Assembly (NCBI GenBank): GCA_027331445.1
Contig: DAHWUD010000004.1
Location: 1 to 55,468, forward strand
From: Candidatus Amesbacteria bacterium
GTDB lineage: Bacteria > Patescibacteriota > Microgenomatia > CAZETR01 > Amesbacteraceae
Length of the DNA stretch: 55,468 nucleotides
Reading direction: 5' to 3'
Positions 1-55,468 of this stretch are shown piece after piece. Position 1 is the first letter of the stretch, and each line of letters begins with the position of its first letter. The notes under the pieces are model-generated. The model searched no databases. It saw only the letters and a list, made by a program, of their open reading frames with translations, and was not told the origin of the DNA. The translations under genes and the position numbers were made by a program.

Positions 1-68
1 GCGAACTAAATAACCTGATAAATAATAACACAAGGGAGCTTCAGCAGATTGGCTTTCAACTTAATCAG

Positions 69-749
69 TTAGGAATTATCCTTCAAGAATAAAAGTTCAA
101 GCATCCAAGACAATAAATTTATTCTTTCGTTGTATCCTTGTTTGTCGCTTTTTTCTAAATCACTACCCAGTAAATCAGCATGCATTAAAAGAGTTAGCTC
201 AATTGCAACATCACCAACAGTCTCGTTAAATATTCTAAAATATTTTTCTTTGTCTTGATTTGCAATCATTAAATCAAGAATTTCTGAAATAAAACCGTGA
301 TATCTGACTATTCGCTCCACATATGATTCTGACTTATTATCTAAACCGAATCTTTCTGCAAAGTTTTTAACTCTTCCTGCTGCAATTAGGTCATGACCTG
401 GACATCCAGCCGTACCATCTGGCTTTTTAACGAGTACATCAGTTTTGGCTATGTCATGAAGTAATGTTGCAACCTTAAGAATGTTTTGTCTCGTTTGGCT
501 TCCAATTAGCTCTGACAAATAATTACTTAATACATCTTTTTGGGCAACTTCTGTATCTTTATATTCTAATATCGTTTCCAGACCAGCATAGACACCAATA
601 ACGTGGTCTAAAACGTTTTGGTTGTTATGCCACAGGCCATTTTCAGTTACTGTGGCCAATTTGTAGTATTCGGAAAATGAATCTAAATATGCTTTATCCT
701 TGAGCGATTTTGATGTCAGTTGTGATATGTCTATCAATTTAGTTTTCAT
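69..749 (-). CDS. Stand-alone HD-domain protein resembling the HD phosphatase domain of CCA-adding enzymes
   Basis: Motifs H..NVLDH, ATLLHDIAK, GHDLIAA, VRYHG, HADLLGS. Confidence 0.75.
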   Translation of the reverse strand: MKTKLIDISQLTSKSLKDKAYLDSFSEYYKLATVTENGLWHNNQNVLDHVIGVYAGLETILEYKDTEVAQKDVLSNYLSELIGSQTRQNILKVATLLHDIAKTDVLVKKPDGTAGCPGHDLIAAGRVKNFAERFGLDNKSESYVERIVRYHGFISEILDLMIANQDKEKYFRIFNETVGDVAIELTLLMHADLLGSDLEKSDKQGYNERINLLSWMLELLFLKDNS

Positions 750-788
750 TACTTACCCCTCTTTATAGTATACCTATTTTTATTTTTG

Positions 789-859
789 AGCGGGTAAGGG
801 GAATCGGACCCCTGTATACAGTTTGGAAAACTGTCGCTCTGCCATTGAGCTATACCCGC
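789..859 (-). tRNA. tRNA-Gly (TCC)
   Basis: Reverse complement folds as a cloverleaf: acceptor GCGGGTA/TACCCGC, anticodon arm acagt-TTTCCAA-actgt. Confidence 0.93.
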
Positions 860-927
860 GAGCTTTGCGAGCGGGGATTAGGGCGCCAGCCCGCTTACCC
901 GCAAATCCTCATCTAAATTATATCAAG

Positions 928-999
928 TCGGGGAGGAGGGAATTGAACCCTCTACCTCTCGGTCCCAAACCGAGCGTTCTACCGATGAACTACACCCCG
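928..999 (-). tRNA. tRNA-Pro (TGG)
   Basis: Anticodon arm ctcgg-TTTGGGA-ccgag, GGTTCAATTCC T arm. Confidence 0.93.
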
Positions 1000-1085
1000 T
1001 CTATCCAATTATAGATGATCGCCCCCGGTTTGCCACCCAACCCCCGCTCATTCCTATTAACTTCACCCAAACATACTTTTAACTC

Positions 1086-1484
1086 TCACCGACCATTTTG
1101 GTTTTCCTTTACAATTGCTTCTCCGAACCTGGGACAATACGCATTTAATCCTTGAGTAAAATGGCATCCCCGGCATGCACTCGACCCCCCGCGGTCCACC
1201 AGCGGATTGAAAACCACATTATACTTCCCCCGGTCATGGTCCACACACTGCATTCTTTTAAGGGTATACCACACCACCATGTAAGATACATTGGCCCTGG
1301 CCCCCAGCTCTTTCGGCGAAAACTCCCCCTTAGTTTTAAAAACTTCATCCGCTATCGCATAAAACCCTAACTGACCTTCACGACCACCCATAGCCCCTTT
1401 TACCATAAACCCCCGCCTCCAGTCAACCCTAATTATCCTTGTGCCGATGGCGGGACTATTCTCGAACCTGCCCACCTGGTTCAA
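1086..1484 (-). CDS. Hypothetical protein (possible HTH plus C-terminal Cys cluster)
   Basis: 132-aa ORF; FSPKELGARANVSY..VWYTLKR is HTH-like; CRGC...C near the end; start uncertain. Confidence 0.4.
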   Translation of the reverse strand: MNQVGRFENSPAIGTRIIRVDWRRGFMVKGAMGGREGQLGFYAIADEVFKTKGEFSPKELGARANVSYMVVWYTLKRMQCVDHDRGKYNVVFNPLVDRGGSSACRGCHFTQGLNAYCPRFGEAIVKENQNGR

Positions 1485-1598
1485 AGATACAGTAGACGAA
1501 GCTAAATTGCTAAGATTTCAGCTTTCTCAGCTTAATTCGTTTTTAGCTTTAGTATATTAAAAAAGCTATCTCATCGACTCCGTCGGAGTTGTATTAAA

Positions 1599-2141
1599 TC
1601 AGGATCTGCGGTTTTTATCTCTCTGCTTTAACTTACATCCCAAATACCCTCCAACGGAGGTTTCCACCATAAGTAATGCCAGAGATGGAACGTTTTTAGG
1701 AATTGACCGAACGCTATCAAATAACTGCTGCGTACTTCTTGCCCTAGCCAGGCCAGCTGGATATCTTGGCCCATAAATTAGAGAAGTTGGCATCAGAATT
1801 ACAAACAAAAAGATCAACAATCTCAAAACAACTGATATGACAATCTCTGATACTCCTAGGCCCGCTCCGTAAAGATCCCCTTTTGTTCCAATTACAAAAC
1901 CAGTGACTCCTCCCGCAATCAATGAGGTTACAACTCCGATTAAACCTAAAAGTAAATAATAATTTGGGAACGGTTCCTGACTTATCCTAACCTTAAATTG
2001 TGTCACCGGCGTAATTCTCGCAAGTTCAGAAACAGCTCGAAAGGAAATGTACCTTGAAAGAATCCCTCCTGACAAGAGCACCATTAGACCAAGAAACATG
2101 CCAAATACTACTAACCGAAAATGGGGCCGCATCAACTTCAT
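1599..2141 (-). CDS. Hypothetical multi-pass membrane protein
   Basis: About four hydrophobic segments in 180 aa. Confidence 0.6.
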   Translation of the reverse strand: MKLMRPHFRLVVFGMFLGLMVLLSGGILSRYISFRAVSELARITPVTQFKVRISQEPFPNYYLLLGLIGVVTSLIAGGVTGFVIGTKGDLYGAGLGVSEIVISVVLRLLIFLFVILMPTSLIYGPRYPAGLARARSTQQLFDSVRSIPKNVPSLALLMVETSVGGYLGCKLKQRDKNRRS

Positions 2142-2188
2142 TATTTACTTCAGAAAATGTATTGTCAAAAAATTAGCGATTAGCGTAG

Positions 2189-3013
2189 CTACGAGTTAAG
2201 ATAACATTCAAGTTCTTTGTTGTTTACTGTATCATCGTAGCCCTGCTTTACCGTTGCCTTTAGCGCTTTTTGACTACTTTCTAGCATTGACGCCTTGGGT
2301 GTGGTCGCAGGAGTCATGAGAAACATTAATTCTTTATAATCAAAATTCCTTAACCGGTTAAGTTCTGAATCGTAGTTTCGCTTGAAAGTTTTACTCATAG
2401 TATTAACCCATTGGTTCATAGCTGCATCCACTACGGGAGATGAATGGGAGGTGTCAAAAGTAACTATTTTTTCAGCACCCAACTGAGTTGCCTTTTCTAC
2501 GTTTGCGGCAATATTAGCGGACAGTCTAGTATCACAGTAGCTCGACTCACCAATCTGAATTTTTCTGCCATAAACTAACGGCATCGCTTTAGATGCCCTC
2601 ATAGCTTCAAAGACATTCTTGCTTCGGTCTCTATTTGAAAAATATTCCAACATTCCAGTCGCAATATTTGTCATGGGAATTAAAAAATCGATACGGGATT
2701 CATAAACTTTATCAGTCTGTAGTTGATCCTGCTTTTTAAAAACATCATCTATGAGGTAGTCAATATCAATAACTTTCCAAAAACGCCAGTAAGAAATGAA
2801 TTTATGTGTCGCTAACAGATTTTCCCAGATATTTCGAATTGATTTATATTGGCCGGAAACATAGTAAGCCATTGTTCCTGCGCTTCCAGAGCCCCCTATA
2901 ACTACGTCAGGATTAGTTAGTTTGAACTTATCAACCAGTCCCAAGATGCATCCCGCAGTGTAGCTACAAGTCACACCACCCCCTGAGGCGACAACGGCTA
3001 GTTTTTCCGTCAT
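2189..3013 (-). CDS. Patatin-like phospholipase
   Basis: Gly-rich SGGG loop, GSGSAG nucleophile elbow, FEAMRASKAMP; start moved to ATG 3013 (MTEKLAV) because the longer ORF runs through tRNA-Leu. Confidence 0.85.
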   Translation of the reverse strand: MTEKLAVVASGGGVTCSYTAGCILGLVDKFKLTNPDVVIGGSGSAGTMAYYVSGQYKSIRNIWENLLATHKFISYWRFWKVIDIDYLIDDVFKKQDQLQTDKVYESRIDFLIPMTNIATGMLEYFSNRDRSKNVFEAMRASKAMPLVYGRKIQIGESSYCDTRLSANIAANVEKATQLGAEKIVTFDTSHSSPVVDAAMNQWVNTMSKTFKRNYDSELNRLRNFDYKELMFLMTPATTPKASMLESSQKALKATVKQGYDDTVNNKELECYLNS

Positions 3014-3087
3014 ACGGCCAATTTTACCAGTTTCGCACTTTTTTGTACTGAAACTACCTAAATTACCAATCGACACCATCCCCCTTG

Positions 3088-3170
3088 TGCCGAGGGCGGG
3101 ACTCGAACCCGCATGAACTTGCGCTCGAGGGCTCTTAAGGCCCTTGCGTATACCATTTCGCCACCTCGGC
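3088..3170 (-). tRNA. tRNA-Leu (TAA)
   Basis: agggc-CTTAAGA-gccct anticodon arm, long variable arm. Confidence 0.93.
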
Positions 3171-3181
3171 AGATTAAAAAG

Positions 3182-3265
3182 TGCCGGGAAGAGGACTTGA
3201 ACCTCCACGCCATTTCTGGCACACGTACCTCAAACGTGCCTGTATACCAATTTCAGCATCCCGGC
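3182..3265 (-). tRNA. tRNA-Leu (GAG)
   Basis: cacgt-TTGAGGT-acgtg anticodon arm, long variable arm. Confidence 0.93.
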
Positions 3266-3886
3266 TTACCTCTCCATTATATCTAATGCTTGCTCAATTT
3301 TGTATCTTTTCCGAGCTAAACATGAAACCTTACCATAATAAAGAACCTTATATAATTGACTTGATGCATGCTTCGCATACATTAAATGATATGCAGATCT
3401 TCCACTATACTTTATAGCCCCTTTAATTCCGTATAACTTCTCCACCATATTTTTAATCCAAACTAAATGATCCCTGCTTGCCGAGATAAAACCAATGTAT
3501 AGCATAAAACTCGACTTCACCTCTTATCCCAATATGAATAAGAAAACCCATCCCCGTCTGAGTGGCCTCTTAAAAAGTCAGCCAAATATCTCTCAGGAAC
3601 TTAAGATTGCACCAAGAGTTTTGGACTTGTGGGGATGAAGACCAATTTTTACTAAAAATCTATATAATTTGACATCTCCGAACTCAACCCGGAAATACGA
3701 TTCGGAAGCATTCTTCCTCCCACTAAACTTCAACCCTATTTTATTCTTGAGCCTTAAAATTCTTCTAAAGGTTTCCACTTGCTCAAGATTTTTTGATGTA
3801 AAGTCAATATGTCTCCCATCCTTTGACAAGCAACCATCAGTCGTGATTAAACCTAAGACATAACCCCTATTCTGCGACCAATATAT
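3266..3886 (-). pseudogene. Frameshifted double-motif LAGLIDADG homing endonuclease
   Basis: Motif 1 YVLGLITTDGC; motif 2 ADFLRGHSDGDG in another frame (3519-3600); third segment KSSFMLYIGFISAS; no in-frame canonical start. Confidence 0.8.
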
Positions 3887-3952
3887 GCATCATCAAGTAT
3901 ATAGCGGCTACCATAAACTTATCAGTATAACCATGCTAAAATAATCATATCC

Positions 3953-4035
3953 GGGCGGATGGTGAAATGGTATACACGCTAGCTTCAGGAGCTAGTGGTC
4001 GCAAGACCGTGGAGGTTCAACTCCTCTTCCGCCCA
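3953..4035 (+). tRNA. tRNA-Leu (CAG)
   Basis: ctagc-TTCAGGA-gctag anticodon arm, variable arm ggtc-gcaa-gacc. Confidence 0.93.
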
Positions 4036-4046
4036 CAAAAAAACGG

Positions 4047-4122
4047 GGTCGCTTAGCTCAGTTGGTAGAGCGCTTCATTTACACTGAAGATGTCGGGGGT
4101 TCAAGTCCCTCAGCGACCACCA
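4047..4122 (+). tRNA. tRNA-Val (TAC), encoded CCA
   Basis: cttca-TTTACAC-tgaag anticodon arm; acceptor GGTCGCT/AGCGACC-A-CCA. Confidence 0.95.
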
Positions 4123-4176
4123 GTCTGATAAAATATCCCTTGCCGAGAAAATTAGATCTCGGCACCGTTTCACTCT

Positions 4177-4218
4177 GCCGAGATAGCCAAGTTGGTCACG
4201 GCGGGCGCCTGAAGAGCG
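4177..4218 (+). repeat. attL: 5' half of tRNA-Phe (42-bp direct repeat with 14111-14152)
   Basis: gccgagatagccaag[t/g]tggtcacggcgg[g/a]cgcctgaagagcg, 40/42 identical; no proper T arm or acceptor 3' strand follows. Confidence 0.9.
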
Positions 4219-4305
4219 GAAAAACTCAGTTCGCTCCCTCTTAGGCAAAATTCAGCAGATTTTGGAAACTTATTAGCAAAAAATCCATCGGGTTAACGAC
4301 TGTCC

Positions 4306-5295
4306 ATGTCGTTATCTGATGTAACTTGGCCGGAGCTCCGGATATTCTTATTAAACGACCGGAAAATGTCGAACCGGGATTCTTCTGTCTACGCACTAAA
4401 AAGTAGGTTCAAAAAACTTTCCGAATACTTTAAGGAAACAGATTTTAACCGCATAACATTTACCAATTTTATAAGTTGGTTAAAAGACAAAAAGTACTCG
4501 GCGAGCTATATTAACAACTTTATAAAATTGGCCAAAAGTGTAGAACAATATTTACAGGTATTTAGGGGCAGAAGTAGAGAATTAGACGACTTTACATATT
4601 TCAGGGAAAACCGCCAATGGTTAGGAGAAACGCTAGGCCCGGAGGAGATTAAACAATTAGCTGAAGTTAATATCCCTTATGGAAAATTCAGTGAATACCT
4701 CAATAAAAGAAATGGTGTCCTGGTCATGCTTCTGGGGACCACTGGATGCCGTATTTCTGAAGCTTTAGACCTCACATTTCCAGATGTGAGAGGGGAACCC
4801 CCTTTTCTGGTCTTCAGAGATACCAAGAATGGTGACGACAGGGCCGTACCTATTACCAGAAGCCTGTACGAGGCGATTCTAGCCTTGCCCAGGCACGAGA
4901 GGTATACATTTGTATCCGCCCGGCATGGCCGTAGGTTAAACGTGCCTGAAATTAACTCCGACCTTAAAAAGCGCGCGTCTGCGTGTGGAATTAAAAAAAG
5001 GGTGTTCTGCCATCAATTCCGCCATAGCTACATATCAACCATGAGGGAGTGCGGCGTGGATGTCTTGGACATTGCCAAACTTGTTGGTCATCGAAATCTT
5101 GCTACCACTATGCGTTACAGTCACTCAAACATCGAATATTACGCAAATGTTATTCTGGCCCACCCACTCATTCATCAGGAAATGAGTTTACCTCAGAAGA
5201 TAAATAAAATAATTGATAAAGTCAGGAAAGAGGGAACTTTGATTTCCTCAAACCTTAACGGAAATGAACTATCCGTAACTATCCAGCTATCCTGA
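4306..5295 (+). CDS. Tyrosine integrase
   Basis: TGCRISEAL, TKNG, HQFRH, LVGH...TTMRY catalytic set; adjacent to attL. Confidence 0.93.
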   Translation: MSLSDVTWPELRIFLLNDRKMSNRDSSVYALKSRFKKLSEYFKETDFNRITFTNFISWLKDKKYSASYINNFIKLAKSVEQYLQVFRGRSRELDDFTYFRENRQWLGETLGPEEIKQLAEVNIPYGKFSEYLNKRNGVLVMLLGTTGCRISEALDLTFPDVRGEPPFLVFRDTKNGDDRAVPITRSLYEAILALPRHERYTFVSARHGRRLNVPEINSDLKKRASACGIKKRVFCHQFRHSYISTMRECGVDVLDIAKLVGHRNLATTMRYSHSNIEYYANVILAHPLIHQEMSLPQKINKIIDKVRKEGTLISSNLNGNELSVTIQLS

Positions 5296-6936
5296 TTACC
5301 TAAAAGCAATAGTCGAAGCGATGGTCTCTAACACAGGCACGTCAGTTCCTTGTCCCACTATGTCAATTAAATTTATGCCATTGCTGACCAAAATATCACT
5401 CACATTCGCCGGAGACGCTATTGCCACCTCCACCGCAATTTTATTACCCAATACTTTATCCTCAAATAATACCTGTTCCCCGCCGCCACCCGCTCCATAC
5501 CCAAAATGGTTTAGGTACCACAATTTCGCAGAGTCTCCTTTATCGTAGTCATCAGCCATAATTAAATCAGGACTGCTGTACGTATCGTTTCCCCTGTTAG
5601 TCTTCAGTTCTAATTGTATTTCCTTCGCACCTGACATAGTCGCATTAAAGATGTCGGCCGGATACTTAACACTGAAAAAACTATTATTAATACTTGCCCA
5701 GCCAAGGATCGGTAATAGTCTTGAATTAGTACCGGTATCTGGTACCAACGCCTCTCCAAAATTGAATGTGTTCAAAATTTGAGCAAATAACTGCTTCTTT
5801 TGCTGCAGGGCAACCTTGTCCCAAGCCGATAAAGTAATTTTATATAGTTTTTTATTCCTCAAGGCTAAAACTTCATCGTTATACACTCTGACATTACCCG
5901 CTACTGCTGAAAAGTCATAAGTTATTTCATATCCATTGAGGGTCGAGAATACGACTGCGTAAGCATTAGTATACCGATCCCGCACCGGTTCTGAATCTAA
6001 ATACTCATTCAGAGATTTCCAGTTTACATCCGGCTCAACACTTACGTTTAACCACACATCACCTTGACTTAAAAATTTGGGACCGTTACCGCCATTTCCA
6101 GCCGACGGTGCCAAATATATCCCTGCGTCAGATGTCCGTTGAAACTTAAAATAATCTTTAGAATAATTAAACGAAAACCCGTATTTATCATTTTTGTACA
6201 TTTCCAAGTTAGGTATCTCTGCCGCACCCCATATAAATTGAAAGGACGAAATTAGCTGGTTAAATAATTGTATCGAAGCAGCATTTGCATTGTCGCAATC
6301 AAATTCGATAAATTTAGCTGGGTTATTAGGTATCGGTATGAAAACCGATATCTGGTTATTTGCTGTAACCACGTAGTAATATTGTTTCAGGTTTGCACTT
6401 GATTTATTCTCAATACTTTTAATCGGTTGTGGAGGACAAACTCCCGCATTTGGATTACCTGTACAGTCTGTACCGGGCCCCTGTGCCCTTTGTATGGCCT
6501 CCTGCTGCGGCGTCAGCGTTGGATCTCGTGTCCAAACAATAATATTAAGATATGGAGAAGCACTACCTCCTTTTACGGAACCGCCGCCAACAACTTGGTC
6601 TGCAGATTCTTTATTAATCTGCCAGATTGGAGGGTAGTCAAACCGGTAGCCCCATTTTGAATCTGTATACGTTTTCCAATTTGCAGTCTGGTCAGAAGCG
6701 GGGATAAGAGTTGGAACGATAGGAGTCGGGGTTGTAGCTAATAAATTGGTGGGAAAGGATACACGCTTCTTTAAAAAAAGCCACCATCCACAAATTAATA
6801 TCAAAAAGAATCCTATCAGCAAAACCCACAACCATTTAGGATAATCTATTTTAGGTATGGTAATAACCATTTGTCGCGATGTTTGATCGGAAAGAGTTTC
6901 TGTAGGTGTGTCACCTATTTGCTGGTCAATTTTCAT
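5296..6936 (-). CDS. Single-TM surface protein with three PsbP/Mog1p-like repeats
   Basis: N-terminal TM, PT linker, repeats WKTYTDSKWGYRFDYP / MYKNDKYGFSFNYS / SINNSFFSVKYP, each ending in ..I.S(T)F.F-like segments. Confidence 0.7.
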   Translation of the reverse strand: MKIDQQIGDTPTETLSDQTSRQMVITIPKIDYPKWLWVLLIGFFLILICGWWLFLKKRVSFPTNLLATTPTPIVPTLIPASDQTANWKTYTDSKWGYRFDYPPIWQINKESADQVVGGGSVKGGSASPYLNIIVWTRDPTLTPQQEAIQRAQGPGTDCTGNPNAGVCPPQPIKSIENKSSANLKQYYYVVTANNQISVFIPIPNNPAKFIEFDCDNANAASIQLFNQLISSFQFIWGAAEIPNLEMYKNDKYGFSFNYSKDYFKFQRTSDAGIYLAPSAGNGGNGPKFLSQGDVWLNVSVEPDVNWKSLNEYLDSEPVRDRYTNAYAVVFSTLNGYEITYDFSAVAGNVRVYNDEVLALRNKKLYKITLSAWDKVALQQKKQLFAQILNTFNFGEALVPDTGTNSRLLPILGWASINNSFFSVKYPADIFNATMSGAKEIQLELKTNRGNDTYSSPDLIMADDYDKGDSAKLWYLNHFGYGAGGGGEQVLFEDKVLGNKIAVEVAIASPANVSDILVSNGINLIDIVGQGTDVPVLETIASTIAFR

Positions 6937-7844
6937 TGTTTTGAAATTTCACAGGCAACCTTAATTACCTCATTTGGGTGGTCAAATTTGACGGAATCAT
7001 TAATATGATGAAATGGGTCGCTGCTACTGATTACTATAATGCCGGCTTTGGTAACATAGGCATAATACCAGGGCCGTCCCGTACGGAAATCCGCAACTTG
7101 ATAATAGGGAAGATGTTGTAAAACAGTAAAGTTCTCGATCGGACAAAAAATCTCGTCAACTGGCTCACCAGGATCAGGTGAAACTATCCACTTATTATTA
7201 AATTTATCGTATTTAAGATTTTCAGAATAAGCTCCATTATTTAAACTTGAGGAAAAGTTTGCAGTGTCACTGGATACTGAAACCCAGTCCATGTCCGGAG
7301 ACAAGTCGTAATAATAATTAAAACTAAACCCAAATTGATCGTTACGGTATTGTTTTAATTCAAGTGTAGGATCAGGGCTGGATGCGGGAGGAGATATGAG
7401 ATTTTTGGGGGCTGGATTCGCATAGCCAGCAGCCCGCTCCTTAGCTAAACGGTCTTCAATGGCCTGTTTTTCAGGAGGTAATGAAGACAGACTATAAATC
7501 GGAGAAATAACGCTTAGCATCGAAGAAAAAATATTTAAAATTCCTAATAGTAAAATAACTATTAAGGTTATTGTTCCCAACTTAAACAACTTATTGCTTG
7601 GCGTTTTGCTAAAGGCCAGCTTCATTCCCAGAAATATTATCCCAGCCGAAACTATGGCTGCAACAACAACTAAATACGGGTAAATCCGGGTGAACAAGGG
7701 TAATTGTGCATTAAAATCCTGATATAAAGTATTCAGCTTAGGATAGACAAAAAATAACATAAGAATTTGTTGAATCAAACCGACCGAACCAAAAATCAAA
7801 TCTAACCACCCCACTACTTTATATTTCACAATTAAATAATACAC
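6933..7844 (-). CDS. Membrane protein: PilC/GspF-like TM bundle plus PsbP-like ectodomain
   Basis: LMLFFVYPKLNTLYQDFNAQLPLFTR and SVISPIYS match PilC in this window; LKQYRNDQFGFSFNY repeat start; real start may be GTG 7829. Confidence 0.7.
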   Translation of the reverse strand: MYYLIVKYKVVGWLDLIFGSVGLIQQILMLFFVYPKLNTLYQDFNAQLPLFTRIYPYLVVVAAIVSAGIIFLGMKLAFSKTPSNKLFKLGTITLIVILLLGILNIFSSMLSVISPIYSLSSLPPEKQAIEDRLAKERAAGYANPAPKNLISPPASSPDPTLELKQYRNDQFGFSFNYYYDLSPDMDWVSVSSDTANFSSSLNNGAYSENLKYDKFNNKWIVSPDPGEPVDEIFCPIENFTVLQHLPYYQVADFRTGRPWYYAYVTKAGIIVISSSDPFHHINDSVKFDHPNEVIKVACEISKQ

Positions 7845-7926
7845 CTCACTACTGACAATTTAGCAATGTTTGCGAAAAACATACCTTGACCAGCATAGTA
7901 ATAAGTTGTAATATGATGTTGAAACC

Positions 7927-8865
7927 ATGGCTAAGGTAAAGGATATAGTAACAGTCTCGGATCACAGCCAACCTCTACCGGGTTTTACACAGGCGAAAGC
8001 AAACGCACAGGCCATCTATGACAGTCTGGACGTATCAGAAAACACCCGACAGGACTATAAAACCCGCATTCAGTCGTTTTTGGAGTTTATAAAGGATCAG
8101 GAAGTTAACCATAATCTGTTCTTAGAGTACAAAAGATCTCTAGCCCAGCACTCTGACCTATCAGTTGCCACCAAAAACAAATATCTTGCGGCAGCCCGGA
8201 TATTCCTTAAAGAAGTTTGCCGCCGGGGAATGCTCCCAACGGATATCACCCAAAACATTAAGGGCTTTCGGCAAGATAAGAAGCACAAGCGGGACGGGCT
8301 GAACAATGACGAGATAATCACTTTGGTCGAAAAACTTAACTCACTTCCGCACACACCACGGACTGATCGTATAAAAGCGATAATCGTTCTGCTTACTCTA
8401 CAGGGACTTCGACAAGTGGAAATCATCCGTCTTAATATCAGCGACATCGACCTTGTGGGGAAACGGGCATTTATCCAAGGTAAAGGTCGGGATGACAAAG
8501 AACCAGTTGATCTGCATCCGGAAACGGTTCGGCTACTTAAAGAATATATGGGGTCAAATAATGTTAAAGACGGGGCTTTGTTTACTAGCCGCAGCAACAA
8601 CAGCCGGAACCTCCGGATAACTACCAGAAGCATTCGGAGTATTGCTAAGACGCTTCTAAACGATTTGGGGATAGATAAGACCGTACACGGCTTCAGGCAT
8701 TATTTCATAACCACCTTAGTAGACAAGTTTGGCGGGAATCTCCTAGACGTCGCCCAGTATTCCCGCCACCGCTCATTAGAGATGCTCCAGATATACTACG
8801 ATCGAGTGCGAAAACAGCATGATTTACCAAAGTATTACAAGGCGTTTGAAAAGGTAAGTTTTTGA
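7927..8865 (+). CDS. Second tyrosine recombinase
   Basis: QGLRQVEI, GKG, HGFRH, SRH...MLQIY; N-terminal SAM-like core-binding region (SENTRQDY). Confidence 0.92.
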   Translation: MAKVKDIVTVSDHSQPLPGFTQAKANAQAIYDSLDVSENTRQDYKTRIQSFLEFIKDQEVNHNLFLEYKRSLAQHSDLSVATKNKYLAAARIFLKEVCRRGMLPTDITQNIKGFRQDKKHKRDGLNNDEIITLVEKLNSLPHTPRTDRIKAIIVLLTLQGLRQVEIIRLNISDIDLVGKRAFIQGKGRDDKEPVDLHPETVRLLKEYMGSNNVKDGALFTSRSNNSRNLRITTRSIRSIAKTLLNDLGIDKTVHGFRHYFITTLVDKFGGNLLDVAQYSRHRSLEMLQIYYDRVRKQHDLPKYYKAFEKVSF

Positions 8866-8932
8866 TTACTTTTGGCCTTGTACTTCCGATAATCCTAATT
8901 ACAGGAAGTAGAAAATATTAATTTATAAAACA

Positions 8933-9364
8933 ATGAAAAAACTAATCACAACAACGAAAGCAAGTTTTTTAATTGTGGGTGTTGTGGTGGGTCTGGTATC
9001 AATGTATTTTTATCTACAACCTAAACTAAGCTATGAGCAAGCCCAAACCGTTTACTGGAAATACACGGCTAGTTTAAAACAAACAGTTGTTGATCAAAAA
9101 CAAGGGGAAATTCAAATATATAAAAATCAATTAGCTTCTACCGATGCCCAACTTGCCTCCGCAAGTGCACAAATAAAAACACTTTCAAACAGACCACCCG
9201 AGGTTATATATAAAACACAATACGTTCAACAGTCGACACAAGATAATACCTACGACCCAACAAACTGCTATCCCGACCAACTTGGAGGACAATATTGTCG
9301 TTCTCTAAGTGGAAAACAAACGCATTGTGTTTCTAATTTGATAGGTGGAATGATTTGTAATTAA
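8933..9364 (+). CDS. Membrane-anchored coiled-coil protein with Cys-rich tail
   Basis: N-terminal TM, Q/A heptads, twin C..(L/I)GG..C repeats. Confidence 0.6.
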   Translation: MKKLITTTKASFLIVGVVVGLVSMYFYLQPKLSYEQAQTVYWKYTASLKQTVVDQKQGEIQIYKNQLASTDAQLASASAQIKTLSNRPPEVIYKTQYVQQSTQDNTYDPTNCYPDQLGGQYCRSLSGKQTHCVSNLIGGMICN

Positions 9365-9374
9365 GCAAGTAAAC

Positions 9375-9569
9375 ATGACAGACAGCAATAACAACACTTA
9401 CTACACCACTAAAGAAGTGGCAAAAATACTTAAAGTCCATACCGAAAGCGTCCGGCGCTGGATCCGCCAGGGCGATTTAAAAGCCGTTAAGTTGGGCGGT
9501 AAGTACATCCGGGTTAGCAATAATGACTTACAGGACTTCGTCTACCGTCAACGCTCCATAAGCGGGTGA
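9375..9569 (+). CDS. Excisionase-type HTH DNA-binding protein
   Basis: YYTTKEVAKILKVHTESVRRWIRQGDLKAVKLGG. Confidence 0.88.
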   Translation: MTDSNNNTYYTTKEVAKILKVHTESVRRWIRQGDLKAVKLGGKYIRVSNNDLQDFVYRQRSISG

Positions 9570-10090
9570 AGTCAAAATATATGGCAAAGTATGACTGGCC
9601 TAGGCTTAAACAAGAATTTATTGAAGGTAGCTGGCTAACAATTACCAGTTTCCTGAGAAGTAAGAATATCAAATCCAATTCAAGGACTCGGTCTCAGTCG
9701 AAAGGCTGGCAAGAGGCAAGAGGTGAATATCTGAAGGAAATTGTCACCCAAACCCGGCAGCAGGCGTTACAAGGCGAAGTTGAAATCCGCCTCAGACAAC
9801 AGGAGGAAGCCAAACTCATGCAAACTAAAGGTATGGAAAGCTTAAATATGTTGGATGTAACAACAGCTGACGAGGCTAGAAAGCTAATCACGGCTGGACT
9901 TGAACAGGAACGACGGGCTATGGGCCTGGAAGGGAATTTCCGGCCGTCCAAGCTAACCCAAGTTAACGTTGCGGTAGGACCCAAAACGAAATTTGATTCC
10001 ATGATTGAAAACCTCAGTTATGAAGAGCTCTTACACTTTATTGCCGAAATAAGAAAAGAAAAGGAAATAAGAAAGCAACGCTCCGGATAA
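9566..10090 (+). CDS. Putative terminase small subunit-like protein
   Basis: N-terminal YDW..LK.EF HTH-like start, W...R helical middle, GLEQERRAMG, C-terminal LSYEEL; resembles phage TerS architecture. Confidence 0.45.
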   Translation: MKSKYMAKYDWPRLKQEFIEGSWLTITSFLRSKNIKSNSRTRSQSKGWQEARGEYLKEIVTQTRQQALQGEVEIRLRQQEEAKLMQTKGMESLNMLDVTTADEARKLITAGLEQERRAMGLEGNFRPSKLTQVNVAVGPKTKFDSMIENLSYEELLHFIAEIRKEKEIRKQRSG

Positions 10091-10290
10091 ATTAGTGACA
10101 AAACAGTGACAGACTTGCGCTTTCAGTTAGCTTAATATTAACTAACTTAGCCTCAACTGTAACTAAAAAAGCATAGGCAGCTCTCAGTCAGCCTACCCCC
10201 CAGGCCTAAAAATCTGAGCCACCACCTTTTTTAGCCATACGGATGGCACCTCAACAACTAACAGATTTTTTTCCAAAAACCGGCCAAGTA

Positions 10291-10836
10291 TTACTGAACC
10301 ACTTGGCACTGGCTCATATCTATAACTCCAATGGTCTGGGAACCAATTACGCCTCTGACGGTAATTGTCTGGCCATTTTTTAAAGACATAAGTTGATTTT
10401 TGTCATCCACCCGACAGCTGATTTGTGTCATGGAAAACTCCTTTGACGCAACATTAGTAAATGAAATCCCGGAATCAGTGATGTTTGCTACTTTAGCCGA
10501 GAATTCTACCAATTTATCTTTCCATTTACTTTCTGCGGCGACTTGATTACTGTCAAAATCGTCAGCCAATTGCTGGGCTGTAATTTTTTGAGCTGTAATG
10601 GGAGTAGGTGAAGCAACACTTTGGGTTTGAGCCTGGCCCGTTGTTTGGCTGCTGCTAGAACTGTTTTTGCTCCCTCCGGCGGCTCCGACAATCCCTATAA
10701 CCACCAAAATTATCAGACCAGTCAATATAGGATGTCTGGCAAACCAAATTCGTTGGTCGGCCTGGCAGTGCGGGCACTTCTTAGCTTTGGGGTCAATTTC
10801 CATTTGGCAACTTTTGCACTTCTTCATAAATTTCAC
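10291..10836 (-). CDS. Zinc-ribbon + TM + extracytoplasmic OB-fold protein
   Basis: CKSC..CPHC, TM, S/T linker, ITAQQLADDFDSNQVAAESKWKDK...GQTITVRG (tRNA_anti-like OB fold). Confidence 0.75.
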   Translation of the reverse strand: MKFMKKCKSCQMEIDPKAKKCPHCQADQRIWFARHPILTGLIILVVIGIVGAAGGSKNSSSSSQTTGQAQTQSVASPTPITAQKITAQQLADDFDSNQVAAESKWKDKLVEFSAKVANITDSGISFTNVASKEFSMTQISCRVDDKNQLMSLKNGQTITVRGVIGSQTIGVIDMSQCQVVQ

Positions 10837-10947
10837 CTCCCTTCACATAGGGTCAAATACATTAATAGCCTGATTATAGTCACAATAATAGATAAATGCA
10901 CTCAGTGGTGTGCACATATTCATCACGATTTGGGCAAAAATCACCTC

Positions 10948-11166
10948 ATGTTGGCTAAACAAAGGTATTTAGCGGCTTTGGGAGAGAAAGTTAAAAAATC
11001 CCGCTTAGACGCCGGGATGCAAAAACTATCTGACGTCACAGCCAAAACAGGGCTGCACCGGAATTTTCTTAGTAAGATCGAGGACGGCAAAACCAACCCG
11101 TCCGCATATACTCTATACAAACTTGCTTCAGCTATCGGAGATAAAACCCTGGACCCCGCATCTTAG
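10948..11166 (+). CDS. XRE-family HTH regulator
   Basis: LGEKVKKSR...TGLHRNFLSKIEDGKTNPSAYTLYKLA; start moved to ATG 10948. Confidence 0.85.
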   Translation: MLAKQRYLAALGEKVKKSRLDAGMQKLSDVTAKTGLHRNFLSKIEDGKTNPSAYTLYKLASAIGDKTLDPAS

Positions 11167-11259
11167 CTTAGTCATCAAACCTGATTCTTACATCAATATT
11201 AGAATCAATATGTTGTGAGACTAACAATGTATATTGACCCATGTTATGCGATAAATAGA

Positions 11260-11288
11260 TTGACAAGGCACTAGTTCTAGACTAACAT
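11260..11288 (+). promoter_or_regulatory. Sigma70-type promoter for the replication operon
   Basis: TTGACA-17 nt-TAACAT. Confidence 0.55.
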
Positions 11289-11323
11289 AACTTTAATCTA
11301 ATAGAGCAAAATAAAATACTTTT

Positions 11324-11356
11324 TGCTGGAGGGAACTTTCCCCCCAGCATTTTTTT
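11324..11356 (+). terminator. Intrinsic terminator-like hairpin upstream of the replication genes
   Basis: tgctggaggga/tccccccagca stem followed by T7. Confidence 0.6.
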
Positions 11357-11392
11357 GCCCTGATCGGGTAAACCCAAGAAAGAAGAGACAGA

Positions 11393-11575
11393 ATGGATAA
11401 AAACACTATACCACTTATAGAAGTAAAGGAAGGGACTTTCGTCCCGGTTTCAATTGCACAGAGATGTCCAGTGTGTAACGGGTTTGGAACACTAAAATAC
11501 GGAGCGTTGATATGTCAGGGATGCAAGGGGAAGGGCTACGTATTAGTACCAACTAAGGAGGTTAAAAATGGCTAG
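11393..11575 (+). CDS. Small DnaJ-type zinc-finger protein
   Basis: CPVCNGFG and CQGCKGKG. Confidence 0.7.
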   Translation: MDKNTIPLIEVKEGTFVPVSIAQRCPVCNGFGTLKYGALICQGCKGKGYVLVPTKEVKNG

Positions 11576-12098
11576 GAAACGAATGATAGATCCCAGCATT
11601 TGGGCCGATGAGGACTTCGGCAAACTCTCTTCTGACGCAAAAGTGATGTTTATAGGTTTATTCTCAAATGCAGACGATGCGGGAGTGCTGCCGGGAGATC
11701 CTACCTATTTGAGTGCAACAATTTTTCCTTTTAACGGTTTATCGCCAAAAAAGGCTTCGAAAATTTGTAAGGAAATAGAGACAAAAATGAAGTCGGTGTT
11801 CTTTTATTCTGATAATTGCAAGAAATATATTAAACTCAAAAAATTTCTTGTTTACCAAAAAATTAACAGGCCTTCTCCTAGTAAATATCCCCAACCTCCA
11901 AAAGATAATTCACCTCACGAAGAATTCTATGAGGAATCAATGACTAATCATGGAAACGTCACACCCAATAGAAATGAAAAGAATATACAAGAAGAAAACC
12001 AAACTAATTTTTCTTCTGAGGAAGAATCGTTTAGAGACCAAGCATGGTCTGCCGCCGTCGAGGCGTCCGCTGCTGCCAAAAAAGGAGGCGGGTTATGA
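11568..12098 (+). CDS. Phage-type replication initiator (N-terminal wHTH)
   Basis: MARKRMIDPSIWADEDF..LS..AK..FIGLFSNADDAG...YQKINRPSPSKYP; AAGGAGG RBS. Confidence 0.75.
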   Translation: MARKRMIDPSIWADEDFGKLSSDAKVMFIGLFSNADDAGVLPGDPTYLSATIFPFNGLSPKKASKICKEIETKMKSVFFYSDNCKKYIKLKKFLVYQKINRPSPSKYPQPPKDNSPHEEFYEESMTNHGNVTPNRNEKNIQEENQTNFSSEEESFRDQAWSAAVEASAAAKKGGGL

Positions 12099-13768
12099 CC
12101 TTCGAAGAACTGAAAGCCAAGAATTCGATCGTTGATGTGGCAGTCCGGCTTGGATTAGTCCGAACCGCTAAAGAAACCACACAAAATTTTAAGTGTTTTT
12201 ACCATGAAGATCGTCACCCATCATGTGTTCTCATGCCCAGTGTCAACCGATACAAATGTCAAAGCTGCGGCAAGGGGGGAGATGTCATTGATTTAGTACA
12301 AAATCAGTGCGGTCTAAACTCACCCTTTGAAGCAGCAAAATGGCTAGACCCCACATTTGGAGAAGATGATTGGGAAAACGAAACTCCAAGCTCCTGGGAC
12401 AAGGCTCATCCTTTTTCTGAGGAGGTTAAAAAACAATACAAATATGAAATCGGAGAAGATGAAATCAGATTTGAAATACCTGGATATGGAACAAAAATAC
12501 GGTACTTTGGAAAAAAACGTAAAGAGAATGGTAAATATTGCAACCCAATAGGATCAGCGGAAAACTTTGTCTTTATTACATGTCCTGAACAACAAATCCA
12601 GTTTGTAGTTGAAGGAGAAGCCGACGCTTTAGTTTTGACGAGCCAAACAGGATACTCTGCCGCAACCAAAACCACAGGAGTGGGTTCAGCAATAGGATTA
12701 GTAGAAAGATTAGTAGGCAAAGATATATATATCGTTACAGACAACGACCGACCGGGGAAAAAATATGCAGAAGAAATAATAACCGCTATTCCATCAGCCA
12801 AGCTCGTCACTCTTCCGACTGGAGTTAAAGATATTTCTGAGTACTTCTTCAGAAATTACAGCGATGACGATTTTGACAAACTAGTTCTCTCAGCCACACA
12901 ACCGGAACCGCCGGAACTTGTAGTAGCAACAGGATATAAGTCTCTTGATAAAGTATTGTGTGGTTTCCATTCTGGAGGATTAGGATTATTTGCCGGAGAA
13001 GAAAAGTCGGGGAAAACTTCATTTGTTTTGAGCTTAGCTGCACATCTCGTTGAGTTAGGTTACAAAGTTGTCTACGTAAGCACTGAATTAACCCGTTATG
13101 AAGTCGATCGCTATCTGGACACTCTAACCGGCGAAAATAATTGGAGCCAAAAGCATCCAGATTTTGAGTTTTATGATCTGGAAAAATTACCGACTCTAGA
13201 AGATCATCTAAAACTCGTGCAGGACAAGGCTATGTTTGGAATCAGGGTATTCATAATCGATAACATCACTAGTTATAGAGATGAAATCGTACTTGGAAAA
13301 ACCGAATGGGAACGTATTGCTATTGCTGGAGACAAGTATCGCAGATTAGCTAAAAAGTACGGTTTAATTATGATCGCTGTGATACACCTTAACCGTGGCA
13401 CAACCTTACGTGAAATTCCTTTAAAAGTTAAACAGATGATTAAGGAGAATGTACCTGATCAAATATTTGACGAAAGCATATCTGTTTTTCGGCGACCTGA
13501 CGTCGAAGATATTAAGGGTGGTTCAGGAATGCGGTCGCAGACTATTTTTCAACTTTTGCTATGGAGACCATACCAATCATTTAACTTACCAAAATTAAAC
13601 AAGCTCTGCGCAGTGATTGTAGCCAATAACCGTTATGGCCCAACCGGGGATGTACTCTTCAACTTCGATGGTGCAACTAAGAAGTTTACTGAAGTTGAAA
13701 TTGAAGTTTCTACAGAAAAGAGCAATGAACCGTACCAAGAAAATATTTCCGATGTAGAACAAATATGA
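12095..13768 (+). CDS. Fused primase-helicase (CHC2 zinc finger, TOPRIM, SF4 helicase)
   Basis: CFYH..CQSC; VVEGEAD and DND; GEEKSGKT, FIIDNI, HLNR, DIKGGSG, NRYG; AGGAGG before ATG 12095. Confidence 0.9.
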   Translation: MTFEELKAKNSIVDVAVRLGLVRTAKETTQNFKCFYHEDRHPSCVLMPSVNRYKCQSCGKGGDVIDLVQNQCGLNSPFEAAKWLDPTFGEDDWENETPSSWDKAHPFSEEVKKQYKYEIGEDEIRFEIPGYGTKIRYFGKKRKENGKYCNPIGSAENFVFITCPEQQIQFVVEGEADALVLTSQTGYSAATKTTGVGSAIGLVERLVGKDIYIVTDNDRPGKKYAEEIITAIPSAKLVTLPTGVKDISEYFFRNYSDDDFDKLVLSATQPEPPELVVATGYKSLDKVLCGFHSGGLGLFAGEEKSGKTSFVLSLAAHLVELGYKVVYVSTELTRYEVDRYLDTLTGENNWSQKHPDFEFYDLEKLPTLEDHLKLVQDKAMFGIRVFIIDNITSYRDEIVLGKTEWERIAIAGDKYRRLAKKYGLIMIAVIHLNRGTTLREIPLKVKQMIKENVPDQIFDESISVFRRPDVEDIKGGSGMRSQTIFQLLLWRPYQSFNLPKLNKLCAVIVANNRYGPTGDVLFNFDGATKKFTEVEIEVSTEKSNEPYQENISDVEQI

Positions 13769-14058
13769 AAACCTTGTTTATTAAAACAAATAACATAAAT
13801 CTTTTAAGACAATTTGAATGTTTCGGAATCCCTGTGATGAAAGAAAACGATCAGGCGGTTGGGTTTTTACCTCCAAGCTTTTTTGCGGAAGTTAACAACC
13901 AGCATTTAGTCTGCCGACGGCTTAAAAAATGGGCTAAAAATATTGATCCCTATGTAGTACTCACGTTGGGACAGTGGCAACCAATCAACATATTTTGGGA
14001 TAAAACAACCCCTTCGACACTATTAAGCAATTTAATCAAAATATATGACAGTCCATAA
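13765..14058 (+). CDS. Hypothetical protein, last gene of the element
   Basis: ATGA overlap with the helicase stop codon. Confidence 0.55.
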   Translation: MKTLFIKTNNINLLRQFECFGIPVMKENDQAVGFLPPSFFAEVNNQHLVCRRLKKWAKNIDPYVVLTLGQWQPINIFWDKTTPSTLLSNLIKIYDSP

Positions 14059-14071
14059 TTGTCTTTTATTT

Positions 14072-14080
14072 TGTTATAAT
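14072..14080 (+). promoter_or_regulatory. Extended -10 promoter, on the element, for the restored tRNA-Phe
   Basis: TGTTATAAT 30 nt upstream of the tRNA. Confidence 0.6.
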
Positions 14081-14110
14081 TTGCACCAGTTACCCAATGG
14101 CCAAAATCTT

Positions 14111-14183
14111 GCCGAGATAGCCAAGGTGGTCACGGCGGACGCCTGAAGAGCGTCAAATATAGGTTCGATTCCTATTCTCGGCA
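14111..14183 (+). tRNA. tRNA-Phe (GAA), contains attR
   Basis: GCCGAGA/TCTCGGC acceptor, gacgc-CTGAAGA-gcgtc, GGTTCGATTCC. Confidence 0.95.
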
Positions 14184-14233
14184 CAAGATAAGCCTATAGT
14201 TGATTTTGTGGAATAATACTGTAGAATCGGAAT

Positions 14234-14572
14234 ATGAGAGAAAAAGGAATATCGTTTAATGAAAATTTTTATCAAGGCTTTCCGATTGTGAACGTAGAAA
14301 GTCCATCCTCTGAAGTTAGGAAATTGTATAAACTGATAAAAAGCAAAAAGGCTGAATTCTCGGATCTATACAGCGAACTGTTTAATAACGATTTTGAAAT
14401 TGATGGATTCAATATAGACAGATGCAGTGCAAAACTTCGGAGAAAAATTATTCATCGCGATAAAAAAGGTAAACCGCTTGAATTCGACGGATATTACATA
14501 GTACAAGCTTTAGACGGGGGAAATTTAAAATTACTGGTGAATGGTAATAAAGTACATATCAAGCGACAGTAG
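14234..14572 (+). CDS. Hypothetical protein in a small AT-rich islet
   Basis: 112-aa ORF with TAGAAT 6 nt before the ATG. Confidence 0.6.
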   Translation: MREKGISFNENFYQGFPIVNVESPSSEVRKLYKLIKSKKAEFSDLYSELFNNDFEIDGFNIDRCSAKLRRKIIHRDKKGKPLEFDGYYIVQALDGGNLKLLVNGNKVHIKRQ

Positions 14573-14653
14573 AAAACAAGTTTTGAAATTTTTGAAGTTG
14601 AATAGCAAGTAACTCAGCCTTATCGTTCTCCATCAAAAAATATTCTTTAAACC

Positions 14654-14689
14654 TCAAAATAAGTTCGATTCCAGACCTATTCTCGGCAC
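14654..14689 (+). repeat. Degenerate copy of the tRNA-Phe 3' end (att remnant)
   Basis: tcaaaataagttcgattccagacctattctcggcac vs tRNA tcaaatataggttcgattcctattctcggcac. Confidence 0.75.
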
Positions 14690-14694
14690 CTAGA

Positions 14695-16632
14695 TTAAGT
14701 TTTTCCTCGAAATTGGCTATTGTACAAATCAGCATAGAAACCGTTTTGGGCCAGAAGCTCATCATGCGTGCCCTTTTCCACAATCGTTCCCTGATTCATG
14801 ACCAGGATAAGATCCGCATCGCGAATAGTGGACAGCCGGTGCGCGATTACAAAGTTAGTCCGCCCTTTCATCAGTTCACTCATTGCCTTTTGAATCAAAA
14901 GTTCAGTCCTGGTATCCACGCTGCTGGTGGCTTCATCCAGAATTAATATCTCCGGGTCAGCCAGGAAAGCCCGGGCGATCGTCAGTAGCTGTTTCTGCCC
15001 CTGCGAAATGTTCGACCCTTCCTCATTTAGCACCATGTTATAACCTTCAGGCAGTGTCCGGATAAAGTGGTCGGCGTAGGCTGCCTGTGACACCCGCACA
15101 ATATCTGCCTCGCTGGCCTCCTCCCGCCCGTACCGGATGTTGTCCCGCAGGGTACCGTGGAACAGCCACGTATCCTGCAGCACCATCCCGAACATCCGCC
15201 GTAGGTCCGTCCGCCGCAGTTGGGTAATATCCACACCGTCCACCAGAATCTTGCCGCCGTTCACCTCATAAAAGCGCATCAGCAGGTTAACCAGAGTAGT
15301 CTTGCCCGCCCCGGTCGGACCCACAATGGCAATCATTTGCCCCGGCTTCACCGCGAAGTTCATATCGCGCATCAGAATTTTGTCCTTGTCATAACCAAAC
15401 TGCACATGCCGAAATTCCACAGCTCCTCTAGGCTCTTTAATTGTCACCGGATTCGCCGCCTCCGGCACCTGTTCCTCCTCATCCAGCAGTTCGAATATCC
15501 GCTCCGCCGAAGCGATGGCCGACTGGATGACATTGGCGATGTTAGCGAGCTGAGTGATGGGCATGGTGAACTGTGAGGAGTATTGGATAAACGCCTGCAC
15601 GTCCCCGATGGTAATCGCCCCCTGGGTAGTCATAATTCCGCCCACCACCGCCACAAACACATATCCCAGGTTACCTACAAACCGCATGAGAGGCATGATA
15701 ATTCCCGACACGTACTGGGCCTTCCAGCCGGCGTCGTAAAGTTTTTCATTGAAGTCGTCAAACTCGGCGGTGGCCTGTTCTTCATGCCCGAAGGCTTTTA
15801 CAATCTTGTGCCCGGTATACATTTCCTCCACGTGCCCGTTAAGATCTCCGAGCGACTTCTGCTGCCGCCGGAAATAATCCTGCGACCGCTTGGCAATCCC
15901 GGTCACCACAAACACACTGAGAGGCAATGTCGCCAGCACAATTAGGGTCAGCTGCCAGCTGATGGACAGCATCATCACCAATACTCCTACCAATGTGACC
16001 AGTGAAGTAATAAACTGCGTGACACTCTGCTGCAGCGTGGAGCTGATATTGTCCATGTCGTTGACGGCCCGGCTGAGGATTTCCCCGTGCGTCCGTCCGT
16101 CGAAGTATTTAAGCGGCAGCCGCGACAGCTTCTCGTCCACCTCGCGCCGCAATTTATAAATCGTCCTCTGCGCCACCCCAGCCATCAGGTACTGCTGGAT
16201 AAATATAAAAATCGCGCTGACGATGTACAGACCCAAAAGTAACAGCATGATCCGGCCGATATAGCCGAATTCGATCCCGGGGATAGGGGACAGGCGCAGC
16301 GACAAAGTCGGGTTCTGCTGCAATGCTCGGGCAATCTGCAGGTCTTTGGCCTCCATAATGTACCTGGAAATCAGCCCTTCAAACAGTTTGGTCGTCGCGA
16401 GTCCCAATATTTTCGGCCCGACGATATTAAATATCGTCCCCAAAATAGCAGCTCCCAGCACGATGGTAATTTGCGCTCTCTCAGGCGCAAAATACCGCAG
16501 GAGCCTTTTAAGCGACCCGGAAAAATCCTTAGCTTTTTCCACCGGCCGGCCCATGGCCCCGAAACCGCCCCGCATCGGTCCTGCCGCCACTCCGCCGCTG
16601 CCTTGCCGCTGACTGTTCCCGTCCTGTTTCAA
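14695..16632 (-). CDS. Heterodimeric ABC exporter subunit (TM288-like, consensus Walker B)
   Basis: TMD plus GPTGAGKT, ISQGQ, ILDEATS, AHR. Confidence 0.93.
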   Translation of the reverse strand: MKQDGNSQRQGSGGVAAGPMRGGFGAMGRPVEKAKDFSGSLKRLLRYFAPERAQITIVLGAAILGTIFNIVGPKILGLATTKLFEGLISRYIMEAKDLQIARALQQNPTLSLRLSPIPGIEFGYIGRIMLLLLGLYIVSAIFIFIQQYLMAGVAQRTIYKLRREVDEKLSRLPLKYFDGRTHGEILSRAVNDMDNISSTLQQSVTQFITSLVTLVGVLVMMLSISWQLTLIVLATLPLSVFVVTGIAKRSQDYFRRQQKSLGDLNGHVEEMYTGHKIVKAFGHEEQATAEFDDFNEKLYDAGWKAQYVSGIIMPLMRFVGNLGYVFVAVVGGIMTTQGAITIGDVQAFIQYSSQFTMPITQLANIANVIQSAIASAERIFELLDEEEQVPEAANPVTIKEPRGAVEFRHVQFGYDKDKILMRDMNFAVKPGQMIAIVGPTGAGKTTLVNLLMRFYEVNGGKILVDGVDITQLRRTDLRRMFGMVLQDTWLFHGTLRDNIRYGREEASEADIVRVSQAAYADHFIRTLPEGYNMVLNEEGSNISQGQKQLLTIARAFLADPEILILDEATSSVDTRTELLIQKAMSELMKGRTNFVIAHRLSTIRDADLILVMNQGTIVEKGTHDELLAQNGFYADLYNSQFRGKT

Positions 16633-18368
16633 CTGGCCTCCTTTTCTATCTCCGTCGCCGACAATTGTGAAGACACGATGCCGCGATAAACTTCACAGGT
16701 TTTCATAAGCGCCTCATGCGTGCCGATTCCCACCATCCGCCCCTCGTCCAGGACAATAATCTGGTCGGCATCTACTACCGTGCTCACTCGTTGGGCAACG
16801 ATGATGACCGTGGCCTCACGGGTTTCCTGCCGCAGTGCCGCCCGCAGCTTAGCGTCAGTCTTAAAATCCAGTGCCGAAAACGTATCGTCAAATACATATA
16901 TTTCCGGCTTCCTGACCAGCGCCCGGGCAATTGACAGCCTCTGCATCTGGCCGCCCGAAACATTCGTCCCGCCCTGGGCTACCGGGGAATCAAATCCCTT
17001 CGGCATCCGGGCAATAAACTCCGCCGCCTGGGCCACCTCCGCCGCGTGTTTGATCTGGGCCTCTGTCGCGTTTTCCTTGCCGTAGCGGATATTGTCATTT
17101 ATCGTCCCCGAAAACAGCACCGCCTTTTGCGGCACAAAACCGATCTTCGACCGCAGATGCGCCTGTGACATCTCCCGCGTTTCCACCCCGTCCACCAGAA
17201 TTTGGCCGCCGTCCACGTCGTAAAACCGCGGAATCAGGTTGACCAGTGTCGACTTGCCCGCCCCGGTGCCGCCGATGATCGCCGTGACCTGCCCCGGCCG
17301 GGCGCTAAAGTTGATTCCGGACAGCGCCGGCTTTTCCGCCCGCAGGTAACTAAACGTTACGTCCCGAAATTCTACAAAGCCCCGCTTTCTGCCCGTTTCC
17401 TTGGCCCTGTCCGGATCGTTAATCTCCGGAACCATATCCAAAACCGCGTTAATTCTGGTCGCGGAAGCCTCCGCCCGCGGAATCATGATAAACATGAGCG
17501 CCACCATAAGTAGCGAAAACAAAATCTGGGTGGCGTACTGCAAAAAGGCAAACATCGCCCCCAGCTGCAGATTCCCGTTGTTCACCCGGATGCTGCCAAA
17601 CCAGATGATGGCAACACTGGACAGGTTGATTAAAAGCATCATTACCGGCATCATCGACGCCGTCAGTTGATTGACCCTTATGGCAATCCCGGTCACGTCG
17701 CGGTTGGTCGCGTCAAACCGCTGTTCCTCATGCTTTTCGCGCCCGAAGGCCCTGACCACTCTCACCCCGGTCAGATTTTCATCCAGTATCAAATTCAGTT
17801 TATCCAGTCGGATCTGCATAGCCGAAAACAGCGGCACTGCCTTAACCAGCAGCACAATAATCACCGTGATGAGAACCGGCATAATCGCCACCAACACCCA
17901 TGACAGGCCCACATCCTGGTTCAGAGCCAAAATTATTCCCACCACCAGCGTGATCGGGGCCGTGATCAGCATGTTCAGCATCATCACCATCACCTGCTGG
18001 ATCTGCATGGTATCGTTGGTGGTCCGGGTAATCAGGGAAGCCGTGCTCACCGTATCAAATTCATGCAGCGAAAAATGCTGCACCTTATTAAAAATCTCGG
18101 CCCGGATCTTTTTCACCATCCCCGTCGCTACCTGGGACGAGAAATAAATTCCCACTACGGCGCAAGCCACCCCCCCGATCGCTACCACCGTCATAATTCC
18201 CCCTGTACGCCAGATATAGCCGGTGTCAAACCTGGCTATCCCGTTGTTCACGATATCCGCCATCAGGTTCGGTAGATACAAATTAGCTACCGACTGACCC
18301 ACCGCCAGTCCCAATACCAGCACCAATAGCCACCGGTAAGGCTCCAGAAATCTTAATAGCTTAAGCAT
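16629..18368 (-). CDS. Heterodimeric ABC exporter subunit (TM287-like, degenerate site)
   Basis: TMD plus GGTGAGKS, VSGGQ, YVFDD, VAQR. Confidence 0.93.
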   Translation of the reverse strand: MLKLLRFLEPYRWLLVLVLGLAVGQSVANLYLPNLMADIVNNGIARFDTGYIWRTGGIMTVVAIGGVACAVVGIYFSSQVATGMVKKIRAEIFNKVQHFSLHEFDTVSTASLITRTTNDTMQIQQVMVMMLNMLITAPITLVVGIILALNQDVGLSWVLVAIMPVLITVIIVLLVKAVPLFSAMQIRLDKLNLILDENLTGVRVVRAFGREKHEEQRFDATNRDVTGIAIRVNQLTASMMPVMMLLINLSSVAIIWFGSIRVNNGNLQLGAMFAFLQYATQILFSLLMVALMFIMIPRAEASATRINAVLDMVPEINDPDRAKETGRKRGFVEFRDVTFSYLRAEKPALSGINFSARPGQVTAIIGGTGAGKSTLVNLIPRFYDVDGGQILVDGVETREMSQAHLRSKIGFVPQKAVLFSGTINDNIRYGKENATEAQIKHAAEVAQAAEFIARMPKGFDSPVAQGGTNVSGGQMQRLSIARALVRKPEIYVFDDTFSALDFKTDAKLRAALRQETREATVIIVAQRVSTVVDADQIIVLDEGRMVGIGTHEALMKTCEVYRGIVSSQLSATEIEKEAS

Positions 18369-18374
18369 ATCGCA

Positions 18375-18425
18375 TTGACTTTCAAACGAAAATATATTAT
18401 ACTACCTAATTATTAGAATGTCTAA
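18375..18425 (+). promoter_or_regulatory. marR promoter with candidate MarR operator
   Basis: TTGACT-17-TATACT, followed by the palindrome TTAGA-atg-TCTAA (18413-18425). Confidence 0.65.
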
Positions 18426-18430
18426 CCATT

Positions 18431-18868
18431 ATGGCTGACCAAACCAGCGACCTCATCAATCTCGTCTTCCGCATTTCCCGCCTCATGAAGCCTCAAATGG
18501 CCGTGACCTCCGGCATAATGCACCTCAGCATCATCCAGACCCAGACCCTTATTTTTTTGCACCAGAGCCGGCAGGCGACTATGAGCGATATTGCCGCTTA
18601 TCTGCGCATCGAACTGCCCTCCGCCACCAGCCTGGTCAATAAGCTGGCCGCCCAAAAGCTTGTCACCCGGCAGGCCGATCCGCAGGACCGGCGCCTGGTC
18701 AGAATTTCCCTGACCAAATCTGGTGAAGTTCTCCTTACGCGGGCTATCCAGGACCGCCGCCAAAAACTCGCCCGCACTCTGTCCTACCTGACCGACCGCG
18801 AAAAATCGGACCTGCAGCATATCCTTACCGGCTTAATTGACCGCTTGACCGCCAAAAATGACCTCTAA
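18431..18868 (+). CDS. MarR-family regulator
   Basis: TMSDIA..L.I..PSATSLVNKL...LVTR..DPQDRR.V.ISLT..G. Confidence 0.93.
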   Translation: MADQTSDLINLVFRISRLMKPQMAVTSGIMHLSIIQTQTLIFLHQSRQATMSDIAAYLRIELPSATSLVNKLAAQKLVTRQADPQDRRLVRISLTKSGEVLLTRAIQDRRQKLARTLSYLTDREKSDLQHILTGLIDRLTAKNDL

Positions 18869-19940
18869 AAAACTCATCCCGCTTTTTCTGATCCTAGCCG
18901 TCGGCGCCGGGCTCATAATTTATGTTTCCCGGGGAAGCGCCTCCGCCACCCCCGCCGCTTCCGGGCCTTCAATGACGGTGCCCGTGAAATTTGTCAGTTC
19001 CACTATCACCGCCGACGGGTCGGTGACGGCCCAAAACCAGGCCACGCTCAATTTTCAAACCACAGGGAAACTCACCTACCTGCCGTTTAAGCCCGGGGAT
19101 AAGGTCCAAGCCGGCCAGACCATCGCCAAGCTGGATACCTACACCCTGCAGCGCCAGTTGACCGCCGCTTTAAACAACTACCGCACCGCCCGCGACACTT
19201 TTGATCAGGCCCAGGCCAATCTCCAGGACAACGTCCTCAAGTCTCAGATTACCTCCACCTACGTCAATACCAATCTGGATTTCAATAGTACGGTTAACGA
19301 CGCCATCAAACGTATCGCCGACCAAAACCAGGCCGCCCTCGATAACTCGGTCATCAATGTGGAATTGGCCAATTATGCCCTGCAATTGTCTACCCTGACT
19401 TCGCCCATAACCGGCGTCATCACCCGCCAGGACGTCACCGTCCCCGGCCTGAATATCACCCCGGCCACCACCTTCGCGGTCGCGGACCTGGACTCCCTGG
19501 TCTTCCGGGCCGACATTCCTCTGCAGGATATCTATTATGTTTCTCCGGGAAGCGTTGTCACCCTGGCCATCGACGGCCTGCCTGACCATCTCTCCGGCAC
19601 GGTGTCCAAAATTTATCCTTCCAAGGTCATCCTGCCCACGGGCGAGGCCGTCTACCAGGTCGATATCGTCAGCGATACTCTGAAAAACCAAGCCAAACTC
19701 GACCAGACGGGCACGGCCATCATCAGTACCAATTCCGAAAATGTCGCCGTCGTTCCGGCCTGGACTGTCCTGGGAGGCAAATCCATCTGGGTGGACAACG
19801 CCGGGACCCCGCAGCTGAAATCCGTCACCATCGGCCCGACCTTCGGAAACGAAATAGAGATCATTTCCGGCTTGTCTCCGGACGACCGGATCATCATCAA
19901 TCCTGAATACATTATTGCTCACCGCTATCAGATCTTATGA
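18858..19940 (+). CDS. Efflux membrane-fusion (periplasmic adaptor) protein
   Basis: Lipoyl halves (GKL...KPGDKVQAGQTIAKLD; LTSPITGVI), helical hairpin, EIISGLSPDD. Confidence 0.88.
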   Translation: MTSKKLIPLFLILAVGAGLIIYVSRGSASATPAASGPSMTVPVKFVSSTITADGSVTAQNQATLNFQTTGKLTYLPFKPGDKVQAGQTIAKLDTYTLQRQLTAALNNYRTARDTFDQAQANLQDNVLKSQITSTYVNTNLDFNSTVNDAIKRIADQNQAALDNSVINVELANYALQLSTLTSPITGVITRQDVTVPGLNITPATTFAVADLDSLVFRADIPLQDIYYVSPGSVVTLAIDGLPDHLSGTVSKIYPSKVILPTGEAVYQVDIVSDTLKNQAKLDQTGTAIISTNSENVAVVPAWTVLGGKSIWVDNAGTPQLKSVTIGPTFGNEIEIISGLSPDDRIIINPEYIIAHRYQIL

Positions 19941-20575
19941 AAAAAATATTCCGTTTATTGAAAAACCGCCGCTTTCTCAAACTTGCCGGTGTTACCTGCC
20001 TGCTGCTCCTTCTTGCCGGCGCCTATATTTTCTATCAAAAAACCACGGCCAGAGTCTACATCGACAACTCCCTGATCCAGGCCCCGATTCTCACCATCTC
20101 GCCCGCCGCCACCGGTAAAGTGGAAGCCATTACCGTCAAAGAAGGCCAGACCGTCACCCCGGGTGATGTCCTGGCGGTAGTCGGCTCCGAATCGGTGCGC
20201 GCCGATACTGACGGCTTAATTATTTCCGCTCCTGACCTGACCGGGTCCGTGGTCAATCCCCAGACCCAGCTTATCCAGATGATTCGGCCTGTCAGCCTCC
20301 GCGTAGCCGGTACTATCGATGAAAATAAAGGCCTCAACCAAATCCGGGTCGGTCAGGTGGCCTCCTTCACTGTGGACGCTTTGCCCGGCCGCACCTTTTG
20401 GGGTTATGTCGATGAAATTTCCCCCAGCGCCATCCCACAGCTGTTTTCTTTTTCCTCCTCCACTGAGCGCCCCACCCAGCAATTTACAGTTTACGCCAAA
20501 TTTGATTCGTCACTCTATCCTGACATCAAAAATGGCATGTCCGCCAAGCTGGTCGTTTACACCAGAACCAAATAA
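19937..20575 (+). CDS. Short HlyD/EmrA-like adaptor lacking the helical hairpin
   Basis: GKVEAITVKEGQTV, IDE...IRVGQ.ASFTVDA.PG..F.G.V..ISP, GMSA. Confidence 0.8.
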   Translation: MKKIFRLLKNRRFLKLAGVTCLLLLLAGAYIFYQKTTARVYIDNSLIQAPILTISPAATGKVEAITVKEGQTVTPGDVLAVVGSESVRADTDGLIISAPDLTGSVVNPQTQLIQMIRPVSLRVAGTIDENKGLNQIRVGQVASFTVDALPGRTFWGYVDEISPSAIPQLFSFSSSTERPTQQFTVYAKFDSSLYPDIKNGMSAKLVVYTRTK

Positions 20576-20600
20576 CTCCTCACCCCCAACCGACGACTAA

Positions 20601-20927
20601 TACCCTCATATAGTTTCCCGCATTGCGGGACCCCGCTATGGCGGCGGCAGGTGTTACATTGGCAGTACCAATGATTTATTACGTCGGATTTCCGGGCACA
20701 ACCGGGGACAGACCAAATCCACAAGACAAAAAGGACTCTGGGAGTTAAAATACAAGGAAGAATTTCCTACCTCGATTGAAGCCAAAAGACGCGAAAGGAA
20801 AATCAAATCGTACAAAGGCGGAAATTCCTTTAAAAATTTATTCTCAAGAGTAGTTCAGCAGTTGAATGCCCCACTAAGCGGGGAGGTCACGAAGCTGAAT
20901 TTTCCGAATTTTCAACTGCGGGAGTAG
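20601..20927 (+). pseudogene. GIY-YIG (UPF0213-like) endonuclease lacking a start codon
   Basis: Open frame ...CYIGSTNDLLRRISGHNRGQTKST...YKEEF....EAKRRERKIKSYKGG; first motif replaced by GC hairpins. Confidence 0.8.
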
Positions 20928-20989
20928 TTCAGCAGTAGAATGCTTCCTTGCCAAGGAAGAGGTCGCGGGTGCGAATCCCGTCTCCCGCT
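20918..20989 (+). tRNA. tRNA-Gly (GCC)
   Basis: cttcc-TTGCCAA-ggaag anticodon arm; GCGGGAG/CTCCCGC acceptor. Confidence 0.93.
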
Positions 20990-21018
20990 CAAAACGAACC
21001 AAGTGCTAAAATAGTTTT

Positions 21019-21603
21019 GTGCATCGCACGTTCTTGAGCCACATACCCTGGCTGCTCTCATTTTTCGTGGGCACTCCGGCTGCCATTCTTCTCGCCTTCC
21101 TCATCTTAAACCGCACCGCCCCGGCTCAGACCACCGTCGCCCCCCAGGTCCTCGGCGCCGCCACCGCTTCCGACCTTTACGTCCCCAGCCTTTCCCCCCA
21201 GATAATCACCGCCGACGCCCGGCCCATTATCATCAGGAACTATTTACAACGTTACGGTTCACCCCTGGAACCTTACTCCCGCCTGATCGTCCAGATCTCG
21301 GATAAATATTCCCTCGACTACCGGCTTCTGGTAGCCATCGCCCAGCAGGAATCCAATCTCTGCAAAAAAATTCCTCTCGGTTCCTATAACTGTTGGGGCT
21401 TCGGCATCTATGGCAACATCACCACCCGCTTCAGCAACTACCCCCAGGCCATCGAGACCGTCGCCAAAACCCTCAAGCATAATTACATTGACCTGGGGTT
21501 AGTCACCCCCCAGGAAATTATGGCCAAGTACACCCCTCCCTCCCTGGACAAAGGTGGCCCCTGGGCCAAAGCCGTCTCTCAATTTCTGTCCGATTTAGAG
21601 TAA
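21019..21603 (+). CDS. Membrane-anchored lysozyme-fold (glucosaminidase-like) hydrolase
   Basis: LDYRLLVAIAQQESNL, YNCWGFG, KYTPP. Confidence 0.7.
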   Translation: MHRTFLSHIPWLLSFFVGTPAAILLAFLILNRTAPAQTTVAPQVLGAATASDLYVPSLSPQIITADARPIIIRNYLQRYGSPLEPYSRLIVQISDKYSLDYRLLVAIAQQESNLCKKIPLGSYNCWGFGIYGNITTRFSNYPQAIETVAKTLKHNYIDLGLVTPQEIMAKYTPPSLDKGGPWAKAVSQFLSDLE

Positions 21604-21615
21604 CCGCTTTTTACT

Positions 21616-22377
21616 ATGCCCGCTCATTACGACGATCGTTCTTTCTCATATGACCGTTACTGGCAGGGTCGTCAGTACGAACACCAATCGGAACTTCTGG
21701 CCATCTCCCGCCTCCTGGCCGATTCCCGCTTTTCCGTCGCCGCGGACATCGGCGGCGGCTACGGCCGTCTGACGGCCTTCCTTACCCCGTTTTCCAAGCA
21801 GATCCTGCTCATTGAGCCGTCCGTCAAACAGCGCCGCATGGGCCAAAATTATCTCAAAGGTTTGCGGGGCATTACCATTTCCGGAGGCACCATCCAGAAA
21901 ACCGGCCTCCCCGACGCCTCATTAGACCTGGTCCTGGTCGTCCGCGTCATGCATCATTTGCCCGACCCCGCTCCCGCACTGTCCGAAATTTATCGGGTCC
22001 TCAAACCGGGAGGCACCTTAATTCTGGAGTTTGCCAACTCCCTCAATTTTAAAGCCCGGCTGAGAAGCCAGCTCACCGGCCAGCCCATCCTGCCCGCCCC
22101 CCTGGATAGAAGAAGCAGCGCCAACATCCGCCGCCATACCATTCCTTTTGTCAATCACTATCCGAGTACGCTGCTCAAACTCCTATCCAAAACCGGATTC
22201 CAAATAGACCGGGTCTTATCCGTTTCCAATTTCCGCTCTCCGTTACTCAAGCGCCTGCTGCCCCAAAAATTTCTGCTCTCTCTGGAAAAATACTTACAGC
22301 CCAGATTAGGCAAAATTTACTTTGGACCTAGTATTTTCATCAAGGCAACGAAGATTGACAAATATCCCAACCTATAG
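21616..22377 (+). CDS. Class I SAM-dependent methyltransferase
   Basis: DIGGGYGR, RVMHHLPDP, RVLKPGG. Confidence 0.9.
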   Translation: MPAHYDDRSFSYDRYWQGRQYEHQSELLAISRLLADSRFSVAADIGGGYGRLTAFLTPFSKQILLIEPSVKQRRMGQNYLKGLRGITISGGTIQKTGLPDASLDLVLVVRVMHHLPDPAPALSEIYRVLKPGGTLILEFANSLNFKARLRSQLTGQPILPAPLDRRSSANIRRHTIPFVNHYPSTLLKLLSKTGFQIDRVLSVSNFRSPLLKRLLPQKFLLSLEKYLQPRLGKIYFGPSIFIKATKIDKYPNL

Positions 22378-22383
22378 TACAAT
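22355..22383 (+). promoter_or_regulatory. Near-consensus sigma70 promoter
   Basis: TTGACA-17-TACAAT. Confidence 0.7.
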
Positions 22384-22389
22384 ACACCC

Positions 22390-22467
22390 AGGTTTCGCGG
22401 CTTGGCTGAAAAGTCAGGCGGTGGAATTTTAAAAGCCTCGGCAACGGGCAGGAGCCGGGGCTTTTTG
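22390..22467 (+). ncRNA. Candidate small RNA (GNRA hairpin plus terminator)
   Basis: gcttggct-GAAA-agtcaggc hairpin with extended stem, then aaaagcctcggc/gccggggctttt terminator, directly after a strong promoter. Confidence 0.45.
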
Positions 22468-22497
22468 TTGGTCTGCTAGAATAGACCCACGCCACCA

Positions 22498-22580
22498 GCC
22501 CTCGTGGTGAAATGGCAGACACGCATGCTTTAGGAGCATGTGACCGCAAGGTCGTAGAGGTTCAACTCCTCTCGAGGGCA
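22498..22580 (+). tRNA. tRNA-Leu (TAG)
   Basis: catgc-TTTAGGA-gcatg anticodon arm, variable arm. Confidence 0.93.
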
Positions 22581-22588
22581 CACCCCAT

Positions 22589-23245
22589 ATGCAGGATTTA
22601 ATCGCTCTGCCGGCTCTGATATTACTGGCGGTTTTGGTCGTCACCCCGCAACTTCTTCCCTCTCTCCCTCCCCCAGTCTCTCTTCCGCCGCCACTGGCCA
22701 CGACCAGTCTTTCTCCCACTCCCGCCCCCACCTTGCCTCCCCCACCTACCATCCGCGCCCCCAAAATCCCTCTTCCCACCGCCGTTCCCAATACTGCCCC
22801 CTGGGGTGTCGCCCGGCAGATCGATCAGCATACCTGGCAAATCCGCATCAACAACGACCCGGCCATGGGTTCGCCCTCAGACATCCTCCAAGCCCTAAAC
22901 AATCTTCGCGCCCGTTACGGCGCCCAGCCTCTCCAAACTGACCCCCGTCTGTGCGCTTACGCCCAAAAACGGGCCGATTATTTCAAATCCATTTCCGCTA
23001 CTGACGATCATCGCGGTCTGACCGACTATCTTCAAAACGGGACCGGCTTTGCCGACTTGGGTTACAACTGGGTCGGGGAGAATTCCTCCTATGGCTATGT
23101 CATGTCCGGAGTCCACTTAATTGAATTTGTTTACAATTCCGACCCCGATCACAGTAAAAACCAGCTCGATCCCAAATGGGACCACGGCTGTGTCGGCGTC
23201 AACTCTCCCGCCACCGATCTCATCTTCGCCACCTCACCGCGATAA
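22589..23245 (+). CDS. Secreted CAP/SCP-domain protein with Pro-rich linker
   Basis: ALNNLRARYGAQPL..D.RL..YAQ.RA, VGEN, HSKNQLDP.W..G. Confidence 0.8.
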   Translation: MQDLIALPALILLAVLVVTPQLLPSLPPPVSLPPPLATTSLSPTPAPTLPPPPTIRAPKIPLPTAVPNTAPWGVARQIDQHTWQIRINNDPAMGSPSDILQALNNLRARYGAQPLQTDPRLCAYAQKRADYFKSISATDDHRGLTDYLQNGTGFADLGYNWVGENSSYGYVMSGVHLIEFVYNSDPDHSKNQLDPKWDHGCVGVNSPATDLIFATSPR

Positions 23246-23289
23246 ACTATAGGATTGACTTAACTAGTCTCCACTCATATAATCGGCTT

Positions 23290-23760
23290 ATGACCAATGA
23301 AGTACCTAAAGAACAAGACGGCCCTCATCTTGCAGATATTGCAGAGCAGAATCTGAAAAATTTCCTTAAAGACGCAACAATTGGTACGCCCAAACTGCTG
23401 GCTTTTAGCGATGAACTTAACCGGAAATCTCTTCGAAGCCAAATAGATTTTACACTAAAAGACTTTGACAATGCTCCACACCATGTTTCCTTTTTAAGAA
23501 CAATGGAGTTTCAGATTGCTATACTTGACCTCCAAATAGACAACCGAAAAGTGACAATTCCAGGATATGCAGCTGCTTCGTCCAAAGCATCTAAATTAAT
23601 CAGTGACGTAGAAAAATATTGTGTTTTAGATCGTCTTCAGGAAACTTCCGGTTCTAATAAAACAGAGTGGGAAGATGAGCAACTCCGTGGCGAAGCAGAA
23701 GACCAGTATCTTGATATCGTCTGGAACCTGTACCGTTCGGCTACTGGTGACTCTGATTAG
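23290..23760 (+). CDS. Hypothetical protein (AT-rich orphan)
   Basis: Start moved to ATG 23290 (TATAAT 6 nt upstream). Confidence 0.55.
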   Translation: MTNEVPKEQDGPHLADIAEQNLKNFLKDATIGTPKLLAFSDELNRKSLRSQIDFTLKDFDNAPHHVSFLRTMEFQIAILDLQIDNRKVTIPGYAAASSKASKLISDVEKYCVLDRLQETSGSNKTEWEDEQLRGEAEDQYLDIVWNLYRSATGDSD

Positions 23761-24937
23761 TTCCAAATCTATACCACTTATCTCCCAAATACCCCGTCAC
23801 TTCAGGTCTGATCAATTCTCCCCCCAAAAGCGTTGCCGGGTACACCGTAAACAATCCGTATTTCCCGTTCACCGCGTCTGCCGCCTTTAACAGATCCTCT
23901 CTGTTGCTGAATATTGAACTTTGCACCTTGAACTCTAAATTGGAAATCCCTGTCCCGGCAAACCTCACCCCACCGACCGGCTTCTTTTCATACTCTTTCC
24001 ACAACAGAGTAAAAATTGTTAACGGATCATTAGTTGGAGCCGGAATTGTCAGCCTTACCCACGAACTTTCTTCATACCTATCAGCCGACAGCGACAGCCA
24101 CATTGTCCTCCCGGCCATGTCCATCTCCCGCAATTTAGCCGCCGCCTCTTCCACCAGATTTCTCACCAGTTTTTTTATCCCTTCCTGTTTGGTTATTTCC
24201 GTAAACGTTGTAAATGTCCGCGATACGCTTTTGGCCGGCTCCAGTTTTTCTATTTCCGCCACCGGCTCTTCCTCCCGCAGCCACACCAGCTCCGCGATTT
24301 CCGGCGGCAGTTGCCGCAGCCGTGCTTCTCCCAAAGTCGTCACTCCCAATCCGTGTAAAAACGCACTGCGCGATCGCCCGATTCCACATACCTCTTCCAC
24401 CTTTACCGCCGCCGTCCTCTCCAGATAATCCTCCGGTGTCAGCCACGTCAATCCGTCCGGTTTTCGCATTTCCGAAGCCAGTTTGGCGATCAGTTTGGTA
24501 AACGCAATCCCCACCGACGCCCGCATCCACTCTCCCAGCTCCTGCTTTATCCGCCATTTCATTTCCAAAGCCATCTGCCACGCTCCCCCCGCGAAATTTT
24601 TTTGGCTGTCCGTCACCTCTGCAAACATTTCGTCAATCGAAAACACCTCCACCGTCGGGGAGTAGTCCTGCACGATTTTGACCAGCCTTCGCGTCAGGGC
24701 CAAATATTTATCCATATCCGCCGGCACCAGGGTTATCCGGGGACAAAGCCTTCGGGCCTCCCACACCGTCACCCCGGTTTTGACTCCGAATTTTTTAGCT
24801 TCCACCGACGCCGCGATCACGCAACCCCTCCCTTCGGCCTTGATTATTCCCACCGGCCGGCCGCGAAGTAAGGGGGAGGCTTGCTGCTCCGCCGTCGCGA
24901 AGTAGGAATTCATATCTATGTGTAAGATGGTTCGCAT
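23741..24937 (-). CDS. dinB: Y-family DNA polymerase IV
   Basis: ILHIDMNSYFA, AASVEAKKFGV, SIDE, AKLASEMRKPDG; start moved to MRTILHID. Confidence 0.92.
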   Translation of the reverse strand: MRTILHIDMNSYFATAEQQASPLLRGRPVGIIKAEGRGCVIAASVEAKKFGVKTGVTVWEARRLCPRITLVPADMDKYLALTRRLVKIVQDYSPTVEVFSIDEMFAEVTDSQKNFAGGAWQMALEMKWRIKQELGEWMRASVGIAFTKLIAKLASEMRKPDGLTWLTPEDYLERTAAVKVEEVCGIGRSRSAFLHGLGVTTLGEARLRQLPPEIAELVWLREEEPVAEIEKLEPAKSVSRTFTTFTEITKQEGIKKLVRNLVEEAAAKLREMDMAGRTMWLSLSADRYEESSWVRLTIPAPTNDPLTIFTLLWKEYEKKPVGGVRFAGTGISNLEFKVQSSIFSNREDLLKAADAVNGKYGLFTVYPATLLGGELIRPEVTGYLGDKWYRFGTNQSHQ

Positions 24938-25164
24938 TTGCCGATCCTCCATCCCAGACTCTCCCGATCTAAAACCAGTTCCACCAGCATCCCCCCCGCC
25001 TCCGCCACGAAACATAGGTACCGCCGCCCCCCGTCCTGCCTCTCAAACACCATGGTTACCCGGGACACGCTATAACTGTGTCCCCGCCAATCAAAGCCTA
25101 TAGGGAGCACTACACCGCCCCCAAACCGCACATTGACTCCTATCGCCTCATTGATTATCTGCAC
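24916..25164 (-). CDS. Small dinB-associated protein (DUF6504-like beta protein)
   Basis: P.GF.WRG..Y.V..V...F.....ELV.D....W pattern; overlaps the dinB start. Confidence 0.6.
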   Translation of the reverse strand: MQIINEAIGVNVRFGGGVVLPIGFDWRGHSYSVSRVTMVFERQDGGRRYLCFVAEAGGMLVELVLDRESLGWRIGKCEPSYT

Positions 25165-25249
25165 CCCCTATGTATACCCAAATAAAACCCGAATGTCAAG
25201 GAGAGAAAAGGGGCCGTGGGTTTTTTTCTCATACCCCGTCTAAAGATAT

Positions 25250-25447
25250 ATGGCCAAAGAATCATTGCTGAGAACTGCCATCACTTCCTGGCAGAACAGA
25301 GAAGTCAGATTTTTTCGAACCACAGGCCCCTGTCCCGAATGCGGCCAAATGCACTTCTATCCCAGGCTGGTTTGTCCCCATAGCGGCTACCCGCTCCCAA
25401 CCCCCGCCGTGATGCCTTCCCGACAACCCGCCGAAGTTGAGTCTTGA
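25250..25447 (+). CDS. Zinc-ribbon protein (DUF35 N-terminal-like)
   Basis: CPECGQMHFYPRLVCPH. Confidence 0.6.
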   Translation: MAKESLLRTAITSWQNREVRFFRTTGPCPECGQMHFYPRLVCPHSGYPLPTPAVMPSRQPAEVES

Positions 25448-25479
25448 ACACCACTCTAGGTCTATAGTATTATCCGTGC

Positions 25480-26067
25480 ATGTCGCGCCGAAATTTAATC
25501 ATTGGTCTGGTCATTTTGGCCGTTTTAGCCTTCTTTGTTTATAAATCGCGGGCCAACCACCCCTTGCCGGCCGGCCGGATCACTACCGATATCCAAATCT
25601 CCCCCACACCTATAGTCACGCCGGAGCCCATCACCACCCGACCCCGGGTGCAGATTTCCACTTCCAAAGGTGACTTTATCATCGAACTCCGCCCCGATTT
25701 GGCTCCCCAAAGTGTCGTCAATTTTCTGACTAAATGGAGTAACGGCTACTGCAACAATTTAACCTTTCACCGGGTAGAGGACTGGGTCGTCCAGGGCTGT
25801 GATCCGGCCGGCAACGGCACCGGCGGCCAAATGACCCTCCCCACCGAAACTTCCGCTGCCTCCTTCACCGCCGGCAGCGTCGGAGTCGCCAGATTAGCTT
25901 ACCCCACGGACAAAAGTAACGATTCTCAGTTTTTTGTAGTCAAAAAAGACTCGATTTTTCTGAACGGGGAGTATACTTACTTAGGCAAGGTTGTTTCCGG
26001 TATGTCCGTTGTTGACCGCCTGGCCATCGGCGACCAGATCACAGATACCACCATTTTGACCAAATAA
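25480..26067 (+). CDS. Cyclophilin-type peptidyl-prolyl isomerase, membrane anchored
   Basis: AP..V.NF, FHRV..WVVQGCDP.G.GTGG, SQFF, YT..GKVVSGM. Confidence 0.92.
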   Translation: MSRRNLIIGLVILAVLAFFVYKSRANHPLPAGRITTDIQISPTPIVTPEPITTRPRVQISTSKGDFIIELRPDLAPQSVVNFLTKWSNGYCNNLTFHRVEDWVVQGCDPAGNGTGGQMTLPTETSAASFTAGSVGVARLAYPTDKSNDSQFFVVKKDSIFLNGEYTYLGKVVSGMSVVDRLAIGDQITDTTILTK

Positions 26068-26068
26068 C

Positions 26069-26773
26069 ATGGCTCACACCGTTACCCGCCGCCAAAGTGG
26101 CGACATTGAATTAACCATTACACTTCCCTGGACTCAGGTTGCTGCGGAAATCGCCAAACAAACCCAGGCCGCCGTCGCCGCGGCTAAACTGCCCGGTTTT
26201 CGTCCCGGCAAAGCTCCCGCGAGCTTAGTCGAACCGCAGCTGGACAAAAACCAGCTCTACTCCGCCACCGTCCAGGCCCTGCTGCCGCCGGCTTACGCCG
26301 CCGCCGTCAAGGACCGGCAGCTAAAACCCATTCTTTATCCCCACATTCATGTCTCCAAAATTGACCCCGACCAGGACTGGGTTTTTACCCTTCACACCTG
26401 CGAAGTTCCTACCGTCACTCTGATCGACTATCAGCCCTTGGTCGCCGGGGTTGCCAAGGACCCCGCCGATACCCGGATTGTGCGCATTCTCGACGTTCTC
26501 CGCCAGCGCGCCGGCCTCAATCTTCCCGATATGCTGGTGGAGGAAGAAGCCAACCACCGCCTGAGTGCCCTGGTCGAAAATCTCACCCAACTGGGTATGA
26601 CCACAAAGTCCTACCTCGAAGCCAAAAAAATCACCTCCGAGAACCTCAAGGCTGCCATGGCCAGGGATGCCCGAGCTGATCTGGAAGCTGAATTTATCCT
26701 TTCCCACATCCAGACCGAACAAAAATTACCAGACCGCAAACACACTCTCGACTATTTATTGACACTGGTATAA
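26069..26773 (+). CDS. tig: Short trigger factor (no FKBP domain)
   Basis: PGFRPGKAP ribosome-binding signature, then LPDMLVEEE C-domain. Confidence 0.85.
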   Translation: MAHTVTRRQSGDIELTITLPWTQVAAEIAKQTQAAVAAAKLPGFRPGKAPASLVEPQLDKNQLYSATVQALLPPAYAAAVKDRQLKPILYPHIHVSKIDPDQDWVFTLHTCEVPTVTLIDYQPLVAGVAKDPADTRIVRILDVLRQRAGLNLPDMLVEEEANHRLSALVENLTQLGMTTKSYLEAKKITSENLKAAMARDARADLEAEFILSHIQTEQKLPDRKHTLDYLLTLV

Positions 26774-26782
26774 AATACGTAT

Positions 26783-27403
26783 ATGGCTCAAGCCTATAGT
26801 AAAGGGAGAGCTCCTCCCCGCTATGATAATTTTTTGGAAGCCCTGCGTGATCTGGGTCGCTCTACTGTTCGGGAAGGCACTACCCAGATTAAACAGGCTA
26901 TCACGGGCGACGTCCCCGAGATGTTTGGTCTGGCCAACCACGGCACTATCCAGCCACACGAGTCAGTCGCCCTAAACCAGTTGCAGACCGCCGAAAAAAC
27001 CGGCGAGGCCAAGGCCGAAGCCAGATTTGCCCGCCAGTTAACCGAAATGCGGGACGAGGAACGGGCCCGCCTTCTACGCGAAGAATCGACCACCAAACAG
27101 CAAATTCAATCCATTCAGGCCGAAATTCTCAAGCTCAGTAAGGAAGCCGGAGAACTTTTCAAGGAAGTCGAGGTCGCCGCCGTCCAGGCCCCGGTCAATC
27201 CCGGCATCTATCACAAAAACTTTTTCTCCCAGCTGCGTTCCCTTATCCTCAATCTGCGCCGCCGGGTCCAGGATTCTAAGGAATGGCTGTCTGTTACCAA
27301 CTCCCGGGCCAGCTCGCGCGGGTTCTATTGGGGTCAGGTCGGCAAATCCGGCACCAAATACATGTTGAGTTCCGAACGTTACATGGTGACTTCCACCGGC
27401 TAA
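26783..27403 (+). CDS. Conserved hypothetical protein (DUF5660-like)
   Basis: Coiled coil, PGIYH..FF, YW....K.GTKYMLSSER. Confidence 0.65.
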   Translation: MAQAYSKGRAPPRYDNFLEALRDLGRSTVREGTTQIKQAITGDVPEMFGLANHGTIQPHESVALNQLQTAEKTGEAKAEARFARQLTEMRDEERARLLREESTTKQQIQSIQAEILKLSKEAGELFKEVEVAAVQAPVNPGIYHKNFFSQLRSLILNLRRRVQDSKEWLSVTNSRASSRGFYWGQVGKSGTKYMLSSERYMVTSTG

Positions 27404-27404
27404 A

Positions 27405-27488
27405 ATGAATTTACTGTTCCTCCTTATTTCCCTGTCTACCCTGATTATTCTGGGCGCCAGGTTTGTGGGAGGAATAAGTCTAAGCTAA
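27405..27488 (+). CDS. 27-aa hydrophobic peptide
   Basis: MNLLFLLISLSTLIILGARFVGGISLS; starts right after the upstream stop, followed by a terminator. Confidence 0.35.
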   Translation: MNLLFLLISLSTLIILGARFVGGISLS

Positions 27489-27512
27489 ACCGAAAACACA
27501 CAAAAAAAGACG

Positions 27513-27540
27513 AAACCTCCTAAAACTAGGAGGTTTTTTT
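27513..27540 (+). terminator. Intrinsic terminator
   Basis: aaacctcc-taaaacta-ggagg followed by T7. Confidence 0.7.
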
Positions 27541-27672
27541 ATTTTATGAAATTTTCACCACTACTCTAGATTACAGGAGAGTTATACGAAAGTTCAACTA
27601 AACCGTCCTAAATTACATCAAATCAAAACTTCCGTAAAATAGGAGGTTTTTAAAAGAAAGAAGGTGAACCAC

Positions 27673-27852
27673 ATGCCAGAAAAACAAACTCACAGCCCGG
27701 AGCCTGATAAAAACACTAACCGGACCGCCGATGCCAAACAAGTTGTTGACACCGTGATCGCCATCATCGAGAAAGAACGCGCACGGCTGAAGAAATTGGC
27801 CGACGCCGGAAAGGATAGTTCAGTTCACGGTACAGCTCACCATTTCTGGTAA
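27673..27852 (+). CDS. Small hypothetical protein
   Basis: AAGGTGA RBS before ATG 27673. Confidence 0.5.
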   Translation: MPEKQTHSPEPDKNTNRTADAKQVVDTVIAIIEKERARLKKLADAGKDSSVHGTAHHFW

Positions 27853-27888
27853 AGTCTTTTTATAGTAAAATGTGAGCTAAGTGTAAAA

Positions 27889-27963
27889 GGGCACTTAGCT
27901 CAGGAGTAGAGCGTCTCATTGACATTGAGAAGGTCAGGGGTGCGAAACCCTTAGTGCCCACCA
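27889..27963 (+). tRNA. tRNA-Val (GAC), encoded CCA
   Basis: tctca-TTGACAT-tgaga anticodon arm; GGGCACT/AGTGCCC-A-CCA. Confidence 0.92.
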
Positions 27964-27970
27964 CCACCAT

Positions 27971-28543
27971 ATGATAGACGGTTTAACATTAGAGCTCGGC
28001 CATGGTAAAAGCGGAGTCCCGGAAAAAAGCAAAAAAGTCGCAACCGACCTTGATTTAAACTCTCTGGCCCAAAGCCCGGAAGATTTACGTGCTATAGTCG
28101 ATGCCACCAAAACCTTCCCTTATGCCGACAATACTTTTACCAACATCGTCTGCCGTCTTCCCATGAAAGACTTACTCTTGGTCCTGGGTCAACCCGAACA
28201 CCAAATTTGGTCAGAAATTCACCGGGTTCTAAAGCCCGGAGGAATGTTTGATATTTTGGCCGACACCTCTCCTACCGGCCGGCATGGCTACAAAAACGGC
28301 CAAGGTCAGGAAATCGAGATTGAGGATGCCCCTGATCTGATTCGCACCGCCCTGAAAGCCAATTGCGGTCCGGCCCGGCCCAAGCTCTTCAGTAATTTTA
28401 AATCATATCAGGTTCCCCGCGACTGGGTCGCAGTTAGATACCCCACGCCCTCCGTAGCCGCAGTTTTGAAAGACAGCCGGGCCAGGTTTTTCAGGATGAC
28501 GGCCACCAAATCCCGGGGCCTGGTTCACGAGGTAGAGCCATGA
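27971..28543 (+). CDS. SAM methyltransferase-fold protein
   Basis: LELGHG, FPYADNTF, EIHRVLKPGG. Confidence 0.7.
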   Translation: MIDGLTLELGHGKSGVPEKSKKVATDLDLNSLAQSPEDLRAIVDATKTFPYADNTFTNIVCRLPMKDLLLVLGQPEHQIWSEIHRVLKPGGMFDILADTSPTGRHGYKNGQGQEIEIEDAPDLIRTALKANCGPARPKLFSNFKSYQVPRDWVAVRYPTPSVAAVLKDSRARFFRMTATKSRGLVHEVEP

Positions 28544-29373
28544 ACCTGGGTGCCCACGTGTCTATAGCCGGAGGTCTTGATAAATGCCTGGATAGAATTG
28601 TGGCCTTGGGCGGCGACACGCTCATGACTTTTGCTTCCTCACCCCGCTCCCTGCGCACGCGCAGTTTCACTCCGGAAGAAATCAAAAATTATCTCGATAA
28701 GAAGGCCAAATACGGCATCGGCCCGCATTTTTTACACGGCGTCTACCTGGTCAATCTGGCCGCCGAAAGTAAAGCGTATCTGAAATCCAGCATCAACTCT
28801 CTCATCTTTTACCAGCAACTGGCCGGGGATATCGGCGCCGTCGGTACCATCTTTCATGTCGGCAGCCATAAAGGCCGGGGCTTCCCCCAAACCATGGACC
28901 AGATCATCGCCGCCATAAATTACATCCTCGACAGCACTCCCAAAGGCATCAAATTAATCCTGGAAAACGCCGCCGGCCAGGCCGGAACCATCGGCGCCGA
29001 TCTGGAAGAATTCTCTATTATCTTAAGCCGGGTAGGGGACAAGTCCAAAATCGGCTTTTGCCTGGACACTCAGCACGGGTTCGCGAGCGGCATATACTTG
29101 GACACCCTCCTGTCCAAGTTTGACCACGCCGTCGGTCTAAAGCACTTAACCGTCATCCATTTCAACGACTCTCTGACCGACTTTAACTCCCGCGTGGACC
29201 GCCACGCCAATCTGGGCGAAGGCACAATTGGCCTGGACCAGCTTCAAAAATTTGCCGCCGACCCCCGCCTTGCCCATCTGCCTTTTATTCTAGAAGTTCC
29301 CGGCACCGACCACGGCGGTCCCCGCAAACAGGACATTGATTTGCTCCGGTCCCTGGTAGTACAATCAGGATAA
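28540..29373 (+). CDS. nfo: Endonuclease IV
   Basis: GAHVSIAGG, H..YLVNLA, ILENAAGQG, CLDTQH, HFNDS, DRHANLGEG. Confidence 0.95.
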   Translation: MNLGAHVSIAGGLDKCLDRIVALGGDTLMTFASSPRSLRTRSFTPEEIKNYLDKKAKYGIGPHFLHGVYLVNLAAESKAYLKSSINSLIFYQQLAGDIGAVGTIFHVGSHKGRGFPQTMDQIIAAINYILDSTPKGIKLILENAAGQAGTIGADLEEFSIILSRVGDKSKIGFCLDTQHGFASGIYLDTLLSKFDHAVGLKHLTVIHFNDSLTDFNSRVDRHANLGEGTIGLDQLQKFAADPRLAHLPFILEVPGTDHGGPRKQDIDLLRSLVVQSG

Positions 29374-29378
29374 TTCAT

Positions 29379-29480
29379 TTGGCCGCAGACTTCACCAACC
29401 TGCATCAAGGCCAAGCCCTAAAATTAAGCCACCAGAGTAGTCAGATGGAACCCCGGGTCTGACGAAAGGGGGCATTTTTA
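29379..29480 (+). promoter_or_regulatory. Structured thrS leader (T-box-like candidate)
   Basis: Stem-loop with ACC in the loop, gtcaga-TGGAACC..tctgac element, T-rich end. Confidence 0.35.
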
Positions 29481-29489
29481 TTTCAAAAC

Positions 29490-31241
29490 ATGGACAACCA
29501 AAACTTGGACCATCTTAGACATTCTGCTGCCCATCTACTGGCGGCCGCTGTCACGGAGCTGTGGCCGGAGGCCAAACTAACTCTGGGACCACCGATTGAG
29601 GACGGCTTTTATTACGATATCGATTTTGGTGACGTCAAAATTTCCGAGGCCGATTTACCGGCCATCGAAACCAAAATGCACCAAATTGCCCCCGGTTGGA
29701 AAGGCTTCGCCTCCCAAGAGTTATCCCCGTCCGAGGCCCGGAAAAAATTTGCCGGGAATCCCTATAAATTGGAACTCGTTGAGGAAATCATTTCCAAAAA
29801 AGAACCTATTACTCTCTACACTTCCGGGAACTTCTCCGATCTCTGTCGCGGCGGCCACATCGACTTGGCCCAGGAACCCCTCAACCACTTCAAACTTTTA
29901 AGCGTCGCCGGAGCTTACTGGCGGGGGAGTGAGAAAAATCCCATGTTGACGCGTATTTACGGCACCGTCTGGCCCACCGAAAAAGAATTGGCTGATTATT
30001 TAGCCCGTCAGGAAGAAGCCAAAACCCGCGATCACCGTCTCATCGGCAAAAATCTCAATCTGTTTGTTTTCTCCGACGTTATCGGCAAAGGCCTGCCGCT
30101 TCTTACCCCCAAAGGCGCCACCATCCGCCGGGAACTGGAACGATATGTAGTTGACGAAGAACTTAAACATGGATACCAACCCGTCGTCACCCCACATCTT
30201 GCCAAAACCGACCTTTACAAAACTTCCGGCCACTTCCCGTACTACAAAGATACCATGTACCCGGTTATGAAAGTCGATGAAGAAGAACTCATTCTCCGCC
30301 CCATGACCTGTCCTCACCATTTCATGATCTTCAAATCCCAAACGAGAAGTTACAAAGAGTTACCCATAAAATATGCCGAATTAGCATCCCAATTTAGATA
30401 TGAAAAAAGTGGTGAATTAACGGGGCTAATGCGGGTTCGCACATTTACGTTAACCGACGCTCACATTTTCTGTTCTCCTGAACAGGCAAAATCCGTCATA
30501 TCAGACGTCCTGGATTTAATCCAGGACACCAACTCTGTTCTGGGTCTGAAAAAGGGCGAGGATTACCGATACCGCTTGTCCTTGGGGGACAGGGGAGACA
30601 GTAAAAAATATTACAAAGACGACGTGTCATGGGAGTTTGCCGAAAATGTTCTCCGCAAAATTTTAACAGATCGACACGAGCCGTTCTTTGAAGCCCAAAA
30701 TGAAGCGGCTTTTTACGGACCCAAGATAGACGTCCAGGTCAAAAAAGTAAACGGTCATGAAGAAACGGCTTTCACAGTCCAATACGATTTCGTCATGCCG
30801 TCACGCTTCGAACTTCACTACACAGGCGAAGACGGTCAACTCCACCGACCGATCGTGATTCATCATTCAGTAATTGGCGCTTTCGAGCGCACCATGGCCT
30901 TTCTGATCGAGAAGTTCGGAGGAGCCTTTCCCGCCTGGCTATCCCCGGTTCAGGTCATTGTTCTCCCGATTACCGAAAAACACTCGGAATATGCCGCAGA
31001 TGTTCTGTCCCAACTCAAATCCGCCGGCATCCGGGCCGAGTTGGATGACCGCAACCAGCCCTTAAGCGCCAGAATCCGCGACGCCGAGATGCAGAAAATT
31101 CCTTATATCCTGGCTGTCGGTGACAAAGAAATCGCCGGAAACAGCGTCAGCGTCAGAGAGCGAGGCCGGAAAGCCCAATCCGTCAAACCGGTATCCGAAT
31201 TCATCGCCGAAGTAAAGCATGTTATAATCAACAGAAGCTAG
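29490..31241 (+). CDS. thrS: Threonyl-tRNA synthetase
   Basis: HSAAHLLA, DLCRGGH, RPMTCPHH, FYGPKID, GAFPAWLSPVQ. Confidence 0.97.
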   Translation: MDNQNLDHLRHSAAHLLAAAVTELWPEAKLTLGPPIEDGFYYDIDFGDVKISEADLPAIETKMHQIAPGWKGFASQELSPSEARKKFAGNPYKLELVEEIISKKEPITLYTSGNFSDLCRGGHIDLAQEPLNHFKLLSVAGAYWRGSEKNPMLTRIYGTVWPTEKELADYLARQEEAKTRDHRLIGKNLNLFVFSDVIGKGLPLLTPKGATIRRELERYVVDEELKHGYQPVVTPHLAKTDLYKTSGHFPYYKDTMYPVMKVDEEELILRPMTCPHHFMIFKSQTRSYKELPIKYAELASQFRYEKSGELTGLMRVRTFTLTDAHIFCSPEQAKSVISDVLDLIQDTNSVLGLKKGEDYRYRLSLGDRGDSKKYYKDDVSWEFAENVLRKILTDRHEPFFEAQNEAAFYGPKIDVQVKKVNGHEETAFTVQYDFVMPSRFELHYTGEDGQLHRPIVIHHSVIGAFERTMAFLIEKFGGAFPAWLSPVQVIVLPITEKHSEYAADVLSQLKSAGIRAELDDRNQPLSARIRDAEMQKIPYILAVGDKEIAGNSVSVRERGRKAQSVKPVSEFIAEVKHVIINRS

Positions 31242-31759
31242 TGAATACACCTTTTTTCAGGATTAACTACCAAATCCAAAGTAAAGAAGTCAGACTTTTA
31301 CGGGCGGATGGCACACAGATCGGGGTTGTCACCCGGGAAGACGCTTTAGCCCAGGCGCACGCCGCAGCTACCGACCTGGTCGAGATTGCCCCCAACGCCA
31401 AACCCCCCGTCGCCAAGCTCATAGACTACAAAAAATTCAAATATCAGCTGGCCAAAAAAGAGCAGGCCGCCAAGGCCTCCGCCAAAAAAGTCGATCTCAA
31501 GGAAATCCGGCTGACTCCTTTCATGGCCGAGAATGACTTCCAGGTCAAACTCAATCGCGGCCGGGAGTTTTTGGGCGAAGGTCACAAAGTCCGCCTCAAT
31601 GTCCGCTTCGTCGGCCGCCAGCTCGGCCACAAGGAATTCGGCGATCAGATGATGCAAAAAGCTTTTGCCGCCTTGGCTGACATCGCCTCCGTGGACCAGC
31701 ACCCCAAATGGGTCGGCCGCCAGTACCTGGCCACCCTCACTCCTAGTAAAAAGACCTGA
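31241..31759 (+). CDS. infC: Translation initiation factor IF-3
   Basis: DLVEIAPNAKPPVAKLIDY, KEIRL. Confidence 0.95.
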   Translation: MNTPFFRINYQIQSKEVRLLRADGTQIGVVTREDALAQAHAAATDLVEIAPNAKPPVAKLIDYKKFKYQLAKKEQAAKASAKKVDLKEIRLTPFMAENDFQVKLNRGREFLGEGHKVRLNVRFVGRQLGHKEFGDQMMQKAFAALADIASVDQHPKWVGRQYLATLTPSKKT

Positions 31760-31782
31760 TCTCCGGTATAATAACTCCCGTC

Positions 31783-31977
31783 ATGAAAGCCAAATCCAGA
31801 AAGTCGATTTCCCGTCGTTTCAAGGTTACGGGAAGCGGTAAAATCACCCGCCGCGTGGCTTTCGGCCGCCATTTGCGCCGCAACAAGTCCCGCACCCAAA
31901 CCCGGAAATATAAAAAATCCGTCTTAGTCACCGGTAAAATCGCCCGCCGGGTTAAACGCCTCATGGCGATTGCCTAA
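31783..31977 (+). CDS. rpmI: 50S ribosomal protein L35
   Basis: K....RRFKVTGSGK; position between infC and rplT. Confidence 0.93.
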   Translation: MKAKSRKSISRRFKVTGSGKITRRVAFGRHLRRNKSRTQTRKYKKSVLVTGKIARRVKRLMAIA

Positions 31978-31982
31978 ATCAT

Positions 31983-32330
31983 ATGCGCGTCAAATCTCCC
32001 CGTCGTCAGCGTCACAATCAAGTTTTGGCTTTGGCCAAAGGTTACCGCATGTCCCGTCATCGCTGGTACCGGGTGGCCCACGAAGCCGTCATCCATGCCG
32101 GCCAGTACGCCTTCGCCGGACGGAAAATCCGCCGCCGCGACCTGCGCCTTCTCTGGATCTCCCGCATCAACGCCGCCCTCAAAAACCAGGGCGTCCGTTA
32201 CAGCAACTTTATTGCCGCCGCCAAAACCAAATCCATCCAACTGGACCGCAAGATCCTCTCAGACCTCGCCACCAACCAACCCAACGTCTTTGATAAAGTG
32301 GTCAAAGCCGCTGGTTTTAATTCCAAGTAG
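31983..32330 (+). CDS. rplT: 50S ribosomal protein L20
   Basis: MRVK, LAKGY, R.LWISRINAA, LDRKILSDLA. Confidence 0.96.
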   Translation: MRVKSPRRQRHNQVLALAKGYRMSRHRWYRVAHEAVIHAGQYAFAGRKIRRRDLRLLWISRINAALKNQGVRYSNFIAAAKTKSIQLDRKILSDLATNQPNVFDKVVKAAGFNSK

Positions 32331-32358
32331 GTCTGCACGCCGTCCTGGTGTGTGGGTC

Positions 32359-32393
32359 TACTCCTTATTCTCCCCGAAAGGGGAGTTTTTTTA
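32359..32393 (+). terminator. Terminator after rplT
   Basis: ctcccc-gaaa-ggggag followed by T7. Confidence 0.75.
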
Positions 32394-32415
32394 TGTTTGA
32401 GAGAAGGTGAAAAAT

Positions 32416-32688
32416 ATGACCGTAGAAAACAAAATCATTTCCGCGCAGGCAGAGGCTTACAACCTGGGTTGGCTTTATGCCGACAAGGGCATCGTATTAC
32501 ATCTCCTTGAGAGACATCTGCACGAGCTAAAAGCCCAGGGAGCCTCGTTGTCAGATCCTGATCGCAAAGAGCTGGTTAAGGCTATCAAAACTGTGAAACA
32601 CGATAGGTACCAACTCCCTCAGCATGAATCACCTCAACCCAAACTCGATCAAGGATACGGAGAACCTTGGCATGGGAACCCAATTTAA
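32416..32688 (+). CDS. Hypothetical protein
   Basis: AAGGTGA RBS; followed by a long hairpin at 32688-32739. Confidence 0.55.
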   Translation: MTVENKIISAQAEAYNLGWLYADKGIVLHLLERHLHELKAQGASLSDPDRKELVKAIKTVKHDRYQLPQHESPQPKLDQGYGEPWHGNPI

Positions 32689-32765
32689 GGGTTTATCGTC
32701 CCGATTACTAAAAAAATGGTAATCGGGATCATTAAGCCCTAAACTTATGTATAATTAAGAAAATT

Positions 32766-34574
32766 ATGCAGACCAAACCTCTTTATCTTGACAATTCTTA
32801 TCAAAAAACCTGCAGTGCCAAAATATTGGACGTCCAGTCTGACGGGAAAAATAAAGTCATAATCTTAGATCAGACCATTTTTTACCCCGAAGGGGGAGGC
32901 CAGCCTTCTGATCAGGGTGTTATCAAAAATTCGTCCGGAACTCTAAAAGTTGAACAGGTTTTACTGAAAGATCAAAACATTGTTCACATTGGCAAACTGG
33001 AAGGCAAACTTGAACCAGATCAGGAGGTTAAATGTGAAATCGACTGGGACAGAAGATACAAAAATATGCAAGTGCATAGCGCCGGACACGTAATTCATGA
33101 AGCTGTAAAATATTTACTCCCTGACAGCTTCCCAGTTGAAGCCAAACATGGCAAAAATGCTTATCTTAAATATCAGGGCCAAATCGAAAAGACCCTGGAA
33201 CACCGTATTCTTGAAAAAGCCAATGCTATTATTCACGCCAAACTTCCCATTTTTACCGAATTTGTCAGTCTGGAAGAACTAAAAAAAAGATCTCCCTGGG
33301 TTCCTCCCCATCTACCCACCAATAAACCACTTCGAATAATGTGGATAGCGAATTTTCCCCCCATTCCAGACGGCGGGACTCAACTAAAAAACACAGAGGA
33401 AATTCCCGGCATCTCCGAGGTTAATATTTCTCATGAAGCAGAAGACACCCTGGTTAATTACAAAATTAACTCCTCAACAAATAAGGAAAAACCGGTATTT
33501 TCATACTCGATTCAAACCAAATTTGACCACACAGTTTTACAAAATCTTAAAAACGAAGCTCTGGCCATGATTATGGGTGCTTCTGACGCAGGAGAATTAG
33601 AACGTCTGCGTATCCAGTATCTGGGTAAATCCGGACAGCTGGCCGAAGTTGCCAAACAGCTAAAAAATCTTGATCCCGCCCAAAAAGCTGAGATTGGTGT
33701 GCTGTTCAATGACGTAAAAACGGCGATTACCGACGCGCTGGGGCCGAGTTTAAAAATTAAAAACCTGACTGCCGGCAGACACGATTTAACCCCAAAAATT
33801 TTAAAGCCTGATCCGACTCTTCCCGGCATCCCCCGGCCCCTCGGACATCTGCACCCGGTCACCCAGGCCATCACCGAAATTTCCGACATTTTCGCCAAAA
33901 TCGGTTTTACCCGCGTTCGCTATCCGGAAGTGGAATGGGACTGGTATGCCTTCGGCGCCCTGAACTTTCCGGAGGGCCACCCCGCCCGCGATGACTGGGA
34001 AACTTTCTTTGTCGACGCCCCGGCCGACCCCAAACTGGGAAAAATGCTTTTGACTCCGCACACCAGCAGCGGCCAGATCCGGGAAATGGAAACCACCCGC
34101 ACCCCTCCGATCCGCATGGTCAACATCGCCAAATGTTACCGCCGCCAGTCAGACGTCTCCCATACCGTCATGTTTCACCAGTTTGAGGGCCTGGTTATCG
34201 ACAAAGGCATCAATATCACCAACCTCAGAGGCACCATCGAATACTTCGTCAAAAGTTTCTTCGGTCCCGACCGCACCTCCCGCCTGCGGCCGTATCATTT
34301 TCAATTCACCGAACCGTCATTTGAAGTCGATATCAGCTGCGGTATTTGCAACGGCCGCGGCTGCAAGCTCTGCAAAGAGGGCTGGCTGGAACTGGGCGGC
34401 TCCGGCCTAGTTCATCCCGCCGTCCTGACCGCCGGCGGAATTGATCCTGCCGTTTATTCCGGTTTTGCCTTCGGTTGGGGAGTCGAGCGCTGTTACATGA
34501 TGAAATCCGGCACCAAAATTGACGATATGCGCCTGTTATATGACAACGATATCCGCTTCCTAAATCAGTTCTGA
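32766..34574 (+). CDS. pheS: Phenylalanyl-tRNA synthetase alpha with N-terminal AlaX editing domain
   Basis: First ~235 aa: LYL...LDQTIFYPEGGGQPSDQG...HSAGH...DGGTQ; then GHLHP, HPARD, HTSSGQ, FHQFEG, FQFTEPS, GFAFGWGVER. Confidence 0.93.
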   Translation: MQTKPLYLDNSYQKTCSAKILDVQSDGKNKVIILDQTIFYPEGGGQPSDQGVIKNSSGTLKVEQVLLKDQNIVHIGKLEGKLEPDQEVKCEIDWDRRYKNMQVHSAGHVIHEAVKYLLPDSFPVEAKHGKNAYLKYQGQIEKTLEHRILEKANAIIHAKLPIFTEFVSLEELKKRSPWVPPHLPTNKPLRIMWIANFPPIPDGGTQLKNTEEIPGISEVNISHEAEDTLVNYKINSSTNKEKPVFSYSIQTKFDHTVLQNLKNEALAMIMGASDAGELERLRIQYLGKSGQLAEVAKQLKNLDPAQKAEIGVLFNDVKTAITDALGPSLKIKNLTAGRHDLTPKILKPDPTLPGIPRPLGHLHPVTQAITEISDIFAKIGFTRVRYPEVEWDWYAFGALNFPEGHPARDDWETFFVDAPADPKLGKMLLTPHTSSGQIREMETTRTPPIRMVNIAKCYRRQSDVSHTVMFHQFEGLVIDKGINITNLRGTIEYFVKSFFGPDRTSRLRPYHFQFTEPSFEVDISCGICNGRGCKLCKEGWLELGGSGLVHPAVLTAGGIDPAVYSGFAFGWGVERCYMMKSGTKIDDMRLLYDNDIRFLNQF

Positions 34575-34628
34575 TTGTTCCCCCTCTTGGATTAAGAGGG
34601 GGCTAGGGAGCGTAACCTATAAATAACT

Positions 34629-36467
34629 ATGAATATTCTCATTCCCGATTCCTGGCTGCGTGAGTATTTGGACACCGATGCCACCCCCCAGCAAATCCAG
34701 GAAGACCTGTCTCTTTGCGGTCCGTCAGTCGAAAGGCTGATCTCCGCCGGCTCCGATTTTATCTATGACATCGAAGTCACCACCAACCGCGTCGACTGCA
34801 TGTCCATCCTGGGCATCGCCCGCGAAGCCGCCGCCATCCTGCCGGAATTCGGCCATCCCGCCAAACTTATTTCCGACCCGCTGTCGACCCCACCCAAATT
34901 GGCCACCGTCACCCAAGTCGATTATTTATCCGTAAAGCTCGATCCCTACCTTTGTCCCCGCTTCAGCGCCGTTCTCATCCGCGGCGTGACCGTCAAGCCC
35001 TCGCCGCCGGATCTGGCCGCTAAGTTAACCAAAGCCGGCCTGCGCCCCATCAATAACCTCATCGACGTCACCAATTTACTGATGCACGAATTAGGCCAAC
35101 CTCTCCATGTTTTTGATTACGACAAAATTTCCGGCCGGCAAATGGTCTTACGGGCCAGTCGTCCCGGGGAAACCCTCACTACCCTGGACCACAAAACCCA
35201 TACTCTTCCCGGCGGCGATATTGTGATTGCGGATGGCTCGGGCGAACTGATTGACCTATGCGGCATCATGGGCGGCCTCAACTCCTCCGTCACCGATACC
35301 ACCCGAAATGTCCTGCTCTTCGTTCAAACTTACGCCAAAAACCCCATCCGCGCCACTTCCATGGCTCTGGGTCACCGCACCGCCGCCGCCGTGTTGTTCG
35401 AGAAAGGTCTCCCTACCGAGCAGGTGCTGCCGGTACTGAAAATTGCCTCCCGTCTGATTACCAGACTGGCCGGCGGCAAAATCGCGGCGTCTGTCCTCGA
35501 TCGCCTCTTTGCCCCCGAAACTCCGGCAACACTTACGCTAACCACCCCGCTTCACACTCTGGCTTCCCGGCTGATGGGCGTCCCGGTCAATTCATCACAG
35601 ACGGCGGACATTCTCAAACGCCTCAACTTTCATCTCTCCTCCCAAACTTCGGTCCGTATTCCCTTCTATCGCAAATTCGACATCACCATCCCCGAAGACC
35701 TGGTCGAAGAAATCGCCCGTCTCGTGGGCTACCACAATCTGCCTCCCGTGCTCATGGCCGGCGAGCTGCCTTCGCCCCGTCCGGACCGCACCTTTTATTG
35801 GGAAAACCGGATCAAAACCGCCCTTAAATATTTTGGTTTTACCGAAGTTTATTCTTATTCCCTGATCCCGGACGGCCCCGGTCTCCGGCTCAAAAATCCG
35901 CTTTCGGAAGAATGGGTCTGTCTGCGGACGGAACTCAATTCCTCCCATCACCGCCTCCTATACCAAAATTCCGGCCGGGCGGACGTTTTAAATTTCTTTG
36001 AAATCGCCCACGTTTACCTACCCCGACCGGGTCGCTTGCCCGAGGAACAAATGCGGCTGATTGTCTCCACCAATAACTCCGACTACTCTTTTATTAAAGG
36101 CGTCTGCGAAACCCTGCTTCTGGATCTAGGCATTACCAATTTTCCGCCCGCCATTCAGTCTCTGCCGGACATGTTGTACTGGGAAATTCCCACCTCCGAA
36201 ATTCTCTCCCGGGCCACCGACAAAAAAACTTACCGTCCCATTTCCAAATTTACGCCCATCATAGAGGACATCAATCTTCCTCATACCGGTAAATATTCCG
36301 ATTTGATTAATAAAATTAAATCCGTCAGCCCGCTTATTTCCACAGTCAGCCTCGTCGACAACTACCAAAACAAACTTACCCTCCGCCTGACCTTCCATTC
36401 TCCCGACCGCCAACTCAGCAACGCCGATGTCGCCCCCTTGCGCTCCAAACTCCAGTCTATTTCTTAA
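34629..36467 (+). CDS. pheT: Phenylalanyl-tRNA synthetase beta (compact, lacking B2)
   Basis: SWLREY, TNRVDCMSILGIARE, INNLIDVTN, GQPLHVFD, DLVEEIARLVGY. Confidence 0.93.
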   Translation: MNILIPDSWLREYLDTDATPQQIQEDLSLCGPSVERLISAGSDFIYDIEVTTNRVDCMSILGIAREAAAILPEFGHPAKLISDPLSTPPKLATVTQVDYLSVKLDPYLCPRFSAVLIRGVTVKPSPPDLAAKLTKAGLRPINNLIDVTNLLMHELGQPLHVFDYDKISGRQMVLRASRPGETLTTLDHKTHTLPGGDIVIADGSGELIDLCGIMGGLNSSVTDTTRNVLLFVQTYAKNPIRATSMALGHRTAAAVLFEKGLPTEQVLPVLKIASRLITRLAGGKIAASVLDRLFAPETPATLTLTTPLHTLASRLMGVPVNSSQTADILKRLNFHLSSQTSVRIPFYRKFDITIPEDLVEEIARLVGYHNLPPVLMAGELPSPRPDRTFYWENRIKTALKYFGFTEVYSYSLIPDGPGLRLKNPLSEEWVCLRTELNSSHHRLLYQNSGRADVLNFFEIAHVYLPRPGRLPEEQMRLIVSTNNSDYSFIKGVCETLLLDLGITNFPPAIQSLPDMLYWEIPTSEILSRATDKKTYRPISKFTPIIEDINLPHTGKYSDLINKIKSVSPLISTVSLVDNYQNKLTLRLTFHSPDRQLSNADVAPLRSKLQSIS

Positions 36468-36783
36468 TTCCCTTCGGAAAACTGTCAAACATCCTGTCAA
36501 TAAATAACAAAGCTGGCGCCAAAACTTCTGCTTCCCCCCGATGAATTGTCTGAAATTTATCCCTGGCATCACAAAACTCTACTGTATCAGTGTTACGGAA
36601 AAAATGGTTCCTGATTGCCCACCATTCACCCAGGACTCTTTCTTCATTTGCCTCCAACTCGTTTTTCTGCAGCACCCGCCTGCGCACTGTTATCAGGGCC
36701 ACGTCCACATCATTCACGAACGCTTCCGCTACTCTCTCCTGGTAGGTTGGTCTTCTTATGGAACGAGACATCCTAACCCCCAT
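36457..36783 (-). CDS. Hypothetical protein
   Basis: 108-aa ORF overlapping the PBP stop. Confidence 0.5.
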   Translation of the reverse strand: MGVRMSRSIRRPTYQERVAEAFVNDVDVALITVRRRVLQKNELEANEERVLGEWWAIRNHFFRNTDTVEFCDARDKFQTIHRGEAEVLAPALLFIDRMFDSFPKGIKK

Positions 36784-39304
36784 TATAATCCTGATTAACT
36801 CCGATGTTCACAAACCGGCTGCCCCAGTCGCCCTGGTCGTTCTTGGCCTTAATATCAATCCGGTGGTTTCCGTCCGGCATGTAAGTCGTCACGTCCCACG
36901 GACCCGAAGTTAAGGTCTGTTTCAGCGTGCCATCTACGTAAAAGTCCACTTCCACGATCTGATGGGTATCCGTCACGTCTACCGAAATATTCACATCGTT
37001 TGAATTTACCCGGGATTTATCAGCCGGACTTTTAACGGTTATCCAGACCGAATTTCCGCTGTTGCAGTAATCAGTCGGCGGATGGTACTTGGGATCCGCC
37101 TGGGCATTTACCCAAGTATCAATCCCTTGCTGCCATTTATTTACTTTATCCGTTGCGATAAACGGATCGTCCTCCTTAAAGTAAAACCCTTCTTTGGTAT
37201 CAAAATTGTTCGCGTTCACATCCCCGGGCGGCGCCAGTTTATCCGGCTGGCCTTTGCATACTTTAATTAATTGATGCACCGGGTCCGGACCCGTCGGCTC
37301 CGTTCCTTTGATAAAAAACTCCGGCCGGCTGGGAAACCCGTCATGCGCCGGATATCCCGACACGTCATCGATATTCATCGTCACAATTCCCGCTGGAGAC
37401 GCGATCGGCTCATCCGGCTTTCCCTTCAGCAAATCGTCCATAATCCGCCGCCAAATCGGCGACGCCCCGGTAATGCCCGAAGCCACCTGCTTCATCGGTG
37501 TATTGTCGTTATTGCCCACCCACACCGTAGTGAGGTACGACGGAGTCCAGCCGACCGTCCAGTTATCCCGTTTATCGTTTGTCGTCCCCGTTTTTACCGA
37601 CACCGTTTTCCCGGGAATATTCAGCAGGCTGTTCAACCCAAAAGTAATACTCCGGGCATTATTATCAGACAAAATCGAAGAAATTATAAACGCTTCCTCC
37701 GGGGAAATTATCTGTTTTTTCGGCCCTGGCTGCCATTGTTCCAACACCCGACCGGTACTGTCGGTAACTTTGAGAATAACCACCGGACTCACTTTATACC
37801 CGCCGTTGGCAAAGGCGCTGTAAGCCGATGCCATATCCAGCATTCTGATTTCTCCGCCCCCCAGTGTCACAGCCAACCCTACCCGGTTTAAAAAGTCCTG
37901 GGTCGGCTGCAGCGTCGTAAATCCCATGTCATAACCCATTTGCAGCATATTTTTAATCCCCACCCGAGCGAGCATCTTTACCGCCGGGATATTCAGTGAA
38001 TTTGCCAGTGCATACCGCATCAACACCGGCCCGTGGTTTTTCCCGTCATAATCCACCGGGACATAATCCGGCTGATCTCCGTTGGGAAAACTGGTCGTCG
38101 TATCCATCAGAAGCGTCGCCGCCGTATATCCCTGCCGCAGAGCCGTCACATATGTTACGGGCTTAATCGTCGATCCCGGCTGCCTAAGAGCCGTCACCAC
38201 GTTATACTTTCCGTCGTAAGTCGGGTCATCCCATCCCCGGCTGCCCACCATCGCCAAAATCTGCCCCGTCTGGGGGTCCACCACTTCTGCCGCTCCGTTG
38301 TTGATATTCAGGTACTTCACTTTATTCACTTCTTCCGTCACTATCTGCTGGGCCGCCTGCTGGACATTCAAATCCAGCGTCGTCGTCACCGACAGCCCTC
38401 CGGTTTCCACCGCCGCTTCGCCGTATTTTTGCACCAGCAGATCCTTCACATAAAACACAAAGTGCGGCGCTAACAGCGTCCCCGATTGGGACGCGATCGG
38501 CACATTCGGCAATTGGCTTTTGGCATCAGTCTCCTGGGCCGGTGTGATATATCCGTCTTCCCGCATCCGCCGCAGCACGTCCTCCGCCCGGGGAATATAT
38601 GTCTTGCTCACAAACGGCGAATAATATGAAGGCGATTGGGGCAGCCCGGCCAGAATCGCAGCTTCCGGCAGTGTCACCTGAGACACGGGTTTGCCGAAAT
38701 ACATTTCTGACGCCGCCTCCACTCCCCAGGCCGTCCCGCCGTAAGGTGCTTCATTAAGATACATTTGCAAAATCTGGTCCTTGGAATATTTTTTCTCCAC
38801 CTCGAGTGTCAGGACAAACTCCTTCACCTTCCTCTGAATCGTCCTTTCGTTTGTCAGAATCGTGTTTTTCACCAGTTGCTGGGTCAATCCCGACCCGCCT
38901 GTCAGTACATGCTTGGTTATCAGGTTCCAAACAATCCGCAAGGGCGTTAAAGGATCAAACCCCGGGTTATTATAAAAATTCTTATCTTCAATTGAGATAG
39001 TCGCCTGCCGCAGTGTAATCGGGACCTGCGACAAATCCACCGGGGTCCGCCTTTGATTCGCGTACACATCGTATAAAAGCTTGCCGTTCCTGTCAAAGAT
39101 CTTGGTCGCAAACCCTTCATGCCTGACCACCTTGTCCGGGGAGGGGAGTTCATTTGCATAATAGGCGAACAAACCGGTCATCCCCAAAATTCCCACGATC
39201 AAAAGCACAAATACCGCCGTGGCCAGCCGAACCAGCCACCTCGTCCGGGCCAGCTTCCTTCGCTGAGACCAGCCTATGCGGGAGTTGTTAAATGCTGTAT
39301 ATAT
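36773..39304 (-). CDS. Class A penicillin-binding protein with C-terminal Ig-like domain
   Basis: EDKNF, GGSGLTQQLVKN, YLNE; STIK, SLN, KTGT; frame open up to ATA 39304 behind a GGAGG. Confidence 0.92.
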   Translation of the reverse strand: MYTAFNNSRIGWSQRRKLARTRWLVRLATAVFVLLIVGILGMTGLFAYYANELPSPDKVVRHEGFATKIFDRNGKLLYDVYANQRRTPVDLSQVPITLRQATISIEDKNFYNNPGFDPLTPLRIVWNLITKHVLTGGSGLTQQLVKNTILTNERTIQRKVKEFVLTLEVEKKYSKDQILQMYLNEAPYGGTAWGVEAASEMYFGKPVSQVTLPEAAILAGLPQSPSYYSPFVSKTYIPRAEDVLRRMREDGYITPAQETDAKSQLPNVPIASQSGTLLAPHFVFYVKDLLVQKYGEAAVETGGLSVTTTLDLNVQQAAQQIVTEEVNKVKYLNINNGAAEVVDPQTGQILAMVGSRGWDDPTYDGKYNVVTALRQPGSTIKPVTYVTALRQGYTAATLLMDTTTSFPNGDQPDYVPVDYDGKNHGPVLMRYALANSLNIPAVKMLARVGIKNMLQMGYDMGFTTLQPTQDFLNRVGLAVTLGGGEIRMLDMASAYSAFANGGYKVSPVVILKVTDSTGRVLEQWQPGPKKQIISPEEAFIISSILSDNNARSITFGLNSLLNIPGKTVSVKTGTTNDKRDNWTVGWTPSYLTTVWVGNNDNTPMKQVASGITGASPIWRRIMDDLLKGKPDEPIASPAGIVTMNIDDVSGYPAHDGFPSRPEFFIKGTEPTGPDPVHQLIKVCKGQPDKLAPPGDVNANNFDTKEGFYFKEDDPFIATDKVNKWQQGIDTWVNAQADPKYHPPTDYCNSGNSVWITVKSPADKSRVNSNDVNISVDVTDTHQIVEVDFYVDGTLKQTLTSGPWDVTTYMPDGNHRIDIKAKNDQGDWGSRFVNIGVNQDYNGG

Positions 39305-39340
39305 AAGAGTGCCTCCGGTTAAGCTATAATAACCGTTAAT

Positions 39341-39442
39341 ATGCTAACTCGCAAACAGCGCCGTGTCTGGTCCATAATCGTCGTCGTCAGCAGCCTGGCC
39401 CTCATTTTGGGTACTATCCTCCCTTATCTGGTTTTCAGATGA
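39341..39442 (+). CDS. 33-aa single-TM peptide translationally coupled to recG
   Basis: [33 protein letters not shown]; TATAAT upstream; ATGA overlap with recG. Confidence 0.65.
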   Translation: MLTRKQRRVWSIIVVVSSLALILGTILPYLVFR

Positions 39443-41433
39443 ACCTCGCCTCTCCCATCACCTCCGTTCCGGGCATTGGTCCCGCCTTTGCCAAAAAACT
39501 TGCCCGTCTGCAGGTTTTTACTGTTTTTGACCTGATTTACCATTTGCCTTTCCGCTACGAAGATCGCTCCCGCATTTACCGCGCCGCCTCAGTTCAACCC
39601 GGAGAAACCGTAACCCTGGTCGGCACACTGGATAAAGTCACCAACACCTTCACCCGCCGCGGCAAAAATCTCCAGACCGCCAACTTTACCGACGCTTCCG
39701 GCTCTCTCCCGGTAATTTGGTTCAATCAGTCTTTCCTGAGCCGGACCTTGACTCCGGGTTCACGGGTAGCTTTATACGGCAAAATCGATTTTTTTAGCCG
39801 CCGACCCGCCCTTATCTCCCCCGAATACGAGCTTATGACCGGCCAGCCGTTTATACATATGGGGCGCCTGGTTCCGATTTACCCTGAAACTTTAGGCCTA
39901 TCTTCCAAATGGCTGCGCACCAAGATTTTCTCCCTCCTGCACCAGCTCGACCTGACCGACTATTTCCCCCCTCCTCCCGAATTTTTATCCCTGCAGTCTG
40001 CCCTGACCCGTATCCATTTTCCAGATCAACTGGATCAGGTTGCCCCTGCCCGTCACCGCCTGGCTTTTGACGAACTTTTCCTTCTGCATCTCACTGCGCT
40101 TTTGCGCCGTGCCGCCTGGCTGAAGACCAAACTGACCCACCCCTTTGCCGTCGACAACACAGCTGTTGCCGGGTTTATTTCTTCTCTGCCCTTCGCCCTC
40201 ACTCTCTCCCAAAAGCAGGCCATCACTGAAATCCTATCCGACCTGAGCCTTCCTCATCCCGCCAACCGTCTTCTGGAAGGGGACGTTGGTTCCGGTAAGA
40301 CCGTAGTCGCCGCTGTCGCCGCCTATGTTTCTTACCTTAACGGCTTCCAAACCTTATTCCTGGCCCCCACCCAAATTCTGGCCGTCCAGCACCGTGAGAC
40401 CTTATCCTCCATGTTCACCCCTTTTGGCATCGACGTCGGCCTCATCACTTCCCAGTCCAAAGCCAAAACTGTCCAGTCAAAGTTTAAAATAGTTGTCGGA
40501 ACTCACGCCCTGTTATCCAAAAAGATAGAATTTGACCGTGTCGGCCTGGTCGTGATAGACGAGCAACACCGCTTCGGCGTCGCCCAGCGCGCCTTGGCCA
40601 CCCAGACCGGCCGCTCTCCGCACATCCTGACCATGACCGCCACTCCTATTCCCAGGACCATCGCTCTGACTCTCTACGGCGATTTGGACTTGTCCTGGCT
40701 CGAATTCTCGCCGGCCGGCCGGCTGCCTGTTAAAACCTGGGTCGTCCCGGAAGCCAAACGCCAGGCCGCCTACCGGTGGCTCGCCGGACAGATCTCAGAC
40801 CTCCCTGCCGGCAGACAGGCTTTCATCGTCTGCCCCTTTATCGATGACAGCGAAACTCTTTCCTCCGTGAGGTCCGCCACCTCCGAATTTCAAAGGCTGC
40901 AGGACATTTTTCCCCAATTTCGGCTCGGTCTTTTGCACGGCCGGCTCAAATCCGCAGAGAAAACCGCCGTCATCGACGCATTCCGCGCCGGCCAAACCCA
41001 AATCCTGGTTTCCACCCCGGTCGTCGAGGTCGGCATCGACGTTCCCAACGCCGCCGTCATCGTCATCGAAGCCGCCGATCGCTTCGGCCTGGCCCAGTTG
41101 CACCAATTGCGCGGCCGGGTCGGCCGCAGTTCTCACCAATCATACTGTCTGCTTTTTTCCGAGACCCCGGATACCGCCCGCCTCAAAGCCCTGGAAACCC
41201 ATCACTCCGGCCGACAACTGGCCGAGATAGACCTTAGGCTCCGCGGTCCCGGCCAGATCTATGGCACCGCCCAACACGGCTCATCCCAATTTAAAGTCGC
41301 CGCCTTCTCCGATCTGGACATTATTGCTACCGCCAAAACCAACGCTCAGCACCTGCTGCCCCGGCTTTCGGACTATCCCGTCTTGCTAAGCCTCATAAAA
41401 GACGATAAAATCAACATCGTTCAGCCAAATTAA
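39439..41433 (+). CDS. recG: ATP-dependent DNA helicase RecG
   Basis: [33 protein letters not shown]. Confidence 0.97.
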
Positions 41434-41434
41434 C

Positions 41435-41608
41435 ATGACACCCCTACCCAAAAAACGCCATAGTACCAGACGCCAGGGAATCCGCCGGGCCACTCACAAG
41501 TTGACCCTGCCGCACCTCATCTCCTGTCCCAACTGCCACCAGCCCACCCTGGCTCACCGGGCCTGCACCCATTGCGGCTTCTATAAAGGCCGCCGCGTCA
41601 CCAAATAG
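41435..41608 (+). CDS. rpmF: 50S ribosomal protein L32 (absent from the ORF track)
   Basis: [19 protein letters not shown]...CPNC....[13 protein letters not shown]. Confidence 0.93.
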
Positions 41609-41614
41609 CTCCCC

Positions 41615-41968
41615 ATGAAAACCGCTTCAGATCCCCGCCACCGGCATCGGGCCCAAATCATCCAGCACCTCTTTTCAGCTTCATTTCAAAAACACTCTGA
41701 CCCTTTAATCAGTCAAATTTGGGCCAATCTGCCCCAAATTGACCCCCAAATTGCCGCCGCCGCCCCGGAATGGCCGCTGGACAAGCTCAATCCTATCGAT
41801 CTGGCCATTCTGCGCCTGGCTGTTTATGAACTTCTCATTGACAATAAAGCCCCCTACAAGGTTATCATTGATGAAGCCGTCGAACTGGCCAAAGAGTTTG
41901 GCAGTACGGGCTCGCCGGCTTTTATAAACGGTGCCTTGGGCAATATCGTAAAAAAACATGAACCCTAA
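41615..41968 (+). CDS. nusB: Transcription antitermination factor NusB
   Basis: IDLAILRLAVYE, VIIDEAVELAKEFG, FINGALG. Confidence 0.93.
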   Translation: MKTASDPRHRHRAQIIQHLFSASFQKHSDPLISQIWANLPQIDPQIAAAAPEWPLDKLNPIDLAILRLAVYELLIDNKAPYKVIIDEAVELAKEFGSTGSPAFINGALGNIVKKHEP

Positions 41969-42227
41969 CTTGCAAACCGCCATCCTGGAATTTTTGGCCA
42001 ACGAGTTCCATCTCGACGTGGCCAAGATTTCCCCCGACCTCAATCTGGAAACCGACTTACATCTGACTCCGGATCAGATTAACGACCTGTTCCAGCGGAT
42101 GCAGGACGCCCTCAACTTTTCTCTCCCGGACGAAAAGATCCCTTCCCTCGTTACCGTTGCCGACTTATTTTCCGCCCTCTCATCTTCGGGAGAAGAACCT
42201 GCCGCCGATTATGACGAAACCGATTGA
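41958..42227 (+). CDS. Acyl-carrier-protein-like protein without the conserved Ser
   Basis: I...LA.EF......I.PD..L..DL...L.....F...PDE....TVADL; expected DS motif reads TP. Confidence 0.7.
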   Translation: MNPNLQTAILEFLANEFHLDVAKISPDLNLETDLHLTPDQINDLFQRMQDALNFSLPDEKIPSLVTVADLFSALSSSGEEPAADYDETD

Positions 42228-42873
42228 CGATTACTTTTCCCGCCCCGACCTGCTGCGGGAAGCCCTCACTCATCGTTCCTACTGCAACGAACACCCTCAG
42301 CTGTCCTCAAATGAGCGCCTCGAATTTTTAGGAGATTCGGTTCTTTCTCTTATCATCTCTGACCGTTTGTTCCGCCTGTTCCCGAGCCTGCCCGAAGGTG
42401 AACTCACCAGCCGCCGTTCTGCCCATGTCCAAACCGCTTCCCTAGCCGCCAAGTCGCTTCTTTTGAGTTTAAACGAACGCCTGCTTTTAAGCCACGGCGA
42501 AGAGGAATCCGGCGGTCGCGCCAACCCCAGTTTGTTGGCCAACACTTTCGAAGCAGTGCTTGGCGCTCTGTTTTTAGATTCCGGACTCCCTGCCTGCTAT
42601 GACTTTTTGGCCGTGGTCTTTACCGACGGGGAACTGACCAGCCAAACGGAAACCAAGGATCCCAAAAGCCTGCTCCAGGAAAAAGCCCAGGCCCTGGGAC
42701 TGGGCACTCCGGTATACACCACCACCTCCGTTTCCGGCCCCGACCACGCCCGGGTCTTTACCGTCTCCGTTTCCGTTCACCGTCATGGTCAGGCCACCGG
42801 CTCCGGCACCAGCAAACAGCGGGCGGAAACTGAAGCCGCTCGGGCTGCCCTGGCCAAAATCTTCCCCGAATGA
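42211..42873 (+). CDS. rnc: Ribonuclease III
   Basis: ALTHRS, NERLEFLGDSVL, DPKSLLQE, dsRBD; start ATG 42211. Confidence 0.96.
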   Translation: MTKPIDDYFSRPDLLREALTHRSYCNEHPQLSSNERLEFLGDSVLSLIISDRLFRLFPSLPEGELTSRRSAHVQTASLAAKSLLLSLNERLLLSHGEEESGGRANPSLLANTFEAVLGALFLDSGLPACYDFLAVVFTDGELTSQTETKDPKSLLQEKAQALGLGTPVYTTTSVSGPDHARVFTVSVSVHRHGQATGSGTSKQRAETEAARAALAKIFPE

Positions 42874-42927
42874 TAAAATGACTCGCAAGCCACCCTGAGC
42901 GTACACTAAGGGTCTAAAAATTAATAT

Positions 42928-43152
42928 ATGCTCAAAATCAAACTTTCACCTATCGGCAAAAAACACGACCGCAAGTTTCGCATCGTCGTCATGGAGGAAC
43001 GGTCAAAAATTACCGGCGCTCCCGCCGCCCAACTGGGTTTTTATGATCCCAAGTCTGCCGCCGTTACCGCCGACAAATCTGCCGTTACCGCCTGGCTGAA
43101 AAAGGGCGCCCAGCCCACCCCCAAAGTCAGGGAATTACTCAAACTGGACTAA
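42928..43152 (+). CDS. rpsP: 30S ribosomal protein S16
   Basis: MLKIKL..IGKK....RIVV, LGFYDP, WLKKGAQPT. Confidence 0.95.
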   Translation: MLKIKLSPIGKKHDRKFRIVVMEERSKITGAPAAQLGFYDPKSAAVTADKSAVTAWLKKGAQPTPKVRELLKLD

Positions 43153-43157
43153 ACCGC

Positions 43158-43403
43158 ATGGAAGACCTTGCTGAATTACTCAAATTCCTGGTTACCCCGC
43201 TTTTGAGTGTTCCCGACGAGCTGGTTATCACTCAAACCGGAAACGTACTTTTTCTCCAGGTTTCCGACACCGACATCGGCCGCATCATCGGCAAAAAGGG
43301 CAACGTCATTAATGCCCTCCGCACCCTGCTCCGCACCTACAGCACTGTCCACCATCTCTCCTTTGCCAACCTTCAGCTCCAAACCCCGCCTAAAAAGGAT
43401 TGA
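43158..43403 (+). CDS. khpA: KH-domain RNA-binding protein
   Basis: DIGRIIGKKG.VI.ALRTLL; follows rpsP. Confidence 0.85.
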   Translation: MEDLAELLKFLVTPLLSVPDELVITQTGNVLFLQVSDTDIGRIIGKKGNVINALRTLLRTYSTVHHLSFANLQLQTPPKKD

Positions 43404-44079
43404 CCGCGCTGCCGCTTCCGGTCATTGGATTTTCAGACGACAACACCTCAAAGTCCTGCAACCGGGCCTTCAGGCTTTCCAGCTTGGCCTGGTAAGCGGG
43501 TAGGGGAGACTCCGCCTGAACGTCTATCTTTCCCCAGCCCGCAAACGCTCCGGTCACCGTCACTTTAGCCTTCCCTTTGGCATAATCTACACTGTTTATA
43601 TCCAATAACGGCAGCGACTTTTCCAGCGTCGTCAGCAAAGTCCGCAGCTGGTCAAAATTGTCTACCCCAAATTCCACATCCAGCAACGGCGGCAGATCCT
43701 TTGCCGAAGCACTGGCCTCATCCACATTTCCCACCGTTCCGTTATAAGAGGTGACTTCGGCCGAGGCCGCCGAGGCCGCATTATTCAGCTCCCCCAGCAT
43801 TACCCAAACTTGTTTACCCGCCGGCATCACCGTCAGAGACCAGGCTAAATCACTATTCACCGCCGTGGCATCTACCGCCTGCAAAGCCGTCAGCTTTTTC
43901 TGCAGCACGGCCAGTTTCTGTTCCGCCACCGCCGCCTGGTCCTGCTTTTGCCAGATAGAGCTGAGTTTACTCGCTCCGCCCGCCTGCAGCTGGCTCGCGC
44001 TGATAAAAATAAGTGCCGCCACCGCCGCCGGATAAATCACCCACACAAAACTCTTAAGTTGTCTTAGAGGGCCCATCAT
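43390..44079 (-). CDS. PilO-like alignment protein
   Basis: TM plus coiled coil plus ferredoxin-like tail (LEKSLPLLDI); follows pilM/pilN. Confidence 0.65.
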   Translation of the reverse strand: MMGPLRQLKSFVWVIYPAAVAALIFISASQLQAGGASKLSSIWQKQDQAAVAEQKLAVLQKKLTALQAVDATAVNSDLAWSLTVMPAGKQVWVMLGELNNAASAASAEVTSYNGTVGNVDEASASAKDLPPLLDVEFGVDNFDQLRTLLTTLEKSLPLLDINSVDYAKGKAKVTVTGAFAGWGKIDVQAESPLPAYQAKLESLKARLQDFEVLSSENPMTGSGSAVNPF

Positions 44080-44588
44080 GGCTTTACTCCCTTCACCGCG
44101 ATCGTCCCTATCCAATTATCCAAAGGCGTCCAGGCCATACTGTCCACCTGCACATTGCTGAATTTACCGACCAAAAAATCCGTGAACGTCTTAATGTCCG
44201 TGAGGTTCTGGCTCTGTGCCTGGATCGTCACCCGGCCTGAACTGTCATACGCCCAGCCGATAATCCCTGCCGGGGAGGCATCCATATTGTTCAGATCCGC
44301 CGTCAGGTTGCTGCGCGACTGCAAAAAAGTGGCGATCCCGTCCAGTCTGTCCGACAATTTCCGCGCCAGCACCTCCGAGGCCGCCAGTTGATTCACCTGG
44401 GCGGTCACCTGGTCCAAAGAACTGCTGGCCCGGCTCTGCCTAGCCGACCAATATACTCCCCAGCCGATAAACCCGGCTACTCCAACGATATAAGCCACCA
44501 ACACTCCCGTCGTCACTGCTACCCCCATCCGTCTGATGTGTGCCAACTTCGGATTTTCCCGGGCCGCCGGACCGACAAAATTAATCAT
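44076..44588 (-). CDS. PilN-like protein
   Basis: N-terminal INF motif, TM, coiled coil; downstream of pilM. Confidence 0.7.
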   Translation of the reverse strand: MINFVGPAARENPKLAHIRRMGVAVTTGVLVAYIVGVAGFIGWGVYWSARQSRASSSLDQVTAQVNQLAASEVLARKLSDRLDGIATFLQSRSNLTADLNNMDASPAGIIGWAYDSSGRVTIQAQSQNLTDIKTFTDFLVGKFSNVQVDSMAWTPLDNWIGTIAVKGVKP

Positions 44589-45607
44589 AGCCCTCTCATT
44601 GCCAGGCCGACGGCCACTACATAAAATGGCCCGGCTCCCGCTAATGCCTTTTGTTGCCCCGCGTCCATCACCAATTTCCCGAACGGATTAGCGATCGCCA
44701 CTTCCACTCCCACCAGCCCGGACATGGCTCCCACAATATCCGGCAAAGCCGCCACCCCGCCTGACAGGGTCACTATTTTTACTTCTTCCCCCGGGTGTTT
44801 TGATGTATAAAACTCGGCCGTTTTCTTTATCTCGTTGGCAATCACCACTAATACCGGCCGCATCGCCTCCGCCAGTTTCCCTTCCAGCTGGTTGGCGACA
44901 AATCCGTACGTCCGCTTATACTGCTCCGCCTGGGACGCATCCAAACCGAGTGTTGAAGTGATTGCCCGATTAAAGGCTTCTCCGGCCGTGGGAACTGTCC
45001 GCGAAAACACCAGCAGGCCGTTTTTTATAATCCCCAGGTCGGTCCCCTTGGCCCCGATATCCACAATCATCGATAAAGGGTAGGCGCCCGAAATCACCGC
45101 CCGGCTGGTCGCCATCAGCTCCGTCTCCAAAGCCACCACTTCCAACCCCGCCTGCTCCAAAATCTGTGTGTAGGCATTTACCAGATTTTTTGCCGCCGCC
45201 ACCAGCAGTACTTCCATCCCCCCTCCCTGGGCATCCTTTTTTATGATCTGATAACTCCACACCGCCTTCTCCGCCGGGATGGGAATATATTGCTCCACCT
45301 GCCACTGCAGGGCCTGACGGACCTCGTCATCACTCATCAAAGGCATCTCCACCACGTGCGACGAAATCTGCTCCTCTGGCAGGGCCGCCACCACTCTCCG
45401 GCTCCTGGCTCCCGACTCTTTAAGGATTTTTGCTACCGACTGGGAAAAGGGCGCCAGATTAGCCAAATTTCCGGTTACCCCGCCCTGGTAAGACGTCATC
45501 GACGCCGCCGACAACAACTTCCACCGGTCTTTTCCCATGGGCGCCAGTTCCACCAATTTTATGGACGCGGATCCGATGTCTATTCCGAGTTTGGGCAGGT
45601 CGCTCAT
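44585..45607 (-). CDS. pilM: Type IV pilus assembly protein PilM
   Basis: GIDIGSASIKLVEL, VDIGA, LSGG, NPF, VAVGLAMR. Confidence 0.93.
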   Translation of the reverse strand: MSDLPKLGIDIGSASIKLVELAPMGKDRWKLLSAASMTSYQGGVTGNLANLAPFSQSVAKILKESGARSRRVVAALPEEQISSHVVEMPLMSDDEVRQALQWQVEQYIPIPAEKAVWSYQIIKKDAQGGGMEVLLVAAAKNLVNAYTQILEQAGLEVVALETELMATSRAVISGAYPLSMIVDIGAKGTDLGIIKNGLLVFSRTVPTAGEAFNRAITSTLGLDASQAEQYKRTYGFVANQLEGKLAEAMRPVLVVIANEIKKTAEFYTSKHPGEEVKIVTLSGGVAALPDIVGAMSGLVGVEVAIANPFGKLVMDAGQQKALAGAGPFYVVAVGLAMRGL

Positions 45608-45613
45608 ATCGCT

Positions 45614-46486
45614 TTACTTTACTACTAAATCGGTTCCGGAAAAAAGAGCCGAATCAAACATAAACGGCGCGTCCGGATTGGAAGCTACCACATGAATCTT
45701 TTGCGTCGATGTCCCGGCTGTTCCCGACGAAATAATATCTTTAGCCTGCACAGGTATAGTTGTTCCCCCCATCCCCGCCACCGACACTGCCACCGGCTGC
45801 CCTCTGCTTGTACCCAATATCCTGATCCGCATCATGACCAGGTTCTCATTGCCCCAATTAAAGACCGTGTCTGAGGCCGGCGAGGGATGCCAGGTCTTGC
45901 GGTAGGAATAGATATACCCGCCGGCAGACCCGGGGCAGGTTTTACTCAGCTCGCTCGCCGCAAAACCCGTATAAAATCCCGGTCCCAGCATCCACCTGCG
46001 AATATTAATGCTTCCGGTTGACGTCTGGGTGTAAATCATAACCTCGGCTACGGCCGCCGGTGATCCGTTGTCTCCCCAACACACCCGCAGTTGATTAGGG
46101 GTAATGGAAGTGGGGGGCGATCCCGGTTCCATCAGGCTGACGGTTGTCACGTCCCCGCTGTCCAGCTTTTCCGGTACTACGTACGCCGTGGTACCCCCCA
46201 GGTTGTTGTTGGTAACGGTTATTTGGGCGTTATTAGCAAGGGTTGCCTTCCCTCCGGATGCTCCGAAAACTCCCACGCCCGCCAGGGACTTTTCTACCCC
46301 GGCCTCAGCCGCCTCCAGCGCCCTGGCCGACTCCTCCTGCGACGTCGACACACTCACTTCGGTTACACTCCGCGAAACAATAGCCAACCCCACCGTCAAC
46401 GACACCCCCAATATTAACAGCACCACCAATAACGCCTGCCCTTTTTGCATTAACTCATTATGAGTATAACCGTTATCCCTTGTCAA
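45614..46486 (-). CDS. PilX-like minor pilin
   Basis: GQALLVVLL, ALEAAEAGVE. Confidence 0.8.
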   Translation of the reverse strand: MTRDNGYTHNELMQKGQALLVVLLILGVSLTVGLAIVSRSVTEVSVSTSQEESARALEAAEAGVEKSLAGVGVFGASGGKATLANNAQITVTNNNLGGTTAYVVPEKLDSGDVTTVSLMEPGSPPTSITPNQLRVCWGDNGSPAAVAEVMIYTQTSTGSINIRRWMLGPGFYTGFAASELSKTCPGSAGGYIYSYRKTWHPSPASDTVFNWGNENLVMMRIRILGTSRGQPVAVSVAGMGGTTIPVQAKDIISSGTAGTSTQKIHVVASNPDAPFMFDSALFSGTDLVVK

Positions 46487-46993
46487 TCAATTTCCGAAGT
46501 TTTCCAGCGTCACCTGAGACTGAAAATTCACCCCGTTAAGCCCGGCGCTGTCCGTCACGTCGATAGAATTCGCCCGATTAATATTAAAACAGATGTTTAC
46601 CGTTTGTGCGCCGGTAGCTGCATTGCAGCTGAATATTGTGGTCCCGCTGCAGGGGACTACCGCCACGTTGGTGGATGTCAGATTTTGCACCAATAACCCG
46701 CTCGTAGACGCAATTTGTTTTCCCGTCAGGCTGTATGTCACCTGATCGCCGTTCAGTCTCGTCACCACCAGACTGTTGGGCACCAGATTACAGCTTATTT
46801 TGGTACCAAAGGAAATCAGATTACTCATCGCCTTCATCGCATAAGCTCCTTCCGACTTGGCCTGGGCGATAGCTCCGGCCTTGCGCGCCCCTTTATAAGT
46901 GCTGTACAGCATCATGCTGGAAAAAGTCATCACCATGGTTAAAATCCCCATGGCTACCAAAATTTCCACCAGGGTAAAACCGTTTTTTTTCAT
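46487..46993 (-). CDS. Minor pilin (PilW-like)
   Basis: GFTLVEIL class III signal peptide. Confidence 0.85.
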   Translation of the reverse strand: MKKNGFTLVEILVAMGILTMVMTFSSMMLYSTYKGARKAGAIAQAKSEGAYAMKAMSNLISFGTKISCNLVPNSLVVTRLNGDQVTYSLTGKQIASTSGLLVQNLTSTNVAVVPCSGTTIFSCNAATGAQTVNICFNINRANSIDVTDSAGLNGVNFQSQVTLENFGN

Positions 46994-47002
46994 ACTGTTT
47001 AA

Positions 47003-47461
47003 TTAATAATTATCCAGAGTTTGGCTCAATTTGGAATACACCAGTCTCGATCCCTCGATCCACGACACCACCACGTCTACCTGCACCTCCTGTGCCGGTA
47101 CCGTCAGCGTTAAGGTCACGTCCCGGTTAAACCCCGGCGGGCTGCCCAATTGGTAACCGACACACGGCCCCGGCGTCGGCCAGTCATTCATCGTTTTATT
47201 CACCAGAGACGTCGGAAAACAATACTGCTGCCCGGATACTGTGGCTTTAGCCGCCACCGCATTCCATCCGCTGATATCCCTCTGGGCTACAATCCACTGC
47301 ATCACCTCCGTGCCGAAAGTCGTGGCTTCCACCTGCCGCTTGGCCGCCGCCGAATTGTTTACCGATTTGGTCGTCACGCTTACCAGCCCCAGTATAGCCA
47401 GCACAGCCACCGAAATGGCAATTACCACTTCCACCAGCATCTGCCCCCGCCGCAGTTTCAT
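47003..47461 (-). CDS. Minor pilin (PilV-like)
   Basis: GQMLVEVV, V.VVVSW. Confidence 0.8.
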   Translation of the reverse strand: MKLRRGQMLVEVVIAISVAVLAILGLVSVTTKSVNNSAAAKRQVEATTFGTEVMQWIVAQRDISGWNAVAAKATVSGQQYCFPTSLVNKTMNDWPTPGPCVGYQLGSPPGFNRDVTLTLTVPAQEVQVDVVVSWIEGSRLVYSKLSQTLDNY

Positions 47462-47982
47462 TGTATCCCTCCCGCCCCGTTAATCGTAAATGTTTTAGCC
47501 GTCGTCCCGCTGGCCCCGGACACCGTCACCTTAATCACATTTGAGCCGGACAGGGGCGGATAAATTCCCTGCCCGCCTGTCCGGAACATGACGGGGAATG
47601 CCGGCACCGGGCTCAGCACCGCCTTCACCCCGGCGGGGAAATTTTCCGTATGGCTGTAAAAAAACACCGGTGCCCCGCCGGGATAATCGGTCGCGCTGCA
47701 GACTCCTTCTACCGTATAAGTTCCTCCACCATTGGTCACATTTACCCGCCAGCCGATTAGCGGCAGCTCTCCCGCCGTGTTGCAGGCACAGGCCGTGCAG
47801 TCTTTTTTTCCGCTTTGGGCATTATCTTTTGCCTGGGAAAAGATCTGTTCCAGCCGATCTGCCCCAGTCGACACCCGCTGCTGGTTCCCGATTTGGATAT
47901 ACGCCGGCACTACCAGACCGATAATAATCACCACCACACCTATAGAGAGGAGTGTTTCCAATAACGTAAACCCTTCTCTCAT
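47458..47982 (-). CDS. Minor pilin (FimT/GspH-like)
   Basis: GFTLLETL. Confidence 0.8.
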   Translation of the reverse strand: MREGFTLLETLLSIGVVVIIIGLVVPAYIQIGNQQRVSTGADRLEQIFSQAKDNAQSGKKDCTACACNTAGELPLIGWRVNVTNGGGTYTVEGVCSATDYPGGAPVFFYSHTENFPAGVKAVLSPVPAFPVMFRTGGQGIYPPLSGSNVIKVTVSGASGTTAKTFTINGAGGIQ

Positions 47983-48401
47983 GGATTAGTGACAATATAC
48001 GGAGTCGGGGTAGGATAAGCCGGATCGTGTTCCATTAAATCACTCAGCGTATATGTACATGCCCCTGTCCCGCATGTCCCGGATGGCGAATACACATATA
48101 TGTATGAGCCTGTACTCAAAGGATCCGTCGGCAGGGCTGAAATGTAAGTGGGAGCCAAACAGGGCAATGCCCCAGTGCAACTGTAATTAAACGATGTCGG
48201 ATAATACCCCTGGTCGTTTCGGTAAGCTTCCAGCGCCGACCGGATATTTTCCAAATCCGACTTGCGTTTACTATCCCGGGCAAACTGCCGGGGTCCTTGC
48301 CCGATAATCGAAAACGCGAATGCCGAAAGTATTGCCAACAATCCAATTGCTACTAAAAGCTCAATTAGCGTAAAACCCTTCCTTCTAATAATTCCCCACA
48401 T
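47979..48401 (-). CDS. GspG-like pilin
   Basis: GFTLIELL, ARDSKRKSDL..I.SALEAY, LPTDP. Confidence 0.88.
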   Translation of the reverse strand: MWGIIRRKGFTLIELLVAIGLLAILSAFAFSIIGQGPRQFARDSKRKSDLENIRSALEAYRNDQGYYPTSFNYSCTGALPCLAPTYISALPTDPLSTGSYIYVYSPSGTCGTGACTYTLSDLMEHDPAYPTPTPYIVTNP

Positions 48402-48870
48402 ACCACTTACATTGTACCCCGGTACCGCACCCGACTGTCAAATTTTGCCGGGCTTCCGGGTCTCTTTCATATTCCAACCCGACGTAGATACGATATTTGT
48501 CCCGCTTCTCATCCACCACATATACATACTTCCATCCCCGGTCGGCCAACGGATCCGTCGGCATACCTTTCAGGTACACAACATTGTCATGGTCCACCAT
48601 GCTGTCCCCGCTGCCCCAGACGCACGGTCTGGCCCCTTTGTCGCCACAGGCCACTATCTGCCCGCCGGCCGTCGCCGCCGGATAAACCTGGTAATCCTCA
48701 AAATATACCTGCAGCGCCCGGGACACCAACTCCACATCCGCTTTCCGCTGCACATCCCGCGTCTTCATTTCTCCCACCACCAGCTGGAAAGAAGAGATCC
48801 CCAAAATCACCAGGATTATCCCCGCCACCACTACGACCTCGCTTTTCTTCCATTCCCACACCGAAAACAT
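48385..48870 (-). CDS. Pilin-like protein with atypical signal peptide
   Basis: RDVQRKADV, YLKGMPTDP; EWKKSE in place of GFTLxE. Confidence 0.75.
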   Translation of the reverse strand: MFSVWEWKKSEVVVVAGIILVILGISSFQLVVGEMKTRDVQRKADVELVSRALQVYFEDYQVYPAATAGGQIVACGDKGARPCVWGSGDSMVDHDNVVYLKGMPTDPLADRGWKYVYVVDEKRDKYRIYVGLEYERDPEARQNLTVGCGTGVQCKWYVGNY

Positions 48871-48898
48871 ATCCCTATTTTAAATTAGAAATCCAAAA

Positions 48899-49645
48899 TT
48901 AGAAATTAGGAATTAGTAATTTCACAATCTGTGCTCCCCATATCCATCCTATCCATGACCCGGCCACCAGCCAGGGTCCGAACGCCATCCGGCTCTTCAG
49001 TTTCTTTCTGCCCTGGATCAACAACGCTGCCCCATATATTCCCCCCAGCACGAATGCCAGCCATAGTCCCACGGCAACTTTTGGCCAACCCAGCCACCAC
49101 CCCATAACTGCCGCGATCTCGATGTCTCCCGCCCCCATCGCCTTTCCCCGCGTCACCGCCCAAATCCCGCCTATCAACCCCGCCGCCACCAGTAGTCCCA
49201 GTCCCCCCTCTTTAACCAAAGAGGGGGTCAGAGGGAGATTTAAAACCGTCACCAGCACCGCCCAAATCACCACCATCCAATCACTCACCAGCATTGTCTC
49301 CGCATCCATCACGAAAATAATCATAGTCACCCACAGTATCCCCATCACCACCGCCTCACCCATGATACCCAAACCGCTAAAGTAACTGATTGCTGCAAAT
49401 CCCGCCGCCATAAATAACTCCATCAAGAAATTCCTCGTATTGATCTTTTTATGGCAATATCTGCACTTTCCTCCCAAAGTCAAATACGAGAGTAGGGGAA
49501 TCAGGTCTGCGACTCCCAGCTCCTGCCCGCACTTATCACATACCGACCGGCCCGCGGCCCACGATTTCCCTTTCGGCAGCCGGTCAACCAGGGCATTGGC
49601 CGCACTCCCGAAAATCGCCCCGAAAATAAAAAAAATCACCCACAT
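48899..49645 (-). CDS. pilD: Prepilin peptidase
   Basis: RSVCDKC, GKCRYC, MGAGD, FGPWL. Confidence 0.92.
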   Translation of the reverse strand: MWVIFFIFGAIFGSAANALVDRLPKGKSWAAGRSVCDKCGQELGVADLIPLLSYLTLGGKCRYCHKKINTRNFLMELFMAAGFAAISYFSGLGIMGEAVVMGILWVTMIIFVMDAETMLVSDWMVVIWAVLVTVLNLPLTPSLVKEGGLGLLVAAGLIGGIWAVTRGKAMGAGDIEIAAVMGWWLGWPKVAVGLWLAFVLGGIYGAALLIQGRKKLKSRMAFGPWLVAGSWIGWIWGAQIVKLLIPNF

Positions 49646-49720
49646 ACCTTAATATACCACCCTCTCAACTCCCCCTCCTAAACTAGGAGAAGGCCGGGGG
49701 GTGGTACCGTAAACACAAAA

Positions 49721-49746
49721 AACACCGCCCCTTTCGGGGCAGTGTT
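49721..49746 (-). terminator. Terminator after the major pilin
   Basis: aacaccgcccc-tttc-ggggcagtgtt, T run on the minus strand. Confidence 0.7.
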
Positions 49747-49764
49747 AACTGCAACAACTGTAGT

Positions 49765-50223
49765 TTAGAAATCACAGTTATTTGACGTCACCGTCGGTAC
49801 GTTACATGATCCACACGCCTTGCCGTTAGTACTGGTCCAGTACCAATAAGCGGTTCCGTTGCAAGTACCAGCATGGAGATACTTAGCCGACGTCAGCGGA
49901 ACATAGACTCCGGCAGAAACCCCACCACCCAAATAGTTCAACGACGAACCCGCCGGTAGCACCGGCAGAGCAACCAATTCTCCTGTAAGCGTCAATTGGC
50001 TAAGTCCCCCCTGAGCTACAGTCGGATAATTTCCGTTCGTCTGCTGAGCCGCGTACGACTGTAAAGCCGTCGCCACCTGGCCCACAGCATTCTGAATGTT
50101 GGCGTCATTAGCTTGGCGGGTCTTTTCTAACGGGTTGATCAAAGCGACTACCCCAGCAGCCAAGACAGCCATAATCCCGATCACTACCAGCAATTCAATC
50201 AACGTAAAACCTTTCTTAATCAT
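49765..50223 (-). CDS. Probable major type IV pilin
   Basis: GFTLIELLVVI, strong RBS (GGGGGTGA), own terminator. Confidence 0.88.
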   Translation of the reverse strand: MIKKGFTLIELLVVIGIMAVLAAGVVALINPLEKTRQANDANIQNAVGQVATALQSYAAQQTNGNYPTVAQGGLSQLTLTGELVALPVLPAGSSLNYLGGGVSAGVYVPLTSAKYLHAGTCNGTAYWYWTSTNGKACGSCNVPTVTSNNCDF

Positions 50224-50259
50224 CGCTTTTGTTCACCCCCCTTCCACAACTCCCCTTCA

Positions 50260-51462
50260 TCATATGTGATTTGTAATCGAATAAATAGGCATAACAATCG
50301 AATAGAGCAAGAACCCTACCCCTACTGCCAATACAATTAGTATTATCGGTTCAATAGCCGTTGTCAAGCCTTTGACCTTTTCTTCCGAACCGGTTTCAAA
50401 ATAATGGGACAGTTTGGCCAGGACATCGTCCATCTTTCCCGTCTCCTCCCCCACAGCCACCATTTGCCCTACTACCACAGGCATAATTTCGCTCTCGGAA
50501 AAACTGATCGATACCGGAAAACCTTTCTCCACCTGCCGGGCAATCCGTTTTAAATCCGCCTCTACCAATTCGTTGCCCACAGCGTCCGCCACGATGTCCA
50601 GGGACTCGACGACGGAAATTCCCGCCCCCAGAAGTAGCGACAGCGTCCGCAGGACTTCCGCCAGCATCGTCTCTTTGGACAGCGACCCCACCACCGGCAA
50701 CCGGTAAGCCACACTGTCCCATTGCAACCGCCCCCGCTTTGAAGCCATATACGACTGGCCCATAAAATACCCCCCGGCCACGATTAAAATCACCGCCCAC
50801 CAGTCATGCACCATAAAGTTGGAAATGGCGATCATCGCCCGGGTAGAAAACGGCAGACTGGTATTGAAGTCGGCGTAGAGAGCCGTCAGCTTGGGAATCA
50901 CTAAGACCATCATCAGCACAAATACGCCCACCATGGCGATCAGAATGATCACCGGGTAAATCATCGCCCCCACCACCTTTCCGTGAAATTCCCGGGATTT
51001 CTCCGAATTCTCCGCCAGTCGGTTGAGGATCTGCTCCATAACCCCGGCTGTCTCCGCCGCCCGCACCAACGCCGTGTACACTTTGGAAAAGACTTTGGGG
51101 TGTTTTTCCATCGCCGCCGACAAAGCCAGCCCTCCCTGCACATCGGCCAACAGGTCGCCGATCACCACCGATAACGCCGGTTTGGATTGCACTTTCAACA
51201 GGTTTAAAGCGTCCGTGAGGGGCAATCCGGCCGTGATCATCGTCGACAGCTGCCGGGTAAAATTTGTCACGTCGTCGCCGCTCACCTTTCCCGTCATCCC
51301 CTGCAATTTTTCCAGGCTCAAAAGCGGCTTGGCCTCGTCAATCCGGATCGGCACCAGCTTGTTTTGCTTCAGGGCGTCCGCCACCCCCGTCGGCCCGTTC
51401 ATCTCCATCTCGCCTTTAGCCAACTTTCCGGAAAAATCACGGGCAGTATATTTAAACTTCAT
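50260..51462 (-). CDS. pilC: Type IV pilus platform protein PilC
   Basis: FTRQLSTMITAGLPL, AMIYP, VGEETG.MD, IEP, MPIY. Confidence 0.95.
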   Translation of the reverse strand: MKFKYTARDFSGKLAKGEMEMNGPTGVADALKQNKLVPIRIDEAKPLLSLEKLQGMTGKVSGDDVTNFTRQLSTMITAGLPLTDALNLLKVQSKPALSVVIGDLLADVQGGLALSAAMEKHPKVFSKVYTALVRAAETAGVMEQILNRLAENSEKSREFHGKVVGAMIYPVIILIAMVGVFVLMMVLVIPKLTALYADFNTSLPFSTRAMIAISNFMVHDWWAVILIVAGGYFMGQSYMASKRGRLQWDSVAYRLPVVGSLSKETMLAEVLRTLSLLLGAGISVVESLDIVADAVGNELVEADLKRIARQVEKGFPVSISFSESEIMPVVVGQMVAVGEETGKMDDVLAKLSHYFETGSEEKVKGLTTAIEPIILIVLAVGVGFLLYSIVMPIYSITNHI

Positions 51463-51464
51463 AG

Positions 51465-52526
51465 CTACAAACTGCCTTTGACACTTTTTTGTAAGTCCTC
51501 CGGCCTCAATGCGAAAGCCCGTGCCGTCTCCAGGCTGATTGTCCCGTCCCGCACCATCCTACCGAGCGTCCATTCCAGAGTCATCATCCCGTATTCCGAG
51601 GACGTCAGGATAATGTTATCCAGCATGTGCGTCCGCCCCTCCCGCACCGCCGTCCGCACCGCCTGCGTCGCCGTCATGATCTCGTAGGCCACCGCCCGGC
51701 CTCCTCCCACCTTGGGTAAGAGCCGCTGCGAAAACACCGCTTCCAAATTCTCCGACAATTGCAGCCTGACCTGCGGTTGCTGGTTCTCCGGAAACACGTC
51801 CACAATCCGGTCCACCGTCTGAGCCGCCGAGTTGGTATGCAAAGTGGCAAACACCAGATGGCCCGTCTCCGCAATTGTCAAAGCGGCGGCGATTGTCTCA
51901 AAATCCCGCATTTCTCCGATGAGTACTACATCCGGATCTTCCCGCAGTACCGATCTTAAAGCAATTTCCCATGAATGGGTGTCATTGTGCACCTCCCGTT
52001 GGGACACCACCGCCCGCTTAGGCGTATAGACATACTCAATCGGATCCTCAATTGTCACCACATGTACCGGCCGCGTACCGTTAATCTCTTCGATAATGGC
52101 GGCGAGGGTCGTGGATTTTCCCTGCCCCGTCGGCCCGGTCACCAGCACAAATCCCTGCTTCAAAGTCGCGAAGTCATGGCAGATTTTCGGCAGCCCCAAA
52201 TCCTCCATCGTCGGAATATTCGCGGAGATCAGCCGGAAACTTCCCGCCATTTCCCCCTTCTCAAAATACACGTTCACCCGGAACCTGGCATTCTCCCCGA
52301 ATGAAAACGAAAAATCCGACTCTTTATTTACCAGATAAATCTGCTTTTGCTCCGGGCTCATCACTCCAGACAGCAGCACCTCCACCTGATTGGGATTCAA
52401 TGTCGTCTCTCCCACCACCGCCACCAAATCTCCGTCCACCCGAATAAGAGGTGGCGATCCCACCACCAAATGCAAATCCGAAGCCTTCTTGGCAATCACG
52501 TACATTAATAATTGTTGAATTGTCAC
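51465..52526 (-). CDS. pilT: Retraction ATPase PilT
   Basis: ASDLHL, GPTGQGKSTT, LREDPD, AETGHLVFATLHT, AVRTAVRE. Confidence 0.95.
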   Translation of the reverse strand: MTIQQLLMYVIAKKASDLHLVVGSPPLIRVDGDLVAVVGETTLNPNQVEVLLSGVMSPEQKQIYLVNKESDFSFSFGENARFRVNVYFEKGEMAGSFRLISANIPTMEDLGLPKICHDFATLKQGFVLVTGPTGQGKSTTLAAIIEEINGTRPVHVVTIEDPIEYVYTPKRAVVSQREVHNDTHSWEIALRSVLREDPDVVLIGEMRDFETIAAALTIAETGHLVFATLHTNSAAQTVDRIVDVFPENQQPQVRLQLSENLEAVFSQRLLPKVGGGRAVAYEIMTATQAVRTAVREGRTHMLDNIILTSSEYGMMTLEWTLGRMVRDGTISLETARAFALRPEDLQKSVKGSL

Positions 52527-52531
52527 AGGCT

Positions 52532-54283
52532 TTATTCCTGCGCTACGCGCAGCACCTCATCAATAGTAGTGAGTCCCTCCACCACTTTCAAATAACCGTC
52601 CTGTTTCATTGTCACCATCCCCTCTGCCACCGCCTGATCCTCAATCTCCGATGCCGCGGCATGCTCCAGGATTAACCGCCCGATTTTTTCTGACACCGGC
52701 AGCACCTCAAAAATTCCCACCCGTCCCCGGTAACCGGTGTTTGCGCACTGCTCGCACCCGACCCCTTTGAAAAATTCCACTTTGGCACCCGCCGCCGTCT
52801 GCCACAATTTTCCCAGGATCTTCCTCATGTCCGCAATTACTTCTTCCGCCGGGACGTACGGCTTTTTGCACACGCTGCACACCTTCCGGCAGACCCGTTG
52901 CCCCACGATAGCCGTAATGGTTGATGCTAAGAGGTACGGTTCGGCTTTCATATCCAGTAGCCGGGGAAGAGCTCCCGCCGCCGAGTTGGTGTGCAGGGTG
53001 GAAAATACCAAATGCCCGGTCAAAGCCGCCTGCACCGCCAATTCCGCCGTCTCTTCATCCCGCACCTCTCCCACCATGATCACGTTCGGATCCTGCCGCA
53101 AAAACGACCGCAGTCCCGACGCGAACGTCAGCCCCGCCTGCGGATTGATCTGTACCTGGTTTACCCCCGGCATTTGATATTCCACCGGGTCCTCGAGAGT
53201 CAGAATATTGACTTTTACCGTGTTAATCCGGGCTAAAACCGCATACAGCGTCGTCGTCTTCCCCGAACCCGTCGGTCCGGTTACGAGAATTATTCCGTGC
53301 GGCCGCAAAATCGCTTCTTCTAGATTCTTGAGAGCCCGGCCCCGCAGCCCGAGTTCATTCAACGTCGGCACCCCGCCGGTCTTTTTAAGTAGACGCATGA
53401 CAATCTTCTCCCCGTCCACCGTCGGCAGCGAAGACACCCGCAAATCCACTTCATCCGTATCCGTCTGGAAATTAAACCGGCCGTCCTGGGGAATCCGCTT
53501 CTCGTCAATTTTCATATCCGACAAAATCTTGATCCGGGAGATCAGGGCATCATGAATTTTTTTGGGCAAAACGAGTTTCTCATGCAAAATTCCGTCTATC
53601 CGGTACCGCACCCGGGTCCGGTCCTCCAGCGGTTCAATGTGCACATCCGATGCCCGCGACTTGACCGCAAATTCCAATATGGTGGTGACTATCTTGGCAA
53701 TGGGAGCTTCCCGGATGTATTCCCCCACCTTCCGGATATTCACCGTTTTCACTTCCACTTCGTTCTCTCCACCCGCCTCTTTAAGGGCCGCCGTCACTTC
53801 TGTTGACAAACTCTGGGCATAACTGGTGGCGATGGCATCCGTCACTTCCTTTGGCAGCGTCGCATACGGCTTTATCCGGCAGCCGGTCTTTTTTTCCAAA
53901 AATTCAATTGCCGCCAGGTCCATAGGGTTGGCCATCGCCACCGCCAATTCGTTCGTCGCCGCCTTAAAATCAAAGGGGATCAGGTTCAGTCTTTCGGAGA
54001 TAGCCCGATCCACCCGCCCCAAAGCTACGGGGGAAACTGCGACTTCCGACAACTTTATAAACGGCACGTTCAGGTATTTGGCCCGGGCCCGGATCATATC
54101 CTCCTGGCTCACCAATTCCTGCTGTACCAGCCAATCCGTCATCGCCATCCCCGAGGTGACAAACGCCATATTGGCCCTATCCGCATCCGCCTGTTTCAGC
54201 TTCCCGTCCGCCACCAGGCTCGCCACCACGGCAACGGGTTCATTTTCATCCTGGGACACTCCAACCTTCCGGGCAGGCGGCAT
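52532..54283 (-). CDS. pilB: Extension ATPase PilB
   Basis: ASDVHIEP, GPTGSGKTTT, LRQDP, CxxC..CxxC, GYRGR. Confidence 0.95.
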   Translation of the reverse strand: MPPARKVGVSQDENEPVAVVASLVADGKLKQADADRANMAFVTSGMAMTDWLVQQELVSQEDMIRARAKYLNVPFIKLSEVAVSPVALGRVDRAISERLNLIPFDFKAATNELAVAMANPMDLAAIEFLEKKTGCRIKPYATLPKEVTDAIATSYAQSLSTEVTAALKEAGGENEVEVKTVNIRKVGEYIREAPIAKIVTTILEFAVKSRASDVHIEPLEDRTRVRYRIDGILHEKLVLPKKIHDALISRIKILSDMKIDEKRIPQDGRFNFQTDTDEVDLRVSSLPTVDGEKIVMRLLKKTGGVPTLNELGLRGRALKNLEEAILRPHGIILVTGPTGSGKTTTLYAVLARINTVKVNILTLEDPVEYQMPGVNQVQINPQAGLTFASGLRSFLRQDPNVIMVGEVRDEETAELAVQAALTGHLVFSTLHTNSAAGALPRLLDMKAEPYLLASTITAIVGQRVCRKVCSVCKKPYVPAEEVIADMRKILGKLWQTAAGAKVEFFKGVGCEQCANTGYRGRVGIFEVLPVSEKIGRLILEHAAASEIEDQAVAEGMVTMKQDGYLKVVEGLTTIDEVLRVAQE

Positions 54284-54321
54284 ATACCTCCATTATGCAC
54301 AATTTCCTCACAGAAATAAAC

Positions 54322-55452
54322 TCACAAACGCTTCCGCAAATCCAAACCCTCGATAAAACTCTTATCCAATACTTCTTCTTCCGACTCCATCTCATCACCC
54401 CCTACAATTAACACTTTTTTCCCCCCGAGTCTTTCGCCCAAAATTCTCTGCGCCCGGCTGGGCCGCCGGCCCCTCTTGCCCTGCTCGGCCTTGGCCTTAC
54501 TAAACTCATCCGGGAAAGCCTTGGCCAAAGCCGCCAAATAAATTTCGTGGATGTTCAGAGCCGTATCCATGGCATACTTAAATCTCTCATACACCTCCTC
54601 TTTATCTTTTTCCCCGTCGATGCAGGCATAAATCCGGTAGGGGACTTCCCCCTGCAAAATTTCTCCGTGCAGCCGCCAATACTGCTCATAAAGTCTTGGC
54701 AAAAAATCCTTGTTCGCCACCGGACCAGGCTTGCCTCTGCCAAAAGATATCTCCGGGCGGGTCATCATCATAATCACCCCACCTATCTGGACCGGCGTAT
54801 TTTCCAAATCATACATAAATTCGCCCTCATCCTCCATTACTTTTGGATCCACATCTCCCCGGCCGAACAGAACTCTCCTAAAAGCCCTTCTGTCAATTTG
54901 CCCTCGGTCGGAAACCACCAACCTCATTCCGGAATTGACGTTTTTTAATGCCTCTATATAGCCAAAAAAAGTCGCCGTCCCTCCTAGTAGTGAATAATGA
55001 AATGGGTCAGAATACCTGAGATCGCCGTAGTCCGGTTCTATCTTTCTGGGCCCCTCTTCTACGAACGCCAGTTTGTACCTTTCACCTCTTAACCAAAGTT
55101 CTTTCAAATAGCGATTAATAGCCGTAGACTTTCCTGCTCTCGGCATTCCCAGCACTTCAACTGCATATGGCACACGCAGGTTAGCCATTAAATCCGGACG
55201 TACCAACAGGCTGCCGACTTTGGGTGCTTCAGACGGCGTCGTATCTTCTCTTATACCCAAATATTCCAAAGCCAGTTGTGTCCGATATTCTTCGTCCAAT
55301 AAAATTTCTTTTGCTCCCGCCTCAACTTGCTTCGCGTTTGCTTCTAATGCTCTGTTATATCTCCAGTTTTCCAGCATTAACTCGCATTCTATGTCTAGGA
55401 CGCTATACATTTCGGAATGAGTAATCATTTCGATGCCATCAGATTTCCACAA
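54322..55452 (-). CDS. P-loop kinase-like protein (thymidylate-kinase-like), probably truncated at the window edge
   Basis: EVLGMPRAGKST, VVSDRG; frame is open to the window end. Confidence 0.6.
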   Translation of the reverse strand: MWKSDGIEMITHSEMYSVLDIECELMLENWRYNRALEANAKQVEAGAKEILLDEEYRTQLALEYLGIREDTTPSEAPKVGSLLVRPDLMANLRVPYAVEVLGMPRAGKSTAINRYLKELWLRGERYKLAFVEEGPRKIEPDYGDLRYSDPFHYSLLGGTATFFGYIEALKNVNSGMRLVVSDRGQIDRRAFRRVLFGRGDVDPKVMEDEGEFMYDLENTPVQIGGVIMMMTRPEISFGRGKPGPVANKDFLPRLYEQYWRLHGEILQGEVPYRIYACIDGEKDKEEVYERFKYAMDTALNIHEIYLAALAKAFPDEFSKAKAEQGKRGRRPSRAQRILGERLGGKKVLIVGGDEMESEEEVLDKSFIEGLDLRKRL

Positions 55453-55468
55453 AATCAGGTATATTCTT

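Follow-up and report, generated by a model that had tools for sequence, protein, structure and literature searches.

A mobile island of about 9.9 kb at the 5′ start of the sole tRNA-Phe gene of a Candidatus Amesbacteria bacterium

Introduction

Genomic islands at tRNA genes are classified in Islander by the tDNA fragment that they displace. This resource lists 159 of 3919 islands with a 5′ tDNA fragment vs 3760 with a 3′ fragment (Table 1, PMC4383910), and it assigns all of its islands to anticodon-centred or T-stem sites. A layout with a displaced 5′ fragment is therefore rare, yet already known. Here we analyse a stretch of 55,468 nt from a Candidatus Amesbacteria bacterium (contig DAHWUD010000004.1; the window), in which an earlier note had described a single satellite-like element that splits tRNA-Phe with a reversed geometry. 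The displaced fragment is indeed the 5′ one, but the geometry is not unprecedented. The genome is tiny and Patescibacteria-like, and a mobile island of about 9.9 kb lies at the 5′ start of its sole tRNA-Phe gene. We assign a probability of about 0.72 to the reading that positions 4192-14125 (approximately 9.93 kb, uncertain by the 16-nt repeat) form a composite integrative island at the tRNA-Phe 5′ end, with an int1-type attachment site, a 5′-end crossover and satellite-like cargo.

Results

The island lies downstream of the host genes for tRNA-Leu(cag) (3953-4036, + strand; Rfam 55.9 bits) and tRNA-Val(tac) (4047-4122, + strand; Rfam 72.7 bits), both called by ARAGORN, and is bounded by a direct repeat on the + strand. 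The left copy (attL, 4176-4218) corresponds to tRNA-Phe positions -1 to 42, and the right copy (14110-14152) is located within the only functional tRNA-Phe(gaa) gene (14111-14184, + strand; ARAGORN, Rfam 64.4 bits), which is complete, as had been claimed, and is the one tRNA-Phe gene among the 43 tRNAs that ARAGORN finds in the 59 contigs. The two copies are identical at 41 of 43 positions (BLAST E=2e-13 in a search of the whole 925 kb assembly), with mismatches at 4192/14126 (T/G) and 4204/14138 (G/A). BLAST and alignment also reproduce the 40/42 identity noted previously for tRNA nucleotides 1-42, and the final identical run spans the anticodon loop, in agreement with its earlier assignment to the anticodon arm. 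Compared with tRNA-Phe in the relatives G009 and G010, the left copy matches at 43/43 positions. A27 of the working tRNA is absent from the five other sequences among the six tRNA-Phe compared, which would fit an element-borne 5′ half equally well as a lineage-specific change.

At 4177, no tRNA is called by ARAGORN, nor by Rfam even at E<=1, and the anticodon stem and T arm of the left copy are unable to pair; it is not foldable as a tRNA. To this extent the left copy lacks a 3′ half, as had been stated, but weak similarity extends beyond the repeat as far as 4242 (84% over 67 nt in all, with about 15 matches in the final 24 nt), within a decayed tRNA-like remainder (4219-4245, + strand) that has a T-loop-like GTTCG and a terminal GGCA. 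We note that a GGCA(A/T)A junction is common to the window and the loci L112 and G195. We read 4219-4245 as probable element-side attP sequence, and the left copy has the appearance of a full-length pseudo-tRNA in decay, which may be borne on the attachment site of the element.

The tRNA-Phe locus is annotated in four genomes of the family (G016, G009, G010 and G004). In G016 the order is Leu(cag)-Val(tac)-Phe with a Val-Phe spacer of 23 nt, and in G009 Val and Phe are 4 nt apart; the empty site is thus tRNA-Val adjoining tRNA-Phe, as in these two relatives. G010 carries a 924-nt insert at the locus, and in G004 island remnants are divided over contig ends. The alternative that relatives keep both tRNA-Phe copies is not what these genomes contain, since the empty Val-Phe site has a single tRNA-Phe; the repeat and this site bear out a mobile island at the sole tRNA-Phe with the displaced fragment being 5′. 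The GC content is 0.37-0.46 over 4000-14400, compared with 0.54-0.58 rightward and 0.513 genome-wide, a composition that points to foreign DNA.

Depths were taken from Logan contigs of run X1, which is the probable source sample of the window, and are hence not independent of it. A single contig covers 4162-14139 with no differences at a depth of 34.4, the flank contigs have depths of 98, 101, 100.3 and 113.7, and the contigs join by 30-nt overlaps precisely at 4162-4191 and 14110-14139. The fall in depth from 100 to 34 requires a second path departing after 4191, and the rise from 34 to 114 a second path entering at 14110; both paths are fitted by one sequence only, in which the left spacer continues through the shared 16 nt into the right copy, the empty allele in run X1 being deduced in this way from contig ends and contig-level depths. 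Since the island contig has a depth of 34 and the flanks 98-114, the insert is real and polymorphic, carried by about one third of the population. No circular attP junction was seen in run X1, and thus no sign of ongoing excision.

Directly after the left repeat lies int1 (4306-5295, + strand), a tyrosine integrase of 329 aa (PF00589 E=2.2e-23; PHROG integrase E=2e-32) in which R149, K174, H236, R239, H262 and Y271 are invariant (alignment A2). The gene has the same orientation as tRNA-Val, 183 nt downstream of it, and judged from this layout plausibly stands behind the host Leu-Val promoter. Homologues of int1 occur in G195, L116 and L112. In G195 (43% identity), tRNA-Val is followed by a 10-nt 5′ stub, the integrase, Mrr/DUF4145/HNH cargo, TTGTTATAAT and tRNA-Phe; in L116 (28% identity), by a stub that is exact over 13 nt and less similar thereafter, the integrase, 4.9 kb and tRNA-Phe; and in L112 (76% identity) a 48-nt tRNA-Phe 5′ fragment precedes the integrase. 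An int1 remnant also follows tRNA-Val in G004. Integrases of the int1 type between tRNA-Val and tRNA-Phe therefore recur in other lineages with different cargo; in our integrase tree, which is without resolution, those using tRNA-Phe are not recovered as a clade. Next to int1, on the - strand, are genes for a PsbP_2-like cargo protein of 546 aa (5296-6936; PF18933 E=1.9e-8) and, in an operon with it, a 303-aa cargo protein (6933-7844) with a weak RDD-family match below the Pfam cut-off (PF06271 E=0.0053). The only full-length match to the PsbP-like protein within the family is in G004, beside the int1 remnant (73% aa identity). The nucleotide identity of this gene between the genome of the window (G000) and G004, 81.5% vs 64% for a core flank, suggests horizontal spread.

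A PICI-like module begins with int2 (7927-8865, + strand), a second tyrosine integrase (312 aa, with an N-terminal SAM-like domain; PF00589 E=6.5e-22). Homologues with 50-61% identity are present in seven other genomes, where neither tRNA-Phe nor a fragment of it accompanies them (0/7 loci), and no att repeats for int2 are found in the window or in these seven loci. On the + strand follow an ORF of 143 aa (8933-9364) with no Pfam or PHROG family and a best Atlas score of 0.83, and a 64-aa Xis of the excisionase HTH_17 type (9375-9569; PF12728 E=5.2e-15; PHROG excisionase families), the stop of which overlaps the start of the TerS gene. Beyond the latter are a zinc-ribbon / tRNA_anti-like OB protein (10291-10836, - strand; PF12869 E=5.3e-14; phrog_8545 E=7.3e-15) resembling phage superinfection-exclusion (Sie-like) families and, all on the + strand, an XRE/Cro-type HTH regulator of about 72 aa when read from the first ATG that follows the divergent gene (10948-11166; PF01381 E=1.7e-7), a 60-aa zinc-finger protein with a weak DnaJ_CXXCXGXG match (11393-11575), a replication-initiator-like protein (11568-12098) similar to phage initiator families in their N-terminal half (phrog_1408 E=1.5e-19; phrog_2149 E=3e-18), a primase-helicase with CHC2 zinc finger, Toprim and DnaB-like ATPase (12044-13768; Pfam DnaB_C, Zn_ribbon_DnaG and Toprim_2; phrog_239 E=3.2e-36) and o97 (13765-14058), a 97-aa ORF with no family found, which is the last gene before a putative promoter. 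The gene list given previously thus recurs here, but with two integrases rather than one and the PsbP_2-like and RDD-like genes between them; it was right that the element has no TerL, portal, capsid, tail, lysis or conjugation genes.

The gene at 9566-10090 (+ strand, 174 aa) had been called TerS-like. Its product has no match to sequence families or the PDB, and in an AF2 model (pLDDT 78) a three-helix bundle at the N terminus leads into a long helix. Homologues with 36-45% identity immediately precede genes for a GpA-type TerL and a portal in 8/8 IMG/VR loci, which now supports the call and a relationship of the product to the small terminase subunit of tailed phages. In five other genomes, homologues are present with no TerL or portal match in 6/6 loci (within ±10 kb or to the contig end); one of these genomes, G064, has TerS, a zinc finger, a DnaB-like helicase and a serine recombinase. 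Both G064 and the G367 island have a homologue of the zinc-finger protein adjacent to TerS. Neither TerL nor portal is found in the G000 assembly.

The extended -10 box TGTTATAAT (14072-14080, + strand) is on the element's side of the junction, 30 nt upstream of tRNA-Phe, where it had been reported, and is missed by a simple two-hexamer scan because its -35 is poor. TGYTATAAT is present 26-31 nt 5′ of tRNA-Phe in all four loci where inserted DNA separates tRNA-Phe from the upstream tRNA (G000, G004-C38, G010 and G195). The sole tRNA-Phe stays functional but would now be transcribed from a putative element promoter.

Further tRNA-Phe pieces, absent from the earlier note, flank the island. A hairpin at 4141-4166 (+ strand) joins the initial 8 nt of tRNA-Phe to its final 9-10 nt and has a perfect 7-bp stem; it belongs to both alleles, being on Logan contig 4073-4191 at depth 100, and a similar hairpin is located upstream of the 5′ fragment in L112. 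We read it as the possible stub of an older attL pseudo-tRNA. On the right, 14185-14689 (+ strand) is the remnant of an older, classical insertion, present at full depth, with one 112-aa ORF (14234-14572) and a terminal, displaced tRNA-Phe 3′ fragment (14664-14689) that runs from the T loop to the acceptor end with a 4-nt insertion and an exact 14-nt match at 14676-14689.

Discussion

The assembly graph of run X1 breaks at 4191|4192 and 14109|14110, which bound the first identical block of 16 nt, and what related islands have in common is limited to about 10-13 nt at the extreme tRNA-Phe 5′ end. Crossover is therefore more likely within nucleotides 1-16 of the tRNA gene than at the anticodon loop, where the earlier note had placed the split. 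Strand exchange in that loop, the mirror image of a classical anticodon-loop tDNA site, would make the left copy the displaced 5′ half of the host, nucleotides 1 to about 38 of the working tRNA element-derived, and the majority empty allele a later deletion via the 16-nt microhomology. It would explain why the identity block ends within the 3′ strand of the anticodon stem (4218) and copy identity stops sharply past the loop (nt 41), as well as the perfect match of the left copy to G009 and G010 and the private A27; later decay could account for the short stubs in G195 and L116, and Islander (PMC4383910) has only anticodon-centred or T-stem sites. We nevertheless consider it unlikely, because the graph breaks are not near 4218/14152 and the island contig is unbroken through 4218, because an extra non-integrase deletion would have to reach about two-thirds of the population with the ancestral T17/G27 empty allele missing, and because fragment length varies (10, 13-24, 43 and 48 nt) with only the extreme 5′ end constant. 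Moreover, tRNA 3′-end vestiges after the left copy are what one would expect of a pseudo-tRNA that is element DNA throughout.

As to the nature of the island, the PICI-like module fits the earlier description of one satellite-like element, but two integrases, and the recurrence of the int1 part elsewhere without the module, show that it is not one simple element. It is quite possible, if short of even odds, that two independent neighbours, an int1 island (4219 to ~7850) and an int2 satellite (~7850 to 14070) whose integrase would have placed it, at a short site of its own, within the former or next to it, co-travel only by accident: both integrases are intact, G004 has int1 and the PsbP-like gene with no int2 match, int2 homologues adjoin tRNA-Phe in none of the seven loci, and TerS modules elsewhere are accompanied by other recombinases. 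Against this, no inner-boundary repeat is seen near 7845-7926 or 14059-14071, and the island is one unbranched 9.98 kb contig of single depth in run X1, so that no sub-population with one part only is detected. That the stretch from int2 to the primase-helicase is instead the leftover of a full temperate phage that lost its TerL, portal, head, tail and lysis genes, and not a satellite, appears doubtful to us. Genes for integrase, Xis, XRE, Sie-like and replication proteins are commonplace in prophages, TerS homologues sit within complete packaging modules in all the viral loci, and neither a helper phage nor a packaged form was found; however, TerS here overlaps Xis, between the integration and immunity genes, whereas a truncated prophage would place it after the replication genes at the deletion edge. 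The recurrence of TerS homologues unaccompanied by TerL or portal, at least two of them in small islands that have other recombinases, speaks for a stable gene set rather than random decay, and every module gene frame is open in an island that is still polymorphic. An assembly artefact, or a local tRNA duplication with no mobile element, is very improbable even for a fragmented metagenome assembly and tRNA genes common to co-occurring populations: the separate assembly of run X1 reproduces both junctions with k-mers holding unique flank sequence, integrases and a lower-GC block lie between the repeats, and the same architecture is found in unrelated assemblies.

Crossover position, promoter use, which integrase mobilises what and satellite behaviour can be brought together in a tentative model of the composite island. 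tRNA-Phe would ancestrally have stood directly after tRNA-Val. The attachment site of the int1 group would comprise, in order, the extended -10 promoter, a leader, the first tRNA-Phe bases, a decaying tRNA-Phe-like remainder and the integrase gene, and would recombine with the host gene most likely within tRNA nucleotides 1-16, perhaps nucleotides 5-9. On the left, the pseudo-tRNA and int1 would thereby come to follow the old upstream region and first bases of the host, and on the right the host tRNA body would follow the promoter, leader and first bases of the element. The cargo consists of the PsbP-like/RDD-like pair and the PICI-like module bearing int2; this module probably replicates after excision and is probably packaged by the TerL and capsid of a helper phage. 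The point of interest is the possible crossover at the tRNA 5′ end, and the island carries a first satellite candidate in the host phylum.

Repeated insertion at the sole tRNA-Phe gene

The G000 assembly (925,058 bases in 59 contigs, 51.3% GC), of which the window is one whole contig (C44), contains 43 tRNA genes, among them a single tRNA-Phe. Its small size, and the Patescibacteria, Microgenomates and Gottesmanbacteria labels of the nearest protein relatives, agree with the CPR bacterium of the earlier note. ARAGORN places tRNA-Leu(cag) at 3953–4036, tRNA-Val(tac) at 4047–4122 and an intact tRNA-Phe(gaa) at 14111–14184, all on the forward strand. The segment 4176–4218 matches 14110–14152 on the same strand at 41 of 43 positions (E=2e-13 against the whole assembly), or 40/42 for tRNA nucleotides 1–42, which bears out the 5' tRNA-Phe repeat of 42 nt that the earlier note had reported at both ends of the island. 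The mismatches (T/G at 4192/14126 and G/A at 4204/14138) leave exact blocks of 16, 11 and 14 nt. The description of the left copy as lacking a 3' half holds in that no foldable tRNA is present: it is called neither by ARAGORN nor by Rfam at E≤1, and its anticodon stem and T arm are unable to form. Nevertheless, degraded 3' similarity persists beyond 4218, giving a 67-nt alignment at 84% identity with a T-loop-like GTTCG and a terminal GGCA.

Ten nucleotides upstream of the 5' fragment, 4141–4166 folds into a hairpin with a perfect 7-bp stem, which combines the first 8 with the last 9–10 nt of tRNA-Phe. Two hairpins with the same GAGATAC core lie in the matching position of L112, a locus with a close int1 homologue, at about 640–715; the hairpins at the two loci may be older attL pseudo-tRNA stubs, or binding or processing signals. 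Downstream of the intact gene, a stretch of ~0.5 kb (14185–14689) encodes one 112-aa ORF of no known family and ends in a displaced 3'-end tRNA-Phe fragment (14664–14689) that runs from the T loop to the acceptor end with a 4-nt insertion. This stretch reaches full depth in the source run and is what remains of an older, classical-type insertion at the same gene. Since relics of both the 5' and the 3' part of tRNA-Phe flank the locus, the gene has been targeted repeatedly and from both ends.

Among the 27 family genomes, 21 of which gave a match, none besides G000 carries a partial second tRNA-Phe copy. A pattern scan of 401 class genomes for additional 5' copies matched in 206, with at least two copies in eight; the extra copies in G203 and G240 are contig-end overlaps, G296 has three full tRNA-Phe genes, and G101 and G225 have two different sequences each. 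The family relative G004 also has two different full genes on separate contigs, and its locus, spread over contigs C19, C38 and C43 (L021–L023), breaks at contig ends on both sides of an island with an int1 remnant and a PsbP-like gene, which points to polymorphism or a mixed population there as well; the 632-nt contig C19 (partial Val, then Phe) may come from another organism.

Empty sites and polymorphism

The empty locus, whose comparison across relatives the earlier note had proposed, is found in two of the four family genomes annotated. G016 has Gly, Pro, Leu, Leu, Leu(cag), Val(tac) and Phe as in the window, with a Val–Phe spacer of 23 nt, and in G009 only 4 nt lie between Val and Phe. 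In G010, a 924-nt insert separates the two genes, and in G004, the closest relative, the locus is divided over contig ends.

The only public run with this stretch is X1, probably the source of the window and kept as Logan contigs. One X1 contig covers 4162–14139 without differences at a depth of 34.4, and the flanking contigs have depths of 98, 101, 100.3 (4073–4191) and 113.7 (14110 onward); the island is present in roughly one third of the genomes having these flanks. Because the k-mers at the junctions contain unique flank sequence, a binning or scaffolding artefact is ruled out, and with it the assembly chimera of which the earlier note had warned. The excess coverage and att junctions that it had suggested looking for took another form: depth over the island is lowered (34 versus 98–114) rather than raised, and no circular junction occurs in the X1 contigs. 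The X1 data show polymorphism, not ongoing excision. Two further runs, X2 and X3, hold next to no island sequence. Two joints with short sides, one linking 4120 to 14109 (depth 22.6, side 29) and one linking 4120 to 4180 across 19 other letters (depth 26.2, side 25), were obtained at a likeness of 90 and set aside as evidence; they most likely derive from other populations with Val followed by Phe.

The GC content is 0.37–0.46 over the insert and 0.54–0.58 on its right side. The left flank (1–4000) is also GC-poor (0.34–0.48 versus 0.51 genome-wide) and carries a patatin-like gene (2189–3208) among six tRNA genes; this tRNA cluster may contain further foreign DNA. What sits at the start of the only tRNA-Phe gene is a real island, polymorphic and composite.

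Position of the crossover

The X1 contigs join by 30-nt overlaps located exactly at 4162–4191 and 14110–14139. With just 16 exact bases in common, fewer than k−1, the repeat copies cannot by themselves break the graph; rather, the fall in depth after 4191 implies a second continuation and the rise at 14110 a second entry. We infer that the sequence satisfying both, namely the left spacer, the shared 16 nt and the right copy from 14126, is the empty site. This deduced 44-nt piece would carry G17 and A27 of the right copy within the tRNA, and, if the deduced allele is right, the exchange would fall in tRNA positions −1 to 15. Nucleotides 17–42 of the left copy and the decayed remainder would in that case belong to the element, as a pseudo-tRNA on attP.

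Related islands agree with this placement. In the class genome G195, the stub between Val and the integrase gene matches the tRNA-Phe of that genome over 10 nt (positions −1 to 9) and is followed by GGCA. In the metagenome contig L116, exact identity covers 13 nt (positions −3 to 10), and a weaker likeness extends to about nt 24. In L112, the integrase of which is 76% identical to int1, the fragment reaches nt 48, also followed by GGCA, and in G367, a classical relative at tRNA-Lys, a 72-nt repeat begins at nt 5. The extreme 5' end alone is constant among these islands, and the blocks intersect at about nt 5–9. As to the check proposed in the earlier note, whether integrase homologues share 5'-half tRNA repeats, a 5' stub or fragment lies beside the integrase gene in G195, L116 and L112, with exact identity of only ~10–13 nt in G195 and L116.

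We favour a crossover at the 5' end, within the first 16 nt of the gene, with a probability of about 0.55. The earlier note had the element split tRNA-Phe at the anticodon. At an anticodon-loop site, strands are exchanged within the 7-nt loop, with the stem as flanking inverted repeat, and the end of identity in the window at nt 41, right where such a site should end, fits this proposal. The left copy, moreover, equals the tRNA-Phe of G009 and G010, with A27 unique to the working gene, and the short stubs of the other islands could be the product of decay. The graph breakpoints, however, coincide with the ends of the first 16-nt block and not with the surroundings of the anticodon loop, and the related islands retain exact identity over just 10–13 nt; we consider exchange in the anticodon loop less likely than exchange in the first 16 nt.

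A recurrent type of island with signs of horizontal spread

At E≤1e-20, int1 (4306–5295) has homologues in 13 of the 401 class genomes sampled, a count that includes G000; the 26 other family genomes have none. In G195 (43% identity), Val is followed by the stub, the integrase gene, an Mrr nuclease, a DUF4145 protein, an HNH nuclease, TTGTTATAAT and tRNA-Phe, and in the metagenome contigs L115–L117 (28% identity) by the stub, the integrase gene, 4.9 kb of small genes including DUF2321, and tRNA-Phe. In G004, fragments of int1 stand directly after Val, followed by a deformylase-like gene (identified by eye) and a PsbP-like gene. The latter shares 81.5% nucleotide identity with its counterpart in the window, as opposed to 64% for a core flank, which indicates that the island spread horizontally rather than by shared descent. 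A single-protein scan of genome contigs with int1 returned 25 loci, none above the 35% identity level and none informative for att, and the backbone of a 10-row integrase tree is without resolution.

The integrases of the tRNA-Lys islands in the class genomes G367 and G383 belong to the same group as int1 (35–39% identity). As in the tRNA-Phe islands, the integrase gene lies just downstream of, and co-oriented with, a tRNA-derived att sequence, and read-through from the host tRNA promoter into the integrase gene is possible in all of them; the position of the integrase behind a host tRNA promoter, which the earlier note had pointed out, would thus be a family trait. The two kinds differ in what the element brings: in G367 and G383 the intact tRNA-Lys adjoins the integrase gene and the far copy is a 72-nt repeat lacking only nt 1–4, such that the element carries nearly the whole gene, whereas the window element carries the promoter and first bases.

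The second integrase, int2 (7927–8865), has homologues of 50–61% identity in seven genomes, none beside tRNA-Phe. When the 700 nt upstream of int2 and the seven homologues were compared with downstream DNA for att repeats, only chance-level matches of 10–17 nt were found, and no common motif is visible by eye in these upstream regions. Since int2 homologues are neither beside tRNA-Phe nor accompanied by att repeats, the tRNA-Phe boundaries are tied to int1. A near-consensus sigma-70-type promoter (TTGACC, 17 nt, TAATAT) is seen by eye at 7888–7916, just upstream of int2, which suggests that int2 has its own promoter.

Probable promoter donation to tRNA-Phe

A TGTTATAAT box is located at 14072–14080, ahead of the intact gene. 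TGYTATAAT stands 26–31 nt before tRNA-Phe in all four loci with inserted DNA ahead of it (G000, contig C38 of G004, G010 and G195), and in L116 TGTTATAGT lies 11 nt upstream of the gene. The empty-site spacers of 23 nt and 4 nt leave no room for such a box, so that the claim of the earlier note, a host tRNA-Phe under an element promoter, has good support from comparison for this predicted promoter. The gene is regenerated from the element side, probably together with its promoter. A scan for two-hexamer promoters did not list the extended −10 box and gave counts near shuffle expectation. A literature search found no report of promoter donation by 5'-fragment islands, which does not in itself show that there is none.

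The 924-nt insert of G010 (11681–12604 of L024) contains one 192-aa ORF without known family. At its end TGCTATAAT-N30 recurs, together with a leader similar to the one in G004, and the insert may be what is left of the right end of an int1-type island.

Gene content and a satellite-like module

Downstream of int1 (4306–5295, + strand, PF00589), the island carries a PsbP_2-like gene (5296–6936, − strand) and a weakly RDD-like gene (6933–7844, − strand), followed by int2 (7927–8865, + strand, PF00589) and a 143-aa ORF (o143) of no family (best ESM Atlas score 0.83). Next come an HTH_17 excisionase, Xis (9375–9569, + strand, PF12728), the 174-aa ORF termed TerS (9566–10090, + strand), a zinc-ribbon/OB protein resembling phage Sie proteins (10291–10836, − strand) and an XRE regulator (10948–11166, + strand, PF01381). 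A 60-aa zinc finger separates the latter from a replication-initiator-like protein (11568–12098, + strand, phrog_1408, E=1.5e-19), which is followed by a primase-helicase (12044–13768, + strand, phrog_239, E=3.2e-36, with Pfam domains) and a 97-aa ORF (o97) with no assigned function. The gene types that the earlier note had listed are all present, but the single integrase it described is replaced by two. Its statement that capsid, portal, TerL, tail, lysis and conjugation genes are absent agrees with the scan for structural families, in which no ORF matched (14 ORFs in Pfam, 10 in PHROGs; three ORFs had no assignable function), and TerL and portal were without a match in the whole 925 kb G000 assembly.

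A 16-nt ATTTRGCAAYKTTTGC-like motif occurs in three copies that are 81–88% alike (7858–7873, 10802–10817 and 13544–13559), the first in the promoter region of int2 and the second where the Sie-like gene begins, close to the divergent promoter of XRE. These copies could be operator or iteron sites, or could have arisen by chance.

Profile and structure searches with TerS found nothing relevant in Pfam at E≤1, a best PHROGs hit at E=0.036 (12 family members), a best PDB profile hit at E=0.1 (galactokinase) and a best Foldseek hit against PDB at E=1.5, and tblastn against named phages gave no match. The ESM Atlas places it near viral hypothetical clusters, with Terminase_5 clusters at 0.93 as a lead only, and its 13 homologues in a large protein collection are mostly from short contigs and Microgenomates/Gottesmanbacteria records. 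In IMG/VR, 8/8 loci that encode a homologue (36–45% identity) have it immediately before a GpA-type TerL and a portal gene, and the structural model comprises an N-terminal three-helix bundle and a long helix. By position and by modelled shape, the 174-aa ORF is a putative small terminase subunit, the TerS assignment expected of a phage-inducible chromosomal island (PICI) being given by gene order only, in the same eight viral loci. In two of the IMG/VR loci (L086 and L089), two portal matches lie about 1 kb apart inside ORFs of 929–955 aa after TerL; the portal gene there appears interrupted or extended, possibly by an inserted domain or an intein-like element.

TerS homologues occur in 6/401 class genomes, G000 included, and the fetched DNA of all six TerS loci in the five other genomes contains neither TerL nor portal. 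In G064, TerS is accompanied by a zinc finger, a DnaB-like helicase and a large serine recombinase beside tRNA-Leu, and in G148 it is close to a serine recombinase. The TerS-homologue islands L102 (in G148, with an adjacent large serine recombinase; 6384–8895) and L103 (G045:C8; 323–2292) both adjoin a ychF GTPase gene, which may be a second preferred insertion site of the satellite-like group.

PICIs, such as the SaPIs, encode an integrase, an excisionase, a Cro/CI-type regulator, a replication initiator, a primase-helicase and a TerS related to that of phages. The window module has the same gene types, with int2, Xis and XRE recognized by domain match (PF00589, PF12728 and PF01381) and the initiator and primase-helicase by family, and likewise lacks TerL, portal, capsid, tail and lysis genes. 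The satellite-like nature proposed in the earlier note is thereby upheld at the level of gene content. The primase-helicase had no relative in IMG/VR in a single-protein scan. The alternative of a full prophage reduced by deletion fits less well: TerS overlaps xis and sits between integration and immunity genes, a position unlike the placement in a truncated prophage, and it is flanked by Xis and the Sie-like gene with no structural remnants found. The module also departs from PICIs, in that terS is predicted to be co-transcribed with xis instead of belonging to a late packaging operon, that capsid-remodelling genes are missing, and that it lies within, or is joined to, another island that has a different integrase. 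The int2 module may be nested cargo, a neighbour in tandem that lost its inner site or a partner of int1; the whole 9.98 kb forms one unbranched contig in the source run. A literature search found no report of phage satellites in Patescibacteria, which is not proof of their absence.

Relation to known systems and implications

The Islander study (Hudson, Lau and Williams 2015; PMC4383910) describes how a tDNA fragment is moved to one side on integration, accepts a 5' fragment upstream of the tDNA, and counts 3919 islands, of which 3760 have a 3' fragment and 159, about 4%, a 5' fragment. The present island conforms to this description, with an intact tDNA (14111–14184) and a co-oriented 5' fragment 9.9 kb upstream, a length of 9.93 kb within the 2–200 kb range, two PF00589 proteins and sporadic occurrence (the G016 and G009 sites, a depth of 34 versus 98–114 and the inferred empty allele). 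It resembles the 5'-fragment islands of that source in that an intact tRNA and a co-oriented fragment bound a tyrosine-integrase island whose element regenerates the gene. The geometry that the earlier note called reversed is therefore uncommon, but belongs to a documented minority and does not reverse an absolute rule. Every Islander island is classed as having an anticodon-centred or a T-stem site, whereas exchange in the first 16 nt is favoured here; in addition, the 5' fragment is trailed by vestiges of the tRNA remainder, and the host genome is reduced and has one tRNA-Phe only. The dusA-specific islands (Farrugia et al. 2015; PMC4482086) likewise enter a host gene at its 5' end and replace its start, but their target is a protein-coding gene in Proteobacteria rather than a tRNA gene, and in the window the replacement from the element side is predicted to include the promoter and an RNase P leader.

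The island is a new example of a known but uncommon kind. A wider reading, which we offer tentatively and regard as somewhat improbable as a whole, is that int1-type integrases of Patescibacteria exchange at about nt 5–9 of tRNA genes, and that the element keeps the gene alive in two ways. Exchange would then take place where the acceptor stem meets the D arm, adding a fourth tDNA sublocation to the anticodon loop, the T loop and the 3' end. In one way, exemplified by the 72-nt tRNA-Lys repeat of G367, the element would bring almost the entire tRNA; in the other, exemplified by the tRNA-Phe islands, it would bring only promoter, leader and first bases. The decaying attL pseudo-tRNAs would be fossils of the switch from the former to the latter. 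The island would then be the vehicle of the first phage satellite seen in the phylum, and the cell's only tRNA-Phe would depend on the element promoter.

Current models are not overturned by these observations. Islands are usually mapped through displaced 3' tRNA ends. The minority case, replacement of gene start and promoter, is seen here in a clean and polymorphic form, at a single-copy, essential tRNA-Phe in a reduced genome. Together with their tRNA-Lys relatives, G000, L112, G195 and L116 form a tractable set for locating the integrase cut site, possibly a new 5'-proximal crossover site common to the integrase group, and for following how an att site shifts from restoring the 3' part to restoring the 5' part of a gene. 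For the Patescibacteria, whose mobile elements are poorly known, the module provides a satellite candidate together with a likely type of helper, namely phages with a homologous TerS, a GpA-type TerL and a portal.
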